From sequence record PZ154895.1: DNA of 64,000 nt. One strand, written 5' to 3'. Position 1 is the first letter of the stretch; each line of letters opens with the position of its first letter. Shown piece after piece: positions 1-64,000 of this stretch. The stretch comes from a phage. The notes beneath the pieces were generated by a model that was given only the letters and a program-made list of their open reading frames with translations, did no database searches and was not told the origin of the DNA. A program made the position numbers and the translations under genes.

Positions 1-21
1 TTGTTGACGAAAACAATGTAG

Positions 22-324
22 ATGAAATCATTGAACTTTTGCGAAAAACTTTTAAGGCCTAATATGACTAAAGATGATTTCCTGGATGCGGTAGAAAAAG
101 CTAGTGAGAAATTTGAAGTGATGGGTGTACGGGTCCATAAAGACAGAAATTACGGGCTCGATATTCAAACGTATTCGTTATGGCTTGTGGGTGAACACAG
201 TCTTGTAACCAGTTTAGTTATGGGTGTCGATACCTATCCTCTATTGGTTAAGTTCAGAAGTATGGAAAAGGCTACTAAAGAAATGATTAAGCTTGGTAAG
301 TGGCTCGATAAAATTCAAAAATAA
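22..324 (+). CDS. hypothetical small protein (100 aa)
   Basis: ORF in early-gene orientation upstream of frd; no recognisable motif. Confidence 0.4.
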   Translation: MKSLNFCEKLLRPNMTKDDFLDAVEKASEKFEVMGVRVHKDRNYGLDIQTYSLWLVGEHSLVTSLVMGVDTYPLLVKFRSMEKATKEMIKLGKWLDKIQK

Positions 325-624
325 TTGTTTACAACAGGCTATGGTAGTGATACTATAGCCTTATCAACTAAGGAGAATAAAATGAGATTACAACGCCAGA
401 GCATCAAAGATTCAGAAGTTAGAGGTAAATGGTATTTTAATATCATCGGTAAAGATTCTGAGCTTGTTGAAAAAGCTGAACACCTTTTACGTGATATGGG
501 ATGGGAAGATGAATGCGATGGATGTCCTCTTTATGAAGACGGAGAAAGCGCAGGATTCTGGATTTACCATTCTGACGTTGAACAGTTTAAAGCTGATTGG
601 AAAATTGTGAAAAAGTCTGTTTAA
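325..624 (+). CDS. hypothetical small protein (99 aa)
   Basis: ORF preceded by AGGAG-like RBS and an early-type promoter at 327-356; Cys-rich C-terminal part (C-x2-C). Confidence 0.45.
   Translation: MFTTGYGSDTIALSTKENKMRLQRQSIKDSEVRGKWYFNIIGKDSELVEKAEHLLRDMGWEDECDGCPLYEDGESAGFWIYHSDVEQFKADWKIVKKSV
327..361 (+). promoter_or_regulatory. early-type sigma70 promoter (GTTTAC -35, tactat -10) embedded in inverted repeat aggctat/atagcct
   Basis: gtttac at 327-332, -10-like at 351-356, 7-bp inverted repeat 336-342/355-361. Confidence 0.4.
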
Positions 625-634
625 GGAAAATAAT

Positions 635-1461
<827 letters not shown>

Positions 1462-1469
1462 AATAACGC

Positions 1470-1829
1470 ATGGCGGAAAATATGAACTTTAATTATTACC
1501 CTATTCTATTAGAAAAAGACGCGAAACAACCAAAATGGCAGGGTCCTCAGTTTATTAAAGGCGTCTATCAATTAGTAGTTCCTAAAGACAAGATTTATAG
1601 CAGTTGTTTCACTGAATCCGCTTGTAGTATTTTCGGTAATAGTTCTCCGTATTGGAATTTTGATATAAAACTAGATAGAAATATCGATATTTGGTTGAAA
1701 GCTATGGATATTGGCAATATCACGTTTGATGAGAATAATTATCATATTATTGGTCGTTTTTCCAAACGTGGTAAAGAATTATATTTCACGCCTGAAATTG
1801 AAAGAAAATTTGATGCTAAACCGTATTGA
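1470..1829 (+). CDS. hypothetical protein (119 aa) occupying an insertion between frd and td
   Basis: ORF lies between frd stop and td start; no recognisable motif; start could also be the ATG at 1482. Confidence 0.5.
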   Translation: MAENMNFNYYPILLEKDAKQPKWQGPQFIKGVYQLVVPKDKIYSSCFTESACSIFGNSSPYWNFDIKLDRNIDIWLKAMDIGNITFDENNYHIIGRFSKRGKELYFTPEIERKFDAKPY

Positions 1830-1833
1830 TTAT

Positions 1834-1858
1834 TTAGCTTCATAAAATGTATTATAAT
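1834..1858 (+). promoter_or_regulatory. putative promoter for td (MotA-box-like tagcttca plus tataat -10)
   Basis: tagcttca 1834-1841, tataat 1853-1858, about 12 bp apart, 17 bp upstream of td ATG. Confidence 0.3.
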
Positions 1859-1874
1859 TTATATAAGGTACTAA

Positions 1875-2735
1875 ATGAAACAATACCAAGATTTAATTAA
1901 AGACATTTTTGAAAATGGCTATGAAACCGATGACCGAACAGGCATAGGAACAATTGCTTTGTTCGGTACTAAATTACGCTGGGATTTAACTAAAGGTTTT
2001 CCTGCAGTAACGACTAAGAAGCTCGCCTGGAAAGCTTGCATTGCTGAGCTCCTTTGGTTTTTATCAGGAAGCACAAATGTTAATGATTTACGATTAATTC
2101 AACATGATTCATTAATTCAAGGCAAAACAGTCTGGGATGAAAATTACGAAAATCAAGCAAAAGATTTAGGATATCATAGTGGTGAACTTGGTCCAATTTA
2201 TGGAAAACAGTGGCGTGATTTTGGTGGTGTAGACCAAATTGTAGAAGTTATTAATCGTATTAAAAAACTACCAAATGATAGGCGACAAATTGTTTCTGCA
2301 TGGAATCCAGCTGAACTTAAATATATGGCATTACCGCCTTGTCATATGTTCTATCAGTTTAATGTGCGTAATGGCTATTTGGATTTGCAGTGGTATCAAC
2401 GTTCGGTAGATGTTTTTCTTGGTCTTCCATTTAATATTGCATCATATGCTGCGTTAGTTCATATTGTAGCTAAGATGTGTAATCTTATTCCAGGAGATTT
2501 GATATTTTCTGGCGGTAATACTCATATCTATATGAATCACGTAGAACAATGTAAAGAAATTTTGCGTCGTGAACCTATGGATTTGTGCGAATTACAATTA
2601 AAATTTCCAGATGAATTTGATGAATGGGACACAGAATCTCAGGTATTTTGGTTGAGTCAATTCGCAAAGCCGCATAATTTTGTTCTTAACAACTATGTAT
2701 CTCATCCGCCAATTAAAGGAAAAATGGCGGTGTAA
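1875..2735 (+). CDS. td: thymidylate synthase (uninterrupted, no intron)
   Basis: 286 aa continuous ORF; MKQYQDLIKDIFENGYETDDRTGIGT... recognised as T4-type TS; active-site region PPCH present. Confidence 0.93.
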   Translation: MKQYQDLIKDIFENGYETDDRTGIGTIALFGTKLRWDLTKGFPAVTTKKLAWKACIAELLWFLSGSTNVNDLRLIQHDSLIQGKTVWDENYENQAKDLGYHSGELGPIYGKQWRDFGGVDQIVEVINRIKKLPNDRRQIVSAWNPAELKYMALPPCHMFYQFNVRNGYLDLQWYQRSVDVFLGLPFNIASYAALVHIVAKMCNLIPGDLIFSGGNTHIYMNHVEQCKEILRREPMDLCELQLKFPDEFDEWDTESQVFWLSQFAKPHNFVLNNYVSHPPIKGKMAV

Positions 2736-2758
2736 TTAATTATTAATTGTGAGGATAT

Positions 2759-3022
2759 ATGATTTTACGATTTAAAGATACTTCTGGTGTCGTTCTTTTT
2801 ACACTTCCTAATCCAAGCGAGTTAGAAGTTCCAGGACCAGAACAGCCTATTATCATTTATGGCAAAAAATATTATACTCATAAAATGACTCGTGAGTATT
2901 TTGATAATAAAATTTCCACAGTTAAAACTTCTTCTGATTGCTATTATGATATTACTGTTTTAACGGAAAAACAATATGACGAACTATTACCGCGCGGGCC
3001 GTCTATGCCGGGTAGTGAATAA
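2759..3022 (+). CDS. hypothetical small protein (87 aa)
   Basis: ORF with GAGGA RBS between td and nrdA. Confidence 0.45.
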
Positions 3023-3302
3023 ATATAAATCCGACTTTGATGTTAATATTCACCGTGGTACATTTTGGGGAAATTACGTCGGTAAAGATGCTGGCAGCCG
3101 GGAGGCTGCCATTGAATTATTCAAAAAAGATTTTATACGTCGAATTAAATCCGGAGAAATAACTAAAGCACATTTAGAGCCTTTGCGTGGAATGAGGCTA
3201 GGATGCACATGTAAACCAAAGCCATGTCATGGTGATATAATAGCTCATATAGTTAACCGATTGTTTAAAGACGATTTTCAAGTTGAGGACTTATGCAATT
3301 AA
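2976..3302 (+). CDS. hypothetical protein with C-x-C-x5-C-H cluster (DUF4326-like, from memory)
   Basis: 108 aa; GNYVG ... [13 protein letters not shown] motif; overlaps neighbours at both ends. Confidence 0.5.
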
Positions 3303-5557
3303 TTAATGTTATCAAAAGTAGTGGTGTTTCTCAGAGCTTTGACCCGCAAAAAATTATTAAAGTTTTATCTTGGGCAGCTGAAGGAACATCTGTAGATCCT
3401 TATGAATTATATGAAAATATTAAATCATATCTCCGTGATGGAATGACAACTGATGACATTCAAACCATTGTAATTAAGGCTGCTGCGAATTCTATTTCGG
3501 TTGAAGAGCCTGATTATCAATACGTAGCTGCACGGTGTTTAATGTTTGCTCTTCGTAAGCATGTTTACGGACAATATGAACCACGTTCATTTATTGACCA
3601 TATTTCTTACTGTGTAAATGAAGGTAAATATGACCCTGAACTGCTGTCAAAATATTCAGCAGAAGAAATTACATTTTTAGAATCAAAAATTAAGCACGAG
3701 CGGGATATGGAATTTACTTATTCCGGGGCGATGCAATTAAAAGAAAAATATCTCGTTAAAGATAAAACCACTGGTCAAATTTATGAAACTCCGCAGTTTG
3801 CATTTATGACTATTGGAATGGCATTGCATCAAGATGAACCTGTTGATAGATTAAAACACGTTATTCGTTTTTATGAAGCAGTATCTACTCGACAGATTTC
3901 ATTACCAACTCCTATTATGGCTGGTTGTCGTACTCCAACTCGACAGTTTAGTTCATGCGTTGTTATTGAAGCAGGTGATTCGCTGAAGTCTATCAATAAG
4001 GCTTCTGCTTCAATTGTTGAGTATATTTCTAAACGAGCTGGAATTGGCATTAACGTTGGTATGATTCGTGCTGAAGGTTCTAAGATTGGCACAGGTGAAG
4101 TACGTCATACTGGTGTTATTCCTTTTTGGAAACATTTTCAGACTGCTGTTAAATCATGCTCACAGGGTGGAATTCGTGGCGGCGCTGCTACTGCTTATTA
4201 TCCTATTTGGCATTTGGAAGTTGAAAATCTTCTCGTTTTGAAAAATAACAAAGGCGTAGAAGAAAACCGTATTCGTCATATGGATTATGGCGTCCAGCTG
4301 AATGACCTAATGATGGAACGTTTTGGAAAGAACGATTACATTACTTTGTTTAGTCCGCATGAAATGGGTGGCGAACTTTATTATTCTTATTTTAAAGACC
4401 AAGACCGTTTCCGTGAATTATACGAAGCCGCAGAAAAAGACCCTAATATTCGTAAAAAGCGTATTAAAGCCCGTGAACTGTTTGAATTGCTCATGACTGA
4501 ACGCTCAGGAACAGCAAGGATTTATGTGCAGTTCATTGATAATACGAATAACTATACTCCGTTTATTCGTGAAAAGGCACCTATTCGTCAGAGCAACTTG
4601 TGTTGTGAAATTGCTATTCCAACAAATGATGTGAATAGTCCTGATGCCGAAATTGGATTGTGCACGTTATCTGCATTTGTGTTGGATAACTTCGATTGGC
4701 AAGACCAAGATAAAATTAATGAATTAGCAGAAGTTCAAGTTCGTGCTCTTGATAATCTTTTGGATTACCAAGGATATCCAGTTCCTGAAGCAGAAAAAGC
4801 TAAAAAGCGTCGAAATCTTGGTGTAGGTGTTACTAACTATGCAGCTTGGCTGGCAAGTAACTTTGCTTCTTATGAAGATGCTAACGATTTAACACATGAA
4901 CTATTTGAGAGACTACAGTATGGACTCATTAAAGCATCCATTAAGCTCGCCAAAGAAAAAGGACCTTGCGAATATTATTCAGACACTCGTTGGTCTCGAG
5001 GCGAATTACCTATCGACTGGTACAATAAAAAGATTGACCAAATCGCAGCTCCAAAATACGTTTGTGACTGGTCGTCGCTGCGGGAAGACCTTAAGCTCTT
5101 TGGCATCCGTAATAGCACATTATCAGCACTTATGCCATGTGAGTCATCTTCCCAAGTTTCTAACAGTACAAACGGTATCGAGCCTCCACGTGGACCAGTC
5201 TCGGTTAAAGAATCAAAAGAGGGTTCCTTTAATCAAGTCGTGCCCAATATTGAACATAACATAGACCTATATGATTATACATGGAAATTAGCTAAGAAAG
5301 GTAATAAACCTTATCTTACGCAAGTAGCTATTATGCTTAAATGGGTATGTCAATCAGCTTCAGCAAATACATATTATGACCCGCAGATTTTTCCAAAAGG
5401 AAAGGTTCCAATGTCAATAATGATTGATGACATGCTATACGGATGGTATTATGGCATTAAAAACTTCTATTATCATAATACTCGTGATGGTTCCGGTACT
5501 GATGATTACGAAATAGAAACTCCAAAAGCCGATGATTGCGCAGCGTGTAAATTGTAA
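3293..5557 (+). CDS. nrdA: aerobic ribonucleotide reductase large subunit
   Basis: 754 aa, same length as T4 NrdA; ATP-cone-like N-terminus; class I RNR large subunit context with nrdB downstream. Confidence 0.93.
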   Translation: MQLINVIKSSGVSQSFDPQKIIKVLSWAAEGTSVDPYELYENIKSYLRDGMTTDDIQTIVIKAAANSISVEEPDYQYVAARCLMFALRKHVYGQYEPRSFIDHISYCVNEGKYDPELLSKYSAEEITFLESKIKHERDMEFTYSGAMQLKEKYLVKDKTTGQIYETPQFAFMTIGMALHQDEPVDRLKHVIRFYEAVSTRQISLPTPIMAGCRTPTRQFSSCVVIEAGDSLKSINKASASIVEYISKRAGIGINVGMIRAEGSKIGTGEVRHTGVIPFWKHFQTAVKSCSQGGIRGGAATAYYPIWHLEVENLLVLKNNKGVEENRIRHMDYGVQLNDLMMERFGKNDYITLFSPHEMGGELYYSYFKDQDRFRELYEAAEKDPNIRKKRIKARELFELLMTERSGTARIYVQFIDNTNNYTPFIREKAPIRQSNLCCEIAIPTNDVNSPDAEIGLCTLSAFVLDNFDWQDQDKINELAEVQVRALDNLLDYQGYPVPEAEKAKKRRNLGVGVTNYAAWLASNFASYEDANDLTHELFERLQYGLIKASIKLAKEKGPCEYYSDTRWSRGELPIDWYNKKIDQIAAPKYVCDWSSLREDLKLFGIRNSTLSALMPCESSSQVSNSTNGIEPPRGPVSVKESKEGSFNQVVPNIEHNIDLYDYTWKLAKKGNKPYLTQVAIMLKWVCQSASANTYYDPQIFPKGKVPMSIMIDDMLYGWYYGIKNFYYHNTRDGSGTDDYEIETPKADDCAACKL

Positions 5558-6288
5558 TGAATTATCAAAAAATCTATAACGACCTAATTTCCCGAGCTCA
5601 GGCTCGGGAATCTTTATCAGAATATAAAGAGACACATCATATAATCCCTAGATGTATGGGAGGTTCTGATGATAAGGAAAATTTAGTTGAATTAACAGCC
5701 AGAGAACATTTTATAGCTCATCTACTACTATGTAAGATAAATGAAGGCCATTTTGGGCTTGCCTCTGCGTTAACGTTAATGGCAACAGATAAAGCTGGCA
5801 ATAGAATTAATAACAGATTGTACAGCTTACACAGAAAATTATTTGCTAAAGCTAATTCTGAGTTCTTTAAGAAATATTGGAAAAATAATCCTCATCCTAA
5901 AGGAATGTTAGGCAAGCACCATAAAAACGAAACTAAAGAGCATGTATCAAACGTGAATAGATATGCATGCCCATCTATAGAAATACATAAATTCTCATTA
6001 GATGGGGATTTCATAGAAACCTTTCACTCTATTGCGGCAGCGTCCCGGTCAGTTAATGGAAACGGGTCAAATATCAAATATTGTGCCGAGGGTAAATTTC
6101 AATATGCTTATGGATTTAGATGGTCATATCAACTTGATGCAAAGTTTGACAAAATAAAACCAAGAGATTATAAAGGAATCCGCGGTAAGAAATGGATTAA
6201 TAATGGAAGTGAATGCACGCTTATAGGTAAAGATGATATTATACCGCCAGGTTGGAATCACGGCAGAATTTTAAAGAGGAAAAATTAA
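5557..6288 (+). CDS. mobE: HNH homing endonuclease between nrdA and nrdB
   Basis: 243 aa; HNH motif HHIIPRCMGGSDDKENLVELTAREH; position matches T4 mobE between nrdA and nrdB. Confidence 0.75.
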   Translation: MNYQKIYNDLISRAQARESLSEYKETHHIIPRCMGGSDDKENLVELTAREHFIAHLLLCKINEGHFGLASALTLMATDKAGNRINNRLYSLHRKLFAKANSEFFKKYWKNNPHPKGMLGKHHKNETKEHVSNVNRYACPSIEIHKFSLDGDFIETFHSIAAASRSVNGNGSNIKYCAEGKFQYAYGFRWSYQLDAKFDKIKPRDYKGIRGKKWINNGSECTLIGKDDIIPPGWNHGRILKRKN

Positions 6289-7466
6289 TGTCTACAGTTT
6301 TTAATACAAATCCAGTTGATGTTTTAAAAGAACCTATGTTCTTCGGTTCAGGTCTTGGTATTGCGCGTTATGATATTCAACGTCATAAAGTTTTTGAAGA
6401 TTTAACCGAAAAGCAGTTGTCATTTTTCTGGCGTCCTGAAGAAGTAAACTTGATGATGGATGCTGCACAATTTAACAAGCTTCCTCAGTATCAGCAAGAT
6501 ATTTTTACTAATAACCTGAAGTATCAATCACTTCTAGATAGCATTCAGGGTCGTGCACCGTCTGCAGTACTTATGTCATTAATTTCAGACCCAAGTCTTG
6601 ATACATGGGTTGCTACATGGACTTTTAGTGAAACTATTCACAGTCGTTCATATACTCATATCATGCGAAATCTTTATACTGACCCATCAAAGGTATTTGA
6701 TGAGATTGTATTAGATAAAGCTATTATGAAACGTGCCGAGTCCATTGGTCGCTATTACGATGATGTTCTTAAGAAGACCCGTGAATGGGAAAATGCTAAA
6801 GAATTTGTAGAACTAGCTAAAGAATCTCCTGATGCTGATTTTCGTTTAAATCGAGCTATTAAACAAGAAGCCGAAGCTAAACGAGCGCTAATGAAATCTC
6901 TTTACCTCTGCTTGCATGTAATCAACGCATTGGAAGCTATTCGTTTTTATGTATCTTTCGCATGTACCTTTAACTTCCATAAGAACATGGAAATCATGGA
7001 AGGTAATGCCAAGATTATGAAGTTCATTGCGCGTGATGAGCAACTTCACCTTAAAGGCACCCAATATATTATTCGTCAACTTCAACTTGGCACTGATGGT
7101 GATGAATGGGTTAAAATTGCCCAAGAGTGTGAACAAGAAGCAGTTGATATTTTCATGGAAGTTAACCGTCAAGAAAAAGACTGGGCAGTTCATTTATTTA
7201 AAGATGGTGATGTTCCTGGATTAAATACAAATAGCATGTGGAGCTTTATTGATTACTTAACTGTATCTCGTATGAAACAGTGCGGTCTTCCATGCCCAAT
7301 TACCGATGCTCCGGTTAAACATCCGTATCCTTGGATTCGTGAATACCTTAATTCTGATAATGTTCAATCCGCGCCGCAAGAAGTAGAACTGTCATCTTAC
7401 CTTGTAGCACAGATTGATAATGATGTTGATGATAAAGTTATGATGAGTTTTAAAAAATATTTTTAA
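6288..7466 (+). CDS. nrdB: aerobic ribonucleotide reductase small subunit (uninterrupted, no intron)
   Basis: 392 aa from ATG at 6288 (MSTVFNTNPVD...); start overlaps mobE stop (TAATG); recognised as T4-type NrdB. Confidence 0.9.
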   Translation: MSTVFNTNPVDVLKEPMFFGSGLGIARYDIQRHKVFEDLTEKQLSFFWRPEEVNLMMDAAQFNKLPQYQQDIFTNNLKYQSLLDSIQGRAPSAVLMSLISDPSLDTWVATWTFSETIHSRSYTHIMRNLYTDPSKVFDEIVLDKAIMKRAESIGRYYDDVLKKTREWENAKEFVELAKESPDADFRLNRAIKQEAEAKRALMKSLYLCLHVINALEAIRFYVSFACTFNFHKNMEIMEGNAKIMKFIARDEQLHLKGTQYIIRQLQLGTDGDEWVKIAQECEQEAVDIFMEVNRQEKDWAVHLFKDGDVPGLNTNSMWSFIDYLTVSRMKQCGLPCPITDAPVKHPYPWIREYLNSDNVQSAPQEVELSSYLVAQIDNDVDDKVMMSFKKYF

Positions 7467-7471
7467 GGAGT

Positions 7472-7491
7472 GGGCCGCAAGGCCCATTTTA
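7472..7491 (+). terminator. rho-independent terminator after nrdB
   Basis: hairpin gggccgcaaggccc followed by atttt. Confidence 0.6.
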
Positions 7492-7493
7492 TT

Positions 7494-9081
<1,588 letters not shown>

Positions 9082-9083
9082 GC

Positions 9084-9140
9084 TGTTTACAAGTCCCTCG
9101 TGTTGTGTTATAGTAGTCTTACTGACATAACATGAGGACT
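9084..9140 (+). repeat. promoter/leader direct repeat copy A (~57 bp, ~90 percent identical to 24139-24195)
   Basis: gtttacaagtccctcgtgttgtgttatagtagtcttactgacataacatgagga versus copy at 24140. Confidence 0.85.
9085..9114 (+). promoter_or_regulatory. early-type promoter (GTTTAC -35, tatagt -10, 18-bp spacer)
   Basis: gtttac 9085-9090, tatagt 9109-9114. Confidence 0.55.
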
Positions 9141-9145
9141 TTATG

Positions 9146-9649
9146 ATGGATTTACAGCTTATTACTACTGAAATGGTCGTTGAAGCATACGGTGATACTA
9201 CAGATGGGATTTCTGTATTTAAAGGAAATCGTCGAGTTGGATATATCACCGATCTTAAGAAAGATTTAGCTAAGCAAGTCAAGCGGAAAACGACCATCAA
9301 AGAATATCGAAATCGTCGTCTTGAGCAAGCCCGTGATATGCTTCCTGATGCGGTTGAGGAGATGAAAGTCTTTTTAGAAAATCAGCTTGCGAAATATGAT
9401 TGTGATGTGTTCATTAATCAGACTCAACCTAATGTTCATATCAATAACTGTAAATGCTACATCATCGTTAATCCTTTGACGGGAAAACATCGTCTTGGAA
9501 TTAGTAATCCAAATCGTAGTGCATCAGATATGGCAGAAGATGTTGAGGCATGCTTTAAAATTTCTAAATCTCCGGCTGAACATCATATTTTAATTAACGG
9601 TCTTTCTCAAGACGATATTGTAGAGGTTATTAAAACTTTATGCATGTAA
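9146..9649 (+). CDS. hypothetical protein, possibly Alc by position and length (167 aa)
   Basis: ORF between rnlA and pseT block; identity inferred from synteny only. Confidence 0.5.
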   Translation: MDLQLITTEMVVEAYGDTTDGISVFKGNRRVGYITDLKKDLAKQVKRKTTIKEYRNRRLEQARDMLPDAVEEMKVFLENQLAKYDCDVFINQTQPNVHINNCKCYIIVNPLTGKHRLGISNPNRSASDMAEDVEACFKISKSPAEHHILINGLSQDDIVEVIKTLCM

Positions 9650-9993
9650 GTAATTTTACAGCTGGATTGCTATTACTTGTGATAGCATTTGGCGGAACAT
9701 CTATTATTTTAAAAAATAAGGTAGAAAGATTAGAAACATCGGTTACTGAAATTACAAAAACAGCCAATGAAAACGCTTTAGCATTAGATAATTTGCGAAT
9801 TCAGTATAATTATATTGATGCGATGAATAATAAAAATCGTGAGGCAATTGCTGCTATTGAGCGTGAAAATGAAAAACTGCGCAAAGATGCAAAGAAGGCG
9901 GATGTGGTGGCTCATAAGCCAGGATTGGTTGAAAAACAAATCAACAACTCCTTCAACAAGTTCGCAGAAGACATCCAGGACCTTTCTAAATGA
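9640..9993 (+). CDS. i-spanin (inner-membrane spanin subunit)
   Basis: 117 aa; N-terminal TM helix LLLLVIAFGGTSIIL then coiled-coil-like region; followed by lipoprotein ORF. Confidence 0.7.
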   Translation: MHVSNFTAGLLLLVIAFGGTSIILKNKVERLETSVTEITKTANENALALDNLRIQYNYIDAMNNKNREAIAAIERENEKLRKDAKKADVVAHKPGLVEKQINNSFNKFAEDIQDLSK

Positions 9994-10289
9994 TTAAACT
10001 ATCAGCAGTAATATTATCTATCGGTCTTCTAGTTGGTTGTTCGACAAAGCCTCTAGAAGTAAAGAAAGAAACAGTTCATCCTAATTGGCCTGTGCAAATA
10101 AAGTCATATGATGAAGCTAAACTATCTTGGCAAGTTAAAGTTATTGATGGTAAAGCTTGGGTCGGTATGCCATTTGAAGATTCCCAGGAATTTCGTATTT
10201 GGCTTAATGATGTAAAACGATATGTACATGACCAAAAAACTATGATATGTTATTATCGTCAAGAGCTAAAAGAGGATAAATGTAAATGA
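9990..10289 (+). CDS. o-spanin (outer-membrane lipoprotein spanin subunit)
   Basis: 99 aa; signal peptide with lipobox LLVGC; C-terminal Cys residues. Confidence 0.7.
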   Translation: MIKLSAVILSIGLLVGCSTKPLEVKKETVHPNWPVQIKSYDEAKLSWQVKVIDGKAWVGMPFEDSQEFRIWLNDVKRYVHDQKTMICYYRQELKEDKCK

Positions 10290-10512
10290 TTTCATGGCAT
10301 CAATTTGAACATCTCAAAGGATTGATTTATGAATCTGAGATGGCTGCAATGATTTATGGACGCCAGATTCAACGATTAGAATCTTTACCTCCAACTAATG
10401 ATGTTTTATTAGCTCAATCACGTGCTAATCTTAAAAATGAATACCAAAATAAGTGGGGTAAAGCATCTAAAGACCTGCATGATTATATTCAATCATTGGT
10501 TGAGAAAAATAA

Positions 10513-10516
<4 letters not shown>
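10286..10516 (+). CDS. hypothetical small protein (76 aa)
   Basis: translationally coupled ORF (ATGA overlap). Confidence 0.45.
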
Positions 10517-11719
<1,203 letters not shown>

Positions 11720-11720
<1 letters not shown>

Positions 11721-11917
11721 TGGCGTGGCATCATGAAACTTGGTCTATTGTTATTGTAAATAGTGGTTTAGTTGGTACTAGTAATGGGCAATTTTGTATA
11801 TTCACTAGTGAAATCAGAGCTTGGGAGGAATGCCTTAAATTAAGAGAAAAGAATCCTGATGTTGAACTAACAGTAAAGAAAACTAAACTACCTTTACCAT
11901 GGAAAACTTATGAATAA
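11720..11917 (+). CDS. hypothetical small protein
   Basis: ORF starting at TAATG overlap with pseT stop. Confidence 0.4.
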
Positions 11918-12110
11918 CATAGAAAAGATTTATCGTCTTTGTGATAAGATTGAAAAAGAAAAGAAATATCTATTTTGTTTATGGCCTATTGTTGATGGAA
12001 GAGTAGGCTTAGATGTTCTTGATTATGAAACAGAAGACAAAGTAGATGGTTCAACTTTTGATAATGCGTTGGATGTTATTGATTGGCTTGAAGAAAATTA
12101 TGTGAGGTAA
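11910..12110 (+). CDS. hypothetical small protein (66 aa)
   Basis: ORF in cd-pseT interval. Confidence 0.4.
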   Translation: MNNIEKIYRLCDKIEKEKKYLFCLWPIVDGRVGLDVLDYETEDKVDGSTFDNALDVIDWLEENYVR

Positions 12111-12112
12111 AT

Positions 12113-12388
12113 ATGTTTCCGACTTATTCTAAAATCGTAGAAGTAGTGTTTAGCCAAATTATCGCTAATAATATGTTTGAAAAGCTTGATAACGCAGCCG
12201 AGCTTCGAATTCATGCTCAAGTGACTCATGTATTGAACACTTTGCTTCCAGACCAGGTTGATTCTATTGCCATTACGCTGTATCCAGGTTCCGCGCATAT
12301 CATTGTCGTATTTGGTCTTGATGCTGAGCTAGTCATCAAAGGCGATATTCGCTTTGAATCACAGACATCAGAATTCAAGGCAATTTAA
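12113..12388 (+). CDS. hypothetical small protein (91 aa)
   Basis: ORF with RBS. Confidence 0.45.
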   Translation: MFPTYSKIVEVVFSQIIANNMFEKLDNAAELRIHAQVTHVLNTLLPDQVDSIAITLYPGSAHIIVVFGLDAELVIKGDIRFESQTSEFKAI

Positions 12389-12390
12389 CA

Positions 12391-12429
12391 GTTTACTTTA
12401 TGGTAGAGTTGTGATATTATAGCTCTACC
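12391..12429 (+). promoter_or_regulatory. early-type promoter inside inverted repeat tggtagag/ctctacca
   Basis: gtttac 12391-12396, tattat 12415-12420, 8-bp inverted repeat 12401-12408/12423-12430. Confidence 0.5.
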
Positions 12430-12450
12430 AAAACAAATGAGGAAAACAAA

Positions 12451-12687
12451 ATGCTAAGTGAAAAACCAATTACTGTTAAAGAATTCCAAGAAAAAGTTAA
12501 ACTATTTGCACAGGAATTGGTAAATAAGGTTTCTGAACGATTTCCTGAAACATCGGTTCGTGTTATTACCGAAACTCCTCGTTCAGTATTAGTAATTGTG
12601 AATCCAGGTGATGGTGACCAAATAACACATCTCAAATTGGATTTTGATGGATTAGTTGAAGCACAAAGGGTGTATGGCGTACTATGA
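12451..12687 (+). CDS. hypothetical small protein (78 aa)
   Basis: ORF with GAGGAAAA RBS downstream of promoter. Confidence 0.5.
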   Translation: MLSEKPITVKEFQEKVKLFAQELVNKVSERFPETSVRVITETPRSVLVIVNPGDGDQITHLKLDFDGLVEAQRVYGVL

Positions 12688-13022
12688 TGAATTTAACTGA
12701 TATAATTGATAATTGTCTTGAAAATGATACTGGCGATCATAGAGCGCTTGATTCTGAAACAGCACAGTTCATTAAAGTTATTTTAATGAATGATACTTTA
12801 GTGAATAGTATTCATCCTTCTGTGTATGATGCTATTATTGTGACGAAGTATCCAGTTGAGCTTCACAAAAAGATGGCTGGTGCAATTTTTATTGATAAGA
12901 AAAACCGCTTTAAAGATGGGCAGAATATAATTAGTTCTGTTATTAAAAGTATAACTAAACTTCGTCACGAAATTTATCGTGTTGAAACTGCTAAATCTGC
13001 TTATCTGGTGATTATGAAATGA
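12684..13022 (+). CDS. hypothetical small protein (112 aa)
   Basis: ATGA-coupled ORF. Confidence 0.45.
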   Translation: MMNLTDIIDNCLENDTGDHRALDSETAQFIKVILMNDTLVNSIHPSVYDAIIVTKYPVELHKKMAGAIFIDKKNRFKDGQNIISSVIKSITKLRHEIYRVETAKSAYLVIMK

Positions 13023-13600
13023 AAGCGAGTACAGTACTTCAAATTGCATATTTAGTATCGCAAGAATCCAAATGTTGCTCCTGGAAGGTAGGAGCAGTAA
13101 TTGAAAAGAATGGACGTATTATTTCTACCGGATATAATGGTTCACCTGCAGGTGGTGTGAATTGTTGTGATTATGCTGCTGAGCAAGGTTGGTTGCTGAA
13201 TAAGCCTAAACATACTATCATTCAAGGTCATAAGCCCGAATGTGTATCATTTGGTTCAACTGATCGTTTTGTCTTAGCGAAAGAACACCGTAGTGCTCAC
13301 TCTGAATGGTCGTCTAAAAATGAAATTCATGCTGAACTAAATGCGATTTTGTTTGCTGCACGAAACGGTTCTTCAATTGAAGGTGCTACTATGTATGTAA
13401 CACTTTCTCCTTGCCCAGATTGTGCAAAAGCGATAGCTCAATCTGGTATTAAAAAGCTGGTTTATTGCGAAACATACGATAAGAATAAACCTGGCTGGGA
13501 TGATATTCTGCGAAATGCAGGTATTGAAGTGTTTAATGTTCCTAAGAAAAACTTGAATAAGTTAAATTGGGAAAATATCAACGAATTCTGTGGTGAATAA
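13019..13600 (+). CDS. cd: dCMP deaminase
   Basis: 193 aa; zinc-binding motifs HAELNA and PCPDCA; recognised as T4 Cd. Confidence 0.92.
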   Translation: MKASTVLQIAYLVSQESKCCSWKVGAVIEKNGRIISTGYNGSPAGGVNCCDYAAEQGWLLNKPKHTIIQGHKPECVSFGSTDRFVLAKEHRSAHSEWSSKNEIHAELNAILFAARNGSSIEGATMYVTLSPCPDCAKAIAQSGIKKLVYCETYDKNKPGWDDILRNAGIEVFNVPKKNLNKLNWENINEFCGE

Positions 13601-13836
13601 TGAAATTTCGTTTGGTACAGCTCACAGCAATTAGTTCTTATTCTAACGAGAACATTTCATTTGCTGTAGAGTATAAGAAATATTTTTTCTCTAAATGGAA
13701 GCAGTATTATAAGTCAGAATGGGTTTGTATTGATAGACCGTATAGTTGGAAATCTGATTTAGAAAAATGCCAAAAATTGCTTTCCACTCTTAAAGAACGT
13801 GGAACAACCCATATTAAAACTGTAATAGGTAAATAA
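13600..13836 (+). CDS. hypothetical small protein (78 aa)
   Basis: ORF in cd-31 interval. Confidence 0.4.
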   Translation: MKFRLVQLTAISSYSNENISFAVEYKKYFFSKWKQYYKSEWVCIDRPYSWKSDLEKCQKLLSTLKERGTTHIKTVIGK

Positions 13837-14145
13837 ATGAAATTGACAACTGAACAGAAAGTAGCAATTCGTGAAATTTTGAAAACTAAATTGTCCATGG
13901 GTATTTCAAACGTGGTTTTTGAAAAGTCTGATGGTACTATTCGTACCATGAAAGGCACTCGTGATGCAGACTTTATGCCAACCATGCAAACTGGTAAATT
14001 GACTGAATCTACTCGGAAAGAATCTACTGATATGATTCCAGTATTTGATGTTGAGCTTGGTGCATGGCGAGGTTTTTCTATTGACAAATTGATTTCTGTT
14101 AATGGTATGAAAGTTGAGCATTTGCTTCAATTTATTGGTAAATAA
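13837..14145 (+). CDS. hypothetical small protein (102 aa)
   Basis: ORF in cd-31 interval. Confidence 0.45.
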   Translation: MKLTTEQKVAIREILKTKLSMGISNVVFEKSDGTIRTMKGTRDADFMPTMQTGKLTESTRKESTDMIPVFDVELGAWRGFSIDKLISVNGMKVEHLLQFIGK

Positions 14146-14146
14146 A

Positions 14147-14171
14147 TGCTTTAAGAATTATTTGTTATTAT
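14147..14171 (+). promoter_or_regulatory. middle (MotA-type) promoter for gene 31
   Basis: MotA-box-like aaTGCTTtA around 14146-14154 and tattat at 14166-14171, about 12 bp apart. Confidence 0.5.
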
Positions 14172-14201
14172 TAATTCATCTGTTAACAAAAAGGAAAAAC
14201 G

Positions 14202-14537
14202 ATGTCTGAAGTACAACAGCTACCAATTCGTGCTGTCGGTGAATATGTTATTTTAGTTTCTGAACCTGCACAAGCCGGTGATGAAGAAGTTACAGAATCA
14301 GGACTTATTATCGGTAAACGTGTCCAAGGTGAAGTTCCTGAACTGTGTGTAGTTCACTCTGTTGGTCCTGATGTTCCTGAAGGTTTCTGCGAAGTTGGTG
14401 ATTTGACTTCTCTTCCAGTTGGTCAAATTCGAAACGTTCCGCATCCTTTTGTAGCTCTGGGTCTTAAGCAGCCAAAAGAAATTAAACAAAAATTCGTTAC
14501 CTGTCACTATAAAGCTATTCCGTGTCTTTATAAGTGA
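14202..14537 (+). CDS. 31: co-chaperonin for GroEL (GroES analogue)
   Basis: 111 aa; [30 protein letters not shown]... recognised as T4 gp31. Confidence 0.93.
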
Positions 14538-14545
14538 TATAAATA
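14538..14545 (+). promoter_or_regulatory. late promoter motif TATAAATA upstream of rIII
   Basis: exact tataaata immediately after gene 31 stop. Confidence 0.45.
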
Positions 14546-14663
14546 ATAATATGAATTGAGTTTCAATTCTATGTGGTAGTCTACAACTGAGAGATCTGTC
14601 GAAAGAAGATGAAATTCAGAAGAACGTGACTACCGAGTTTTAATCTCTAACGAGAATTTTTAA

Positions 14664-14912
14664 ATGATTAAACAATTACAACACGCTCTTGAACTGCAAC
14701 GAAACGCATGGAATAATGGTCACGAAAACTATGGCGCATCTATTGATGTTGAAGCCGAAGCTCTTGAAATCCTGCGTTATTTCAAACATCTGAATCCTGC
14801 TCAAACTGCATTAGCCGCTGAGCTTCAGGAAAAAGATGAACTTAAGTATGCTAAGCCTCTGGCTTCTGCTGCACGAAAAGCAGTTCGTCACTTTGTGGTA
14901 ACACTGAAGTAA
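14664..14912 (+). CDS. rIII: lysis inhibition accessory protein rIII
   Basis: 82 aa; MIKQLQHALELQRNAWNNGHENYG... recognised as T4 rIII; synteny next to gene 31. Confidence 0.85.
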   Translation: MIKQLQHALELQRNAWNNGHENYGASIDVEAEALEILRYFKHLNPAQTALAAELQEKDELKYAKPLASAARKAVRHFVVTLK

Positions 14913-15106
14913 TTTATTGGAGAGTCACTGCCTTAGTGTGAAGTTAAAACGAGGAGCCGTCGAACTTTGTTTTACGGTGTACCTCTTGAATGTTGACGAG
15001 GTTTATGGTTATCCTGTCGGTAAATATTCAAAACCTAAGTACCCCTTGAGGGCTTTCGCAGGCAATGCCAATAAGTCCTGCATTTTCATTTAAAAGAGAA
15101 TTTATA

Positions 15107-15283
15107 ATGGCAAAACAAGCTAAAGCAAAGAAAGCAGTTGAAAAGAAAGTTGGTGATTCTAAACGCGCTGGTTACAAGCGTGGGTCGAACTCTCGTATCA
15201 ATCAAACTGTTGAGAAGATCATGCGCCGAGCACGTGCGGTTCTTCGAGATGATGCTTCTCGTTTTGGTAAGCAGAAAGCATAA
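15107..15283 (+). CDS. hypothetical small highly basic protein (58 aa)
   Basis: MAKQAKAKKAVEKK... Lys/Arg-rich; own RBS; strong terminator follows; longer ORF 15065 lacks RBS. Confidence 0.5.
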   Translation: MAKQAKAKKAVEKKVGDSKRAGYKRGSNSRINQTVEKIMRRARAVLRDDASRFGKQKA

Positions 15284-15287
15284 GTTG

Positions 15288-15316
15288 AGGACTCCTTCGG
15301 GAGTCCTTTTTTATTT
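15288..15316 (+). terminator. rho-independent terminator
   Basis: hairpin aggactccttcgggagtcct with UUCG loop followed by tttttatttt. Confidence 0.8.
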
Positions 15317-15336
15317 TCCAAAGATTGCATAAAGTT

Positions 15337-15386
15337 GTTTACAGTATAGTTCCTTTGTGATAGTATTATCTTACACAAACAAAGGA
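15337..15386 (+). promoter_or_regulatory. early-type promoter with imperfect inverted repeat spanning -10
   Basis: gtttac 15337-15342, tagtat 15361-15366; tcctttgtg / cacaaacaaagga arms. Confidence 0.45.
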
Positions 15387-15393
15387 GAATAAA

Positions 15394-15726
15394 ATGAAAA
15401 CGATTAATCTGAACGCCACAGTTAAAACTAAATGCTTCAATGGTAAATATGATGAAACTATGTGGTTCTTAATGGCAGTTGAAGGTGATATTATTGAAGT
15501 AGAAACAACAGAAGGTATGGGAACAGATTTCACCTTTACAATTCAAGTTCATAATTTCTTTACTGGTTGGATTTATGAATTGAATACAGTAATCGTTGGA
15601 AAAATTGAACAAAATGAATTGGGTGAATGGTATTATGTTACAGCTCGCCAACGTGCCGAACGCTTAATTGAGAAGATGAAAAAAGTTGGTAAACTTGACA
15701 TGCAACATTGGAAAGTAGTAAAATAA
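15394..15726 (+). CDS. hypothetical protein (110 aa)
   Basis: ORF with AAGGAG RBS. Confidence 0.5.
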   Translation: MKTINLNATVKTKCFNGKYDETMWFLMAVEGDIIEVETTEGMGTDFTFTIQVHNFFTGWIYELNTVIVGKIEQNELGEWYYVTARQRAERLIEKMKKVGKLDMQHWKVVK

Positions 15727-15728
15727 TT

Positions 15729-15768
15729 GTTTACTTTGGTACAGGATATGATATTATATACCTGTACC
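15729..15768 (+). promoter_or_regulatory. early-type promoter inside inverted repeat ggtacagg/cctgtacc
   Basis: gtttac 15729-15734, -10 tattat about 15752-15757, perfect 8-bp inverted repeat 15738-15745/15761-15768. Confidence 0.5.
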
Positions 15769-15781
15769 GCAATTAAACATC

Positions 15782-16159
15782 TTGGAGAATAAAATGAACT
15801 ACATCAACTTTGAACGTAAATATGTTTCTAATGGTATTGCAGGTTCTATTGATACTATTTGCCTTTGGAAACATCAAAATGGATCAGTATGCGAAATTGA
15901 ACAGTATATGACTCCTAACTACGTTTATATGCGATTTGAAAATGGCATCACGGTTTCAATCACGAAAGAAGGTTCTTCTTTTAAAATCGCATTAGATGAT
16001 GATTTTCGTCAACGTGATTTAGGTACTCATCCTTGCTGGAATGGCGTCAATCGTAAGCTTCTGGTTAAAACTTGGATTCGTCATATTCTGAGTAACAGAG
16101 CTAAACCTGAGCATCTTGAAGCGATCTTTGATGTAGTTCTTAACGAATTTGATATTTAA
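15782..16159 (+). CDS. hypothetical protein (125 aa)
   Basis: ORF with GGAGAAT RBS. Confidence 0.5.
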   Translation: MENKMNYINFERKYVSNGIAGSIDTICLWKHQNGSVCEIEQYMTPNYVYMRFENGITVSITKEGSSFKIALDDDFRQRDLGTHPCWNGVNRKLLVKTWIRHILSNRAKPEHLEAIFDVVLNEFDI

Positions 16160-16169
16160 AATAAAATGA

Positions 16170-16190
16170 GGGGCTTCGGCCCCTTACTGA
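16170..16190 (+). terminator. terminator-like hairpin
   Basis: ggggcttcggcccc with UUCG loop, weak T tract after. Confidence 0.5.
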
Positions 16191-16200
16191 GGAAAATACT

Positions 16201-16488
16201 ATGTTTATGACTACTTATTTTGATACCCGCAAAAATTTCTGTGAAGTGGTTTTCTCTAAGGCGCCTAAAGACCTTCCTGCTCATTTGCAGCCTACTAGTG
16301 AATCGATTAAAAACTATGTTAATGTAGTCTGCCCTTTAGAGTTCCGTACTGTAAATGGCCGCGATACTTTAGCTATCACTAAACTTAATCGTGAAATTGA
16401 CATTGACCCTTCAATTGCGCGCGAAATTAACATTTCTGATATCGGCGGCGGTAATGTTAAATCACACGGTTTTCAGATGAGATTTTAA
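16201..16488 (+). CDS. hypothetical protein (95 aa)
   Basis: ORF with GAGGAAAA RBS. Confidence 0.5.
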   Translation: MFMTTYFDTRKNFCEVVFSKAPKDLPAHLQPTSESIKNYVNVVCPLEFRTVNGRDTLAITKLNREIDIDPSIAREINISDIGGGNVKSHGFQMRF

Positions 16489-16492
16489 TAAA

Positions 16493-16708
16493 ATGTTTAA
16501 GAAATTAATCCAGAAATTACTGGGCACGGAAATGGTCGAAGTTACTTATCGTGTGACTGATGTCTCTCCGCTCACTGAAGACCATTTAGAGCCATATATT
16601 ATGACAATTAAAATGCTTAAACACGATGGCGGATTATCTATTGAAGACCGTTTACCAAGTTATGGTCATTGGGCTGATATTGAAATTATAAGTATTAAAG
16701 ATGTCTGA
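16493..16708 (+). CDS. hypothetical small protein (71 aa)
   Basis: ORF, coupled to next gene. Confidence 0.45.
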   Translation: MFKKLIQKLLGTEMVEVTYRVTDVSPLTEDHLEPYIMTIKMLKHDGGLSIEDRLPSYGHWADIEIISIKDV

Positions 16709-17159
16709 GTTAGAGATTAGAAGCAATTTTAGATGGCCATCATGTGCATTAAGTAATTTCGCCCAATGGCCTTTCGTTATGGATGGCATTCAATTTGGAG
16801 GTCTCGAAGGATTCCTCCAAGGGTGTAAGGTGAAAAATGTTGAACATCAAAGACGTATATTTGGGTTATCCGGGCTTGCCGCCCAACAAGCTGGAAGGTC
16901 TTATGCTAGAGCTCAGGACCGTGGGACCCTCTTCTGGCTTGGAGTTCCGTTTTCAAGATACTCCCCGGCGTGGAAAGAATTATACACAAATGCATATTTT
17001 GAAGCAGCGATCCAAAACAAGGGCTTTCGCGATGCATTACAAGCCTCGAAAGGAAAAGTTTTGAAGCACAGCATGGCTAGTGGTCTAACAAAAGATGATA
17101 CAATACTAACCGAAGCTGAATTTATTGATGTGTTAAACCTATTAAGAGACTCTCTATGA
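16701..17159 (+). CDS. NADAR (YbiA-like) domain protein
   Basis: 152 aa; LSNFAQWPF...DG...EGFLQGCK closely matches the YbiA/NADAR signature FSNFAAWP...DG...EHYFQAQK as I recall it. Confidence 0.65.
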   Translation: MSELEIRSNFRWPSCALSNFAQWPFVMDGIQFGGLEGFLQGCKVKNVEHQRRIFGLSGLAAQQAGRSYARAQDRGTLFWLGVPFSRYSPAWKELYTNAYFEAAIQNKGFRDALQASKGKVLKHSMASGLTKDDTILTEAEFIDVLNLLRDSL

Positions 17160-18019
17160 AGCCAACTATTTTGACTGATATTGATGGAGTATGTTTAAGC
17201 TGGCAATCAGGCCTTCCTTATTTTGCTCAGAAATATAATCTTCCGTTAGAACATATTTTAAAAATGATCCAAGATGAGAAATTTATTTCTCCAGGTAAAC
17301 TCTTTAATTGTGATGAAGAACTTGGTGTCAAGTTAATTGAAAAATACAATCGTTCAGATTTTATTCGTTACTTGTCTCCGTATAAAGATGCCCTGTGTGT
17401 AATTAACAAATTAAAAGAAGATTATAATTTTGTAGCTGTTACAGCATTGGGTGATTCTATTGACGCTCTGTTGAATCGTCAATTTAATTTGAATGCTCTT
17501 TTTCCTGGTGCCTTCTCAGAAGTAATGATGTGTGGTCATGATTCTTCAAAAGAAGAGTTATTCAAAAAGGCAAAAGAGAAATATAACGTAATTTGTTATA
17601 TTGACGATCTCGCTCACCATTGCGATCATGCGAGTGAAATATTAAATGTTCCGGTTTATTGGATGGCTCGAGGAGAGCGTGACAATATTCCAAAAACTGC
17701 GCAGCGAGTTTATACATGGAATGATGTAGAAAATAAGCTTTTTTCACCAAAGGAAAATAAAGAAAGTTTTGATAGTGAAAAAGCTATAAAAGATGTAATT
17801 GAGAAGATGGTTAAAAACGATTCTTTTCGTTGGAACACTACTTGGAGAACTCCTGGATTTAATCCGTATAATCCATATTATACACATCCATATAATCCAT
17901 ATTATACACACCCGTATCATATGAATCCATTCCATACGTGGAGTTATACCAAGCCTGGCGATGCAGGATATTTTAATAGATTTACTAGTGGTGATAATAT
18001 TTTCCAAGGAGCATTCTAA
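17156..18019 (+). CDS. HAD-superfamily phosphatase-like protein with Tyr/Pro/His-rich repeated C-terminus
   Basis: 287 aa; N-terminal DxDG motif LTDIDGV; C-terminal NPYNPYYTHPYNPYYTHPY repeat. Confidence 0.6.
   Translation: MKPTILTDIDGVCLSWQSGLPYFAQKYNLPLEHILKMIQDEKFISPGKLFNCDEELGVKLIEKYNRSDFIRYLSPYKDALCVINKLKEDYNFVAVTALGDSIDALLNRQFNLNALFPGAFSEVMMCGHDSSKEELFKKAKEKYNVICYIDDLAHHCDHASEILNVPVYWMARGERDNIPKTAQRVYTWNDVENKLFSPKENKESFDSEKAIKDVIEKMVKNDSFRWNTTWRTPGFNPYNPYYTHPYNPYYTHPYHMNPFHTWSYTKPGDAGYFNRFTSGDNIFQGAF
17861..17914 (+). repeat. intragenic tandem repeat (2 exact 20-nt copies, period 24)
   Basis: tataatccatattatacaca at 17867-17886 and 17891-17910. Confidence 0.9.
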
Positions 18020-18288
18020 TGTTTGTCGTTCACACTATTTATGAAAATGAAGGTAATACTACACGTGATTACGGTCACGTAAATCAATTTTTTAGATGCA
18101 ATCCAGAATTCCGAGCTCAAAAAGACGAACGAATTTTTAAAAAATGTGTAGAGCAAGGTTTCATTTACGTCAAGCATTGGATGCAAGGAAATAAAGTTAG
18201 AACTACATATCATAAGTCTTTGCCTGAGCTTAATGATGAATTGATTTATAATAGAGCTGTAAACCAAACCTTGAAGGATGAGCAATGA
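18019..18288 (+). CDS. hypothetical protein (89 aa)
   Basis: ATGA-coupled ORF immediately upstream of ligase. Confidence 0.5.
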   Translation: MFVVHTIYENEGNTTRDYGHVNQFFRCNPEFRAQKDERIFKKCVEQGFIYVKHWMQGNKVRTTYHKSLPELNDELIYNRAVNQTLKDEQ

Positions 18289-19748
18289 TTCTTAAAATTC
18301 TGAATGAAATAGCATCTATTAGATCAACTAAGCAGAAGCAAGCAATTCTTGAAAAGAATAAAGATAATGAATTGCTTAAACGAGTATATCGTCTGACTTA
18401 TTCTCGTGGGTTACAGTATTATATCAAGAAATGGCCTAAACCTGGTATTGCTACCCAGAGTTTTGGGATGTTGACCATTACCGATATGCTTGACTTCATT
18501 GAATTCACGTTAGCTACTCGGAAATTAACTGGCAATGCAGCAATTGAGGAATTAACTGGATATATCACTGATGGTAAAAAGGATGATGTTGAAGTTTTGC
18601 GTCGAGTGATGATGCGAGATCTTGAATGCGGTGCTTCAGTATCTATTGCAAACAAAGTTTGGCCAGGTTTAATTCCTGAACAACCTCAAATGCTCGCAAG
18701 TTCTTATGATGAAAAAGGCATTAGTAAGAATATCAAATTTCCAGCTTTTGCGCAGTTAAAAGCAGATGGAGCTCGGTGTTTTGCTGAAGTTCGAGGTGAT
18801 GAATTAGATGATGTTCGTCTTTTATCACGAGCTGGTAATGAATATCTAGGATTAGATCTTCTTAAGGAAGAATTAATCAAAATGACTGCTGAAGCCCGCC
18901 AGATTCATCCAGAAGGTGTGTTAATTGATGGCGAATTGGTATACCATGAGCAAGTTAAAAAGGAACCAGAAGGCCTAGATTTTCTTTTTGATGCTTATCC
19001 TGAAATTAGTAAAGCTAAAGAATTCGCCGAAGTAGCGGAATCTCGTACTACTTCTAATGGAATCGCCAATAAATCCTTAAAAGGAACCATTTCTGAAAAA
19101 GAAGCTCAATGTATGAAGTTTCAGGTCTGGGATTATGTCCCGTTGATAGAAATATACGGTCTTCCGGCGTTTCGTTTAAAATATGATGTACGTTTTTCTA
19201 AACTAGAACAAATGACATCAGGATATGATAAAGTAATTTTAATTGAAAACCAAGTAGTAAATAACCTAGATGAAGCTAAGGTAATTTATAAAAAATATAT
19301 TGACCAAGGTTTTGAAGGTATTATTCTCAAAAATACCGACGGATTGTGGGAAAATGCTCGTTCAAAAAATCTCTATAAATTTAAAGAAGTAATTGATGTT
19401 GATTTAAAAATTGTAGGAATTTATCCTCACCGTAAAGACCCTACTAAAGCGGGTGGATTTATTCTTGAATCAGAGTGTGGAAAAATTAAAGTAAATGCTG
19501 GTTCAGGCTTAAAAGATAAAGCCGGTGTAAAATCGCATGAACTTGACCGTACTCGCATTATGGAAAACCAAAATTATTATATTGGAAAAATTCTAGAATG
19601 TGAATGCAATGGTTGGTTAAAATCTGATGGCCGCACCGATTACGTTAAATTATTTCTTCCGATTGCGATTCGTTTACGTGAAGATAAAACTAAAGCTAAT
19701 ACATTCGAGGATGTATTTGGTGATTTTCATGAGGTAACTGGTCTATGA
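18285..19748 (+). CDS. 30: ATP-dependent DNA ligase
   Basis: 487 aa; adenylation motif KADGAR; recognised as T4 DNA ligase. Confidence 0.95.
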   Translation: MILKILNEIASIRSTKQKQAILEKNKDNELLKRVYRLTYSRGLQYYIKKWPKPGIATQSFGMLTITDMLDFIEFTLATRKLTGNAAIEELTGYITDGKKDDVEVLRRVMMRDLECGASVSIANKVWPGLIPEQPQMLASSYDEKGISKNIKFPAFAQLKADGARCFAEVRGDELDDVRLLSRAGNEYLGLDLLKEELIKMTAEARQIHPEGVLIDGELVYHEQVKKEPEGLDFLFDAYPEISKAKEFAEVAESRTTSNGIANKSLKGTISEKEAQCMKFQVWDYVPLIEIYGLPAFRLKYDVRFSKLEQMTSGYDKVILIENQVVNNLDEAKVIYKKYIDQGFEGIILKNTDGLWENARSKNLYKFKEVIDVDLKIVGIYPHRKDPTKAGGFILESECGKIKVNAGSGLKDKAGVKSHELDRTRIMENQNYYIGKILECECNGWLKSDGRTDYVKLFLPIAIRLREDKTKANTFEDVFGDFHEVTGL

Positions 19749-19933
19749 AAGCTTACTTAGAAACAATTGTCGTTGCTCAAAAAGAAGGTGGAGATGTTTC
19801 TACTTCTGTATCACAAATTATGATTGAATTTATAGATGCATATGCTTATAATAAATTCACAGAAACATTTGATGCCTACGAAAAAGGTCCAAAGTTTGAA
19901 ATATACCGTACTCTCTTACCAATAGATTATTAA
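19745..19933 (+). CDS. hypothetical small protein (62 aa)
   Basis: ATGA-coupled ORF after ligase. Confidence 0.45.
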   Translation: MKAYLETIVVAQKEGGDVSTSVSQIMIEFIDAYAYNKFTETFDAYEKGPKFEIYRTLLPIDY

Positions 19934-19957
19934 AGGCCTTCGGGCCTTTAATTTTAT
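19932..19957 (+). terminator. rho-independent terminator
   Basis: hairpin aaaggccttcgggccttt then aatttta. Confidence 0.7.
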
Positions 19958-19985
19958 AAATAGAATAAACACTAGAGAGGATATG

Positions 19986-22079
19986 ATGGAACTCATTACA
20001 GAATTATTTGACGAAGATACTACTCTTCCGATTACAAACTTAAATCCAAAGAAGAAAATACCACAAATTTTTTCAGTTCATGTTGATGACGCAATTGAAC
20101 AACCAGGCTTTCGTTTATGTACCTATACATCTGGAGGTGATACTAATCGTGATTTAAAGATGGGCGATAAAATGATGCATATTGTTCCTTTTACATTAAC
20201 TGCTAAAGGTTCAATTGCTAAATTAAAAGGTCTCGGTCCAAGCCCAATTAATTACATCAATTCAGTTTTTACTGTTGCAATGCAGACGATGCGTCAGTAT
20301 AAAATTGATGCCTGTATGCTCCGTATTCTTAAGTCTAAAACTGCTGGTCAAGCTCGTCAAATTCAACTTATTGCTGATAGACTTATCCGCAGTCGTTCAG
20401 GTGGCAGATACGTCCTTCTTAAGGAACTCTGGGATTACGATAAAAAGTATGCATATATTCTTATACATCGCAAAAATGTATCACTAGAAGACATTCCAGG
20501 AGTTCCGGAAATTAGCACCGAGCTCTTTACTAAAGTTGAATCGAAGGTCGGTGATGTTTATATCAATAAAGATACTGGAGCTCAAGTAACTAAAAATGAG
20601 GCAATTGCAGCATCTATTGCACAAGAAAATGATAAACGTTCTGACCAAGCTGTAATCGTTAAAGTTAAAATTTCCCGTAGAGCAATTGCGCAAAGTCAGT
20701 CATTGGAATCTTCTAGATTTGAAAGCGAATTATTCCAGAAGTATGAATCTACCGCAGCTAATTTCAATAAACCTGCTACCGCTCCTTTAATTCCCGAAGC
20801 AGAAGAAATGAAGCTTGGAATTAATTCATTAGCTTCTAAAACTAAAGCAGCAAAAATTATTGCCGAAGGAACTGCAGATGAACTTCACTATGACTATAAA
20901 TTCTTTTCAAAAAGTGAGGTTAATGAAGTTTCTGAAAAAATTAAAGATGTAATTCTTAATGCGATTAAAAATGAACCAACTACTTCAATAAAATGTTTAG
21001 AGAAATACGCAGCAGCTGTTAATAAATTCTTTGAAGAATACAAAGATAAATGGCTTGATAAACATAATAAAACCCGTAAAGGACAGCCAGATGAAGTCTG
21101 GGAAGAAATAACTAAAAATTCCTGGAACGCAGCAAAAACTAAATTCCTCAAACGAATGATTTATAGCTTTTCTGGAATTGGTGCAGGTCCAATGATTGAT
21201 ATTACCATTGCACGTGATGGTTCTAAATATACTCCATCGCAAAAGCGCGGTATTAGAGAGTATTGTGGATCAGGATATACTGACATCAATAATCTTCTTT
21301 TAGGCCGCTACAATCCAGAACGATATGATGTAATGAGCGAAAAAGAAATTGAATCTGCGATAAATAATTTAGATTCAGCTTTTGAAAATGGTGACCGTAT
21401 ACCAGAAGGCATTACAGTTTATCGTGCTCAAAGTATGACTGCTCCTATATACGAAGCACTAGTTAAAAATAAAGTGTTCTATTTCAGAAATTTTGTATCT
21501 ACTTCTTTAACTCCTATCATTTTTGGACGTTTTGGAATTACACATGCTGGTATCGGTCTTTTAGAACCAGAAGCTCGTAATGAATTAACAGTTGATAAAA
21601 ATGAAGAAGGAATAACTATTAATCCAAGCGAAATAAGAGCGTATAAAGAAAATCCTGAATACGTTAAAGTTCAAATAGGATGGGCAATTGATGGAGCTCA
21701 TAAAGTTAATGTTGTATATCCAGGAAGTCTCGGAATAGCAACAGAAGCTGAAGTTATTCTACCACGCGGATTGATGGTCAAAGTTAATAAAATAACTGAT
21801 GCTTCTAATAATGATGGAACAACATCTAATAATACAAAACTCATTCAAGCTGAAGTTATGACTACGGAAGAACTCACCGAATCAGTAATTTATGACGGTG
21901 ACCGTCTAATGGAAACCGGCGAAGTAGTTGCAATGACAGGTGATATTGAAATAGAAGACAGAGTTGACTTTGCATCATTTGTTTCATCAAATGTTAAACA
22001 GAAAGTAGAATCATCTCTTGGATTTATTGCGTCTTGCATAGATATTACAAACATGCCTTACAAGTTCGTTCAAGGATAA
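19986..22079 (+). CDS. alt: Alt ADP-ribosyltransferase (head-packaged)
   Basis: about 697 aa; N-terminus MELITELFDEDTTLPITNL; R / STS / E-x-E ART motifs (YRAQ, FVSTSL, EAEVILPRG). Confidence 0.9.
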   Translation: MELITELFDEDTTLPITNLNPKKKIPQIFSVHVDDAIEQPGFRLCTYTSGGDTNRDLKMGDKMMHIVPFTLTAKGSIAKLKGLGPSPINYINSVFTVAMQTMRQYKIDACMLRILKSKTAGQARQIQLIADRLIRSRSGGRYVLLKELWDYDKKYAYILIHRKNVSLEDIPGVPEISTELFTKVESKVGDVYINKDTGAQVTKNEAIAASIAQENDKRSDQAVIVKVKISRRAIAQSQSLESSRFESELFQKYESTAANFNKPATAPLIPEAEEMKLGINSLASKTKAAKIIAEGTADELHYDYKFFSKSEVNEVSEKIKDVILNAIKNEPTTSIKCLEKYAAAVNKFFEEYKDKWLDKHNKTRKGQPDEVWEEITKNSWNAAKTKFLKRMIYSFSGIGAGPMIDITIARDGSKYTPSQKRGIREYCGSGYTDINNLLLGRYNPERYDVMSEKEIESAINNLDSAFENGDRIPEGITVYRAQSMTAPIYEALVKNKVFYFRNFVSTSLTPIIFGRFGITHAGIGLLEPEARNELTVDKNEEGITINPSEIRAYKENPEYVKVQIGWAIDGAHKVNVVYPGSLGIATEAEVILPRGLMVKVNKITDASNNDGTTSNNTKLIQAEVMTTEELTESVIYDGDRLMETGEVVAMTGDIEIEDRVDFASFVSSNVKQKVESSLGFIASCIDITNMPYKFVQG

Positions 22080-22082
22080 ATC

Positions 22083-24140
22083 ATGGAACTTATTACAGAA
22101 TTATTTGACGGCGCTTCGGCGCCGGTTGTTAACTTAAATCCTAAGCATAAAATACCTCAAATTTTTGCTATTCAAGCTGGTGAAGAAAGTGTGCTTCCTG
22201 GATTTAGATTTTGTACATACACCTCTGGCGGTGATACAAATAAAAACGTTAAGCCAGGCGATAAAATGATGCATATCGTAATGATAGGTGTCAATGAGAA
22301 ACTATCATTAGTTAAACTTAAAAGCTTAGGTGGAAATCCAATTGGTGTCATTAATGCGGTTTTTGATACTGCTCTTCAAACAATGAAACAGTATAAAATT
22401 GACGCATGCCTATTCCGCGTACTAAAAAGTAAAACAAATGGCGCTGCTCGTCAAATTCAAGTTATTGCTGACCGTTTAGTACGTACTAAAGGAGCAGGTC
22501 GATATGTTCTTTTAAAGGAAATCTGGGACTATGATAAAAAGTATGCATATATTATGGTTTACCGTAAAAATGCCAATTTAGAAGACATTCCAGGTGTACC
22601 TCCTATTTCAACTGAGTTATTCACAAAAGTTGAATCAAAGGTTGGTGATGTTTATGTAGACGTTAAAACAGGTAATGCTGTTCCTAAAGCTGTTGCTGTT
22701 GCTGCTTCTATTGCTTTAGAAAATGATAAGCGTACAGATCAAGCTGTTATTCAGAAAACTAAAATTAGTCGTCGATTAGCAGCACAAGCTCAATATTCTA
22801 CTGTCGATGCTTCACTTCAGGGCGATAGCTTCGCTGCTAAGAAATATCAAGAGTTTGAATCTAAAGTTCCGGTATATAAAGCAGAAGGACCAATGAACTC
22901 TGGCGTTATTCAGATTGGTTCAAACTTCAGCAAAGGAGCTATCGGTGGTATGAGAAGTGCTTCTCGTTTTAAATCTAACGATTATGAACTAGAAAGCTTC
23001 CGAAATCATATTGCATTGGCCCATGCACGTTTACGTGATCCATCTATTAAATTACAGAGCGATATAACATATCAAGGTTCTCAGGAATATTTAAAGAATA
23101 AAGAATTCTTTGATTATAAAACCGATAAAATTTTGAGCGATCTTGCTGACATTAATATTTCTAATAGCTTTGATGTTATTAAGAAAATTGTCAATGATTT
23201 AGTTAAAGGTTCTAAAGCCACGCCAGATGAAAAGGTAGCTATTATTCAATTTGTCATGAATGGCATTTATAAATTGATTAATGAGTCTGCTTCTCAAGCG
23301 TATGAATATGCAAGTACTGAAGTACCCCCAAAAGGATTAACTCAGGCTGAGTCCGATGTAATTGAAGATTATTGTGCAGATTCATATGTTGAAATGAACT
23401 CGTTCCTCTTGGGTAAACCAGATTCTACTCGTGAAGAATACATGGAACGAGCTATTAAACACATCGAGACGCTGGATTCTGCATTCGCCAAAGGATCAGT
23501 TCTTCCTCCAGGAACTACGCTTTATCGTGGACAAGAAGTTACTTTTAAAACTTTACGCCATAATATTGAAAATAAAATGTTCTATTTCAAGAACTTCGTA
23601 TCAACATCGCTTAAACCAAATATCTTCGGTGAGTATGGTAAAAACTATATGGCTTTAGATGATTCCAGTGCAGTATTTTCTGGTGAAGGAGAAGGTTCAG
23701 TTGATGCTGAAGATTTAATGCATATGGGTAGTCACTCTGCTTATGCGAATGAAGATGCTGAAACTAGCGTGGGTATGGTAATTAAAGGAGCTGAGCGAAT
23801 CAAAGTTATCGTTCCAGGACATTTATCAGGATTTCCATCAGAAGCTGAAGTTATTTTACCGCGTGGAATTTTGCTGAAGATTAATAAAGTGAGTACGTAC
23901 ATGATGAAAGAAACTGCTTATAATAAGTATCTAATCGAAGGCACAATCGTTCCTCCTTCTGAACAATTAGAAGAATCGGTATATGATGGCGACCATCTAA
24001 TGGAAACTGGTGAAGTTCGTCCAATGGCTGGATTTAATCAATTCCTTGTAGAAGAATCAAAAGAAGAGGAAAACGAAGTTTCTCAAATCTTGGCTTCTTT
24101 GGTTAACATCAACGGAATGTCTAAAAAGTTCAAGATGTAG
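22083..24140 (+). CDS. Alt-like ADP-ribosyltransferase paralog
   Basis: 685 aa; same N-terminal propeptide MELITELFD and same R / STS / E-x-E motifs; diverged central region. Confidence 0.85.
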   Translation: MELITELFDGASAPVVNLNPKHKIPQIFAIQAGEESVLPGFRFCTYTSGGDTNKNVKPGDKMMHIVMIGVNEKLSLVKLKSLGGNPIGVINAVFDTALQTMKQYKIDACLFRVLKSKTNGAARQIQVIADRLVRTKGAGRYVLLKEIWDYDKKYAYIMVYRKNANLEDIPGVPPISTELFTKVESKVGDVYVDVKTGNAVPKAVAVAASIALENDKRTDQAVIQKTKISRRLAAQAQYSTVDASLQGDSFAAKKYQEFESKVPVYKAEGPMNSGVIQIGSNFSKGAIGGMRSASRFKSNDYELESFRNHIALAHARLRDPSIKLQSDITYQGSQEYLKNKEFFDYKTDKILSDLADINISNSFDVIKKIVNDLVKGSKATPDEKVAIIQFVMNGIYKLINESASQAYEYASTEVPPKGLTQAESDVIEDYCADSYVEMNSFLLGKPDSTREEYMERAIKHIETLDSAFAKGSVLPPGTTLYRGQEVTFKTLRHNIENKMFYFKNFVSTSLKPNIFGEYGKNYMALDDSSAVFSGEGEGSVDAEDLMHMGSHSAYANEDAETSVGMVIKGAERIKVIVPGHLSGFPSEAEVILPRGILLKINKVSTYMMKETAYNKYLIEGTIVPPSEQLEESVYDGDHLMETGEVRPMAGFNQFLVEESKEEENEVSQILASLVNINGMSKKFKM

Positions 24141-24195
24141 TTTACAAGTCACTCGTGTTGTGTTATAATAATCTTACTGACATAACATGAGGAAC
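24139..24195 (+). repeat. promoter/leader direct repeat copy B
   Basis: gtttacaagtcactcgtgttgtgttataataatcttactgacataacatgagga; matches 9084-9140. Confidence 0.85.
24140..24169 (+). promoter_or_regulatory. early-type promoter (GTTTAC -35, tataat -10)
   Basis: gtttac 24140-24145, tataat 24164-24169. Confidence 0.55.
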
Positions 24196-24200
24196 ACAAA

Positions 24201-24491
24201 ATGAAATCTTCTTTGCGCTTTTTAGGTCAAGAACTCGTAGTTGAAGGCGTTATTCCTGCTGATAACGCTTTTAATGAAGCGGTTTACGACGAATTTATCA
24301 AAATTTTTGGAACAGATAAAAAGTTCGGAATTTTTCCTTCTGAAAATTTTTCAAAGCCAGAACAGACTGAAAGCATTTTCCAAGGTGTAGTAACAGGTAA
24401 ATTTGAGTCAGAAGCTCCGGTAAAAATTGAAGTTTATATTGAAGACAGTTTAGTTGCTTCAGTTGCTGCTTTTATTTCATTCCGTAAATAA
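24201..24491 (+). CDS. hypothetical protein (96 aa)
   Basis: ORF downstream of repeated promoter; GAGGAAC RBS. Confidence 0.5.
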   Translation: MKSSLRFLGQELVVEGVIPADNAFNEAVYDEFIKIFGTDKKFGIFPSENFSKPEQTESIFQGVVTGKFESEAPVKIEVYIEDSLVASVAAFISFRK

Positions 24492-24518
24492 AAATATGGG
24501 GACCTTTCGGTCCCCATT
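24486..24518. terminator. bidirectional terminator between convergent genes
   Basis: hairpin ggggacctttcggtcccc flanked by A-run upstream and T-rich downstream. Confidence 0.7.
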
Positions 24519-24519
24519 G

Positions 24520-25485
24520 TTATATTGCTCCTAATATTTTACTTTGCGAATTGACAATTCCTGTCATAGTATTAATGTTTGAAATGCTTCCTGCAGTTCC
24601 TCCTAATCTACTAAGTCGTGAAAGCGAATTAGATAGTCCAGTAACACCTCCGCTATTTCCGAGAACGCTTTGAATGCCATTTATAGTAGCAGATTCAAGC
24701 CACTCAAGCGCAGCTTGTCTATCAACCGCTCCAGCCTGCATGACTCTATACGCAAAAGTAACATCAAATGTAGTTATTTGGTTATCTCCATCGTATGATA
24801 ACTCAGGAGCGCTCACTGACACCGGAATGCATCCAGTGAACATCACCGCAGTATGAGGTAATCCATTACGAGCATGAAGATTAACCTGAATATCTGCCTC
24901 GACATCTTGTGGCAAAGCACGCAATCCAGTTACTGGGTCTTGAACAGCGTTAACCCAGTCTTGCATCGCACGATAGTTACAAGCTTCTGAATCCATCCTA
25001 AATGAAATAACCAAAGGGTCTAATTCTCTCCCAGTTATACGAATATTAGGAGAATTATAGTTCCAGTCAGTTTCATAGGATAATCTATTCTCTGGCATTT
25101 TTACAGAATATATCATCAATCCAGATGAGTTATATGCCATGTTAAAGAAGTCAATTAAATATGTACCAACTGTAAATGAGCCCAATAAACTTTGAACTGT
25201 ACGTTGACTCATGGCACCAATAAGATATTTACTAACCCCTGATTTTCTTATCAGTTTTTGTGTGCCAGCTGTAATTAGCGTGGTAATTCCCTGATTAATA
25301 TCGCCTTGAGTCAATCCTAACCAATCTGAATTTAGACCCAAGTTATTATAAGAAAAGTTGCTAATTGAACTTATCAACGAAGAGCTTTTAGTTGATGGAG
25401 TTGTCGCAAAAACGCAGCTAAACATATTATTACGTTGGAAATCTGCGTTTATTGCTTGATTATTAAATTCCTCTAAAGAATACAT
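24520..25485 (-). CDS. 54: baseplate tail-tube initiator
   Basis: 321 aa; recognised sequence and T4 order 54-48-29-28-27-51. Confidence 0.9.
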   Translation of the reverse strand: MYSLEEFNNQAINADFQRNNMFSCVFATTPSTKSSSLISSISNFSYNNLGLNSDWLGLTQGDINQGITTLITAGTQKLIRKSGVSKYLIGAMSQRTVQSLLGSFTVGTYLIDFFNMAYNSSGLMIYSVKMPENRLSYETDWNYNSPNIRITGRELDPLVISFRMDSEACNYRAMQDWVNAVQDPVTGLRALPQDVEADIQVNLHARNGLPHTAVMFTGCIPVSVSAPELSYDGDNQITTFDVTFAYRVMQAGAVDRQAALEWLESATINGIQSVLGNSGGVTGLSNSLSRLSRLGGTAGSISNINTMTGIVNSQSKILGAI

Positions 25486-26579
25486 TAAAAAGTCCCCGCA
25501 TATAAAGAAGCACGGTTTAACGTGATAATTTCTCTCATAGTAATCTCAAGAGTAAATGTACTAGGGAGGTTTGGAGCAATAGCTAATCCATTAAAGTTAC
25601 CATTAGGCGTTTTATCAAATCTGATGCTCTGTATTTGGCATGGACCAAATATTTCCGTTTTTCCATCAAACTTAGATGTTGCACCAAAGTTTTTCACCAT
25701 CCAAATTGTCGGGTTTGAAACTACTAGAACGTTAGTTAAGCTCGATGTCATTTTCTCAAATAGTGTTTTATTTTTAGCTGCGTCTTCCGGAGATAAAGGT
25801 TCAATTAACGTAGAACGATACCAATCATCTAAATACCCCTTTATTTCAGCAGCATATTGAGATTTGCCCGTTTCACCATAAGAAAAATAGTTAAAATATT
25901 GATAGATATTAATAATAGCCATTAAATCTTCTGTTGAACGTGGAGTCAAATCCCATGTAAACACTTTAGTTCTATTCTCAGCACCGCCATACATACTTCT
26001 AGCTGTCGTATAAATCTGTTCATTATTATCAGCCATTATACCTTGCGTTATACTTTCCAGTGCCCCAAATACTGCAGTTGAAGCAATATTACTTAACACA
26101 CCAGTAGCAGTACCTCCGCCTCTGCTGATAAGACTTTCTTGAACATCATTAAATCTATGTGATGATGTATCAACGTCAGATTTAGATCTCGGTAAAAGAA
26201 TGTTTGCGACAGGAGCTTTACTTATTGTTCCTGAATTATTGTTTGATATTAATCCATTTGATAGTTTTGATACTGTACTACTAATAGTGTTTCTAGCTGT
26301 ACTTAAAATACTCGAAGATGAAGAAGAGTAGTTAGATCTCATCGATCTAAGACTTCCAGAATCCCTAGATGACATATTGTATGCAGTAAATAATAATCCA
26401 TTCTTATATAGATCTGTTACCTGGAAGTCCCCTGTAGTGTCATTACCACTAGCACGCCCAGTTGGAAACTGGGCAGTGTATGTTTTAGTTACTACTTCTG
26501 ATTTAGTACTCTGTCCGGCTGAAATTTTCTCACCGGACTTTTTAATTAAATCAGCAGTTATTTCTTTAACAATTGCCAT
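25485..26579 (-). CDS. 48: baseplate tail-tube cap
   Basis: 364 aa, same length as T4 gp48; synteny. Confidence 0.9.
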   Translation of the reverse strand: MAIVKEITADLIKKSGEKISAGQSTKSEVVTKTYTAQFPTGRASGNDTTGDFQVTDLYKNGLLFTAYNMSSRDSGSLRSMRSNYSSSSSSILSTARNTISSTVSKLSNGLISNNNSGTISKAPVANILLPRSKSDVDTSSHRFNDVQESLISRGGGTATGVLSNIASTAVFGALESITQGIMADNNEQIYTTARSMYGGAENRTKVFTWDLTPRSTEDLMAIINIYQYFNYFSYGETGKSQYAAEIKGYLDDWYRSTLIEPLSPEDAAKNKTLFEKMTSSLTNVLVVSNPTIWMVKNFGATSKFDGKTEIFGPCQIQSIRFDKTPNGNFNGLAIAPNLPSTFTLEITMREIITLNRASLYAGTF

Positions 26580-26587
26580 ATTATTCC

Positions 26588-28360
26588 TTAATTAACTCCA
26601 GTCGCATCAAATACACCAGGAGCAGTCGTGCTCGTTACGGGTGTCATATTATGAACGACAGTATTTTTCTTAACAACATTATTAGTATTATTGATCGAAG
26701 GAGATGCTTGTTGAACAGGAGCTTGCTGTGCTTTGTTCTTTTCTATTACCTGGACTTGTTTTGCTTCTGGCGATTTAGCAGAAGTTTCAGGTTTGGCATT
26801 AGGCTGATTTTTCTTTAGCTCTTGATAAGTAGCATCAATTTTAGAAAATCTAGCAGCAAGTTCTTTTTTAACTGCCGGTGAATTATTTAAATCCGGGTCA
26901 TCCATCCGTTTTTTAAGGTCTTCATAGGCAGCTTCAACTGATTTAACCGTTGAGTCTTTACTCATATCAGCTGAATCAGCATATTTTTCAAAACGAATCA
27001 TCGCGGCACGGGCTTCATTAGCCTTCATTAAAGCATTTTTTCTTTCTTCTGGTGAAAGTTGCTTTAATTTTTCTTCTTCTGCTGCACGTTCTTCGTCGGT
27101 AGTTAGTGCTTCTTTATTATCAACGCCACGAATCCAGTTAGATGCACGAGTTTTCCAATTAGCAATTTTATCTAATCCTTTTGCTATCGGACCAAGGTCT
27201 CCGTTCATTCGTTTATCTTGATAATTTGCAACTTTTTCCTGGTCTTCTTTATTGAGAGATGCTCCAGTAGAATTTTGGAAATTTTCTAGTGCTCTTCCTT
27301 CTACTTCATCAGCGGTATCCTTCATGCCAGGAATGACTCGAAGAATTGCAGCAGATAATTTAGCCATTCCAAGCTGAATAAGTTCTCCTAAATTATAAAG
27401 AACCTTTCCAAGCCCTTCTACAATAGCTACCGTCAAACCGCCCCAATCTCCCTCTTCCCAGAATTTTTTAATTTCATCAATAGAACTAAAGATGCTCTGT
27501 AATAAAGGACCCCATGTTCCGGTTTCGCTAGAGAATTTAGTAAAGTTTGAACTAAACAAATCCCAAGCCTGCGAAAATTTATCTGACCAATATTTAAAGT
27601 GAACCATCAGCAGATCTATTCCAACAACAACAGCCAATATCATTGCAGTCATTTTAGCAGCTTCAATAGCAGCACTGACGGTATACTTAAATAGCATGCT
27701 TGATATTTTATCAGTAATTGAAATAGATTTCTTAAATCCAAAATCAACAGTCTTCGTTAATTTATCTAAAGCTTGAGATAATTTTAAGTTAAATGCGTCT
27801 TTTTTCTGTTTTTCTTCTGGCGATTCTTGTTTAGGTTCAACTGGCTGAGGGGTAGGGAAAAAATCAGCATCAGGATCATTATTAACTGCTTCAGGAGCCG
27901 GTAATAAAGGACCCACAGATTCAGCTGTATCATCCTCAACAACTTTAACAGGAATAGCGCTTTCAACCGTAGCTAAACTAGTTCCCGTCTGTTGAATTCC
28001 AGCTGTCTGAATTTTTTGTTCTAGTAAACTTGTTAATTTATCTAATTTGCTCCCGAGTGATTCACCGATTTCTTTATTAATATTATTGCCAATTTCGACA
28101 GTTTCAGCAATTAACTCAGAACCGGCAGTAGTATCACTCACTGCGCTTTCTACGTTGTCAATTGCTCCAATTATTTCATTCGATTTTTCTTCGACAGTTT
28201 GAGCAATTAATTCAGAAGCAGCTTGAGCATCATCCAATTTCGTAGATATATCGTTAAGTCCAGATAAAGTGTTAGAAGCGGATTTAGCCGCTTCCTGTGT
28301 TGGTTTATTATCTGAAATAACTTTTCTACGCATCGTTTGCATTTCTTGTGGCTTTTTCAT
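26588..28360 (-). CDS. 29: baseplate hub / tail length determinator
   Basis: 590 aa, same length as T4 gp29; synteny. Confidence 0.9.
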   Translation of the reverse strand: MKKPQEMQTMRRKVISDNKPTQEAAKSASNTLSGLNDISTKLDDAQAASELIAQTVEEKSNEIIGAIDNVESAVSDTTAGSELIAETVEIGNNINKEIGESLGSKLDKLTSLLEQKIQTAGIQQTGTSLATVESAIPVKVVEDDTAESVGPLLPAPEAVNNDPDADFFPTPQPVEPKQESPEEKQKKDAFNLKLSQALDKLTKTVDFGFKKSISITDKISSMLFKYTVSAAIEAAKMTAMILAVVVGIDLLMVHFKYWSDKFSQAWDLFSSNFTKFSSETGTWGPLLQSIFSSIDEIKKFWEEGDWGGLTVAIVEGLGKVLYNLGELIQLGMAKLSAAILRVIPGMKDTADEVEGRALENFQNSTGASLNKEDQEKVANYQDKRMNGDLGPIAKGLDKIANWKTRASNWIRGVDNKEALTTDEERAAEEEKLKQLSPEERKNALMKANEARAAMIRFEKYADSADMSKDSTVKSVEAAYEDLKKRMDDPDLNNSPAVKKELAARFSKIDATYQELKKNQPNAKPETSAKSPEAKQVQVIEKNKAQQAPVQQASPSINNTNNVVKKNTVVHNMTPVTSTTAPGVFDATGVN

Positions 28361-28890
28361 TCAAATAATCCAATAATATTGCCAATTCCGGTTATTGGAC
28401 CATTAGGGCCAGGAATTGCTAAAGTTGTAAAAATATCATTTGCCCATTTTAAAACGAATGCTGGCATCTCAAGAAAATTAATTTCTTTAACTTCATCATT
28501 GACCTTAAGCAAGCACTTGGATAACATATCGCTCACCGTTAAAAATTGTTCAAATTTTCCAGGAGGTCTAAAATAAAATGTATTTCCTTGGTATTGAAAT
28601 TCCAATCTTTGGCATACATAAACATCATTAATGTCATAAGTATAACCATCTATTTCTTTACGAGATTTAATCTTTCCATTAAATTCCAATAAATGAATAG
28701 AAACGAAATCAACTTCTGCCGGTGATAAATTTGGACAAATAGAATCGATCAAAAGTTTTAAATTTTCATCAGGACCTTTAACATCTTTTAAAATGTTATA
28801 GTGTTTAAGACCCATTTTAGGAATAGAAACTTCTTTATTGCTTATTGGAAGAACTACTTTCTTCAGTGGTAGTATCAGATTTAAATTCAT
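28357..28890 (-). CDS. 28: baseplate hub distal subunit
   Basis: 177 aa; synteny. Confidence 0.85.
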
Positions 28891-30010
28891 TTTTAACCTT
28901 AACTGGGTCTATTGTTTCCAGTTTCGTTGCATTAGTGAACATATATAGATGAGTTACTGAATTATTATTGGATAATTCGTGGATAACTTCATCAACGTAA
29001 AATTCTGTTTTAAATTGGTTTTTACTATCATTAAAAATAATTTTAACGCCAGGTGTCAAGTTAAAATTACCGACAGTAGAACATTTAGCATAACCGTCAT
29101 ATTGTGCCATAGTTTGAAGACGAATAGCTTCTTCATATCCATTCCTATAAGTCATTTCAGAATAAGCACCTGACCTTGACACTACAATAGAGTTTTCTCC
29201 TTTTCCTGTAGTAATCATTGGCAATGAAGAATCTAAAAATGAATGCGCGTAGATAGTAGCGTTTTTCATTGGGTCGCGTTTGTGAGGATTCGATTTAGTC
29301 AACCAAACGAAATCATATGCTAATGGATATTTTAATTCTTGGATGAATTGACCTATTAAAGATGGCTCACCGACAATCATTGGATACGGTTCTTGATTTA
29401 TCATCATATCATAGTCCATCATGTTAACTCCCATGATGTCTTGCCATACAAATACAAATTTGTCACTTCCTACAGCTAGAGCAACTTCTCTAACATATGA
29501 CAAATAGTTTTCAAATGTGCTAGTCCACGGAATATCAGGAACATAAGCATTTATAGCATTTATTGCTGGAGTTAATAATGTGCGATCTTGATAAATGACA
29601 CCAAGCATTTCTTTTATAGATTCACCTGCATCAGGGAAAAATGGTCTGCCAAATTTAAGATTTTCTATAGAATGAATAGTTCCCAATTCAATAGCAATGA
29701 TGTTATCACCCTTTGAATCTACTGACACGGAAAAATGCTTACATCCATAAATTCTTGTTTTAACATTATTAATATCGTTTGCATTAGCTACAGAAATCTG
29801 AATTATTTCATTTCCATCCATTTTTGTATGGATATTTTTAGAATCATAAAACTGCAGCATTCCTTCATTTCGGCCATAAAGAGAATCCCGCATAGTTAAT
29901 GTGGTAATAGTAGCAGCTAATTCAACAAATCTATTATTACTCCAAGCGTCGTAGCTATCAAATAATTTAACGCTGAGATTTGGATATCCTGGGCGTTGCA
30001 ACATACTCAT
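28835..30010 (-). CDS. 27: baseplate hub subunit
   Basis: 391 aa; synteny. Confidence 0.9.
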
Positions 30011-30759
30011 TATTGTTTATCCTTCTCAATCAGTTTTAATACGAATCCGCGCTCGGCAGGAATCATTTTCATTATTGAATTTAAACTATAATTACTTTTT
30101 ACGAGTGTGTGATTAATTTGATAAAAAGTAAATATCTCATCTGGGTTAACTAATAGCTTAAACACATCTACTATATCAGTGTATTTTTTTACATACTTAT
30201 CACAGCAGGACATGTGTAGCGTTAAATTAATAGGATTCATTGCATCGAGAATTTTTTCTAATGTTTCTATCTCGATGGCATCAACAAGTTCTATTTGACT
30301 TGATTCGCTAATTTCCTTCCAATCATACCACATTTCATCTACTTGAACAGAATGAATATTTTCAGTAATCATCTTTGCTTTATTTTCATAAAACTCAGAA
30401 GGAAACTTTAATTTAATTTTAACATTAGCTACATCAAAAACAGGTTCCTTTAATTCTTTTTGATATATTTCAAATGGAACTGTCTTTTCCTTTTTACATT
30501 TTGGACATACAAATGTGACTGGTACTTTAGTTTTACCTATTGACCCTACAAATACCTGCAAAAATATAAATGGTTGCCAAGTCTTTGGATAGTCTCCAAA
30601 ATAATCAGCAATTAAATCAGCAATTATTTCTTTTTGTTCTTGTGGTGACCGATGTTCTATATCGTTTCGAACTAACAAAAAATCTCGATAATCTTCTACC
30701 GTAAATGGTTTAAAACGATGAACACCATCTGGTAATTTACAACGAATAATGTTTGCCAT
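30010..30759 (-). CDS. 51: baseplate hub assembly catalyst
   Basis: 249 aa; synteny. Confidence 0.85.
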
Positions 30760-30776
30760 AGATGCTCCTTTTATTC

Positions 30777-30788
30777 TATTTATAAATA
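30777..30788. promoter_or_regulatory. overlapping divergent late promoters (TATAAATA on both strands)
   Basis: tatttataaata: + strand tataaata 30781-30788 for gene 26, - strand tataaata 30777-30784 for gene 51. Confidence 0.7.
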
Positions 30789-30809
30789 TGATAAATAAAG
30801 GAGCTAAAT

Positions 30810-31436
30810 ATGTATGAATACAAATTTGACGTGAGAGTTGGTTCTAAAATAATCAACTGTCGCGCATTTACTCTTAAAGAATATCTAGAACTTATTACTG
30901 CTAAAAAGAACGGTTCAGTAGAAGAGATCGTTAAAAAGCTAATCAAAGAATGCACAAATGCAAAAGATTTAAACCGCCAAGAATCAGAACTACTATTGAT
31001 TCATTTATGGGCACATTCTCTTGGAGAAGTTAATCACGAAAACTCCTGGAAGTGCACCTGCGGAACTGAAATACCAACCCATATAAATCTATTACATACA
31101 CAAATAGATGCACCAGAAGACCTCTGGTATACACTGGGTGACATTAAAATTAAGTTCCATTACCCTAAAATTTTTGATGATAAAAATATAGCCCACATGA
31201 TAGTATCATGTATAGAAACGATTCATGCTAACGGTGAAAGCATTCCAATTGAAGACTTAAATGAAAAAGAGTTGGAAGATTTATATTCTATCATCACAGA
31301 GTCAGATATTGTAGCTATAAAAGATATGCTTTTAAAGCCTACTGTCTATTTGGCTGTTCCAATTAAGTGTCCAGAGTGTGGAAAATCTCACGCTCATGTA
31401 ATAAGAGGACTCAAAGAATTCTTTGAGCTATTGTAA
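30810..31436 (+). CDS. 26: baseplate hub subunit
   Basis: 208 aa; Cys pairs; synteny. Confidence 0.85.
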
Positions 31437-31834
31437 TGGCAAATATTAATAAGCTTTATTCTGACATTGACCCAGAAATGAAAATGGATTGGGACAAAGA
31501 TGTTTCTAGATCTCTTGGATTAAGGTCAATTAAAAATAGCCTTTTGGGAATTATTACAACCAGAAAAGGGTCAAGACCTTTTGACCCAGAATTTGGATGC
31601 GATTTATCTGATCAGCTTTTTGAGAATATGACTCCTCTTACTGCTGATACAGTTGAGCGTAACATCGAAAGCGCAGTAAGAAACTACGAGCCACGTATTG
31701 ATAAATTAGCAGTTAATGTAATACCAGTTTATGATGATTATACTCTGATAGTAGAAATACGCTTTTCGGTCATCGATAACCCTGATGATATTGAACAGAT
31801 AAAACTACAACTGGCTTCCAGTAATAGAGTATAA
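31436..31834 (+). CDS. 25: baseplate wedge protein (gp25)
   Basis: 132 aa; synteny and length. Confidence 0.9.
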   Translation: MANINKLYSDIDPEMKMDWDKDVSRSLGLRSIKNSLLGIITTRKGSRPFDPEFGCDLSDQLFENMTPLTADTVERNIESAVRNYEPRIDKLAVNVIPVYDDYTLIVEIRFSVIDNPDDIEQIKLQLASSNRV

Positions 31835-31859
31835 TGCTTCACGTGTAAACGTGGTATAA
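31832..31859 (+). promoter_or_regulatory. middle (MotA-type) promoter for uvsY
   Basis: MotA-box-like aaTGCTTcA 31832-31840, tataat 31854-31859, 13-bp gap. Confidence 0.5.
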
Positions 31860-31900
31860 TGAATCTAAGTCCATCCAATAACAATTGAATAGAGAACAAT

Positions 31901-32314
31901 ATGAGATTAGAAGATCTTCAAGAAGAATTGAAGAAAGATGTGTTTATAGATTCGACTAAATTACAGTATGAAGCAGCTAATAATGTGATGTTATATAGTA
32001 AATGGCTCAATAAGCATTCAAGTATTAAAAAGGAAATGCTTAGAATTGACGCGCAGAAAAAAGTTGCTCTTAAAGCTAAATTAGACTACTACTCGGGACG
32101 AGGAGATGGTGATGAATTTAGTATGGATCGTTATGAAAAATCAGAAATGAAGACAGTTCTATCAGCTGATAAGGACGTTTTAAAAGTTGATACTTCATTA
32201 CAATATTGGGGAATTTTATTGGATTTCTGTAGCGGAGCTCTTGATGCTATTAAATCACGCGGATTTGCTATTAAGCATATTCAAGACATGCGAGCATTTG
32301 AGGCTGGAAAATAA
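31901..32314 (+). CDS. uvsY: recombination mediator protein UvsY
   Basis: 137 aa; synteny 25-uvsY-uvsW; length matches T4 UvsY. Confidence 0.85.
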   Translation: MRLEDLQEELKKDVFIDSTKLQYEAANNVMLYSKWLNKHSSIKKEMLRIDAQKKVALKAKLDYYSGRGDGDEFSMDRYEKSEMKTVLSADKDVLKVDTSLQYWGILLDFCSGALDAIKSRGFAIKHIQDMRAFEAGK

Positions 32315-32538
32315 TGAAATATAGCATTGATGATGCTTTTAATTATGAAGAAGAATTTGAAACGGAAATTCAATTCTTAATGAAAAAGTATAATCTCAAG
32401 CGTCAGGATATTCGTATCCTGGCCGACCACCCATGCGGTGAAGATGTACTTTATATTAAAGGAAAATTTGCCGGATATCTTGATGAATATTTTTATTCTA
32501 AAGATATGGGTATTGATATGCATATGAGAGTTATATAA
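32314..32538 (+). CDS. hypothetical small protein (74 aa)
   Basis: ATGA-coupled ORF after uvsY. Confidence 0.5.
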   Translation: MKYSIDDAFNYEEEFETEIQFLMKKYNLKRQDIRILADHPCGEDVLYIKGKFAGYLDEYFYSKDMGIDMHMRVI

Positions 32539-32541
32539 ATA
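32534..32541 (+). promoter_or_regulatory. late promoter motif TATAAATA
   Basis: exact tataaata 26 bp upstream of small ORF at 32567. Confidence 0.4.
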
Positions 32542-32566
32542 GATATATAATTTAGAGGAGACAATC

Positions 32567-32734
32567 ATGTCAGATAAGATTTGTGTTGTCTGTAAAACTC
32601 CAATCGATTCTGCATTGGTTGTTGAAACAGACAAAGGTCCTGTACATCCTGGGCCTTGTTATAATTACATTAAAGAACTACCAGTTTCAGAAAGTTCGGA
32701 AGAACAATTAAATGAAACACAACTTTTGCTATAG
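32567..32734 (+). CDS. hypothetical 55-aa Cys-containing mini-protein (not in ORF track)
   Basis: GAGGAG RBS at 32555-32560; MSDKICVVCKTPIDS...HPGPCYNY; acidic tail; terminator follows. Confidence 0.5.
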   Translation: MSDKICVVCKTPIDSALVVETDKGPVHPGPCYNYIKELPVSESSEEQLNETQLLL

Positions 32735-32758
32735 TGTGACCTTTAGTCTATAGTTTTG

Positions 32759-32786
32759 GCCCTTCCTTTTTGGTTGGGCCTTTTTT
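32759..32786 (+). terminator. rho-independent terminator
   Basis: ggccc...gggcc stem followed by tttttt. Confidence 0.6.
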
Positions 32787-32789
32787 AAT

Positions 32790-33032
32790 TTAAAAGCTTT
32801 CTTCTACTTCATCGTCTGAATCTTCTAATTCAGCTCTTTTTCCTGCCAAAGCATCTCTCACAGAGATGTCATCAGTATCTTTTAATTCAGTTTCTTTAAC
32901 TCTTTTCTTATAATAAGCTTCAAGTTCTTCTAGACCTTCTAATGTTTGGCAAGAGGCAATTTTACCCATAAATTCATCAATAGAAGCTTCATAAAGAAAT
33001 TGTTTAAATTCTAGTAACATCTTTTTCTCCAA
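32790..33032 (-). CDS. uvsW.1: UvsW-associated small acidic protein
   Basis: 80 aa ORF immediately downstream of uvsW on the same strand. Confidence 0.6.
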   Translation of the reverse strand: MEKKMLLEFKQFLYEASIDEFMGKIASCQTLEGLEELEAYYKKRVKETELKDTDDISVRDALAGKRAELEDSDDEVEESF

Positions 33033-33045
33033 AGGGCCGAAGCCC

Positions 33046-34554
33046 TTATAAATTAACTGTTTTCATTACGTAATTAAATTTTTCATCTGCGTAGCGTTGA
33101 ATACGATCAATGCCGTGTTTTAAAAGATAGTTCAAATGAACGTATTTCTTTTTCGTATTAGCAGATTTTGGCTTAACACCGCAATCATCTATGAGGTCCC
33201 AGACCGTTGCGATTGTTTTAGAACCATGCTTACGTAATACGCGACCTATTGTTTGCAATACAATAATTTTAGATTTAACACCGTGCGCTAAAACAACGTG
33301 ATGCAGATTTTTAACTGAAATACCAGTAGAAAATACACCATAACTAGCTACTATAATTATTCCTTTACCGTTTTCAGCTAAGGTTTTCATTATATTGCGG
33401 GTTTCAGTATCAACTTCCCCTGATACGTAATAAACTTTATCGTATTCATTTTTAATTAAATCGAAAATAGCTTTACCGTGCGATACGTGTTTAAACATGA
33501 CAAAAGCGTTTTCATCTTTTTGTGCAAGTTTAATAGCTAATTTAGCGATCCATTTATTTCTTTTACTGAGCCCAGTAATAATTTTTATTTCTTCTTGGTA
33601 AGTTTTTCCCTTTAATTTAGTAGTGAACTCATCAGGATAGCGAAGAAAAATACTATTAATTTTTAACTCAGTTACTTGTCCATCTTCCATTAATTTAGAA
33701 GTCGTTACTGGCTTAAATATTTCACCAAACATTCCAACATACTGCATGATATTGGCTTTGCCATCACGTAATGAACCGGACAAACCGAATTTGAACATGC
33801 AGTTATTTAAACCTGATATGATAGATGAAATACTTTTTCCTGTAGCAAGATGGCATTCATCATTCATCATCATTCCAAACTGTGAGAACCATTCTTTTGG
33901 TTGTTTTACTACAGTTTGCCATGTACCAACAACGACTGGCGCATCATTTTTATATTTATCATCTTTTGATGCTCCACCGCCAATTTTCTTTATCATTGCA
34001 TGACTGAATAAACGATAGTCAACAAAGTCATCAGCCATCTGAGTTGTCAGAGCAGTTGTTGGAACAATGATAAGAATTTTACCTTCATAATTTTCCAAAT
34101 AATATCGAGCAAGCAAAGCTTGAATTAAAGATTTACCTGCGGATGTTGGAAGATTAAGAATTCTACGACGATTAACTAATCCTTCGAACACTGCATCTTT
34201 TTGATACCAGTGCGGTTCAATTCTTTTATTTCCTGAATAGATTTCTAATTTAGAAAGCCATTCATCAAAATCTTTTCTTGATAATTCTTCTTTTTCGTTA
34301 ATCTGTGGGTCAATCCAGGCTTTATAGCCAAAGTTATCACAGAACTTTTTAATTTGCCCGACTAAGCCGAATGGAAGAAGGCGATTATAATCTAAAAGAC
34401 GGATTCGTCCATCCCAGTTGCCATATCTGAAGCGAGGATTAAACCTATATCCATCGGCCTCAAACGAAAAGAAATCTCTTAATTCGTGGAACGTGCTCTC
34501 TTCACAATCGATGCGTACATGACTGAAGTCGTGAAAATGTACTTTAATATCCAT
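33046..34554 (-). CDS. uvsW: DNA helicase UvsW (SF2)
   Basis: 502 aa; Walker A TSAGKS, DECH box; recognised as T4 UvsW. Confidence 0.9.
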   Translation of the reverse strand: MDIKVHFHDFSHVRIDCEESTFHELRDFFSFEADGYRFNPRFRYGNWDGRIRLLDYNRLLPFGLVGQIKKFCDNFGYKAWIDPQINEKEELSRKDFDEWLSKLEIYSGNKRIEPHWYQKDAVFEGLVNRRRILNLPTSAGKSLIQALLARYYLENYEGKILIIVPTTALTTQMADDFVDYRLFSHAMIKKIGGGASKDDKYKNDAPVVVGTWQTVVKQPKEWFSQFGMMMNDECHLATGKSISSIISGLNNCMFKFGLSGSLRDGKANIMQYVGMFGEIFKPVTTSKLMEDGQVTELKINSIFLRYPDEFTTKLKGKTYQEEIKIITGLSKRNKWIAKLAIKLAQKDENAFVMFKHVSHGKAIFDLIKNEYDKVYYVSGEVDTETRNIMKTLAENGKGIIIVASYGVFSTGISVKNLHHVVLAHGVKSKIIVLQTIGRVLRKHGSKTIATVWDLIDDCGVKPKSANTKKKYVHLNYLLKHGIDRIQRYADEKFNYVMKTVNL

Positions 34555-34556
34555 AA

Positions 34557-35174
34557 TTATGCCTTACTAAATTTGCCTTTAGAGTCTCTTTTCATGAGAC
34601 GACCTTTAATAAATCCGTCGGGAATAATACCGTCTGGTTGTATTAATTTATTTATTGCTCCATTATTGACCCAAAAAGTTCCTGTGGTAGTCGGTTTGAC
34701 TTTACATCCTTTTCTGGACTTTCTATTAAAATGAACCATCCCTTTTACAAATCCTTCTGGAACAAGTTCTCCAGGTTTAATAAAAATATTTTTAGTTCCA
34801 TTAGTGTAACAAGTTGTACCTAATACCGTGCCCGGTGAGTTTTCAAATCTCTTAGCGGAAGATTCTTTCATCTTTGCTATAACCTCTGCAGTCATAACAA
34901 TTCCACCAATTCCACCAGGTTTCATATTATAATAATTTTTGCTTTTTATTAGTTCAGGAGTTATAATTTCTTCTTCATACATGTACGCTTCTTCGGAAGT
35001 TTTAAACTCTTTTAGTATTGTTCTAGAGAAATTCTTTTCACCATATTTCTTTATAGCCTGCTGAATTGCCTTACCGGAACCAAGGTAGCCATCATTCAAG
35101 TCATCAGTAGAGTGTTTTCCTATATACTTTTTACCATTTATTAGATTTGTCGTTTCATATACAAAGTGATACAT
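34557..35174 (-). CDS. segE: GIY-YIG homing endonuclease
   Basis: 205 aa; HFVYETTNLINGKKYIGKH GIY-YIG motif; position between uvsW and inh as T4 segE. Confidence 0.8.
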   Translation of the reverse strand: MYHFVYETTNLINGKKYIGKHSTDDLNDGYLGSGKAIQQAIKKYGEKNFSRTILKEFKTSEEAYMYEEEIITPELIKSKNYYNMKPGGIGGIVMTAEVIAKMKESSAKRFENSPGTVLGTTCYTNGTKNIFIKPGELVPEGFVKGMVHFNRKSRKGCKVKPTTTGTFWVNNGAINKLIQPDGIIPDGFIKGRLMKRDSKGKFSKA

Positions 35175-35223
35175 ACTATTTTCCGAGTAATAAATATATC
35201 TATATTTATACTGAGGAAATATT

Positions 35224-35904
35224 ATGATAGATAAAGATTATATTGCAGAGCTGAAGGCTCTTGATGATAATAAAGAAGCTAAGGCTAAATTAGCTGAATA
35301 TGCTGAACAGTTTGGTATAAAGGTCAAAAAGAATAAATCTTTTGATAATATCGTTAATGATATTGAAGAAGCCCTCCAGAAGCTCGCTAGTGAACCTATG
35401 CCAGAGACTGATGGGTTATCTATTAAAGACTTAATCAATGCTGCTGATGCTGCAGAGGGATTAAAATATGACGATGAAGAAGTCAATCCAGAGGCAGCAC
35501 TTCTGATTGATTCTCCGGTTAAATCTGATATTAAAATTGAAGTAGTCGAAACGGATAAAATTCCTGAAAATACCGATGTTTTGATTGAAGATACTCCTTT
35601 TGTTGAAGAAAAATTCGAACAGGCTGTAGCTGAGATTATTGAATCTGAAAAGCCGTCTGTATTTACTCTTCCGGAAAACTTTAGTCCGAATCTTCAGTTG
35701 ATTGGAAAAAATCCAGGATTCTGCACTGTTCCTTGGTGGATTTACCAGTGGATTGCTGAAACTCCGGATTGGAAATCTCACCCAACTAGTTTTGAACACG
35801 CGTCGGCACACCAAACTTTATTTAGCTTAATTTACTACATTAATCGTGACGGATCAGTTCTAATTCGTGAAACACGCAATTCTTCTTTCGTAACATTAAA
35901 ATAA
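35224..35904 (+). CDS. inh: inhibitor of prohead protease
   Basis: 226 aa; acidic protein upstream of hoc; T4 synteny. Confidence 0.8.
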   Translation: MIDKDYIAELKALDDNKEAKAKLAEYAEQFGIKVKKNKSFDNIVNDIEEALQKLASEPMPETDGLSIKDLINAADAAEGLKYDDEEVNPEAALLIDSPVKSDIKIEVVETDKIPENTDVLIEDTPFVEEKFEQAVAEIIESEKPSVFTLPENFSPNLQLIGKNPGFCTVPWWIYQWIAETPDWKSHPTSFEHASAHQTLFSLIYYINRDGSVLIRETRNSSFVTLK

Positions 35905-35913
35905 GGATAACTT

Positions 35914-37044
35914 ATGGCTTTTACAGTTGATATAACTCCTAAAACACCTACTGGAGTTATAGATCAGACTCAGCAGTTTACTGCTACACCCAGTGGTCAA
36001 ACTGGAGATGGACCTATTACATATGCTTGGACTGTAGACGATGTTCCACAGGATGGAGCTGAAGCAACTTTTAGTTATGTACTAAAAGGACCTGCCGGTC
36101 AAAAGACTATTAAAGTAGTTGCAACAAACACAGTTCCAGATACTGATGCTGAAACAGCAGAAGCTACTACAACTATCACAGTTCAAAATAAGACACAGAC
36201 AACTACCTTAGCTGTAACTCCTGATAGTCCTGCTGCTGGAGTGATTGGAACTCCTGTTGAATTTACTGCTGCTTTAGCTTCTCAACCATCAGGCGCATCT
36301 GCTACGTATCAATGGTATGTTGATGACTCTCAGGCTAGTGGGGAAACTAACTCTACATTTAGCTATACTCCAACTACAAGTGGAGTAAAAAGAATTAAAT
36401 GCGTAGCTCAAGTAACAGCGACAGATTACGATACAAAAGAAGTTACTTCTAATGAAGTATCACTGACTGTTAATAAGAAGACAATGAATCCACAGGTTAC
36501 ATTGACTCCTCCTTCTATTAACGTTCAGCAATATGCTTCGGCTACATTTACTGCTAATGTCACTGATGCCCCGGAAGAAGCGCAAATTACATATTCATGG
36601 AAGAAAGATTCTTCTCCTGTAGAAGGGTCAACTAATGTATACACCGTTGATACATCATCTATTGGAAGTCAAACTATTGAAGTTACTGCAACTGTTACCG
36701 CTACTGATTATGATAGCAAAACTATCACAGCAGAAGGTCAAGTTCAGGTAACTGATAAAGTTGCTCCAGAACCAGAAGGTGAATTACCTTATGTTCATCC
36801 TCTTCCACATCGCACTTCAGCTTATATCTGGTGTGGTTGGTGGGTTATGGATGAAATCCAAAAAATGACCGAAGAAGGTAAAGATTGGAAAACTGAAGAA
36901 CCAGATAGTAAATACTACTTACATCGTTACACTCTTCAGAAGATGATGAAAGACTATCCAGAAGTTGATGTTCAAGAATCGCGTAATGGATACATCATTC
37001 ATAAAACTGCTTTAGAAACTGGTATCATCTATACCTATCCATAA
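35914..37044 (+). CDS. hoc: highly immunogenic outer capsid protein Hoc
   Basis: 376 aa; repeated Ig-like segments (ITYAWTVDD, ATYQWYVDD, ITYSWKKD); recognised. Confidence 0.9.
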   Translation: MAFTVDITPKTPTGVIDQTQQFTATPSGQTGDGPITYAWTVDDVPQDGAEATFSYVLKGPAGQKTIKVVATNTVPDTDAETAEATTTITVQNKTQTTTLAVTPDSPAAGVIGTPVEFTAALASQPSGASATYQWYVDDSQASGETNSTFSYTPTTSGVKRIKCVAQVTATDYDTKEVTSNEVSLTVNKKTMNPQVTLTPPSINVQQYASATFTANVTDAPEEAQITYSWKKDSSPVEGSTNVYTVDTSSIGSQTIEVTATVTATDYDSKTITAEGQVQVTDKVAPEPEGELPYVHPLPHRTSAYIWCGWWVMDEIQKMTEEGKDWKTEEPDSKYYLHRYTLQKMMKDYPEVDVQESRNGYIIHKTALETGIIYTYP

Positions 37045-37048
37045 TCTC

Positions 37049-37075
37049 AGGGGCTTCGGCCCCTTTCTTCATTTT
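37049..37075 (+). terminator. rho-independent terminator after hoc
   Basis: ggggcttcggcccc then tttcttcatttt. Confidence 0.75.
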
Positions 37076-37132
37076 GAAAGCACACAAAACATAGTCAGAA
37101 AACGATGTATATAATGGCACCAACTCGATAAC

Positions 37133-37348
37133 ATGAGATTGATTATGAGAACTGAGGTTGTGGTGTTTACACTCCATGAGTCTGGAAAGTCATTCATTGA
37201 AATTGCTCGTGAATTGAACTTACAGGCGAAAGAAGTGGCTGTATTATGGGCTCGAGCTATGACTGCTAAGAATAAATTTGAGACTCGAGAAAAAGTTGTC
37301 TATAGAAAAAGACATATTAATAAGAAGGTGAAAAATGGAACAGTATGA
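37133..37348 (+). CDS. hypothetical small protein (71 aa)
   Basis: ORF between hoc and rnlB. Confidence 0.45.
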   Translation: MRLIMRTEVVVFTLHESGKSFIEIARELNLQAKEVAVLWARAMTAKNKFETREKVVYRKRHINKKVKNGTV

Positions 37349-37613
37349 TCTTTATGAAAATGAATCTTTTGCTAATCAATTACGCGAAAAAGCACTTAAA
37401 AGTAAACAGTTTAAGCTAGAGTGTTTTATTAAAGATTTTTCGGAACTTGCTAATAAAGCAGCTGAACAAGGTAAAACATATTTTAGTTATTATTGTACTG
37501 CTCGCGATAAATTGATTACTGAAGAAATTGGTGATTGGCTGAGAAAAGAAGGATTTAGCTTTAAAGTCAATAGTGATCAGCGTGATGGTGATTGGTTAGA
37601 AATTACATTTTGA
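37335..37613 (+). CDS. hypothetical small protein (92 aa)
   Basis: ORF between hoc and rnlB. Confidence 0.45.
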   Translation: MEQYDLYENESFANQLREKALKSKQFKLECFIKDFSELANKAAEQGKTYFSYYCTARDKLITEEIGDWLRKEGFSFKVNSDQRDGDWLEITF

Positions 37614-37622
37614 GGATTAATT

Positions 37623-38627
37623 ATGTTTAAAAAGTATAGCAGTCTTGAAAATCATTACAATTCTAAATTCATTGAAAAACTTTACAGTTTAGGATTGACT
37701 GGCGGCGAATGGGTAGCTCGTGAAAAGATTCATGGCACAAATTTCTCATTGATTATTGAGCGTGATAAAGTAACTTGTGCTAAACGAACTGGTCCTATTC
37801 TTCCTGCTGAAGATTTCTTTGGGTATGAAATTATTTTGAAGAATTATGCTGATTCCATTAAAGCAGTACAAGATATTATGGAAACTTCAGCGGTTGTATC
37901 TTATCAAGTTTTTGGCGAATTCGCTGGACCTGGCATTCAGAAGAATGTCGATTATGGTGATAAAGATTTTTATGTATTTGACATTATTGTTACTACCGAA
38001 AGTGGTGATGTAACTTATGTCGATGATTATATGATGGAATCATTCTGTAATACATTCAAATTTAAAATGGCTCCACTTTTGGGTCGTGGTAAATTTGAAG
38101 AGCTGATTAAATTGCCAAATGATTTAGATTCTGTCGTCCAGGATTATAATTTTACGGTAGACCATGCTGGATTAGTTGATGCAAATAAATGCGTTTGGAA
38201 TGCTGAAGCAAAAGGCGAAGTATTTACCGCTGAAGGATATGTATTGAAACCTTGTTATCCTTCTTGGCTGCCTAATCGCAATCGTGTAGCCATCAAATGC
38301 AAGAACTCTAAATTTAGTGAAAAGAAAAAGTCTGATAAGCCTATTAAAGCTAAAGTTGAGTTGTCAGAAGCTGATAATAAATTGCTGGGAATTTTAGCTT
38401 GTTACGTTACACTGAACCGAGTAAATAACGTTATTTCTAAAATTGGTGAAATTGGTCCAAAAGATTTTGGAAAGGTGATGGGACTAACGGTTCAAGATAT
38501 TTTGGAAGAAACTTCTCGCGAAGGTATTACTCTAACTCAAGCAGATAATCCTTCTTTGATTAAAAAGGAATTAGTTAAAATGGTACAAGATGTACTTCGT
38601 CCGGCTTGGATTGAATTGGTAAGTTAA
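37623..38627 (+). CDS. rnlB: RNA ligase 2
   Basis: 334 aa; nucleotidyltransferase lysine motif KIHGTN; recognised as T4 Rnl2. Confidence 0.9.
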
Positions 38628-38634
38628 ATAAAAA

Positions 38635-38658
38635 GGGACCTTTTGGTCCCTTTGTTTT
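38635..38658. terminator. bidirectional terminator between rnlB and gene 24
   Basis: gggaccttttggtccc flanked by A-run and T-run. Confidence 0.7.
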
Positions 38659-39940
38659 ATTCATCAACGATAATTTTTGGTAATTTAACACCTAATAAAA
38701 CAGACAAATCTGAACGACCCGCCATTTTATCCATGTCTCCACCATCAATTATTCTTGCTTCTTTTTCATCTTTTGCTACAGTGTAAGGATTTGCAGATAA
38801 AGCATATCTAACCAATAAACCGATAGATGGTTGTAAGCTTTCTGGATCAACTACAACTTTAAATGCACCTACATGTTCAGGGTCATCTAAGTCAAGACCT
38901 TCTGTATACGGAGCATAGAAAATTGATCCGACAATTTCTTTTTCACCAATATTTTCTACTACGCCAACGATTACATAATCTAATGGGCTGTTAGTATCGC
39001 AATAAAGCGGTAAACCATTAGCTAAGAACCCATAGGCATTTTGTGAAAGATATTTATCATCTTCTGGTTTATGTTTTAACCAACCTGATGCAGCAAGAAT
39101 CGCAGCGGCACGAGCTGAAGCAACACAGAACGTTGCTGTATAAGTTGATTCTTTTTGGATATGTGAAACCATTTCACATACCATTCGGTATAATGAACGA
39201 CCAGCTTCAGGTGCAGATGCATAACTCAAATCAATGAATCCAGTATCAGTAATTCCTGTAACTTTATAGCGTTTTGATACTGTAATCAAAGATTGCAGAA
39301 TATCTTTATTGATTTCATCCGCCATTTCAGTTGCAAGCAAATCTTCCAAGAAATTAGGAGCATCGAATCCATTTGCTTCTAAATCTTGTGCTAATTCAAC
39401 TGTAATGCCAGTTTTAAGTTTACGAGATTTAACTGCGGTTTGCCATTTATTAATCTGGAATCTAGCATCAGCAATTTCGCTATCAGAGCTTTCAAATTTG
39501 CTCGTTGACGCTGCATCAGAAAATAGACGAACCTTTAAAAGAACAATTGCAATCTGAAGAGCTAATTCTAAATCGCTTTCTTCAATGGTAGCAAATGGTG
39601 TATCTTCTAATACTTTATAAACGATATTATTATATTTGAATAAATCGCCTTTATTGAGAGTTAATTTAGACTCTTCTGTTAATTCTGTGATTTGTTCTCG
39701 GTCTACATACCCAGCTTCGCCAGCGTAAGTAGCACCAGTTTTAAACGTAAATTCGTTATCTGGGTTAAGGTATTTGATACCATAAAAAGCAGCAACAGGT
39801 TGATTAGTTCTTTGCGTTGCTACAATGTCAGAATATATTAATTTAGTGGTAGCGCGAGTCAAAGCAACGAGATTTGGGCGACCGATTGAGTTGCTATTCG
39901 TTGTGGTTGATTCGCGCAGAAGTTCGTTGATTTTAGCCAT
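38657..39940 (-). CDS. 24: head vertex protein
   Basis: 427 aa; synteny and length. Confidence 0.9.
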   Translation of the reverse strand: MAKINELLRESTTTNSNSIGRPNLVALTRATTKLIYSDIVATQRTNQPVAAFYGIKYLNPDNEFTFKTGATYAGEAGYVDREQITELTEESKLTLNKGDLFKYNNIVYKVLEDTPFATIEESDLELALQIAIVLLKVRLFSDAASTSKFESSDSEIADARFQINKWQTAVKSRKLKTGITVELAQDLEANGFDAPNFLEDLLATEMADEINKDILQSLITVSKRYKVTGITDTGFIDLSYASAPEAGRSLYRMVCEMVSHIQKESTYTATFCVASARAAAILAASGWLKHKPEDDKYLSQNAYGFLANGLPLYCDTNSPLDYVIVGVVENIGEKEIVGSIFYAPYTEGLDLDDPEHVGAFKVVVDPESLQPSIGLLVRYALSANPYTVAKDEKEARIIDGGDMDKMAGRSDLSVLLGVKLPKIIVDE

Positions 39941-39967
39941 TGTATTTTCCTTGTTGAAATATAATAC

Positions 39968-39975
39968 TATTTATA
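39968..39975 (-). promoter_or_regulatory. late promoter TATAAATA for gene 24
   Basis: + strand tatttata = - strand tataaata just upstream of gene 24 start. Confidence 0.6.
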
Positions 39976-40039
39976 AAGTTATTTACAAGACCAAAGTAAT
40001 ATGATATTATATTCATATACAAATGGAGTGGTGGTTAAA

Positions 40040-40702
40040 ATGAAATATTTAATATATCAAATTACTAATATCATCAATGGAAAAATTTACATCGGAGCTC
40101 ATGCTACTCTTGACGAAAACGATGGTTATATGGGTTCTGGCGTAAACATCAAAAAATCCATCAAAAAATATGGTATTCATAACTTTAAAAAAGAAATTCT
40201 TTATTCTTTCTCCTCATCTGAGGAGATGTATAAAATGGAAGCTTTACTAGTCAATGAGGAATTCGTTATGAGAACTGATACTTATAATGCTGCTATTGGT
40301 GGTAGAGGAAATCCAGTTATAGTTCATTTGCAAGATCCTTCATATCGTAATATGTTATCAATGCGAACAAAAGAAGGAATGACTGTGGAAGCTAAACGAA
40401 AAATATCAAAGGCAAAAACAGGCGTTAAGCAATCTGATGAAACTATCGCGAAGCGAGTTAAAGGGCGCAATGAATATTATAAAACACATGTTCATCCACG
40501 AAAAAATAAACCTATATCGATTTCACATCGTAAAGCTATTTCTGAAAAACTTAGCGGTATTAAAAAATTTATTCCAATATGTATAAAGGGTGTCAAATTT
40601 GATAATCCTGATTACGCAGCGGAGCATTTTAAAGTTAGTCCTAAAACTATTCGCAATTGGATAAATGCGGATGATATGCCTGATTGCTATCGTATAAAAT
40701 AG
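40040..40702 (+). CDS. segD: GIY-YIG homing endonuclease
   Basis: about 220 aa from MKYLIYQITNIINGKIYIGAH; GIY-YIG motif; position between 24 and 23 as T4 segD. Confidence 0.8.
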   Translation: MKYLIYQITNIINGKIYIGAHATLDENDGYMGSGVNIKKSIKKYGIHNFKKEILYSFSSSEEMYKMEALLVNEEFVMRTDTYNAAIGGRGNPVIVHLQDPSYRNMLSMRTKEGMTVEAKRKISKAKTGVKQSDETIAKRVKGRNEYYKTHVHPRKNKPISISHRKAISEKLSGIKKFIPICIKGVKFDNPDYAAEHFKVSPKTIRNWINADDMPDCYRIK

Positions 40703-40707
40703 AAAAA

Positions 40708-40730
40708 GGGAACCCGAAGGTTCCCTAAAA
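40708..40730. terminator. bidirectional terminator (downstream of gene 23 on - strand, of segD on + strand)
   Basis: gggaacccgaaggttccc flanked by A-run and T-rich sequence. Confidence 0.7.
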
Positions 40731-40751
40731 TTGTGTTTCTATCGTTAGAGA

Positions 40752-42317
40752 TTAGATACCTTTAACATATACACGTCTAAAGTAAGCGTTTTTACCAAGG
40801 CTATTCAGAATAGAAGGCATACCGCTCTGGATGCGAGAAGCCGGAGCCTGAGCAGCGGATTCTGCAAATGGGTTGATACCGATACCGTAACGAGTTTTGA
40901 ATCCCATTACTGGTTGGAAGTTCTTCGGATCGGAACCACGCAGCGGAGTCAGAGCTACATATGGAGCATAGTAAATACCAGCATCCATTTCGTTCGGACC
41001 TTTATAACCTACAGTGAAATAATCCTGTTTAGCATACTGGTCGATATATACACGGTATTTACCACCCAGAACACCAGCAAATACTGACTTGGTAGTATCA
41101 GTGTTGAAGCCGGTAGCCAGACCCTGTGCAGCATAAGAAATGCCAGTATCAACTGAAGCCAGAACGTTAACTACGTTACGGGAAGCGATAATGAAGTTAC
41201 CTTCACCACGACCGGTCTGACGAGCAATTTCAACTGCTTCTTTGTCAATCTGGAACAACAGAGCTTTAAAGGATTCACCCGCCCAGCGAGCACCACGAAT
41301 ATCAATCGGATCCTGGAAGTCAAATACACCAGCTTTAGAACCTGGAGTCAGGGTCATACCAGATTTACCAACCTGAGCTGAGTAGTTAATCCAATCAACA
41401 ACTTCGCGGTTGATTTCCAACATGATTTCGGTAGCCAGAATACCAGACAGTTCAGCATCAGCATCCATACCGTGAACAGCGCGGAGGTCTTGTGCTAATT
41501 CGATAGAGTAAGCAGCTTTCAGCTGACGAGATTTAGCTTCGATAACTTGTTTATCGATACGGAAGCCCATTTCATTCCACGGGTTATCGGTAGAACCATT
41601 GAAACCTTCCTGGAGTTCAGCGATAGAAGTAGCCATACCTTCAGCGATTTCTACCAGTGCACCAGCTTCCATTTGTTTCTTAATTTCAGCATCTAATTTA
41701 GCTGCGTCAGATGCACTAGCATCGATTGTTACTTGAACAGAAGCCTGCAGATACACAGTACCAGTGTCCTGGAAGAAGTGAGTATAGATATCACCTACTG
41801 TGGTTTGTGTGCTAGCAGCCAGAGCTGTGAATTTCTTAGCAGCACCCTGACCAGAGAACATTGCATCCGGGCCATACATTGGGTGGAATGCTTCTTTAGC
41901 GCCGGCAGCAATTGGGTCTTTACCGTATACAGCACGCAGTGCGAATACCTGACCGGTCGGGCTATTCATCGGCTGAACACCGCAAATATCGAAAGCAATC
42001 AGGTTAGGAATAGCACGACGTACCATACCCATAACAGCTGGGCCAATCTGAGTTACTGCGCCAGAAGTCTGACCTGCAGCGATGTTAGTAGCATTGTAAC
42101 CGTGGTCACCACCGATTTCAGCTTCTGTTAAGAAAGAACCGAACGCCTGAGCGATTTTTTCGTCTTTGTACTCTGGAGCTGTCTGGAAATCTTTTTCCTG
42201 GTTTTCAAAGATTTTAGCGATAATCGCTTGTTTGCTATTAGCAATTTCCGGTAAACCTTCACCTTCCAGTAATGGCTTCCATTTGTTCAAAAGTTCAGCT
42301 TTAGTTTTGATAGTCAT
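40752..42317 (-). CDS. 23: major capsid protein
   Basis: 521 aa; synteny and length. Confidence 0.93.
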   Translation of the reverse strand: MTIKTKAELLNKWKPLLEGEGLPEIANSKQAIIAKIFENQEKDFQTAPEYKDEKIAQAFGSFLTEAEIGGDHGYNATNIAAGQTSGAVTQIGPAVMGMVRRAIPNLIAFDICGVQPMNSPTGQVFALRAVYGKDPIAAGAKEAFHPMYGPDAMFSGQGAAKKFTALAASTQTTVGDIYTHFFQDTGTVYLQASVQVTIDASASDAAKLDAEIKKQMEAGALVEIAEGMATSIAELQEGFNGSTDNPWNEMGFRIDKQVIEAKSRQLKAAYSIELAQDLRAVHGMDADAELSGILATEIMLEINREVVDWINYSAQVGKSGMTLTPGSKAGVFDFQDPIDIRGARWAGESFKALLFQIDKEAVEIARQTGRGEGNFIIASRNVVNVLASVDTGISYAAQGLATGFNTDTTKSVFAGVLGGKYRVYIDQYAKQDYFTVGYKGPNEMDAGIYYAPYVALTPLRGSDPKNFQPVMGFKTRYGIGINPFAESAAQAPASRIQSGMPSILNSLGKNAYFRRVYVKGI

Positions 42318-42335
42318 TTGTGTTAACCTTTAAAA

Positions 42336-43145
42336 TTAGAAACGAGATGCGACTTTCGCATATACACTTACAATATCTTCTGCACCAGGTGCAGCTTTAT
42401 CTTCTACAGCTTCAGTGACGAAATTTAGTCCGGCTGCTTCAGTATCAGGAGTATTTATACCCTCAGTAATAGTGCTTTCATCTTTATTAGACTTCTTCAC
42501 CATTTCTACGATGGCACTCAATTTATTTGAGAATTCATCTGAATAATCCATACCTTCGACCAGAGCAGAGACTTTTTCTTTTTGAGACTCAGTCAGATCT
42601 TTAGTACTTTCGCTCAATGCCACTTCACGCTGCACATAATTGATATATGCGTCGCGCATATTGAGTTCTTCGAACAGACGAGCTGATTCTTCTTTATGTT
42701 CTTGCAGCTCTTCTTCCATTTCAGCCACAACATCAACTGATTCTTCTGGAACAACAACGTTGTGTTCAACAAAGAGCTCTTTTAATCCACCAAGCATGGA
42801 TTCAAACAGTTCGGCTTTGATGCCTTTATCAACTGCTAATTTATTTTCAGCGAGCCATTCTTTCGCAAGATGGTCGATGAATTTAGAAGCTTGCTCAGCG
42901 ATTTTCTTCTCAGCTTTTTCTTCGGCTTCTTCTTTATTTTTTTCTACTTCTTCTTCTGCTTTTTCAGCAATTTTAGCGATATGAGATTCAGCTAATTTAA
43001 CGGCGTGCTGCTTGACGGTAGCTTCGAATACAGTGCCGAAAGTTTCTTTTGCTTCCGGAGAAATATTAACTGATTCGAAAATACTATCAAGAGCAACGGA
43101 AGCATCAATTTTTTGCGCTTCAGCAATCAGTTGTTCTTTAAGCAT
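42336..43145 (-). CDS. 22: prohead core scaffold protein
   Basis: 269 aa; highly charged coiled-coil-like. Confidence 0.9.
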   Translation of the reverse strand: MLKEQLIAEAQKIDASVALDSIFESVNISPEAKETFGTVFEATVKQHAVKLAESHIAKIAEKAEEEVEKNKEEAEEKAEKKIAEQASKFIDHLAKEWLAENKLAVDKGIKAELFESMLGGLKELFVEHNVVVPEESVDVVAEMEEELQEHKEESARLFEELNMRDAYINYVQREVALSESTKDLTESQKEKVSALVEGMDYSDEFSNKLSAIVEMVKKSNKDESTITEGINTPDTEAAGLNFVTEAVEDKAAPGAEDIVSVYAKVASRF

Positions 43146-43172
43146 TTTGTAGTCCTGTTGTTTAGATAATAA

Positions 43173-43180
43173 TATTTATA
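43173..43180 (-). promoter_or_regulatory. late promoter TATAAATA for gene 22
   Basis: + strand tatttata. Confidence 0.6.
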
Positions 43181-43814
43181 ACGCTTTTTTCATGGCCTCT
43201 GCGAGAGCCATATAGGCGTCATCGGCACTTGTATCGGCTTCCGCCGTCTGTGATTCGGTAATTTCCTTAGGAGTTACCCATGCATCTGGAGCACTTGGAC
43301 CCCATACTGCATCAACACCTACAGTTAATTTGAATCCTTCGTTTACGATACGATAACCTTTATTTGTGTCAGTCAATGAACCTAATCCACGAGAAGAAAC
43401 TCCTGGAATCCATCCGGCACGAATATTAGCTGCTAATTTATCTCCAGGACCGTGGTCACCTTCAATAACACGAGCTCGTCCGTATACGTCATTTCCTTTC
43501 CACCACATATCTTCTATAATGATAGCGGCTTGCATCGGGTCAACATTAGCGCGTGGAGGATGATTTAATTCTCCGAGAGCTTGTTTAGTTAAAACTTGCT
43601 CATTAATATAGTCTTTTACCGCTTTTTCTAATATGCGTTTTGGATAAAGACGTTTATTTCTATTGACGACTTCTGCTTGCATGAATATTCCTTCGATGTA
43701 TAAACCCGGTTTTAAACCTAAGTCTTTTCCATCGTGGGATTCAAGCATTGGCACACCATCAATAATTTCGCCAGGTTGACCCCAAGTTTCAATTAGTAAT
43801 TGGGGTTCATTCAT
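43176..43814 (-). CDS. 21: prohead protease
   Basis: 212 aa; synteny and length. Confidence 0.9.
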   Translation of the reverse strand: MNEPQLLIETWGQPGEIIDGVPMLESHDGKDLGLKPGLYIEGIFMQAEVVNRNKRLYPKRILEKAVKDYINEQVLTKQALGELNHPPRANVDPMQAAIIIEDMWWKGNDVYGRARVIEGDHGPGDKLAANIRAGWIPGVSSRGLGSLTDTNKGYRIVNEGFKLTVGVDAVWGPSAPDAWVTPKEITESQTAEADTSADDAYMALAEAMKKAL

Positions 43815-44239
43815 TAGCTTAATCCTAATGCTTTACGGCGTTTAAGAGCTTTTTTACGCTTACGCTGAGCACGAGATTGACCTGCTGGATTGGCAATCTT
43901 CGTTTTGGTAGCTTTGCGAGCAATTTGTCTACGTTTTGCTTTAGACAGCCCAGTGGTTTGAAATGCATTACGTTCGCGTGTTTTGCGGTCTTTAGTACGT
44001 GTAATTTCACCACGAGCTGAAACATGCTTAACAATGAATTCATTTAACGGCATATTTTCATTAATAGAAGCTAATGCAACTGCTAAATCAGTTTCATCAT
44101 CAAGCATATTCTCGATAATTGTATTTATATCGTCTTTATTTAAAGCAGAAGACAATTCGTCAAAGCGACCCTGTGCTTCAGGAATAAGTGCTTCGACATT
44201 CTCGAGAACTAATTCATGAGTTTCAGGGATCAGAAGCAT
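43814..44239 (-). CDS. 68: prohead core protein
   Basis: 141 aa; synteny. Confidence 0.85.
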
Positions 44240-44483
44240 TATTCATCATCCTCGTCTTCGTCATCTTCGTCAGAGTCTTTGTCTTTTTTGTCGTCTTTAT
44301 CATCACTATCTTCGTCTTCATCATCCTCGTCTTCAGGTTCTTCACCTTCGATTAAGAAATTACGAGCGATAGCGATTTTTTCTTCTTTAATTAAATCAAT
44401 CGTTCTTGCAGCCATGGCTTCAGCAAATAATTTACGAGCGGCTACGAGGTCGTTTGATTTAATAGCTTCAATTAAACCTTCCA

Positions 44484-44484
<1 letters not shown>
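44239..44484 (-). CDS. 67: prohead core protein (acidic)
   Basis: 81 aa; Asp/Glu-rich C-terminus; synteny. Confidence 0.85.
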
Positions 44485-46109
<1,625 letters not shown>

Positions 46110-46141
46110 TTAAGCAGGATGGGGATTTCTCCCCATTCATT

Positions 46142-46633
46142 TTATTCCCAATAATCGAGAGCGAGAGTTACTTCAAAGGTTTGAATTTCATTGTTTGAAT
46201 CCCAATCTAATTGAAGTTCACCCACGTTAGTAGGCCACAGGCCTTTAATTTCGACTTCTTTTGTTACAGTTTTAGCGTCACGAGCATATTGGCGAACAAC
46301 AGCGCTCTTTTTATACTCTGCTGGTTTTCCACCAGTAATTTCGTTCCCTTGCCCAGCAGCAATGCTTTGCCAATCAACAAACTTCTGGCGAGCATCATGT
46401 GCCTCATCGTTCATTACTGTAATAGTCCAGTCATCGAATGTACGATCGCCTGCTACGTTAATTTTACGGTTCATAAATCCGACTGGAATTTTTTCTACAA
46501 TACCAGCTGGTAAAGCAGTGGCTTTACATTGAAACGTAAAATTTTGTCCAAGATAAGAAATTTCTACTTGGAATAAGTTAGGTCGAGCAAAATCACCAGA
46601 TTCAAACGCTCGTGTTACATCATCTACAAACAT
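46142..46633 (-). CDS. 19: tail tube protein
   Basis: 163 aa; synteny and length. Confidence 0.9.
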   Translation of the reverse strand: MFVDDVTRAFESGDFARPNLFQVEISYLGQNFTFQCKATALPAGIVEKIPVGFMNRKINVAGDRTFDDWTITVMNDEAHDARQKFVDWQSIAAGQGNEITGGKPAEYKKSAVVRQYARDAKTVTKEVEIKGLWPTNVGELQLDWDSNNEIQTFEVTLALDYWE

Positions 46634-46647
46634 ATTAGCCTCTGTAG

Positions 46648-46655
46648 TATTTATA
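46648..46655 (-). promoter_or_regulatory. late promoter TATAAATA for gene 19
   Basis: + strand tatttata. Confidence 0.55.
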
Positions 46656-46706
46656 TCCCTATGTTTAACCTAGGGCATATAGAATTAAAGAATTAAGGAT
46701 ATAGTG

Positions 46707-46733
46707 TATTTATATGGCCTGCCGAAACAGGCC
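46707..46733 (-). promoter_or_regulatory. second late promoter motif with adjacent hairpin ggcctgccgaaacaggcc
   Basis: + strand tatttata 46707-46714 and hairpin 46716-46733 downstream of gene 18. Confidence 0.45.
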
Positions 46734-46749
46734 TTTAGAATGCACCGTA

Positions 46750-48729
46750 TTAACCTGCAAGACCAGTTAACTCATCGAAATCTGCACCAGTAGCAGTTGC
46801 TACGAAGTTCAAGGTAATGTAGTTAATGCTTCTAGCCGGTTGGATGTAGAATGTTGCAACAAACTCATTTCTATCAATTACTGACGGAGTGTTATTTGTT
46901 GTATCGCAAACTACACGATATTCATAAATTCCACCGAGAGCTTTAATTCCCTGTAAGTATTGGGCAGTTTCTGTGCGGAATGATGAACGAGTAAACGCGT
47001 TGTTTAATTCGAACAAACGATATTTTGAACTACGTCCGATATTCGTTTTCAACATATTAAACAGACGACGAACGTTAATACGATCAAATGGAGAAGGAAC
47101 AGAAGTAGCTGTTTTATCACCATACAATACGTAACCATCACCACCTGTACCGGTTACCGGGTTGATAGCTTCTTGGTATAAACGATCGCGCTGCGCCTGG
47201 CGAGTTTCAATAGCAAGTTTAATAACGTTAAGAATCTGGCCACGATTATAACCAGCTGGAGACATCCAAGTCTGAGAAACGTTATCGGTTCTTGCACATA
47301 AACCAGCAATATCAGCTGCTAATGGAACCCAGCGATTTACATCATTATATTTGTCATACTGATATTTGTAGTTACCATCAATTGCTGCGTAGGTTGAACT
47401 GATATTAAAGTTATTATCAGTGTATGAACCTGCTGCAGTTCTCCAATTGACTAAGTTATCAACAGCACGAGTTACAGGAATTCCAACTACAGTTTCACGC
47501 GGTGGTGAGCACAATACCAAGCAATCTTGGCGAGCATCCCCGATTGAAACAACATGTTTTTGGACAGTAGATGCTGTTTCTAAAGATTCACCGGCACAAG
47601 AGCCAGCAATAAACAACTGAACATCAACGGATTCACGGTCAGCAAAGAAGTCCCAAGCTTCCATCAAATCTCCTGCTGTTACTTCAGCATTTGATGATAA
47701 TCCGCCAGACAGAGTTAAAATTCCAGAGAAGCCTTCTGGCCAGTTTTGTGCAGTTGCGAAAATATATTCTGAACCACCTTTTGCGAAAAAGTCATCAATA
47801 TAGATGTTACTATCGTAAATATCTTTTTCACCACGCTTTGTTGAAAGAACAACGCTTTGAACAATAGCATCATTGCGACGAACTATAATAGCGTATTGTG
47901 AATCAGTTTGTGGTCCATATCCAAACACTGCTTTGGCAGTAGATGCGCGTGTTCCGCCACCTGGATAAATTGGGAGTAATGCAGAAGCACCTTTTGCGTA
48001 GTCAGCTTTAGATACGATTTCAATTTCGATTTTATCGCCCAACTCACCTGGATAAAGAGCTACTACTCCTGGAATTCCATATTTTTCAAGATTTGTTTGA
48101 AATTCAACCGCTGTCATGGCAGCTTCAGCATTTTCAATTTCAGCTAATAAAATACCAGAATCAGTAATAATTTTTCCAAGGGTTATTACTGCAGCTAAAC
48201 CAGAGGAAGACGAAGAAATTTCCGCGGTCCAGTTAGAACCTAATGCTGGATATTCACCAACTTCTTTCGCTTTAGCGATAATTTTTGCGGTAGGAATATT
48301 AATTTTCTTAATTTTTCCATCAGCATCTACTTCGGTAATTTTACCTTCCGTTTCAATGTCTTCTGAAACATACTTAACTGTGATTTTATCTCCAACCGCG
48401 TAGTTACTACCTGGGGTAGAAATAGTGTATTCAATATTACCAGCAATCGGAGATGAGTTTTTAGCGGTATCTCTATCGACAGCACGCACAACTCGCAAAT
48501 CATTTCCATATTGTAAGAAATTCATTGCAGACATAAAATAATCAGCAGTTTCAGCTGTAGGTTGACCAAAAGTATTAACTAAATCTACTTCATTTGTAAC
48601 CTGTTTGATCTGAAAAGCAGGACCCCACTGGAATTTACCGGCCAAAGCTGCTGTACCAGTAGAGTTATTAACCACGGTGCTTTGAACCGTAGTTTCTTTG
48701 AGCTCAATGCCCGGAGATAATAAAGTCAT
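46750..48729 (-). CDS. 18: contractile tail sheath protein
   Basis: 659 aa; synteny and length. Confidence 0.93.
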   Translation of the reverse strand: MTLLSPGIELKETTVQSTVVNNSTGTAALAGKFQWGPAFQIKQVTNEVDLVNTFGQPTAETADYFMSAMNFLQYGNDLRVVRAVDRDTAKNSSPIAGNIEYTISTPGSNYAVGDKITVKYVSEDIETEGKITEVDADGKIKKINIPTAKIIAKAKEVGEYPALGSNWTAEISSSSSGLAAVITLGKIITDSGILLAEIENAEAAMTAVEFQTNLEKYGIPGVVALYPGELGDKIEIEIVSKADYAKGASALLPIYPGGGTRASTAKAVFGYGPQTDSQYAIIVRRNDAIVQSVVLSTKRGEKDIYDSNIYIDDFFAKGGSEYIFATAQNWPEGFSGILTLSGGLSSNAEVTAGDLMEAWDFFADRESVDVQLFIAGSCAGESLETASTVQKHVVSIGDARQDCLVLCSPPRETVVGIPVTRAVDNLVNWRTAAGSYTDNNFNISSTYAAIDGNYKYQYDKYNDVNRWVPLAADIAGLCARTDNVSQTWMSPAGYNRGQILNVIKLAIETRQAQRDRLYQEAINPVTGTGGDGYVLYGDKTATSVPSPFDRINVRRLFNMLKTNIGRSSKYRLFELNNAFTRSSFRTETAQYLQGIKALGGIYEYRVVCDTTNNTPSVIDRNEFVATFYIQPARSINYITLNFVATATGADFDELTGLAG

Positions 48730-48757
48730 TTTTAATCCTCTTTAATATGCTTTAATA

Positions 48758-51898
<3,141 letters not shown>

Positions 51899-51939
51899 GA
51901 TTTCTCCTAATCTGGGCTTTAATTAGTTTATAATATTTA

Positions 51940-53670
<1,731 letters not shown>

Positions 53671-53673
53671 ATG

Positions 53674-55137
53674 TTATGCTGGTGATAAAAAGGTAGAAAG
53701 TAATACCCATTCGCCGTCTTTACGAACGTAAGCTTGACCATCTTTTGGAGCTTCAGGAATATAACCTGCTTCTTGTAGAGCTTGAACATCACCTTGCAGA
53801 GAAGATATACTGCCTTTGGCTGTATTCACTTCTTGCGTAACTGATGCAATGTTGGTTTCGTTAGTTTTTATTGAGTTGGTTAATCCACGTTCTTCAACAG
53901 TTGAACCATTTGGATTAGTTCCATTTACTAAAGTATTTAACGCTACAACTTGCCCTTTAATTCCTGCGCTGTTATTACCAATCTCTACTTGTAGGTTTTG
54001 AACATCGTTGTTCAAGCTTGAAACAGAAGTTTCAATTGTAGAAACTCGGTTTAAAAGAGACCCAGGAGGAGAAGGTTGTCCACCGCTAGAATCAGTTCCA
54101 ACAATTTGGTTTAACCACGAAACATTCGCTCTTAAACCAGATGAAGTGTTTTCACCGACGATTCCATTTAGAGCTTCGATTGAAGTTGTGTTATCTTTGA
54201 TTTGGCCTTTAATACTCGAAGGAATATCATCTGAACCAATGGAAGTTTCAATAACGGTTAAACGCTGTTTAATACCTCCACTTTGATTTAGCTCTAAATT
54301 AATAGATGCAATATTATCAGTGTTTGTATTAACATTCGTAATAATCGAATTATTTCCTGGATATCCTATTGAGGTCTTAATAGCACTAATGTCAGATTCA
54401 ACTGTTGTCTGTTTAGTGTCAATTTCATTTAAGCGACTGTAAACAGTTTGTGAAAACGATGGTGGTTTAGGTCCAAGTTCTTCGCGAAGATTACCAACTT
54501 CAATAGTCAAAGAACCTACGTCAGATTCAATAAATTTTGTTTCTAATTCGCTTAAACGTATTCCCTGTGAAGTAATGACATCAGTATTATTAATAATGCG
54601 ATGCTTCATTCCTGTGCTAGGATTTCCTACAACAGGAAGACCATTAATATCTTGACCCGTGTATTGTCCAAGTTCACGCTTTATCCATAGTAAATCATTT
54701 CTGATCGTTCTGTATACAGAGTTGGCCTCGGAGTTAAATGGACCAATATCAGCAAGAATGCTGTCAACTGTACTATTGGTTCCATTTAATATTTCTGTAT
54801 GTTCACTGGTTAGCGTTTTAAGGTCAGAAATATCCTTTTTATTGATACTTATTTGGGCCAAAGCTTCAATATCACCAGATACATCTAAGATACCCTGAAT
54901 TGTTTTAATATCACTATTTGCGGTTTCTAAAGATGTTTTAAGTATTCCAATGTTTTTATCAAGAACTTCAACATTTCTTAGTACAGAAACTGTAGGTCTA
55001 TTCATTGAGCCTTCACTTCCATACTGTGTGTCAGCTCCTAATATTTCTTCGCCGTTTTTAATCCAGGAAATGCGGCTCTGGCCCTCTGCAGGAGGGCCGT
55101 CAACGAATGGTAAGTCATTCAGTACAATATCTGTCAT
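53674..55137 (-). CDS. wac: fibritin (whisker) protein
   Basis: 487 aa; long coiled-coil; C-terminal foldon-like [27 protein letters not shown]. Confidence 0.93.
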
Positions 55138-56717
55138 TCTTTTACCTTAATTATGTAGTTTAAAGAAATGTTCCATGGACGTGTTTCATTTCCAATTAAT
55201 TCAGGACGATTTAGTGTATATTTGGAATTTCGTTGTGATGCTGGGTCAATTTCATATCCATCATTGGTAAAGTATGAACGGTTATCCCAGTCAAGTCCTT
55301 TACGTGTACCAACAAAATTTGATCTACGGGTATTACCGAATGCTCCAGAATCATCATGCTCACCAAATCCGCCAGCGTGTTTATGATAAGACATCTGCTG
55401 TTTTTGTACTTCGCCAACATATCCACCGGTACAACCTACACCTAATCTAGGCTTACCAAATTGGTCATTACCATTAACGTTTGGATTTGTTAAGTGAGAG
55501 CCACGACCAGAGCCACGAACAAAAAGACCACGCATATCAGGTAATCCAGGATTTGATGAGCTTCCGCCGTATCTTGTTCCAATTCTAGAAGCATATAACG
55601 GACAATCTGATGCTGAAACAGTTCCACCATGACAGAAGCGCCAAGCATCACTAGGAAGGCTATCAGCCGCCCACATCATAATAGCTCCGACAGGAATAGT
55701 TCTATCTATTTCATTTTGCGTTACAACACGCTTACCTTGAATATAACCACCGGTCATGTTAACTGTTCCGGTAATATTTGCTCCACCTGAAGCTATTGTA
55801 AGCGTATTATTAATGCGAAGTGTTCCATTAATCGTTTGACCACCTCTTTGGTGGATAACGTCAGCATTCCAAGCTAATGCCGATGAAGCATCGCCTCCGC
55901 TCTGTGAACCGGCGGTTGTAGTTAATTTAACTACGCCTCTCATTGACGTTGTAGAACCGCGACCATTAAGAGTTGCACCAGTAACAGCAACAGAAGCATT
56001 ATTCGAGTTAACTTCTGATTGCGTTCCTAATTTAATTACGCCTTTATATTCTTCAGTAGCAGTAGAATTCATTAATGTATAAGGAGAAATTGCATAGCCT
56101 TCTCTTAAAGTTCCTTGACGAACTTGAGCTACTGTTGCTAATTGAACAACACCTTGGTCAGATTCGGTAGCTGTGGTTTCAGAAGGAGCAATTTGCGCAA
56201 TTAATTTAATAGCTAACTGTTGTGTTTTTAACGGAGTCATTGCAGTAGTATCATCAGCACCTGCCAATGCTTGCGGCAATGACGAAATTTTAATAACTCC
56301 ATTCTTTGATTCAGTTGAAACACGAGTTTCAAAGGCATTATTAAGGGCAACAGTAAATTTAGCAGGAGTTATAGAAGATTCATTATTAACTCCGGCAATT
56401 GCTTCATCATTGGTTGAATATCTTGTTAATCCGTAAACAGTTTCAGTTGCGTTTGGATAAGATAATCTTGTTGCCAACGTTGCTGGTGTAACTGCTTTGG
56501 TATTATCAGTTCCGTCGATAACTTCCTGTTCAGTGGCAAGAAATAAAATTCCCTTTGTTGTTGATGATGCATCAGGAACTCCATTTACACCAGCAGGAGA
56601 AATGGCTGCTATAGCAGCCTGAACATCAGTAATCTCTGCTGGAAAATTTGTGCCAGTTGGATCAAATTTTACATAGCGAGATTCATTAGAAACGTGTTGG
56701 TATGTATTATTACTCAT
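55134..56717 (-). CDS. 12: short tail fibre protein
   Basis: 527 aa; synteny and length. Confidence 0.92.
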
Positions 56718-57373
56718 GCTGTTCTCTCAAAATGATAAAGTACTATTGGAGTTTGCTGATTATCTAAAGTTACAGTTTGTGCACCAAGCAAATTCCATGT
56801 GCCATATCCAGGCTTAGATTCTGAAATAATTTCTTGGGAAATAGTTATTCCATATGTGGAATATGTGCTTAATACATGTTTCTGATTATCTAAATAAGTA
56901 ACTTCTAATTTACTACCATCGGTTGGATGGTCTTTATATGAATTGATAGCAGTAAATGACGCAATAGCTTCTTGTAGAGCAACACGAACTTTGGCGACAA
57001 ACTCAATAGCTGTCATTCCGGTTGTTGCTGAAACTGGAAGACCGAATACTAATACAGTAACAGGAGAACCAGGAGGAAGCGAATCATCTGTTACAGTTCC
57101 CGAAAATGCCCAATAATCAGTTTGAGAAACACCCTCAGGAGAAACACCAGTTTTATTAGTAATAATTGTACCAACGTCTTTTATAGAAAAATTATGAACG
57201 TCATTAATAGCTGATTCTACGTTTGGTTCATAAAATCCTTTCGCTAATTGAGAAATTGTCACTGACCCAACTGATTGACGATTCATTACATCGATGTCAC
57301 CAGTTTTAGGTCTAAAACCAAGAAAATCGGCTAAGCGGGAAATAACTCCCGCTTTATTATTAAGTAAACTCAT
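56714..57373 (-). CDS. 11: baseplate wedge / short tail fibre connector
   Basis: 219 aa from [20 protein letters not shown]; synteny. Confidence 0.88.
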
Positions 57374-59181
57374 TATGCAATCCTTATCCAACGATAAACT
57401 GTAATATATGGTTGAATGTTAGTTATTGATGTTGGCGGAGTGTGAGTAGAGTTAGTAGATGCTTTAGCTTCACGGTATTTCGTGTAAACTGGACCGGATT
57501 CATCTGGATCGTATTGACATCCACCAACAATGACTGATCCATTTTCATCAACTATTAGAACTTCTTCATCTGTCTCAGTTGCAGGAAGATTAGCATTTTC
57601 CAATGTAACAGAAGTAGAACCGCCTGTTCCACCCGCCGTATGTGAAGGATTTCCACCCGAATCTAAATCGTTATTATTTAGAGCAAAGTTAGGGTCCGAA
57701 ATATCTTCATTCCATCCAACTAAAACTTTTCCTTGCCCAAATAATTTCCATGAGCCGAATCCCATATATGTAACAGGGTTATTTGGATTAACAGCGTTTT
57801 CATATATAGTTCCAATAGGATAAATCGTATCAAAGATATTTGAAACAGCATTAAATTCGCGTTGATAGGATTGAACTGCTTCTACATTTGGCCAACCAAT
57901 TTTATCGAAGTCTGTTAAATTTACATCACCAGAAATATCTACTCCTGGTCCTTGCGATACATAGAGATTATCAGTTTCATCAATAATCTCGTCTTTTGTT
58001 AATAATGTACCTAAATCATTATTAAACCAGGTGATATTGATAATGTCGCCATGCTCAAATACTCTATCGAAATGTAAAATTTCCGGTATGCCGTTTTCAT
58101 CAGTTTCAACTGAATAGTCGGTATGAGACTGTTCCCAAGTTCCACCTAAAACAGAGCATTCTACTTCATCGTCTGAATCTGCACCGACACAATGAAATAA
58201 TGGCATTCCAACTGTTCCAGCCAATTCTTGTAAAATTCCATTAAAACGAACCTCAAGAGAATTAGGATTAATAGGTTCACCTGGAATTAATCCAAAAGCT
58301 GAAAACGGAATTGATTTCATTGTTGATAAATCAGTAACGTAAATGCTTCCTTCTAAAGAAGTCTTTGACGTTAATTTTGAATCTAACACTCTAATTTGAC
58401 GTCTTGTATATGAACTTCTCCACTGTGATACGCCATCCATAAATGTTTCAATTTGAACAGTATCACCAATATTACAAGGCTGTCTTAATCGAATATTAAA
58501 TCCATCAAGAGGAACTAATTCGCCTTCATTTTCGCCCGGAGAGCCAAAATCACTGTTTTCACTAAATACATCGCCGTAATACAATTCGTTACCACGATGT
58601 TTTACTCTGATGTTATTTACATTATAACTAGTTCCACGGAAAACATCTAAAAAGTCTGTTTGTCCTTGGACTTCGACTAAAAATTCTTTACGAGCTACAT
58701 TACTAATGTCTGAACTGGTAATTTTGTCAATTTGTTTATTTTTGACATATTCCCAACGTCCTGGGGCGCAATACACTAATTCCAAATCGCTGAATTGAAC
58801 ATTAATTTCAACTGGTACTGCAGACCCTTTAATTGTATCGCCGGAAGCAGCTACTAATGTAACTGGGTTGACGTTCCATGTAGCAAATACGTCTCTAGCT
58901 CTAATTACCTTGTTGTAATCATTGACAGTTCCTTTTGGAAGATTTATAGTCACTCTTCCAGAAGAGGTATTAATAGCGTATGATTTTCCCCACTCAGCTT
59001 TTAATGTTTGACCAGATGAAGCATCATAAGTTTTCCAGGCACCGGCTGAATATGGAACATCTCCATCACCAAGCTCGTAATAAAGCTCATCAAAGTTTTC
59101 ATTTATTTTTATACCACCTTTACGCAGGTAGTCACCGGTACCATCATCAACAACATTACCGATATTAATATTTTGTTTCAT
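57373..59181 (-). CDS. 10: baseplate wedge protein
   Basis: 602 aa; synteny. Confidence 0.9.
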
Positions 59182-60047
59182 TATTGAGCCACCCCGATTT
59201 TCTGCGTAGCGATAACTTTAACTGCTGCTCTCATACCGACAGTTGAAGAACTTATAGTCGCCGTTACATAATTTTCTTTAATACTAAATGCAATATTAGC
59301 GATTTCGTCTTCTTCGGTTTCATTCCCAACTCGCATGACAGCATATTCAGAAGAAATGACCTCTGAATTAACAGTATCCACAAGAATATTTATTTCTGCC
59401 GTTTTAATTTTTCTTCCATCTACCGATTGACATGTAACTAACAATTTAGCCATGTTATATTCAGTACGATGAAATAGTGGAATATCAACTGATCCGGATG
59501 TAGAAATATTCCATGTACCTTCAGCAGGTGATTCCTTTTGTCCAAACATACTTTCAATAGAATAATTCCAAACTGATGTAGAATTATCAGATGAAATACA
59601 ACGTAAAGTTACTTTACTATATGGGCTAGTTACTACTAAATTACCAGAAACACCTTTAATTGAATCAATCGCTTGAATCGTTAAAGGATTAGTAACTGAT
59701 ATAGATCCATTTGAGTTAATAAATTCAACGCAATCACCAAGTTCGCCTCTTTCAATGATAACTTTAACACCTACAGTAGAGGTATCAATATCATGTCTAG
59801 TGCCAACTTTTACTGGAGTTGCGTACTCTGCAATAGAGTGTTTTTGATAATATCCAGTAGCATGGATAATTTGGCCATCTGCTCCAGTTCCATTTGCTAC
59901 TGCCATTTTACGTTGATCGCCAAACGCATTATAAATTGCGTTAAAATCACTATTAATTTTATTACCACCGTCGAATAAGATATCACCAGTAGAAGCGTTA
60001 CCAATTTCGCCGGTATCAATCAATTTCTTTGGTTCTTGAATGAACAT
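59181..60047 (-). CDS. 9: baseplate wedge / long tail fibre socket
   Basis: 288 aa; synteny. Confidence 0.9.
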   Translation of the reverse strand: MFIQEPKKLIDTGEIGNASTGDILFDGGNKINSDFNAIYNAFGDQRKMAVANGTGADGQIIHATGYYQKHSIAEYATPVKVGTRHDIDTSTVGVKVIIERGELGDCVEFINSNGSISVTNPLTIQAIDSIKGVSGNLVVTSPYSKVTLRCISSDNSTSVWNYSIESMFGQKESPAEGTWNISTSGSVDIPLFHRTEYNMAKLLVTCQSVDGRKIKTAEINILVDTVNSEVISSEYAVMRVGNETEEDEIANIAFSIKENYVTATISSSTVGMRAAVKVIATQKIGVAQ

Positions 60048-60071
60048 AGCTGTTTCCTTATGAGTTTATAG

Positions 60072-60079
60072 TATTTATA
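60072..60079 (-). promoter_or_regulatory. late promoter TATAAATA for gene 9
   Basis: + strand tatttata. Confidence 0.6.
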
Positions 60080-60105
60080 AAGAAAAAGGGAGCCCATGGG
60101 CTCCC
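60079..60105 (-). terminator. rho-independent terminator after gene 8
   Basis: gggagcccatgggctccc with A-run on + strand. Confidence 0.7.
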
Positions 60106-60110
60106 TTAAG

Positions 60111-61115
60111 TTAAAATGTAAACAGAATATTGATTTCTTCTGTTTGATCCATTGCCATGATAATAGGTGGCCTATTTTCCATATAAATCATTTCGCCCGA
60201 ATGCCTCATTAAATCTTCCGGATCATAATAATCCTTTTCAGCTTTAACGTTTGGGTCATTTGGATGAGCTTTAGCTTCAAGAGGATTCGTGATTATTGAT
60301 ATTTGTCTAAATCCTTTATTTCCCGGCAATGCAGCTTCAGGAAAATAAACTGAATCTAAATATGCTTTAAAACGAATAGTATTTGCCTTAACCCGGTAAA
60401 TTAATCCAAAATCATCTTGCTGCCATGTGAGATTATCTTCATATCCCCATCTAGTCGGGTCTTCTTTTAATTCCTCAGGCCAAGGAACCACGATATATTC
60501 ATTCGTGCATCTATTTATAGACACATCAGGCGGAATCTCAAAAAGATATTCCCAAACATATCCGTCTCCAGGTTCAATTGTTCCTTCCGCGTCTCCTCGA
60601 CCTTCAGGAGGAGTCATTGACCTAGCAGAAGGAGTCCATTTTCCACCTAACTTAAGGCATTCATCCTTATTAGTTAAAGACTCAATTGAACACATTCCGG
60701 TATCAGGAACATCTAAACAACGATATACTAACCAGCCTGCGCCTGATTCGGTAGCATTGTAAGGAGCTGAGTTACATACTACAATATCGTTAATTCTAAA
60801 TGTGTATGGATCCGGATATCTAGTATCTCCCCAATCTCGACGAGGAATAACTGCATCAAGCATAGATGGAAGAACCTTCACGGTTCCCATCATATGAGTC
60901 CACATGTCAGTTACACCTAATACAGAATCGGTGGGATAAGGTGGGGCAAATCCCACCTCATTTTCATTTGATGACCATGGTTCTGATCTTCCAAATGTGA
61001 TAAAGATAGTGTTTTTATCCGGACCATTTCCAATTGAATTATAAAAATTCAACATTTTTTCTGTTCTAAATTTTGAAGTAACTATCGCACGATAGATAAC
61101 ACTTGAATCATTCAT
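60111..61115 (-). CDS. 8: baseplate wedge protein
   Basis: 334 aa; synteny. Confidence 0.9.
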   Translation of the reverse strand: MNDSSVIYRAIVTSKFRTEKMLNFYNSIGNGPDKNTIFITFGRSEPWSSNENEVGFAPPYPTDSVLGVTDMWTHMMGTVKVLPSMLDAVIPRRDWGDTRYPDPYTFRINDIVVCNSAPYNATESGAGWLVYRCLDVPDTGMCSIESLTNKDECLKLGGKWTPSARSMTPPEGRGDAEGTIEPGDGYVWEYLFEIPPDVSINRCTNEYIVVPWPEELKEDPTRWGYEDNLTWQQDDFGLIYRVKANTIRFKAYLDSVYFPEAALPGNKGFRQISIITNPLEAKAHPNDPNVKAEKDYYDPEDLMRHSGEMIYMENRPPIIMAMDQTEEINILFTF

Positions 61116-64000
61116 CTATTTTAACCTGTGTTGGATTTTCAGGGTCTCTTGGATTTCCTATATTATCTTTTAGACGTTTATTAACTAAATCCCTAAATTG
61201 TGCAAATGTTGTTCCAGATGCATCGAATAAAGGACTCATTAATTTACGTCGTTCAGATGGCAATTGACCTTGAAATATTGAATTATTATTTTCAGCATTA
61301 TAGTCATCAGGAAGAGGATATTTTACACCAGCCATTGGGCCAGGTTCATAAATTGCTTCACCTGTTACCGAATCATGCTCAATTTCACCGGTTGGAGTCA
61401 ATTTAGCTACTCTATCAGCATATTCAGTAGGCAATCCAGAATCCCATTTATAGTTTTTGTATTTATTAATTATAGTCTCTGTATGTTTAAGAGTTAAACC
61501 AACATTAATAAACATTGTTAAAAGAGTAATTGCTATAAATCCAAATCCTACTGGATGAACAAAACGAATAACGTCAGATTTCCAGCGAGAAGAAGGTAAA
61601 TTGGATTTAATTTTCATTACATAATATGACCGACTTCTATTAATATAGTCTATATTATTTTGAAGCAAATCCTTCCCTTTAACCCCGCGAATAATTTCGC
61701 CTTCAAAACTAGGGAGTCTTTCTGCTTTAACTTCTTGACCAGCAATTAATCTTCCCAAAAGATTATGAATAGTTACGGTCCACTGCAATTTACCGTTAGA
61801 ATAGCTTCTTTCTATATAAGTAACATTACATCTTCCTGTGGCTGTATAAATCGTTTGTCCTACTAAGTCTTCAGTCAAAGAATCAGATTGAACGATTATA
61901 TCATATTCAGTACCAGCCCCAGATTCAATTTCAATTTCAACTTCTTCATTATAAAGAACTTTAAAAAGAAATTTGTATGATGCTTCAATTCCTTTAGTAG
62001 AATAAAAATCATAGCTACGTGATTCGAAAAATCTTGCAACAGCATCACGTTTGTCAGCATTTAAATAAATGTTTCTTTTATATATCTCTGACCACAAATA
62101 TTCCCATGCATGCTCTTCTCGTGGATATTTGTTACGAATTAAATTTCGTAAATTGTTATACTGAGTTCCATATCCATCAGAAAGATACTGAATATATGCT
62201 TCGCAAAATGCCTCAAAATTTGAATCCTGTAGCAAATAAGAATCAGGCATCATTGTGCCAATCAATGGTCTTAAATCTGGGTCAGCTAATCCACGTTCTT
62301 CTTCAGGCGACCAAGGAGTTTCATGCTCTTGGTTTTGTAAAAATGCTTTTAAAAATACTTCAGTTGGTTTCCAAATAATTTCTACTGTATCTCTAACACG
62401 ATAGTTAAAATCATAGTAAGAAATTATTTCACCAGAGGCTTTATAGAAAAGCATCCCAGATGCATATTTTTTAAATCCAGTGAATTTAACATTTGGCATT
62501 ACTATAGTGCAATCGCCATCGTCCCAGTATTCATGAACTAATCTATCTGGTGATGTTTCCGGAATATTTTCTATAACTTTAGTGTATTTTAAATCAGCAT
62601 AAACTACTACAACCCTATCAGAGTTGTTTATCCAACAACGTGTGTTAGATTTTTTAGACCAGTTAAAGAATGGTTCAGAGTAGTATTTCATCGGCTGAGG
62701 AGTAAAAGTTTCCCAATCAGAATTTTCATCTGCTATAAATGCCATCATATGATAATGCTTATCAGCTAACCATTCACGAGGAAATTCATATTTAACAGCA
62801 CCGATTAACTGATATTTCGCCGCAGTTTCAGCGTCATTAACAACGTTATCACTTAAAAATTTAAAATTACTCGAAGATAGAGAAACTAATTTACCGTCAG
62901 TTGACATACTAGCATATCCAGGTTGAATACGTCTTCTTTCTTCTTCAGTGTTGCCAAAAACTCTTTTCCATGTTTTTGTGTCATGATTTAAAACATATAT
63001 TCCTTTATCAGCAGAATCAATTATTTTTGATGTTCTAGGATTAGCATTTAGTGTTTCAACTTCACCAATAATAAGAGCAAAAACTTTATCACCGACAGAA
63101 TCCATTTTATAGCATACTGCTTTAGGATTTCCAGTTATAGTCATTGTATCAGGTTCAAAAAGTCTTTCCGAATATGTTGGAGATAATGGATCAGAATCTA
63201 TAGGTGCATTACTCGTTTTTATGTATCTAACTTTGTCTCTGGCGACAACGTAAATGTAATCATCGGTGCAAGTAATAGCTTCTGCAATGCGATATACATT
63301 CGCTGGCAAAGTTGCGTAAGTTGCAAAAATTTCTACATCAAATCCTAAATGTAATTGGTCGCCAAGTTTAGCGAATGTTATATCCTGAGAACTAAATCTG
63401 ACATCGTCAGCTGACCATCTAACATCAGTCGATTTGCGGCCATAGAAAATCTTGTCGTATCCTAGAACGTATGTTGTGTTCGCAGATTGGTAATATACTG
63501 TCTTAGATAAAGGATATCCTACGCGGTCATTGAAGAGCTTTACAGCTTTCCAAGTTTGTCCTTTATCATTGGATACTTTAACTACAGGTTGATAACGCTC
63601 AAAAAGGTATAAAATCCCTTCTGATTCCATCAAATAAACTCGGTTAATATCCTTACATACTTGCTGAATAGAACCTTGTATTTCATGATACTCATTTTCA
63701 CCAATAATAAAATTACTTATTGATGAAACGTCAACATATGACGGGCTGAATTGAAATGATTCATTCATCAATGCAGCCATTATAGTGTCATTATTAAAAT
63801 TGACATAATCAGAATTATTAAGAGTAAATTTTTCCTGAATGAATTTATTAGCTAATTGCATTTCAATCATGTTTTGAAATGTATAAGCATTTGTAGCAAA
63901 AGTTTCAAACTCTTCGGTATAAATCCAATCAGACTGCTCAAAATCTTGCGCAGCAGTAGCTACTCTGATAATGTATGATGTCAATGGGTCAGCATCATCA
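61108..64000 (-). CDS. 7: baseplate wedge protein (partial, N-terminus beyond window end)
   Basis: ORF open to the window edge; over 960 aa visible; synteny 7-8-9-10. Confidence 0.85.
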   Translation of the reverse strand, partial: DDADPLTSYIIRVATAAQDFEQSDWIYTEEFETFATNAYTFQNMIEMQLANKFIQEKFTLNNSDYVNFNNDTIMAALMNESFQFSPSYVDVSSISNFIIGENEYHEIQGSIQQVCKDINRVYLMESEGILYLFERYQPVVKVSNDKGQTWKAVKLFNDRVGYPLSKTVYYQSANTTYVLGYDKIFYGRKSTDVRWSADDVRFSSQDITFAKLGDQLHLGFDVEIFATYATLPANVYRIAEAITCTDDYIYVVARDKVRYIKTSNAPIDSDPLSPTYSERLFEPDTMTITGNPKAVCYKMDSVGDKVFALIIGEVETLNANPRTSKIIDSADKGIYVLNHDTKTWKRVFGNTEEERRRIQPGYASMSTDGKLVSLSSSNFKFLSDNVVNDAETAAKYQLIGAVKYEFPREWLADKHYHMMAFIADENSDWETFTPQPMKYYSEPFFNWSKKSNTRCWINNSDRVVVVYADLKYTKVIENIPETSPDRLVHEYWDDGDCTIVMPNVKFTGFKKYASGMLFYKASGEIISYYDFNYRVRDTVEIIWKPTEVFLKAFLQNQEHETPWSPEEERGLADPDLRPLIGTMMPDSYLLQDSNFEAFCEAYIQYLSDGYGTQYNNLRNLIRNKYPREEHAWEYLWSEIYKRNIYLNADKRDAVARFFESRSYDFYSTKGIEASYKFLFKVLYNEEVEIEIESGAGTEYDIIVQSDSLTEDLVGQTIYTATGRCNVTYIERSYSNGKLQWTVTIHNLLGRLIAGQEVKAERLPSFEGEIIRGVKGKDLLQNNIDYINRSRSYYVMKIKSNLPSSRWKSDVIRFVHPVGFGFIAITLLTMFINVGLTLKHTETIINKYKNYKWDSGLPTEYADRVAKLTPTGEIEHDSVTGEAIYEPGPMAGVKYPLPDDYNAENNNSIFQGQLPSERRKLMSPLFDASGTTFAQFRDLVNKRLKDNIGNPRDPENPTQVKIDE

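Follow-up and report, generated by a model that had tools for sequence, protein, structure and literature searches.

The alt-altB locus

The 64,000-nucleotide stretch of DNA analysed here (the window; sequence record PZ154895.1) comes from a Tequatrovirus (T4-like) phage and carries alt and an intact paralog, altB, in tandem (Table 1). The alt stop codon (TAA, 22077-22079) and the altB start codon (ATG at 22083) are separated by a 3-nt spacer, and the altB Shine-Dalgarno sequence (AAGGA, 22072-22076) lies within the last codons of alt, so that altB is translationally coupled to alt. In T4 itself altB is kept merely as the fragments alt.-1 and alt.-2.

T4 alt is a late gene (PMC9697503). Since TATAAATA at 19955 is the sole + strand match to this late promoter sequence between 14538 and 30781, altB lacks a separate late promoter, and the one at 19955 is common to both genes.

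Table 1. Features of the alt-altB locus and its surroundings, in window coordinates.
Feature	Position	Strand	Remarks
mobE internal hairpin, UUCCCGAGC-UCAG-GCUCGGGAA	5589..5610	+	Analogue in the window; validated weak terminator in T4
UUCG hairpin/terminator following alt.1	19929..19952	+	Directly before the alt late promoter
Late promoter	19955..19962	+	Upstream of alt
alt, ADP-ribosyltransferase	19983..22079	+	698 aa from first ATG; PF03496, E = 1.5e-37
Low-polymorphism island	22048..22156	+	109 nt, across the alt/altB junction and the hairpin
altB, intact second Alt paralog	22083..24140	+	685 aa; PF03496, E = 3e-20
Hairpin CGGCGC-UUCG-GCGCCG	22109..22124	+	6-bp all-GC stem, C(UUCG)G tetraloop
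Tail after the stem, GUUGUUAACUUAAAU	22125..22139	+	U-poor for an intrinsic terminator; constrained by codons V V N L N
Bidirectional terminator, alt.-3/gene 54 gap	24496..24517	.	Ends the alt-altB-alt.-3 transcription unit

A UUCG hairpin in the first codons of altB

Positions 22110-22123 read ggcgcttcggcgcc, that is GGCGC-TTCG-GCGCC with a 5-bp stem; the flanking bases C22109 and G22124 pair as well, and the stem thus has six G-C pairs. The 6-bp stem and its UUCG loop were common to the MFE and centroid structures from RNAfold, at -11.2 kcal/mol for the hairpin alone and -12.8 kcal/mol with short flanks. The UUCG loop, the C-G closing pair and the Watson-Crick stem together make it an extra-stable tetraloop of the C(UUCG)G type. 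The 5-bp stem starts at altB codon 10 (GGC GCT TCG GCG CCG, encoding G A S A P), and the 6-bp form occupies codons 9-14 (D G A S A P), with the onset of the stem 26-27 nt past A22083 of the altB AUG. Sequence and fold agree with the original prediction of a 5-bp GC stem with a UUCG loop at codons 10-14, and the predicted distance from the upstream gene is borne out as well, the stem at 22110 beginning 31 nt beyond the alt stop. No other strong structure lies between alt and altB. The possibility of a larger conserved fold at the junction was rejected, the segment 22040-22180 being no stabler than its shuffles (z = 0.22). A covariance-model search of 21700-22500 with Rfam 15 left the hairpin unmatched and gave two chance-level matches on the opposite strand (E above 1).

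With its six G-C pairs the hairpin has the GC-rich stem-loop of an intrinsic terminator, but its tail lacks the U-tract. The tail, GTTGTTAAC (GUUGUUAAC; GTTGTTAA), has 4 T in 8, short of the at least 5 U in 8 of an intrinsic terminator. Its T-score is 1.62, among the highest 20% of the window background, compared with 2.35-4.3 for intergenic terminators; a d'Aubenton-Carafa-type score was negative, and a terminator scan of the window did not call the hairpin. Without a proper U-tract, the hairpin is therefore not a canonical Rho-independent terminator, and as a terminator it would be a weak attenuator at best. The earlier view that it has the same architecture as the intergenic terminator hairpins of the window is correct for the stem and loop, which are comparable to AGGGGC-TTCG-GCCCCT at 16169 and 37049, and incorrect for the tail.

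Conservation of the hairpin among relatives

A 40-nt segment containing the hairpin was 100% identical in about 476 of 490 records of Tequatrovirus relatives. In an alignment of 17 Tequatrovirus sequences, the low-polymorphism island showed 1 shared polymorphic site where 17 were expected from the flanks (binomial P = 2e-7, computed over sites that are not independent). It is this whole 109-nt island that is conserved, rather than the stem or its 16 nt alone, and conservation was accordingly rejected as evidence specific to the hairpin.

The gene altB is confined to Tequatrovirus, with amino acid identities of at least 95% and nothing between 95% and 67%. The hairpin is identical in all of the altB loci recovered from IMG/VR (2) and from metagenomes (5); comparative covariation could therefore not bear on it. 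One 1,086-nt metagenome contig (L064), in which a 5' end of alt type occupies the altB position, was disregarded; it is possibly a de Bruijn mis-join across the 27-mer common to alt and altB.

The hairpin has also stayed intact in lineages with a dead altB. The T4 alt.-1 fragment, a decayed and frameshifted altB, carries the identical hairpin, and in slur14, F1, EC128 and fPS-90 an altB stop at codon 6 leaves an intact hairpin untranslated. The loop is flipped to CGAA in REP2, which shows that UUCG is not an essential loop sequence. Neither the 5' part of altB nor the hairpin is present in Tequatrovirus sutha, and the hairpin is therefore dispensable. A junction hairpin is likewise absent in Merlin and MX01, both of which have tandem alt genes, and this rules it out as a general trait of such tandems.

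Improbability of the hairpin given the encoded peptide

The hairpin is real and non-random, and it remains unlikely as a chance product when the encoded protein is taken into account. The window contains 5 all-GC 5-bp stems with a 4-nt loop, whereas 200 dinucleotide shuffles of it gave 0.1 on average; for those with a TTCG or CGAA loop, 3 were observed and the shuffles gave 0. A fairer null was provided by synonymous recoding of every coding sequence in the window according to window codon usage (400 trials). At least one all-GC tetraloop hairpin arose somewhere in coding sequence in 13% of the recodings, whereas an all-GC hairpin with a TTCG loop arose in none of the 400 peptide-preserving recodings. 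For the peptide at the hairpin alone, the usage-weighted probability of an equally or more stable fold was 0.0013. All five free wobble positions of the hairpin are occupied by rare GC-rich codons (usage of GAC.23, GGC.16, TCG.054, GCG.093 and CCG.145), and the exact string, which requires the five rare codons jointly, has a probability of 7e-6.

These numbers have to be weighed against the possibility, which we consider rather unlikely, that the hairpin has no selected function and is a by-product of a hairpin-prone G-A-x-A-P peptide in a tolerant linker, a palindrome perfected by template switching and then carried along in a low-diversity block. The peptide, encoded as GGNGC....GCNCC, fixes 4 of the 5 stem pairs through codon positions 1-2; a perfect 5-bp stem with a 4-nt loop of some kind is present in 34% of its usage-weighted encodings, and the mean energy of the recoded hairpin sequences is already -6.9 kcal/mol. 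The 13% of recodings with an all-GC hairpin somewhere in coding sequence, the REP2 loop inversion, a DNA-level template switch at a palindrome, and the loss in sutha, the absence from other genera and the breadth of the conserved island are likewise consistent with a functionless origin. Such an origin does not readily account for a TTCG loop on an all-GC stem or for five rare codons together, and it is further opposed by the bias of strong intragenic hairpins towards gene junctions and by the existence of a validated functional analogue in mobE.

Comparison with alt bears on the same question. Near-identical flanks in alt and altB (27/27 nt identical upstream) enclose a 21-nt segment in which altB departs from alt at 12 positions, and every one of these changes contributes to building the hairpin. 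The conserved altB N-terminus, MELITELFD, is followed by a linker that is hypervariable across Alt proteins. The peptide therefore does not explain the hairpin DNA; it is more likely that the hairpin DNA explains the GASAP peptide.

Less likely roles in translation, in Alt ancestry and at the DNA level

It is improbable that initiation, re-initiation or early elongation of altB is lowered or paced by the stem, which spans +27 to +42. The hairpin does lie within the first codons of a gene coupled to its upstream neighbour, the entire region of translation initiation (-35 to +74) shows unusual conservation, and the Alt.-1 protein is undetected in T4. However, the stem starts outside the region covered by an initiating 30S subunit. 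Initiation is little affected by structures located past about +15 to +20, elongating ribosomes easily unwind about -12 kcal/mol, and the hairpin is retained where the codon-6 stop prevents altB translation. Control of initiation of the paralog, one of the roles first suggested for the hairpin, is unlikely for a stem at +27, past the 30S footprint.

The hairpin could instead have descended from a small linker hairpin with an alt-specific role, strengthened in the altB version, which we regard as quite improbable. In alt, the inverted repeat GAAGA-TACTAC-TCTTC (20013-20028) forms a perfect 5-bp stem starting at the same nucleotide after GAC as the altB stem, and 3 of its 5 pairs differ from altB on both sides; linker hairpins also occur in other genera, with one compensatory pair (MX01 AGGCA-CTC-TGCCT versus L033 AGGTA-CAT-TACCT), and in 7 of about 16 Alt clades the fold of the linker window surpasses 90% of same-gene windows, although the clades are not independent. 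But the energy of the alt repeat is ordinary (-3.8 kcal/mol, 33rd-43rd percentile), and its GAAG...CTTC is explained by conserved E...LP residues. Hairpin registers moreover vary among clades, and in the Alt clade comparison nothing was found at the linker position in Merlin alt1, MX01 alt2 and alt3, or L048.

A DNA-level element, with the palindrome serving as a cruciform or nuclease target or as a recombination or gene-conversion boundary separating alt and altB, is very improbable: the alt-altB identity stops exactly at the palindrome, the REP2 inversion is a DNA-level event and the surrounding island is unusually low in diversity, but a stem of only 6 bp could not be extruded as a stable cruciform, neither a nuclease nor a repeat was found in association with it, and the strand asymmetry of the hairpin class (sense-strand UUCG; hairpins just past same-strand stops) points to RNA.

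A candidate 3'-end element for alt mRNA

By analogy with mobE, the hairpin may well set the 3' end of the alt mRNA, both as a barrier to exonucleases and as a weak attenuator, a reading that we prefer but hold with reserve. Attenuation of read-through and stabilisation of the upstream 3' end had both been proposed at the outset. The mobE analogy, the single late promoter and the survival of the hairpin alongside a dead altB argue for these roles, while the poor U-tract and T4 RNA-seq data argue against them. The latter (Wolfram-Schauerte 2022), which define temporal classes at gene level only, place alt, alt.-1 and alt.-2 in one class, and read-through must therefore be substantial. T4 3'-end maps (Term-seq, cappable-seq) were sought in the literature, and none was found that covers the hairpin site.

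As a 3'-end element, the hairpin would serve as punctuation of the late alt-altB transcript, placed inside altB for want of another site. Because the 3-nt spacer and the Shine-Dalgarno sequence inside alt would leave no other place, the nearest spot able to accommodate a strong structure may be the hypervariable linker just past MELITELFD. The C(UUCG)G hairpin would form in the RNA and block 3'->5' exonucleases (PNPase, RNase II) after cleavage farther downstream, giving rise to a stable alt-only message, and a minority of RNA polymerases might terminate at the weak GUUGUU tract. By either route, alt expression would be uncoupled from, and raised above, altB expression. We infer that 3' ends form at the hairpin, whether by exonuclease blockage or by termination.

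If true, this would explain how tandem paralogs with one late promoter and no intergenic space come to be expressed unequally, and would provide a case of an RNA element shaping the N-terminal linker of a protein. The stakes for the altB hairpin alone are modest, since some relatives do without it and elements of this kind have been described before.

Strong hairpins near the starts of other genes

Among the strong sense-strand intragenic hairpins in the window, 10 of 13 lie in the first 120 nt of a gene (P = 1.8e-6), and nine such hairpins were verified against curated T4 gene starts. This positional bias is the usable statistic for the class; synonymous-recoding P-values for the same hairpins were low and were set aside for ascertainment bias, the hairpins having been chosen as extremes. 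A U-tract is absent from most of them, and this speaks more for a role as barriers or in processing than for termination alone.

It is possible, though doubtful, that the altB hairpin belongs to a punctuation system that extends across the genomes of T4-like phages. At abutting or overlapping genes, strong hairpins within the first ~40 codons of the downstream gene would segment long polycistronic, mostly late, messages into units of unequal stability and would at the same time dictate N-terminal peptides such as GASAP. Examples of hairpins that would belong to such a system are found in mobE, altB, nrdA.1 and genes 11, 12, wac, 16, 29 and 48. The clustering at junctions suggests that mobE, the single validated case, belongs to a wider layer of control of T4 polycistronic mRNAs.

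Comparison with known elements

Promoter-early stem-loop (PeSL) cassettes are known from T4-like phages (Arbiol 2010, PMC2839356; Comeau 2014, PMC4122927). The altB stem-loop resembles them in being followed by a sigma-70-like match, TTGTTA N16 TAAAAT (22126-22153). At 9/12 positions this match is at chance level (53 found versus 58 expected), it misfits the T4/PST consensus TTTACW N17 TAYWAT, and the altB site, unlike PeSL, is not in a hyperplastic region; the assignment was rejected. Canonical Rho-independent terminators of T4 and E. coli are likewise GC-rich stem-loops with a tetraloop downstream of a stop codon, but they possess a U run, whereas the altB hairpin has 4 U in 8.

The resemblance to the C(UUCG)G hairpins of T4 is closer, with a GC stem whose closing C-G pair carries a UUCG loop, located in a T4-type message just after a cistron. 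The T4 hairpins were reportedly described as features of intercistronic regions, whereas that of altB lies inside an intact open reading frame and is untranslated only where the codon-6 stop is present. Sibling C(UUCG)G hairpins occur in the window at 15291, 16169, 19934 and 37049. As a family, these extra-stable hairpins of T4 mRNAs go back to Tuerk et al. 1988, summarised in Hall 2015 (PMC4371310).

The closest parallel is mobE. In T4, mobE is promoterless and abuts the upstream stop, and a stem-loop 27 nt past its AUG acts as an internal intrinsic terminator with 30-50% termination, to which 7 of 11 3'RACE ends mapped (Wilson & Edgell 2009, NAR 37:7110, PMC2790892); a similar internal terminator was noted for segF (Edgell, Gibb & Belfort 2010, PMC2988022). 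In the window the mobE hairpin begins at mobE codon 11, 32 nt after the nrdA stop. In placement and gene context the altB hairpin conforms to the mobE/segF type, being a stem-loop a few tens of nt past the AUG, within the coding region of a promoterless gene that abuts the one upstream (3-nt spacer; no + strand TATAAATA between 19955 and 30781). Both the mobE and the altB hairpin have a GC-rich stem and a 4-nt loop, start 26-27 nt past the AUG in a downstream gene that has no promoter and abuts the upstream stop, and are conserved within coding sequence among T-even phages. They differ in the stem, which has 9 bp in mobE (-16 kcal/mol) and 6 bp in altB (-11 to -13 kcal/mol), and in the tail, UCUUUAU with a T-score of 2.45 versus GUUGUUAAC with 1.62. 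Termination at mobE has been measured at 30-50%; altB is a paralog of its upstream gene, whereas mobE is a selfish endonuclease. The altB hairpin is best seen as a further example of an already known kind of element.

A six-base-pair UUCG hairpin in the first codons of altB

The window comes from a T4-like phage of the genus Tequatrovirus, in the reverse orientation to that of the standard T4 map, and hundreds of phages of Escherichia and Shigella match the region at ~98% identity. Window 22110-22123, within altB, the second of two tandem Alt paralogs, reads GGCGC TTCG GCGCC; the perfect GC stem of the original prediction was thus confirmed exactly, and a sixth pair between C22109 and G22124 extends it. 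The 6-bp stem with its UUCG loop is present in the RNAfold MFE structure and also in the centroid, with an energy of -11.2 kcal/mol for the hairpin alone and -12.8 kcal/mol with short flanks. The hairpin spans altB codons 9/10-14 (D-G-A-S-A-P) and starts 31 nt 3' of the alt TAA, in agreement with its earlier placement in codons 10-14, and 26-27 nt separate the altB AUG from the stem. No family match to the hairpin was found in Rfam.

Features of the alt-altB region and junction-proximal hairpins in the window
Feature	Position	Strand	Remarks
DNA ligase	18285-19748		precedes alt.1
alt.1			between DNA ligase and alt
alt	19983-22079	+	PF03496 ADP-ribosyltransferase domain
altB	22083-24140	+	full-length second Alt paralog, 685 aa; PF03496 ADP-ribosyltransferase domain
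alt.-3	24201-24491		3' of altB
Bidirectional terminator	24496-24517		between alt.-3 and gene 54
Junction-proximal hairpins	3092-3111, 5589-5610, 22109-22124	+	
Junction-proximal hairpins	26456-26474, 28275-28294, 51008-51030, 55080-55098, 56604-56619, 57333-57354	-	

A near-consensus candidate sigma-70 early promoter (TTTACA, 17 nt, TG-TATAAT) lies at 24141-24169 (+), between altB and alt.-3. This match agrees with T4 RNA-seq and proteomics, which class alt.-3 as early at both the RNA and the protein level.

Transcription of alt-altB and a possible 3' end of the alt message

The T4 late-promoter motif TATAAATA at 19955, just 5' of alt and just 3' of a UUCG terminator hairpin (19929-19952), is the sole match on this strand within 14538-30781. 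In T4, alt belongs to the late genes (PMC9697503). With one late promoter, located 5' of alt, alt and altB therefore form a single late unit that extends to the bidirectional terminator, and no strong structure except the altB hairpin separates the two genes. The hairpin had also been likened to the intergenic terminators of the window. This likeness stood for the UUCG stem-loop and failed for the tail, GUUGUUAAC, whose T-score (a measure of U-tract strength 3' of the stem) is 1.62, in the top 20% of background, compared with 2.35-4.3 for the intergenic terminators and 2.45 for the validated weak mobE terminator. The terminator scan made no call at the hairpin, and a canonical terminator was rejected. 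In T4 RNA-seq, alt, alt.-1 and alt.-2 share one transcript class, which indicates substantial read-through; the Alt.-1 and Alt.-2 proteins are undetected in T4.

3'→5' exonucleases stall at stable stem-loops. We tentatively favor a plausible function in which the hairpin defines the 3' end of the alt message, a reading that may well hold but is put forward with reserve. Arrest of such exonucleases at the hairpin would be the main route to the alt 3' end, and a minority of polymerases may also terminate there. We propose that the hairpin sits inside altB because the 3-nt alt/altB junction offers no other room; the linker after MELITELFD would tolerate it.

The nucleotide sequence, not the peptide, has probably been shaped or acquired

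Five all-GC 5-bp stems closing a 4-nt loop occur in the window, against an average of 0.1 in dinucleotide shuffles, and three of them carry a TTCG or CGAA loop, a combination seen in 0/200 shuffles. For a coding site, the fairer test is a null that preserves the peptide. This null bears on the unlikely reading that the hairpin is a functionless by-product of peptide and mutation. The peptide G-A-x-A-P (GGN GCN xxx GCN CCN) fixes four of the five stem pairs via codon positions 1 and 2, so that 34% of usage-weighted encodings yield some perfect 5-bp stem, and recoded versions of the altB peptide segment already fold at a mean of -6.9 kcal/mol. Rare GC-rich codons occupy every free position (GAC.23, GGC.16, TCG.054, GCG.093, CCG.145), and the usage-weighted probability of a fold at least this stable is 0.0013 for this peptide. 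When every window CDS was recoded, 13% of trials contained at least one all-GC hairpin with a 4-nt loop, and 0/400 contained one with a TTCG loop. The Alt-protein linker at this site is hypervariable and indel-prone; between altB and alt, 12 of 21 nt differ in the hairpin segment while the flanks are identical (27/27 and 11/11). We conclude that the thing shaped or acquired is the nucleotide sequence rather than the peptide, and the hairpin is real and non-random.

Distribution and variants among relatives

In T4, codons 10-14 of alt.-1 contain the hairpin in identical form. According to the T4 record annotation, alt.-1/alt.-2 are left over from a duplication that covered the first part of alt; the window retains an intact altB whereas T4 (comparison locus L001, 4066-4451) keeps only ~390 nt, the alt.-1/alt.-2 split being created by a 1-nt deletion (AATAAAAACG to AATAAAACG), with a large deletion beyond. 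A 40-nt stretch that includes the hairpin shows 100% identity in ~476/490 Tequatrovirus records, ~400 of which have an intact altB N-terminus. In an alignment of 17 Tequatrovirus genomes, the hairpin sits within a 109-nt island (22048-22156; last 10 alt codons, SD and altB codons 1-25) with one shared polymorphic site versus ~17 expected, so its conservation is not attributable to the stem alone; no extended RNA fold accounts for the island (z = 0.22 for 22040-22180). Metagenomes added no variation at the hairpin, and no altB homologues between 95% and 67% identity were found. In Escherichia phage sutha (Tequatrovirus; L012 6560-6710, PV245934.1), a deletion has removed the hairpin together with the altB 5' part, leaving just the final 117 nt of altB immediately after alt; the hairpin is therefore unnecessary for a viable phage.

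Translational control of altB by the hairpin is improbable, as the stem at +27 lies past the initiation footprint and is kept where altB is untranslatable. In slur14 (L006), F1 (L050), EC128 (L055) and fPS-90 (L056), which also carry a truncated paralog, altB codon 6 is changed from GAA to TAA (window 22098 equivalent), leaving the hairpin intact but untranslated, 9 nt past the stop.

That the hairpin is an ancestral feature of the Alt linker is slightly less probable again. A perfect 5-bp inverted repeat, GAAGA-TACTAC-TCTTC (20013-20028, +), is also present in alt. It begins at the same base following GAC as does the stem in altB, and three of its five pairs differ from altB on both sides; at -3.8 kcal/mol, however, this repeat is weak and its energy unremarkable. 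In other genera (loci L013-L048), the hypervariable N-terminal linker of Alt repeatedly contains small hairpins, the linker window folds better than 90% of same-gene windows in 7 of ~16 clades, and AGGCA-CTC-TGCCT (MX01 alt1, L010 3413+) differs from AGGTA-CAT-TACCT (L033) by one compensatory pair. The signal is nevertheless weak and inconsistent, with nothing at the linker in other clades. No junction hairpin comparable to that of altB was found in Merlin (two alt genes) or MX01 (three).

In Escherichia phage REP2 (L007, OQ174501.1, ~2511-2524), GGCGC CGAA GCGCC retains the stem with the loop exactly inverted (equivalent of window 22115-22118; Ser to Glu; UUCG lost), the pattern left by a DNA-level inversion through template switching or mediated by the palindrome; that the palindrome acts at the DNA level is highly improbable.

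A 1086-nt metagenome contig (L064, OQVZ01027721.1, 218-340) joins the alt 3' end and an altB-type junction to alt-type 5' coding sequence, which reads DEDTTLPIT and lacks the GC hairpin. It is either a gene conversion or alt-alt tandem variant, or an assembly mis-join across a 27-mer common to alt and altB.

Junction-proximal hairpins and comparison with mobE

The window contains 13 strong intragenic hairpins on the sense strand. Ten of them fall in the first 120 nt of the respective gene (null 16%, P 1.8e-6), and nine were confirmed on curated T4 gene starts (nrdA.1, mobE, alt.-1, 48, 29, 16, wac, 12 and 11). Most wholly lack a U-tract and are not ordinary terminators, which suggests a role independent of termination, such as exonuclease block or directed processing. 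This genome-wide pattern is the part most worth pursuing.

As part of alt.-1, the altB hairpin sequence has stood in the T4 genome record for decades; no paper discussing the site was found in the literature covered, which did not include the T4 genome review. The PeSL cassette (promoter-early stem-loop) was rejected as its identity. The hairpin has the same motif as the classic T4 C(UUCG)G hairpin (PMC4371310), and its arrangement matches the intragenic terminators of the mobE/segF type. The strong-hairpin scan of the window identified a second element of the same architecture, UUCCCGAGC-UCAG-GCUCGGGAA (5589-5610, -16 kcal/mol), starting at mobE codon 11, 32 nt 3' of the nrdA stop, in a mobE-like HNH endonuclease ORF (5557-6288; 243 aa here versus 141 aa in T4). 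Its counterpart in T4 mobE, a promoterless gene co-transcribed with nrdA, is a weak internal terminator validated by experiment, where 7 of 11 3'RACE clones end at the short U-tract of the stem-loop and termination by RNase protection is ~30% early and 50% late (PMC2790892). The T4 mobE stem-loop lies 27 nt downstream of its AUG (PMC2790892), the same arrangement as that of the altB stem.
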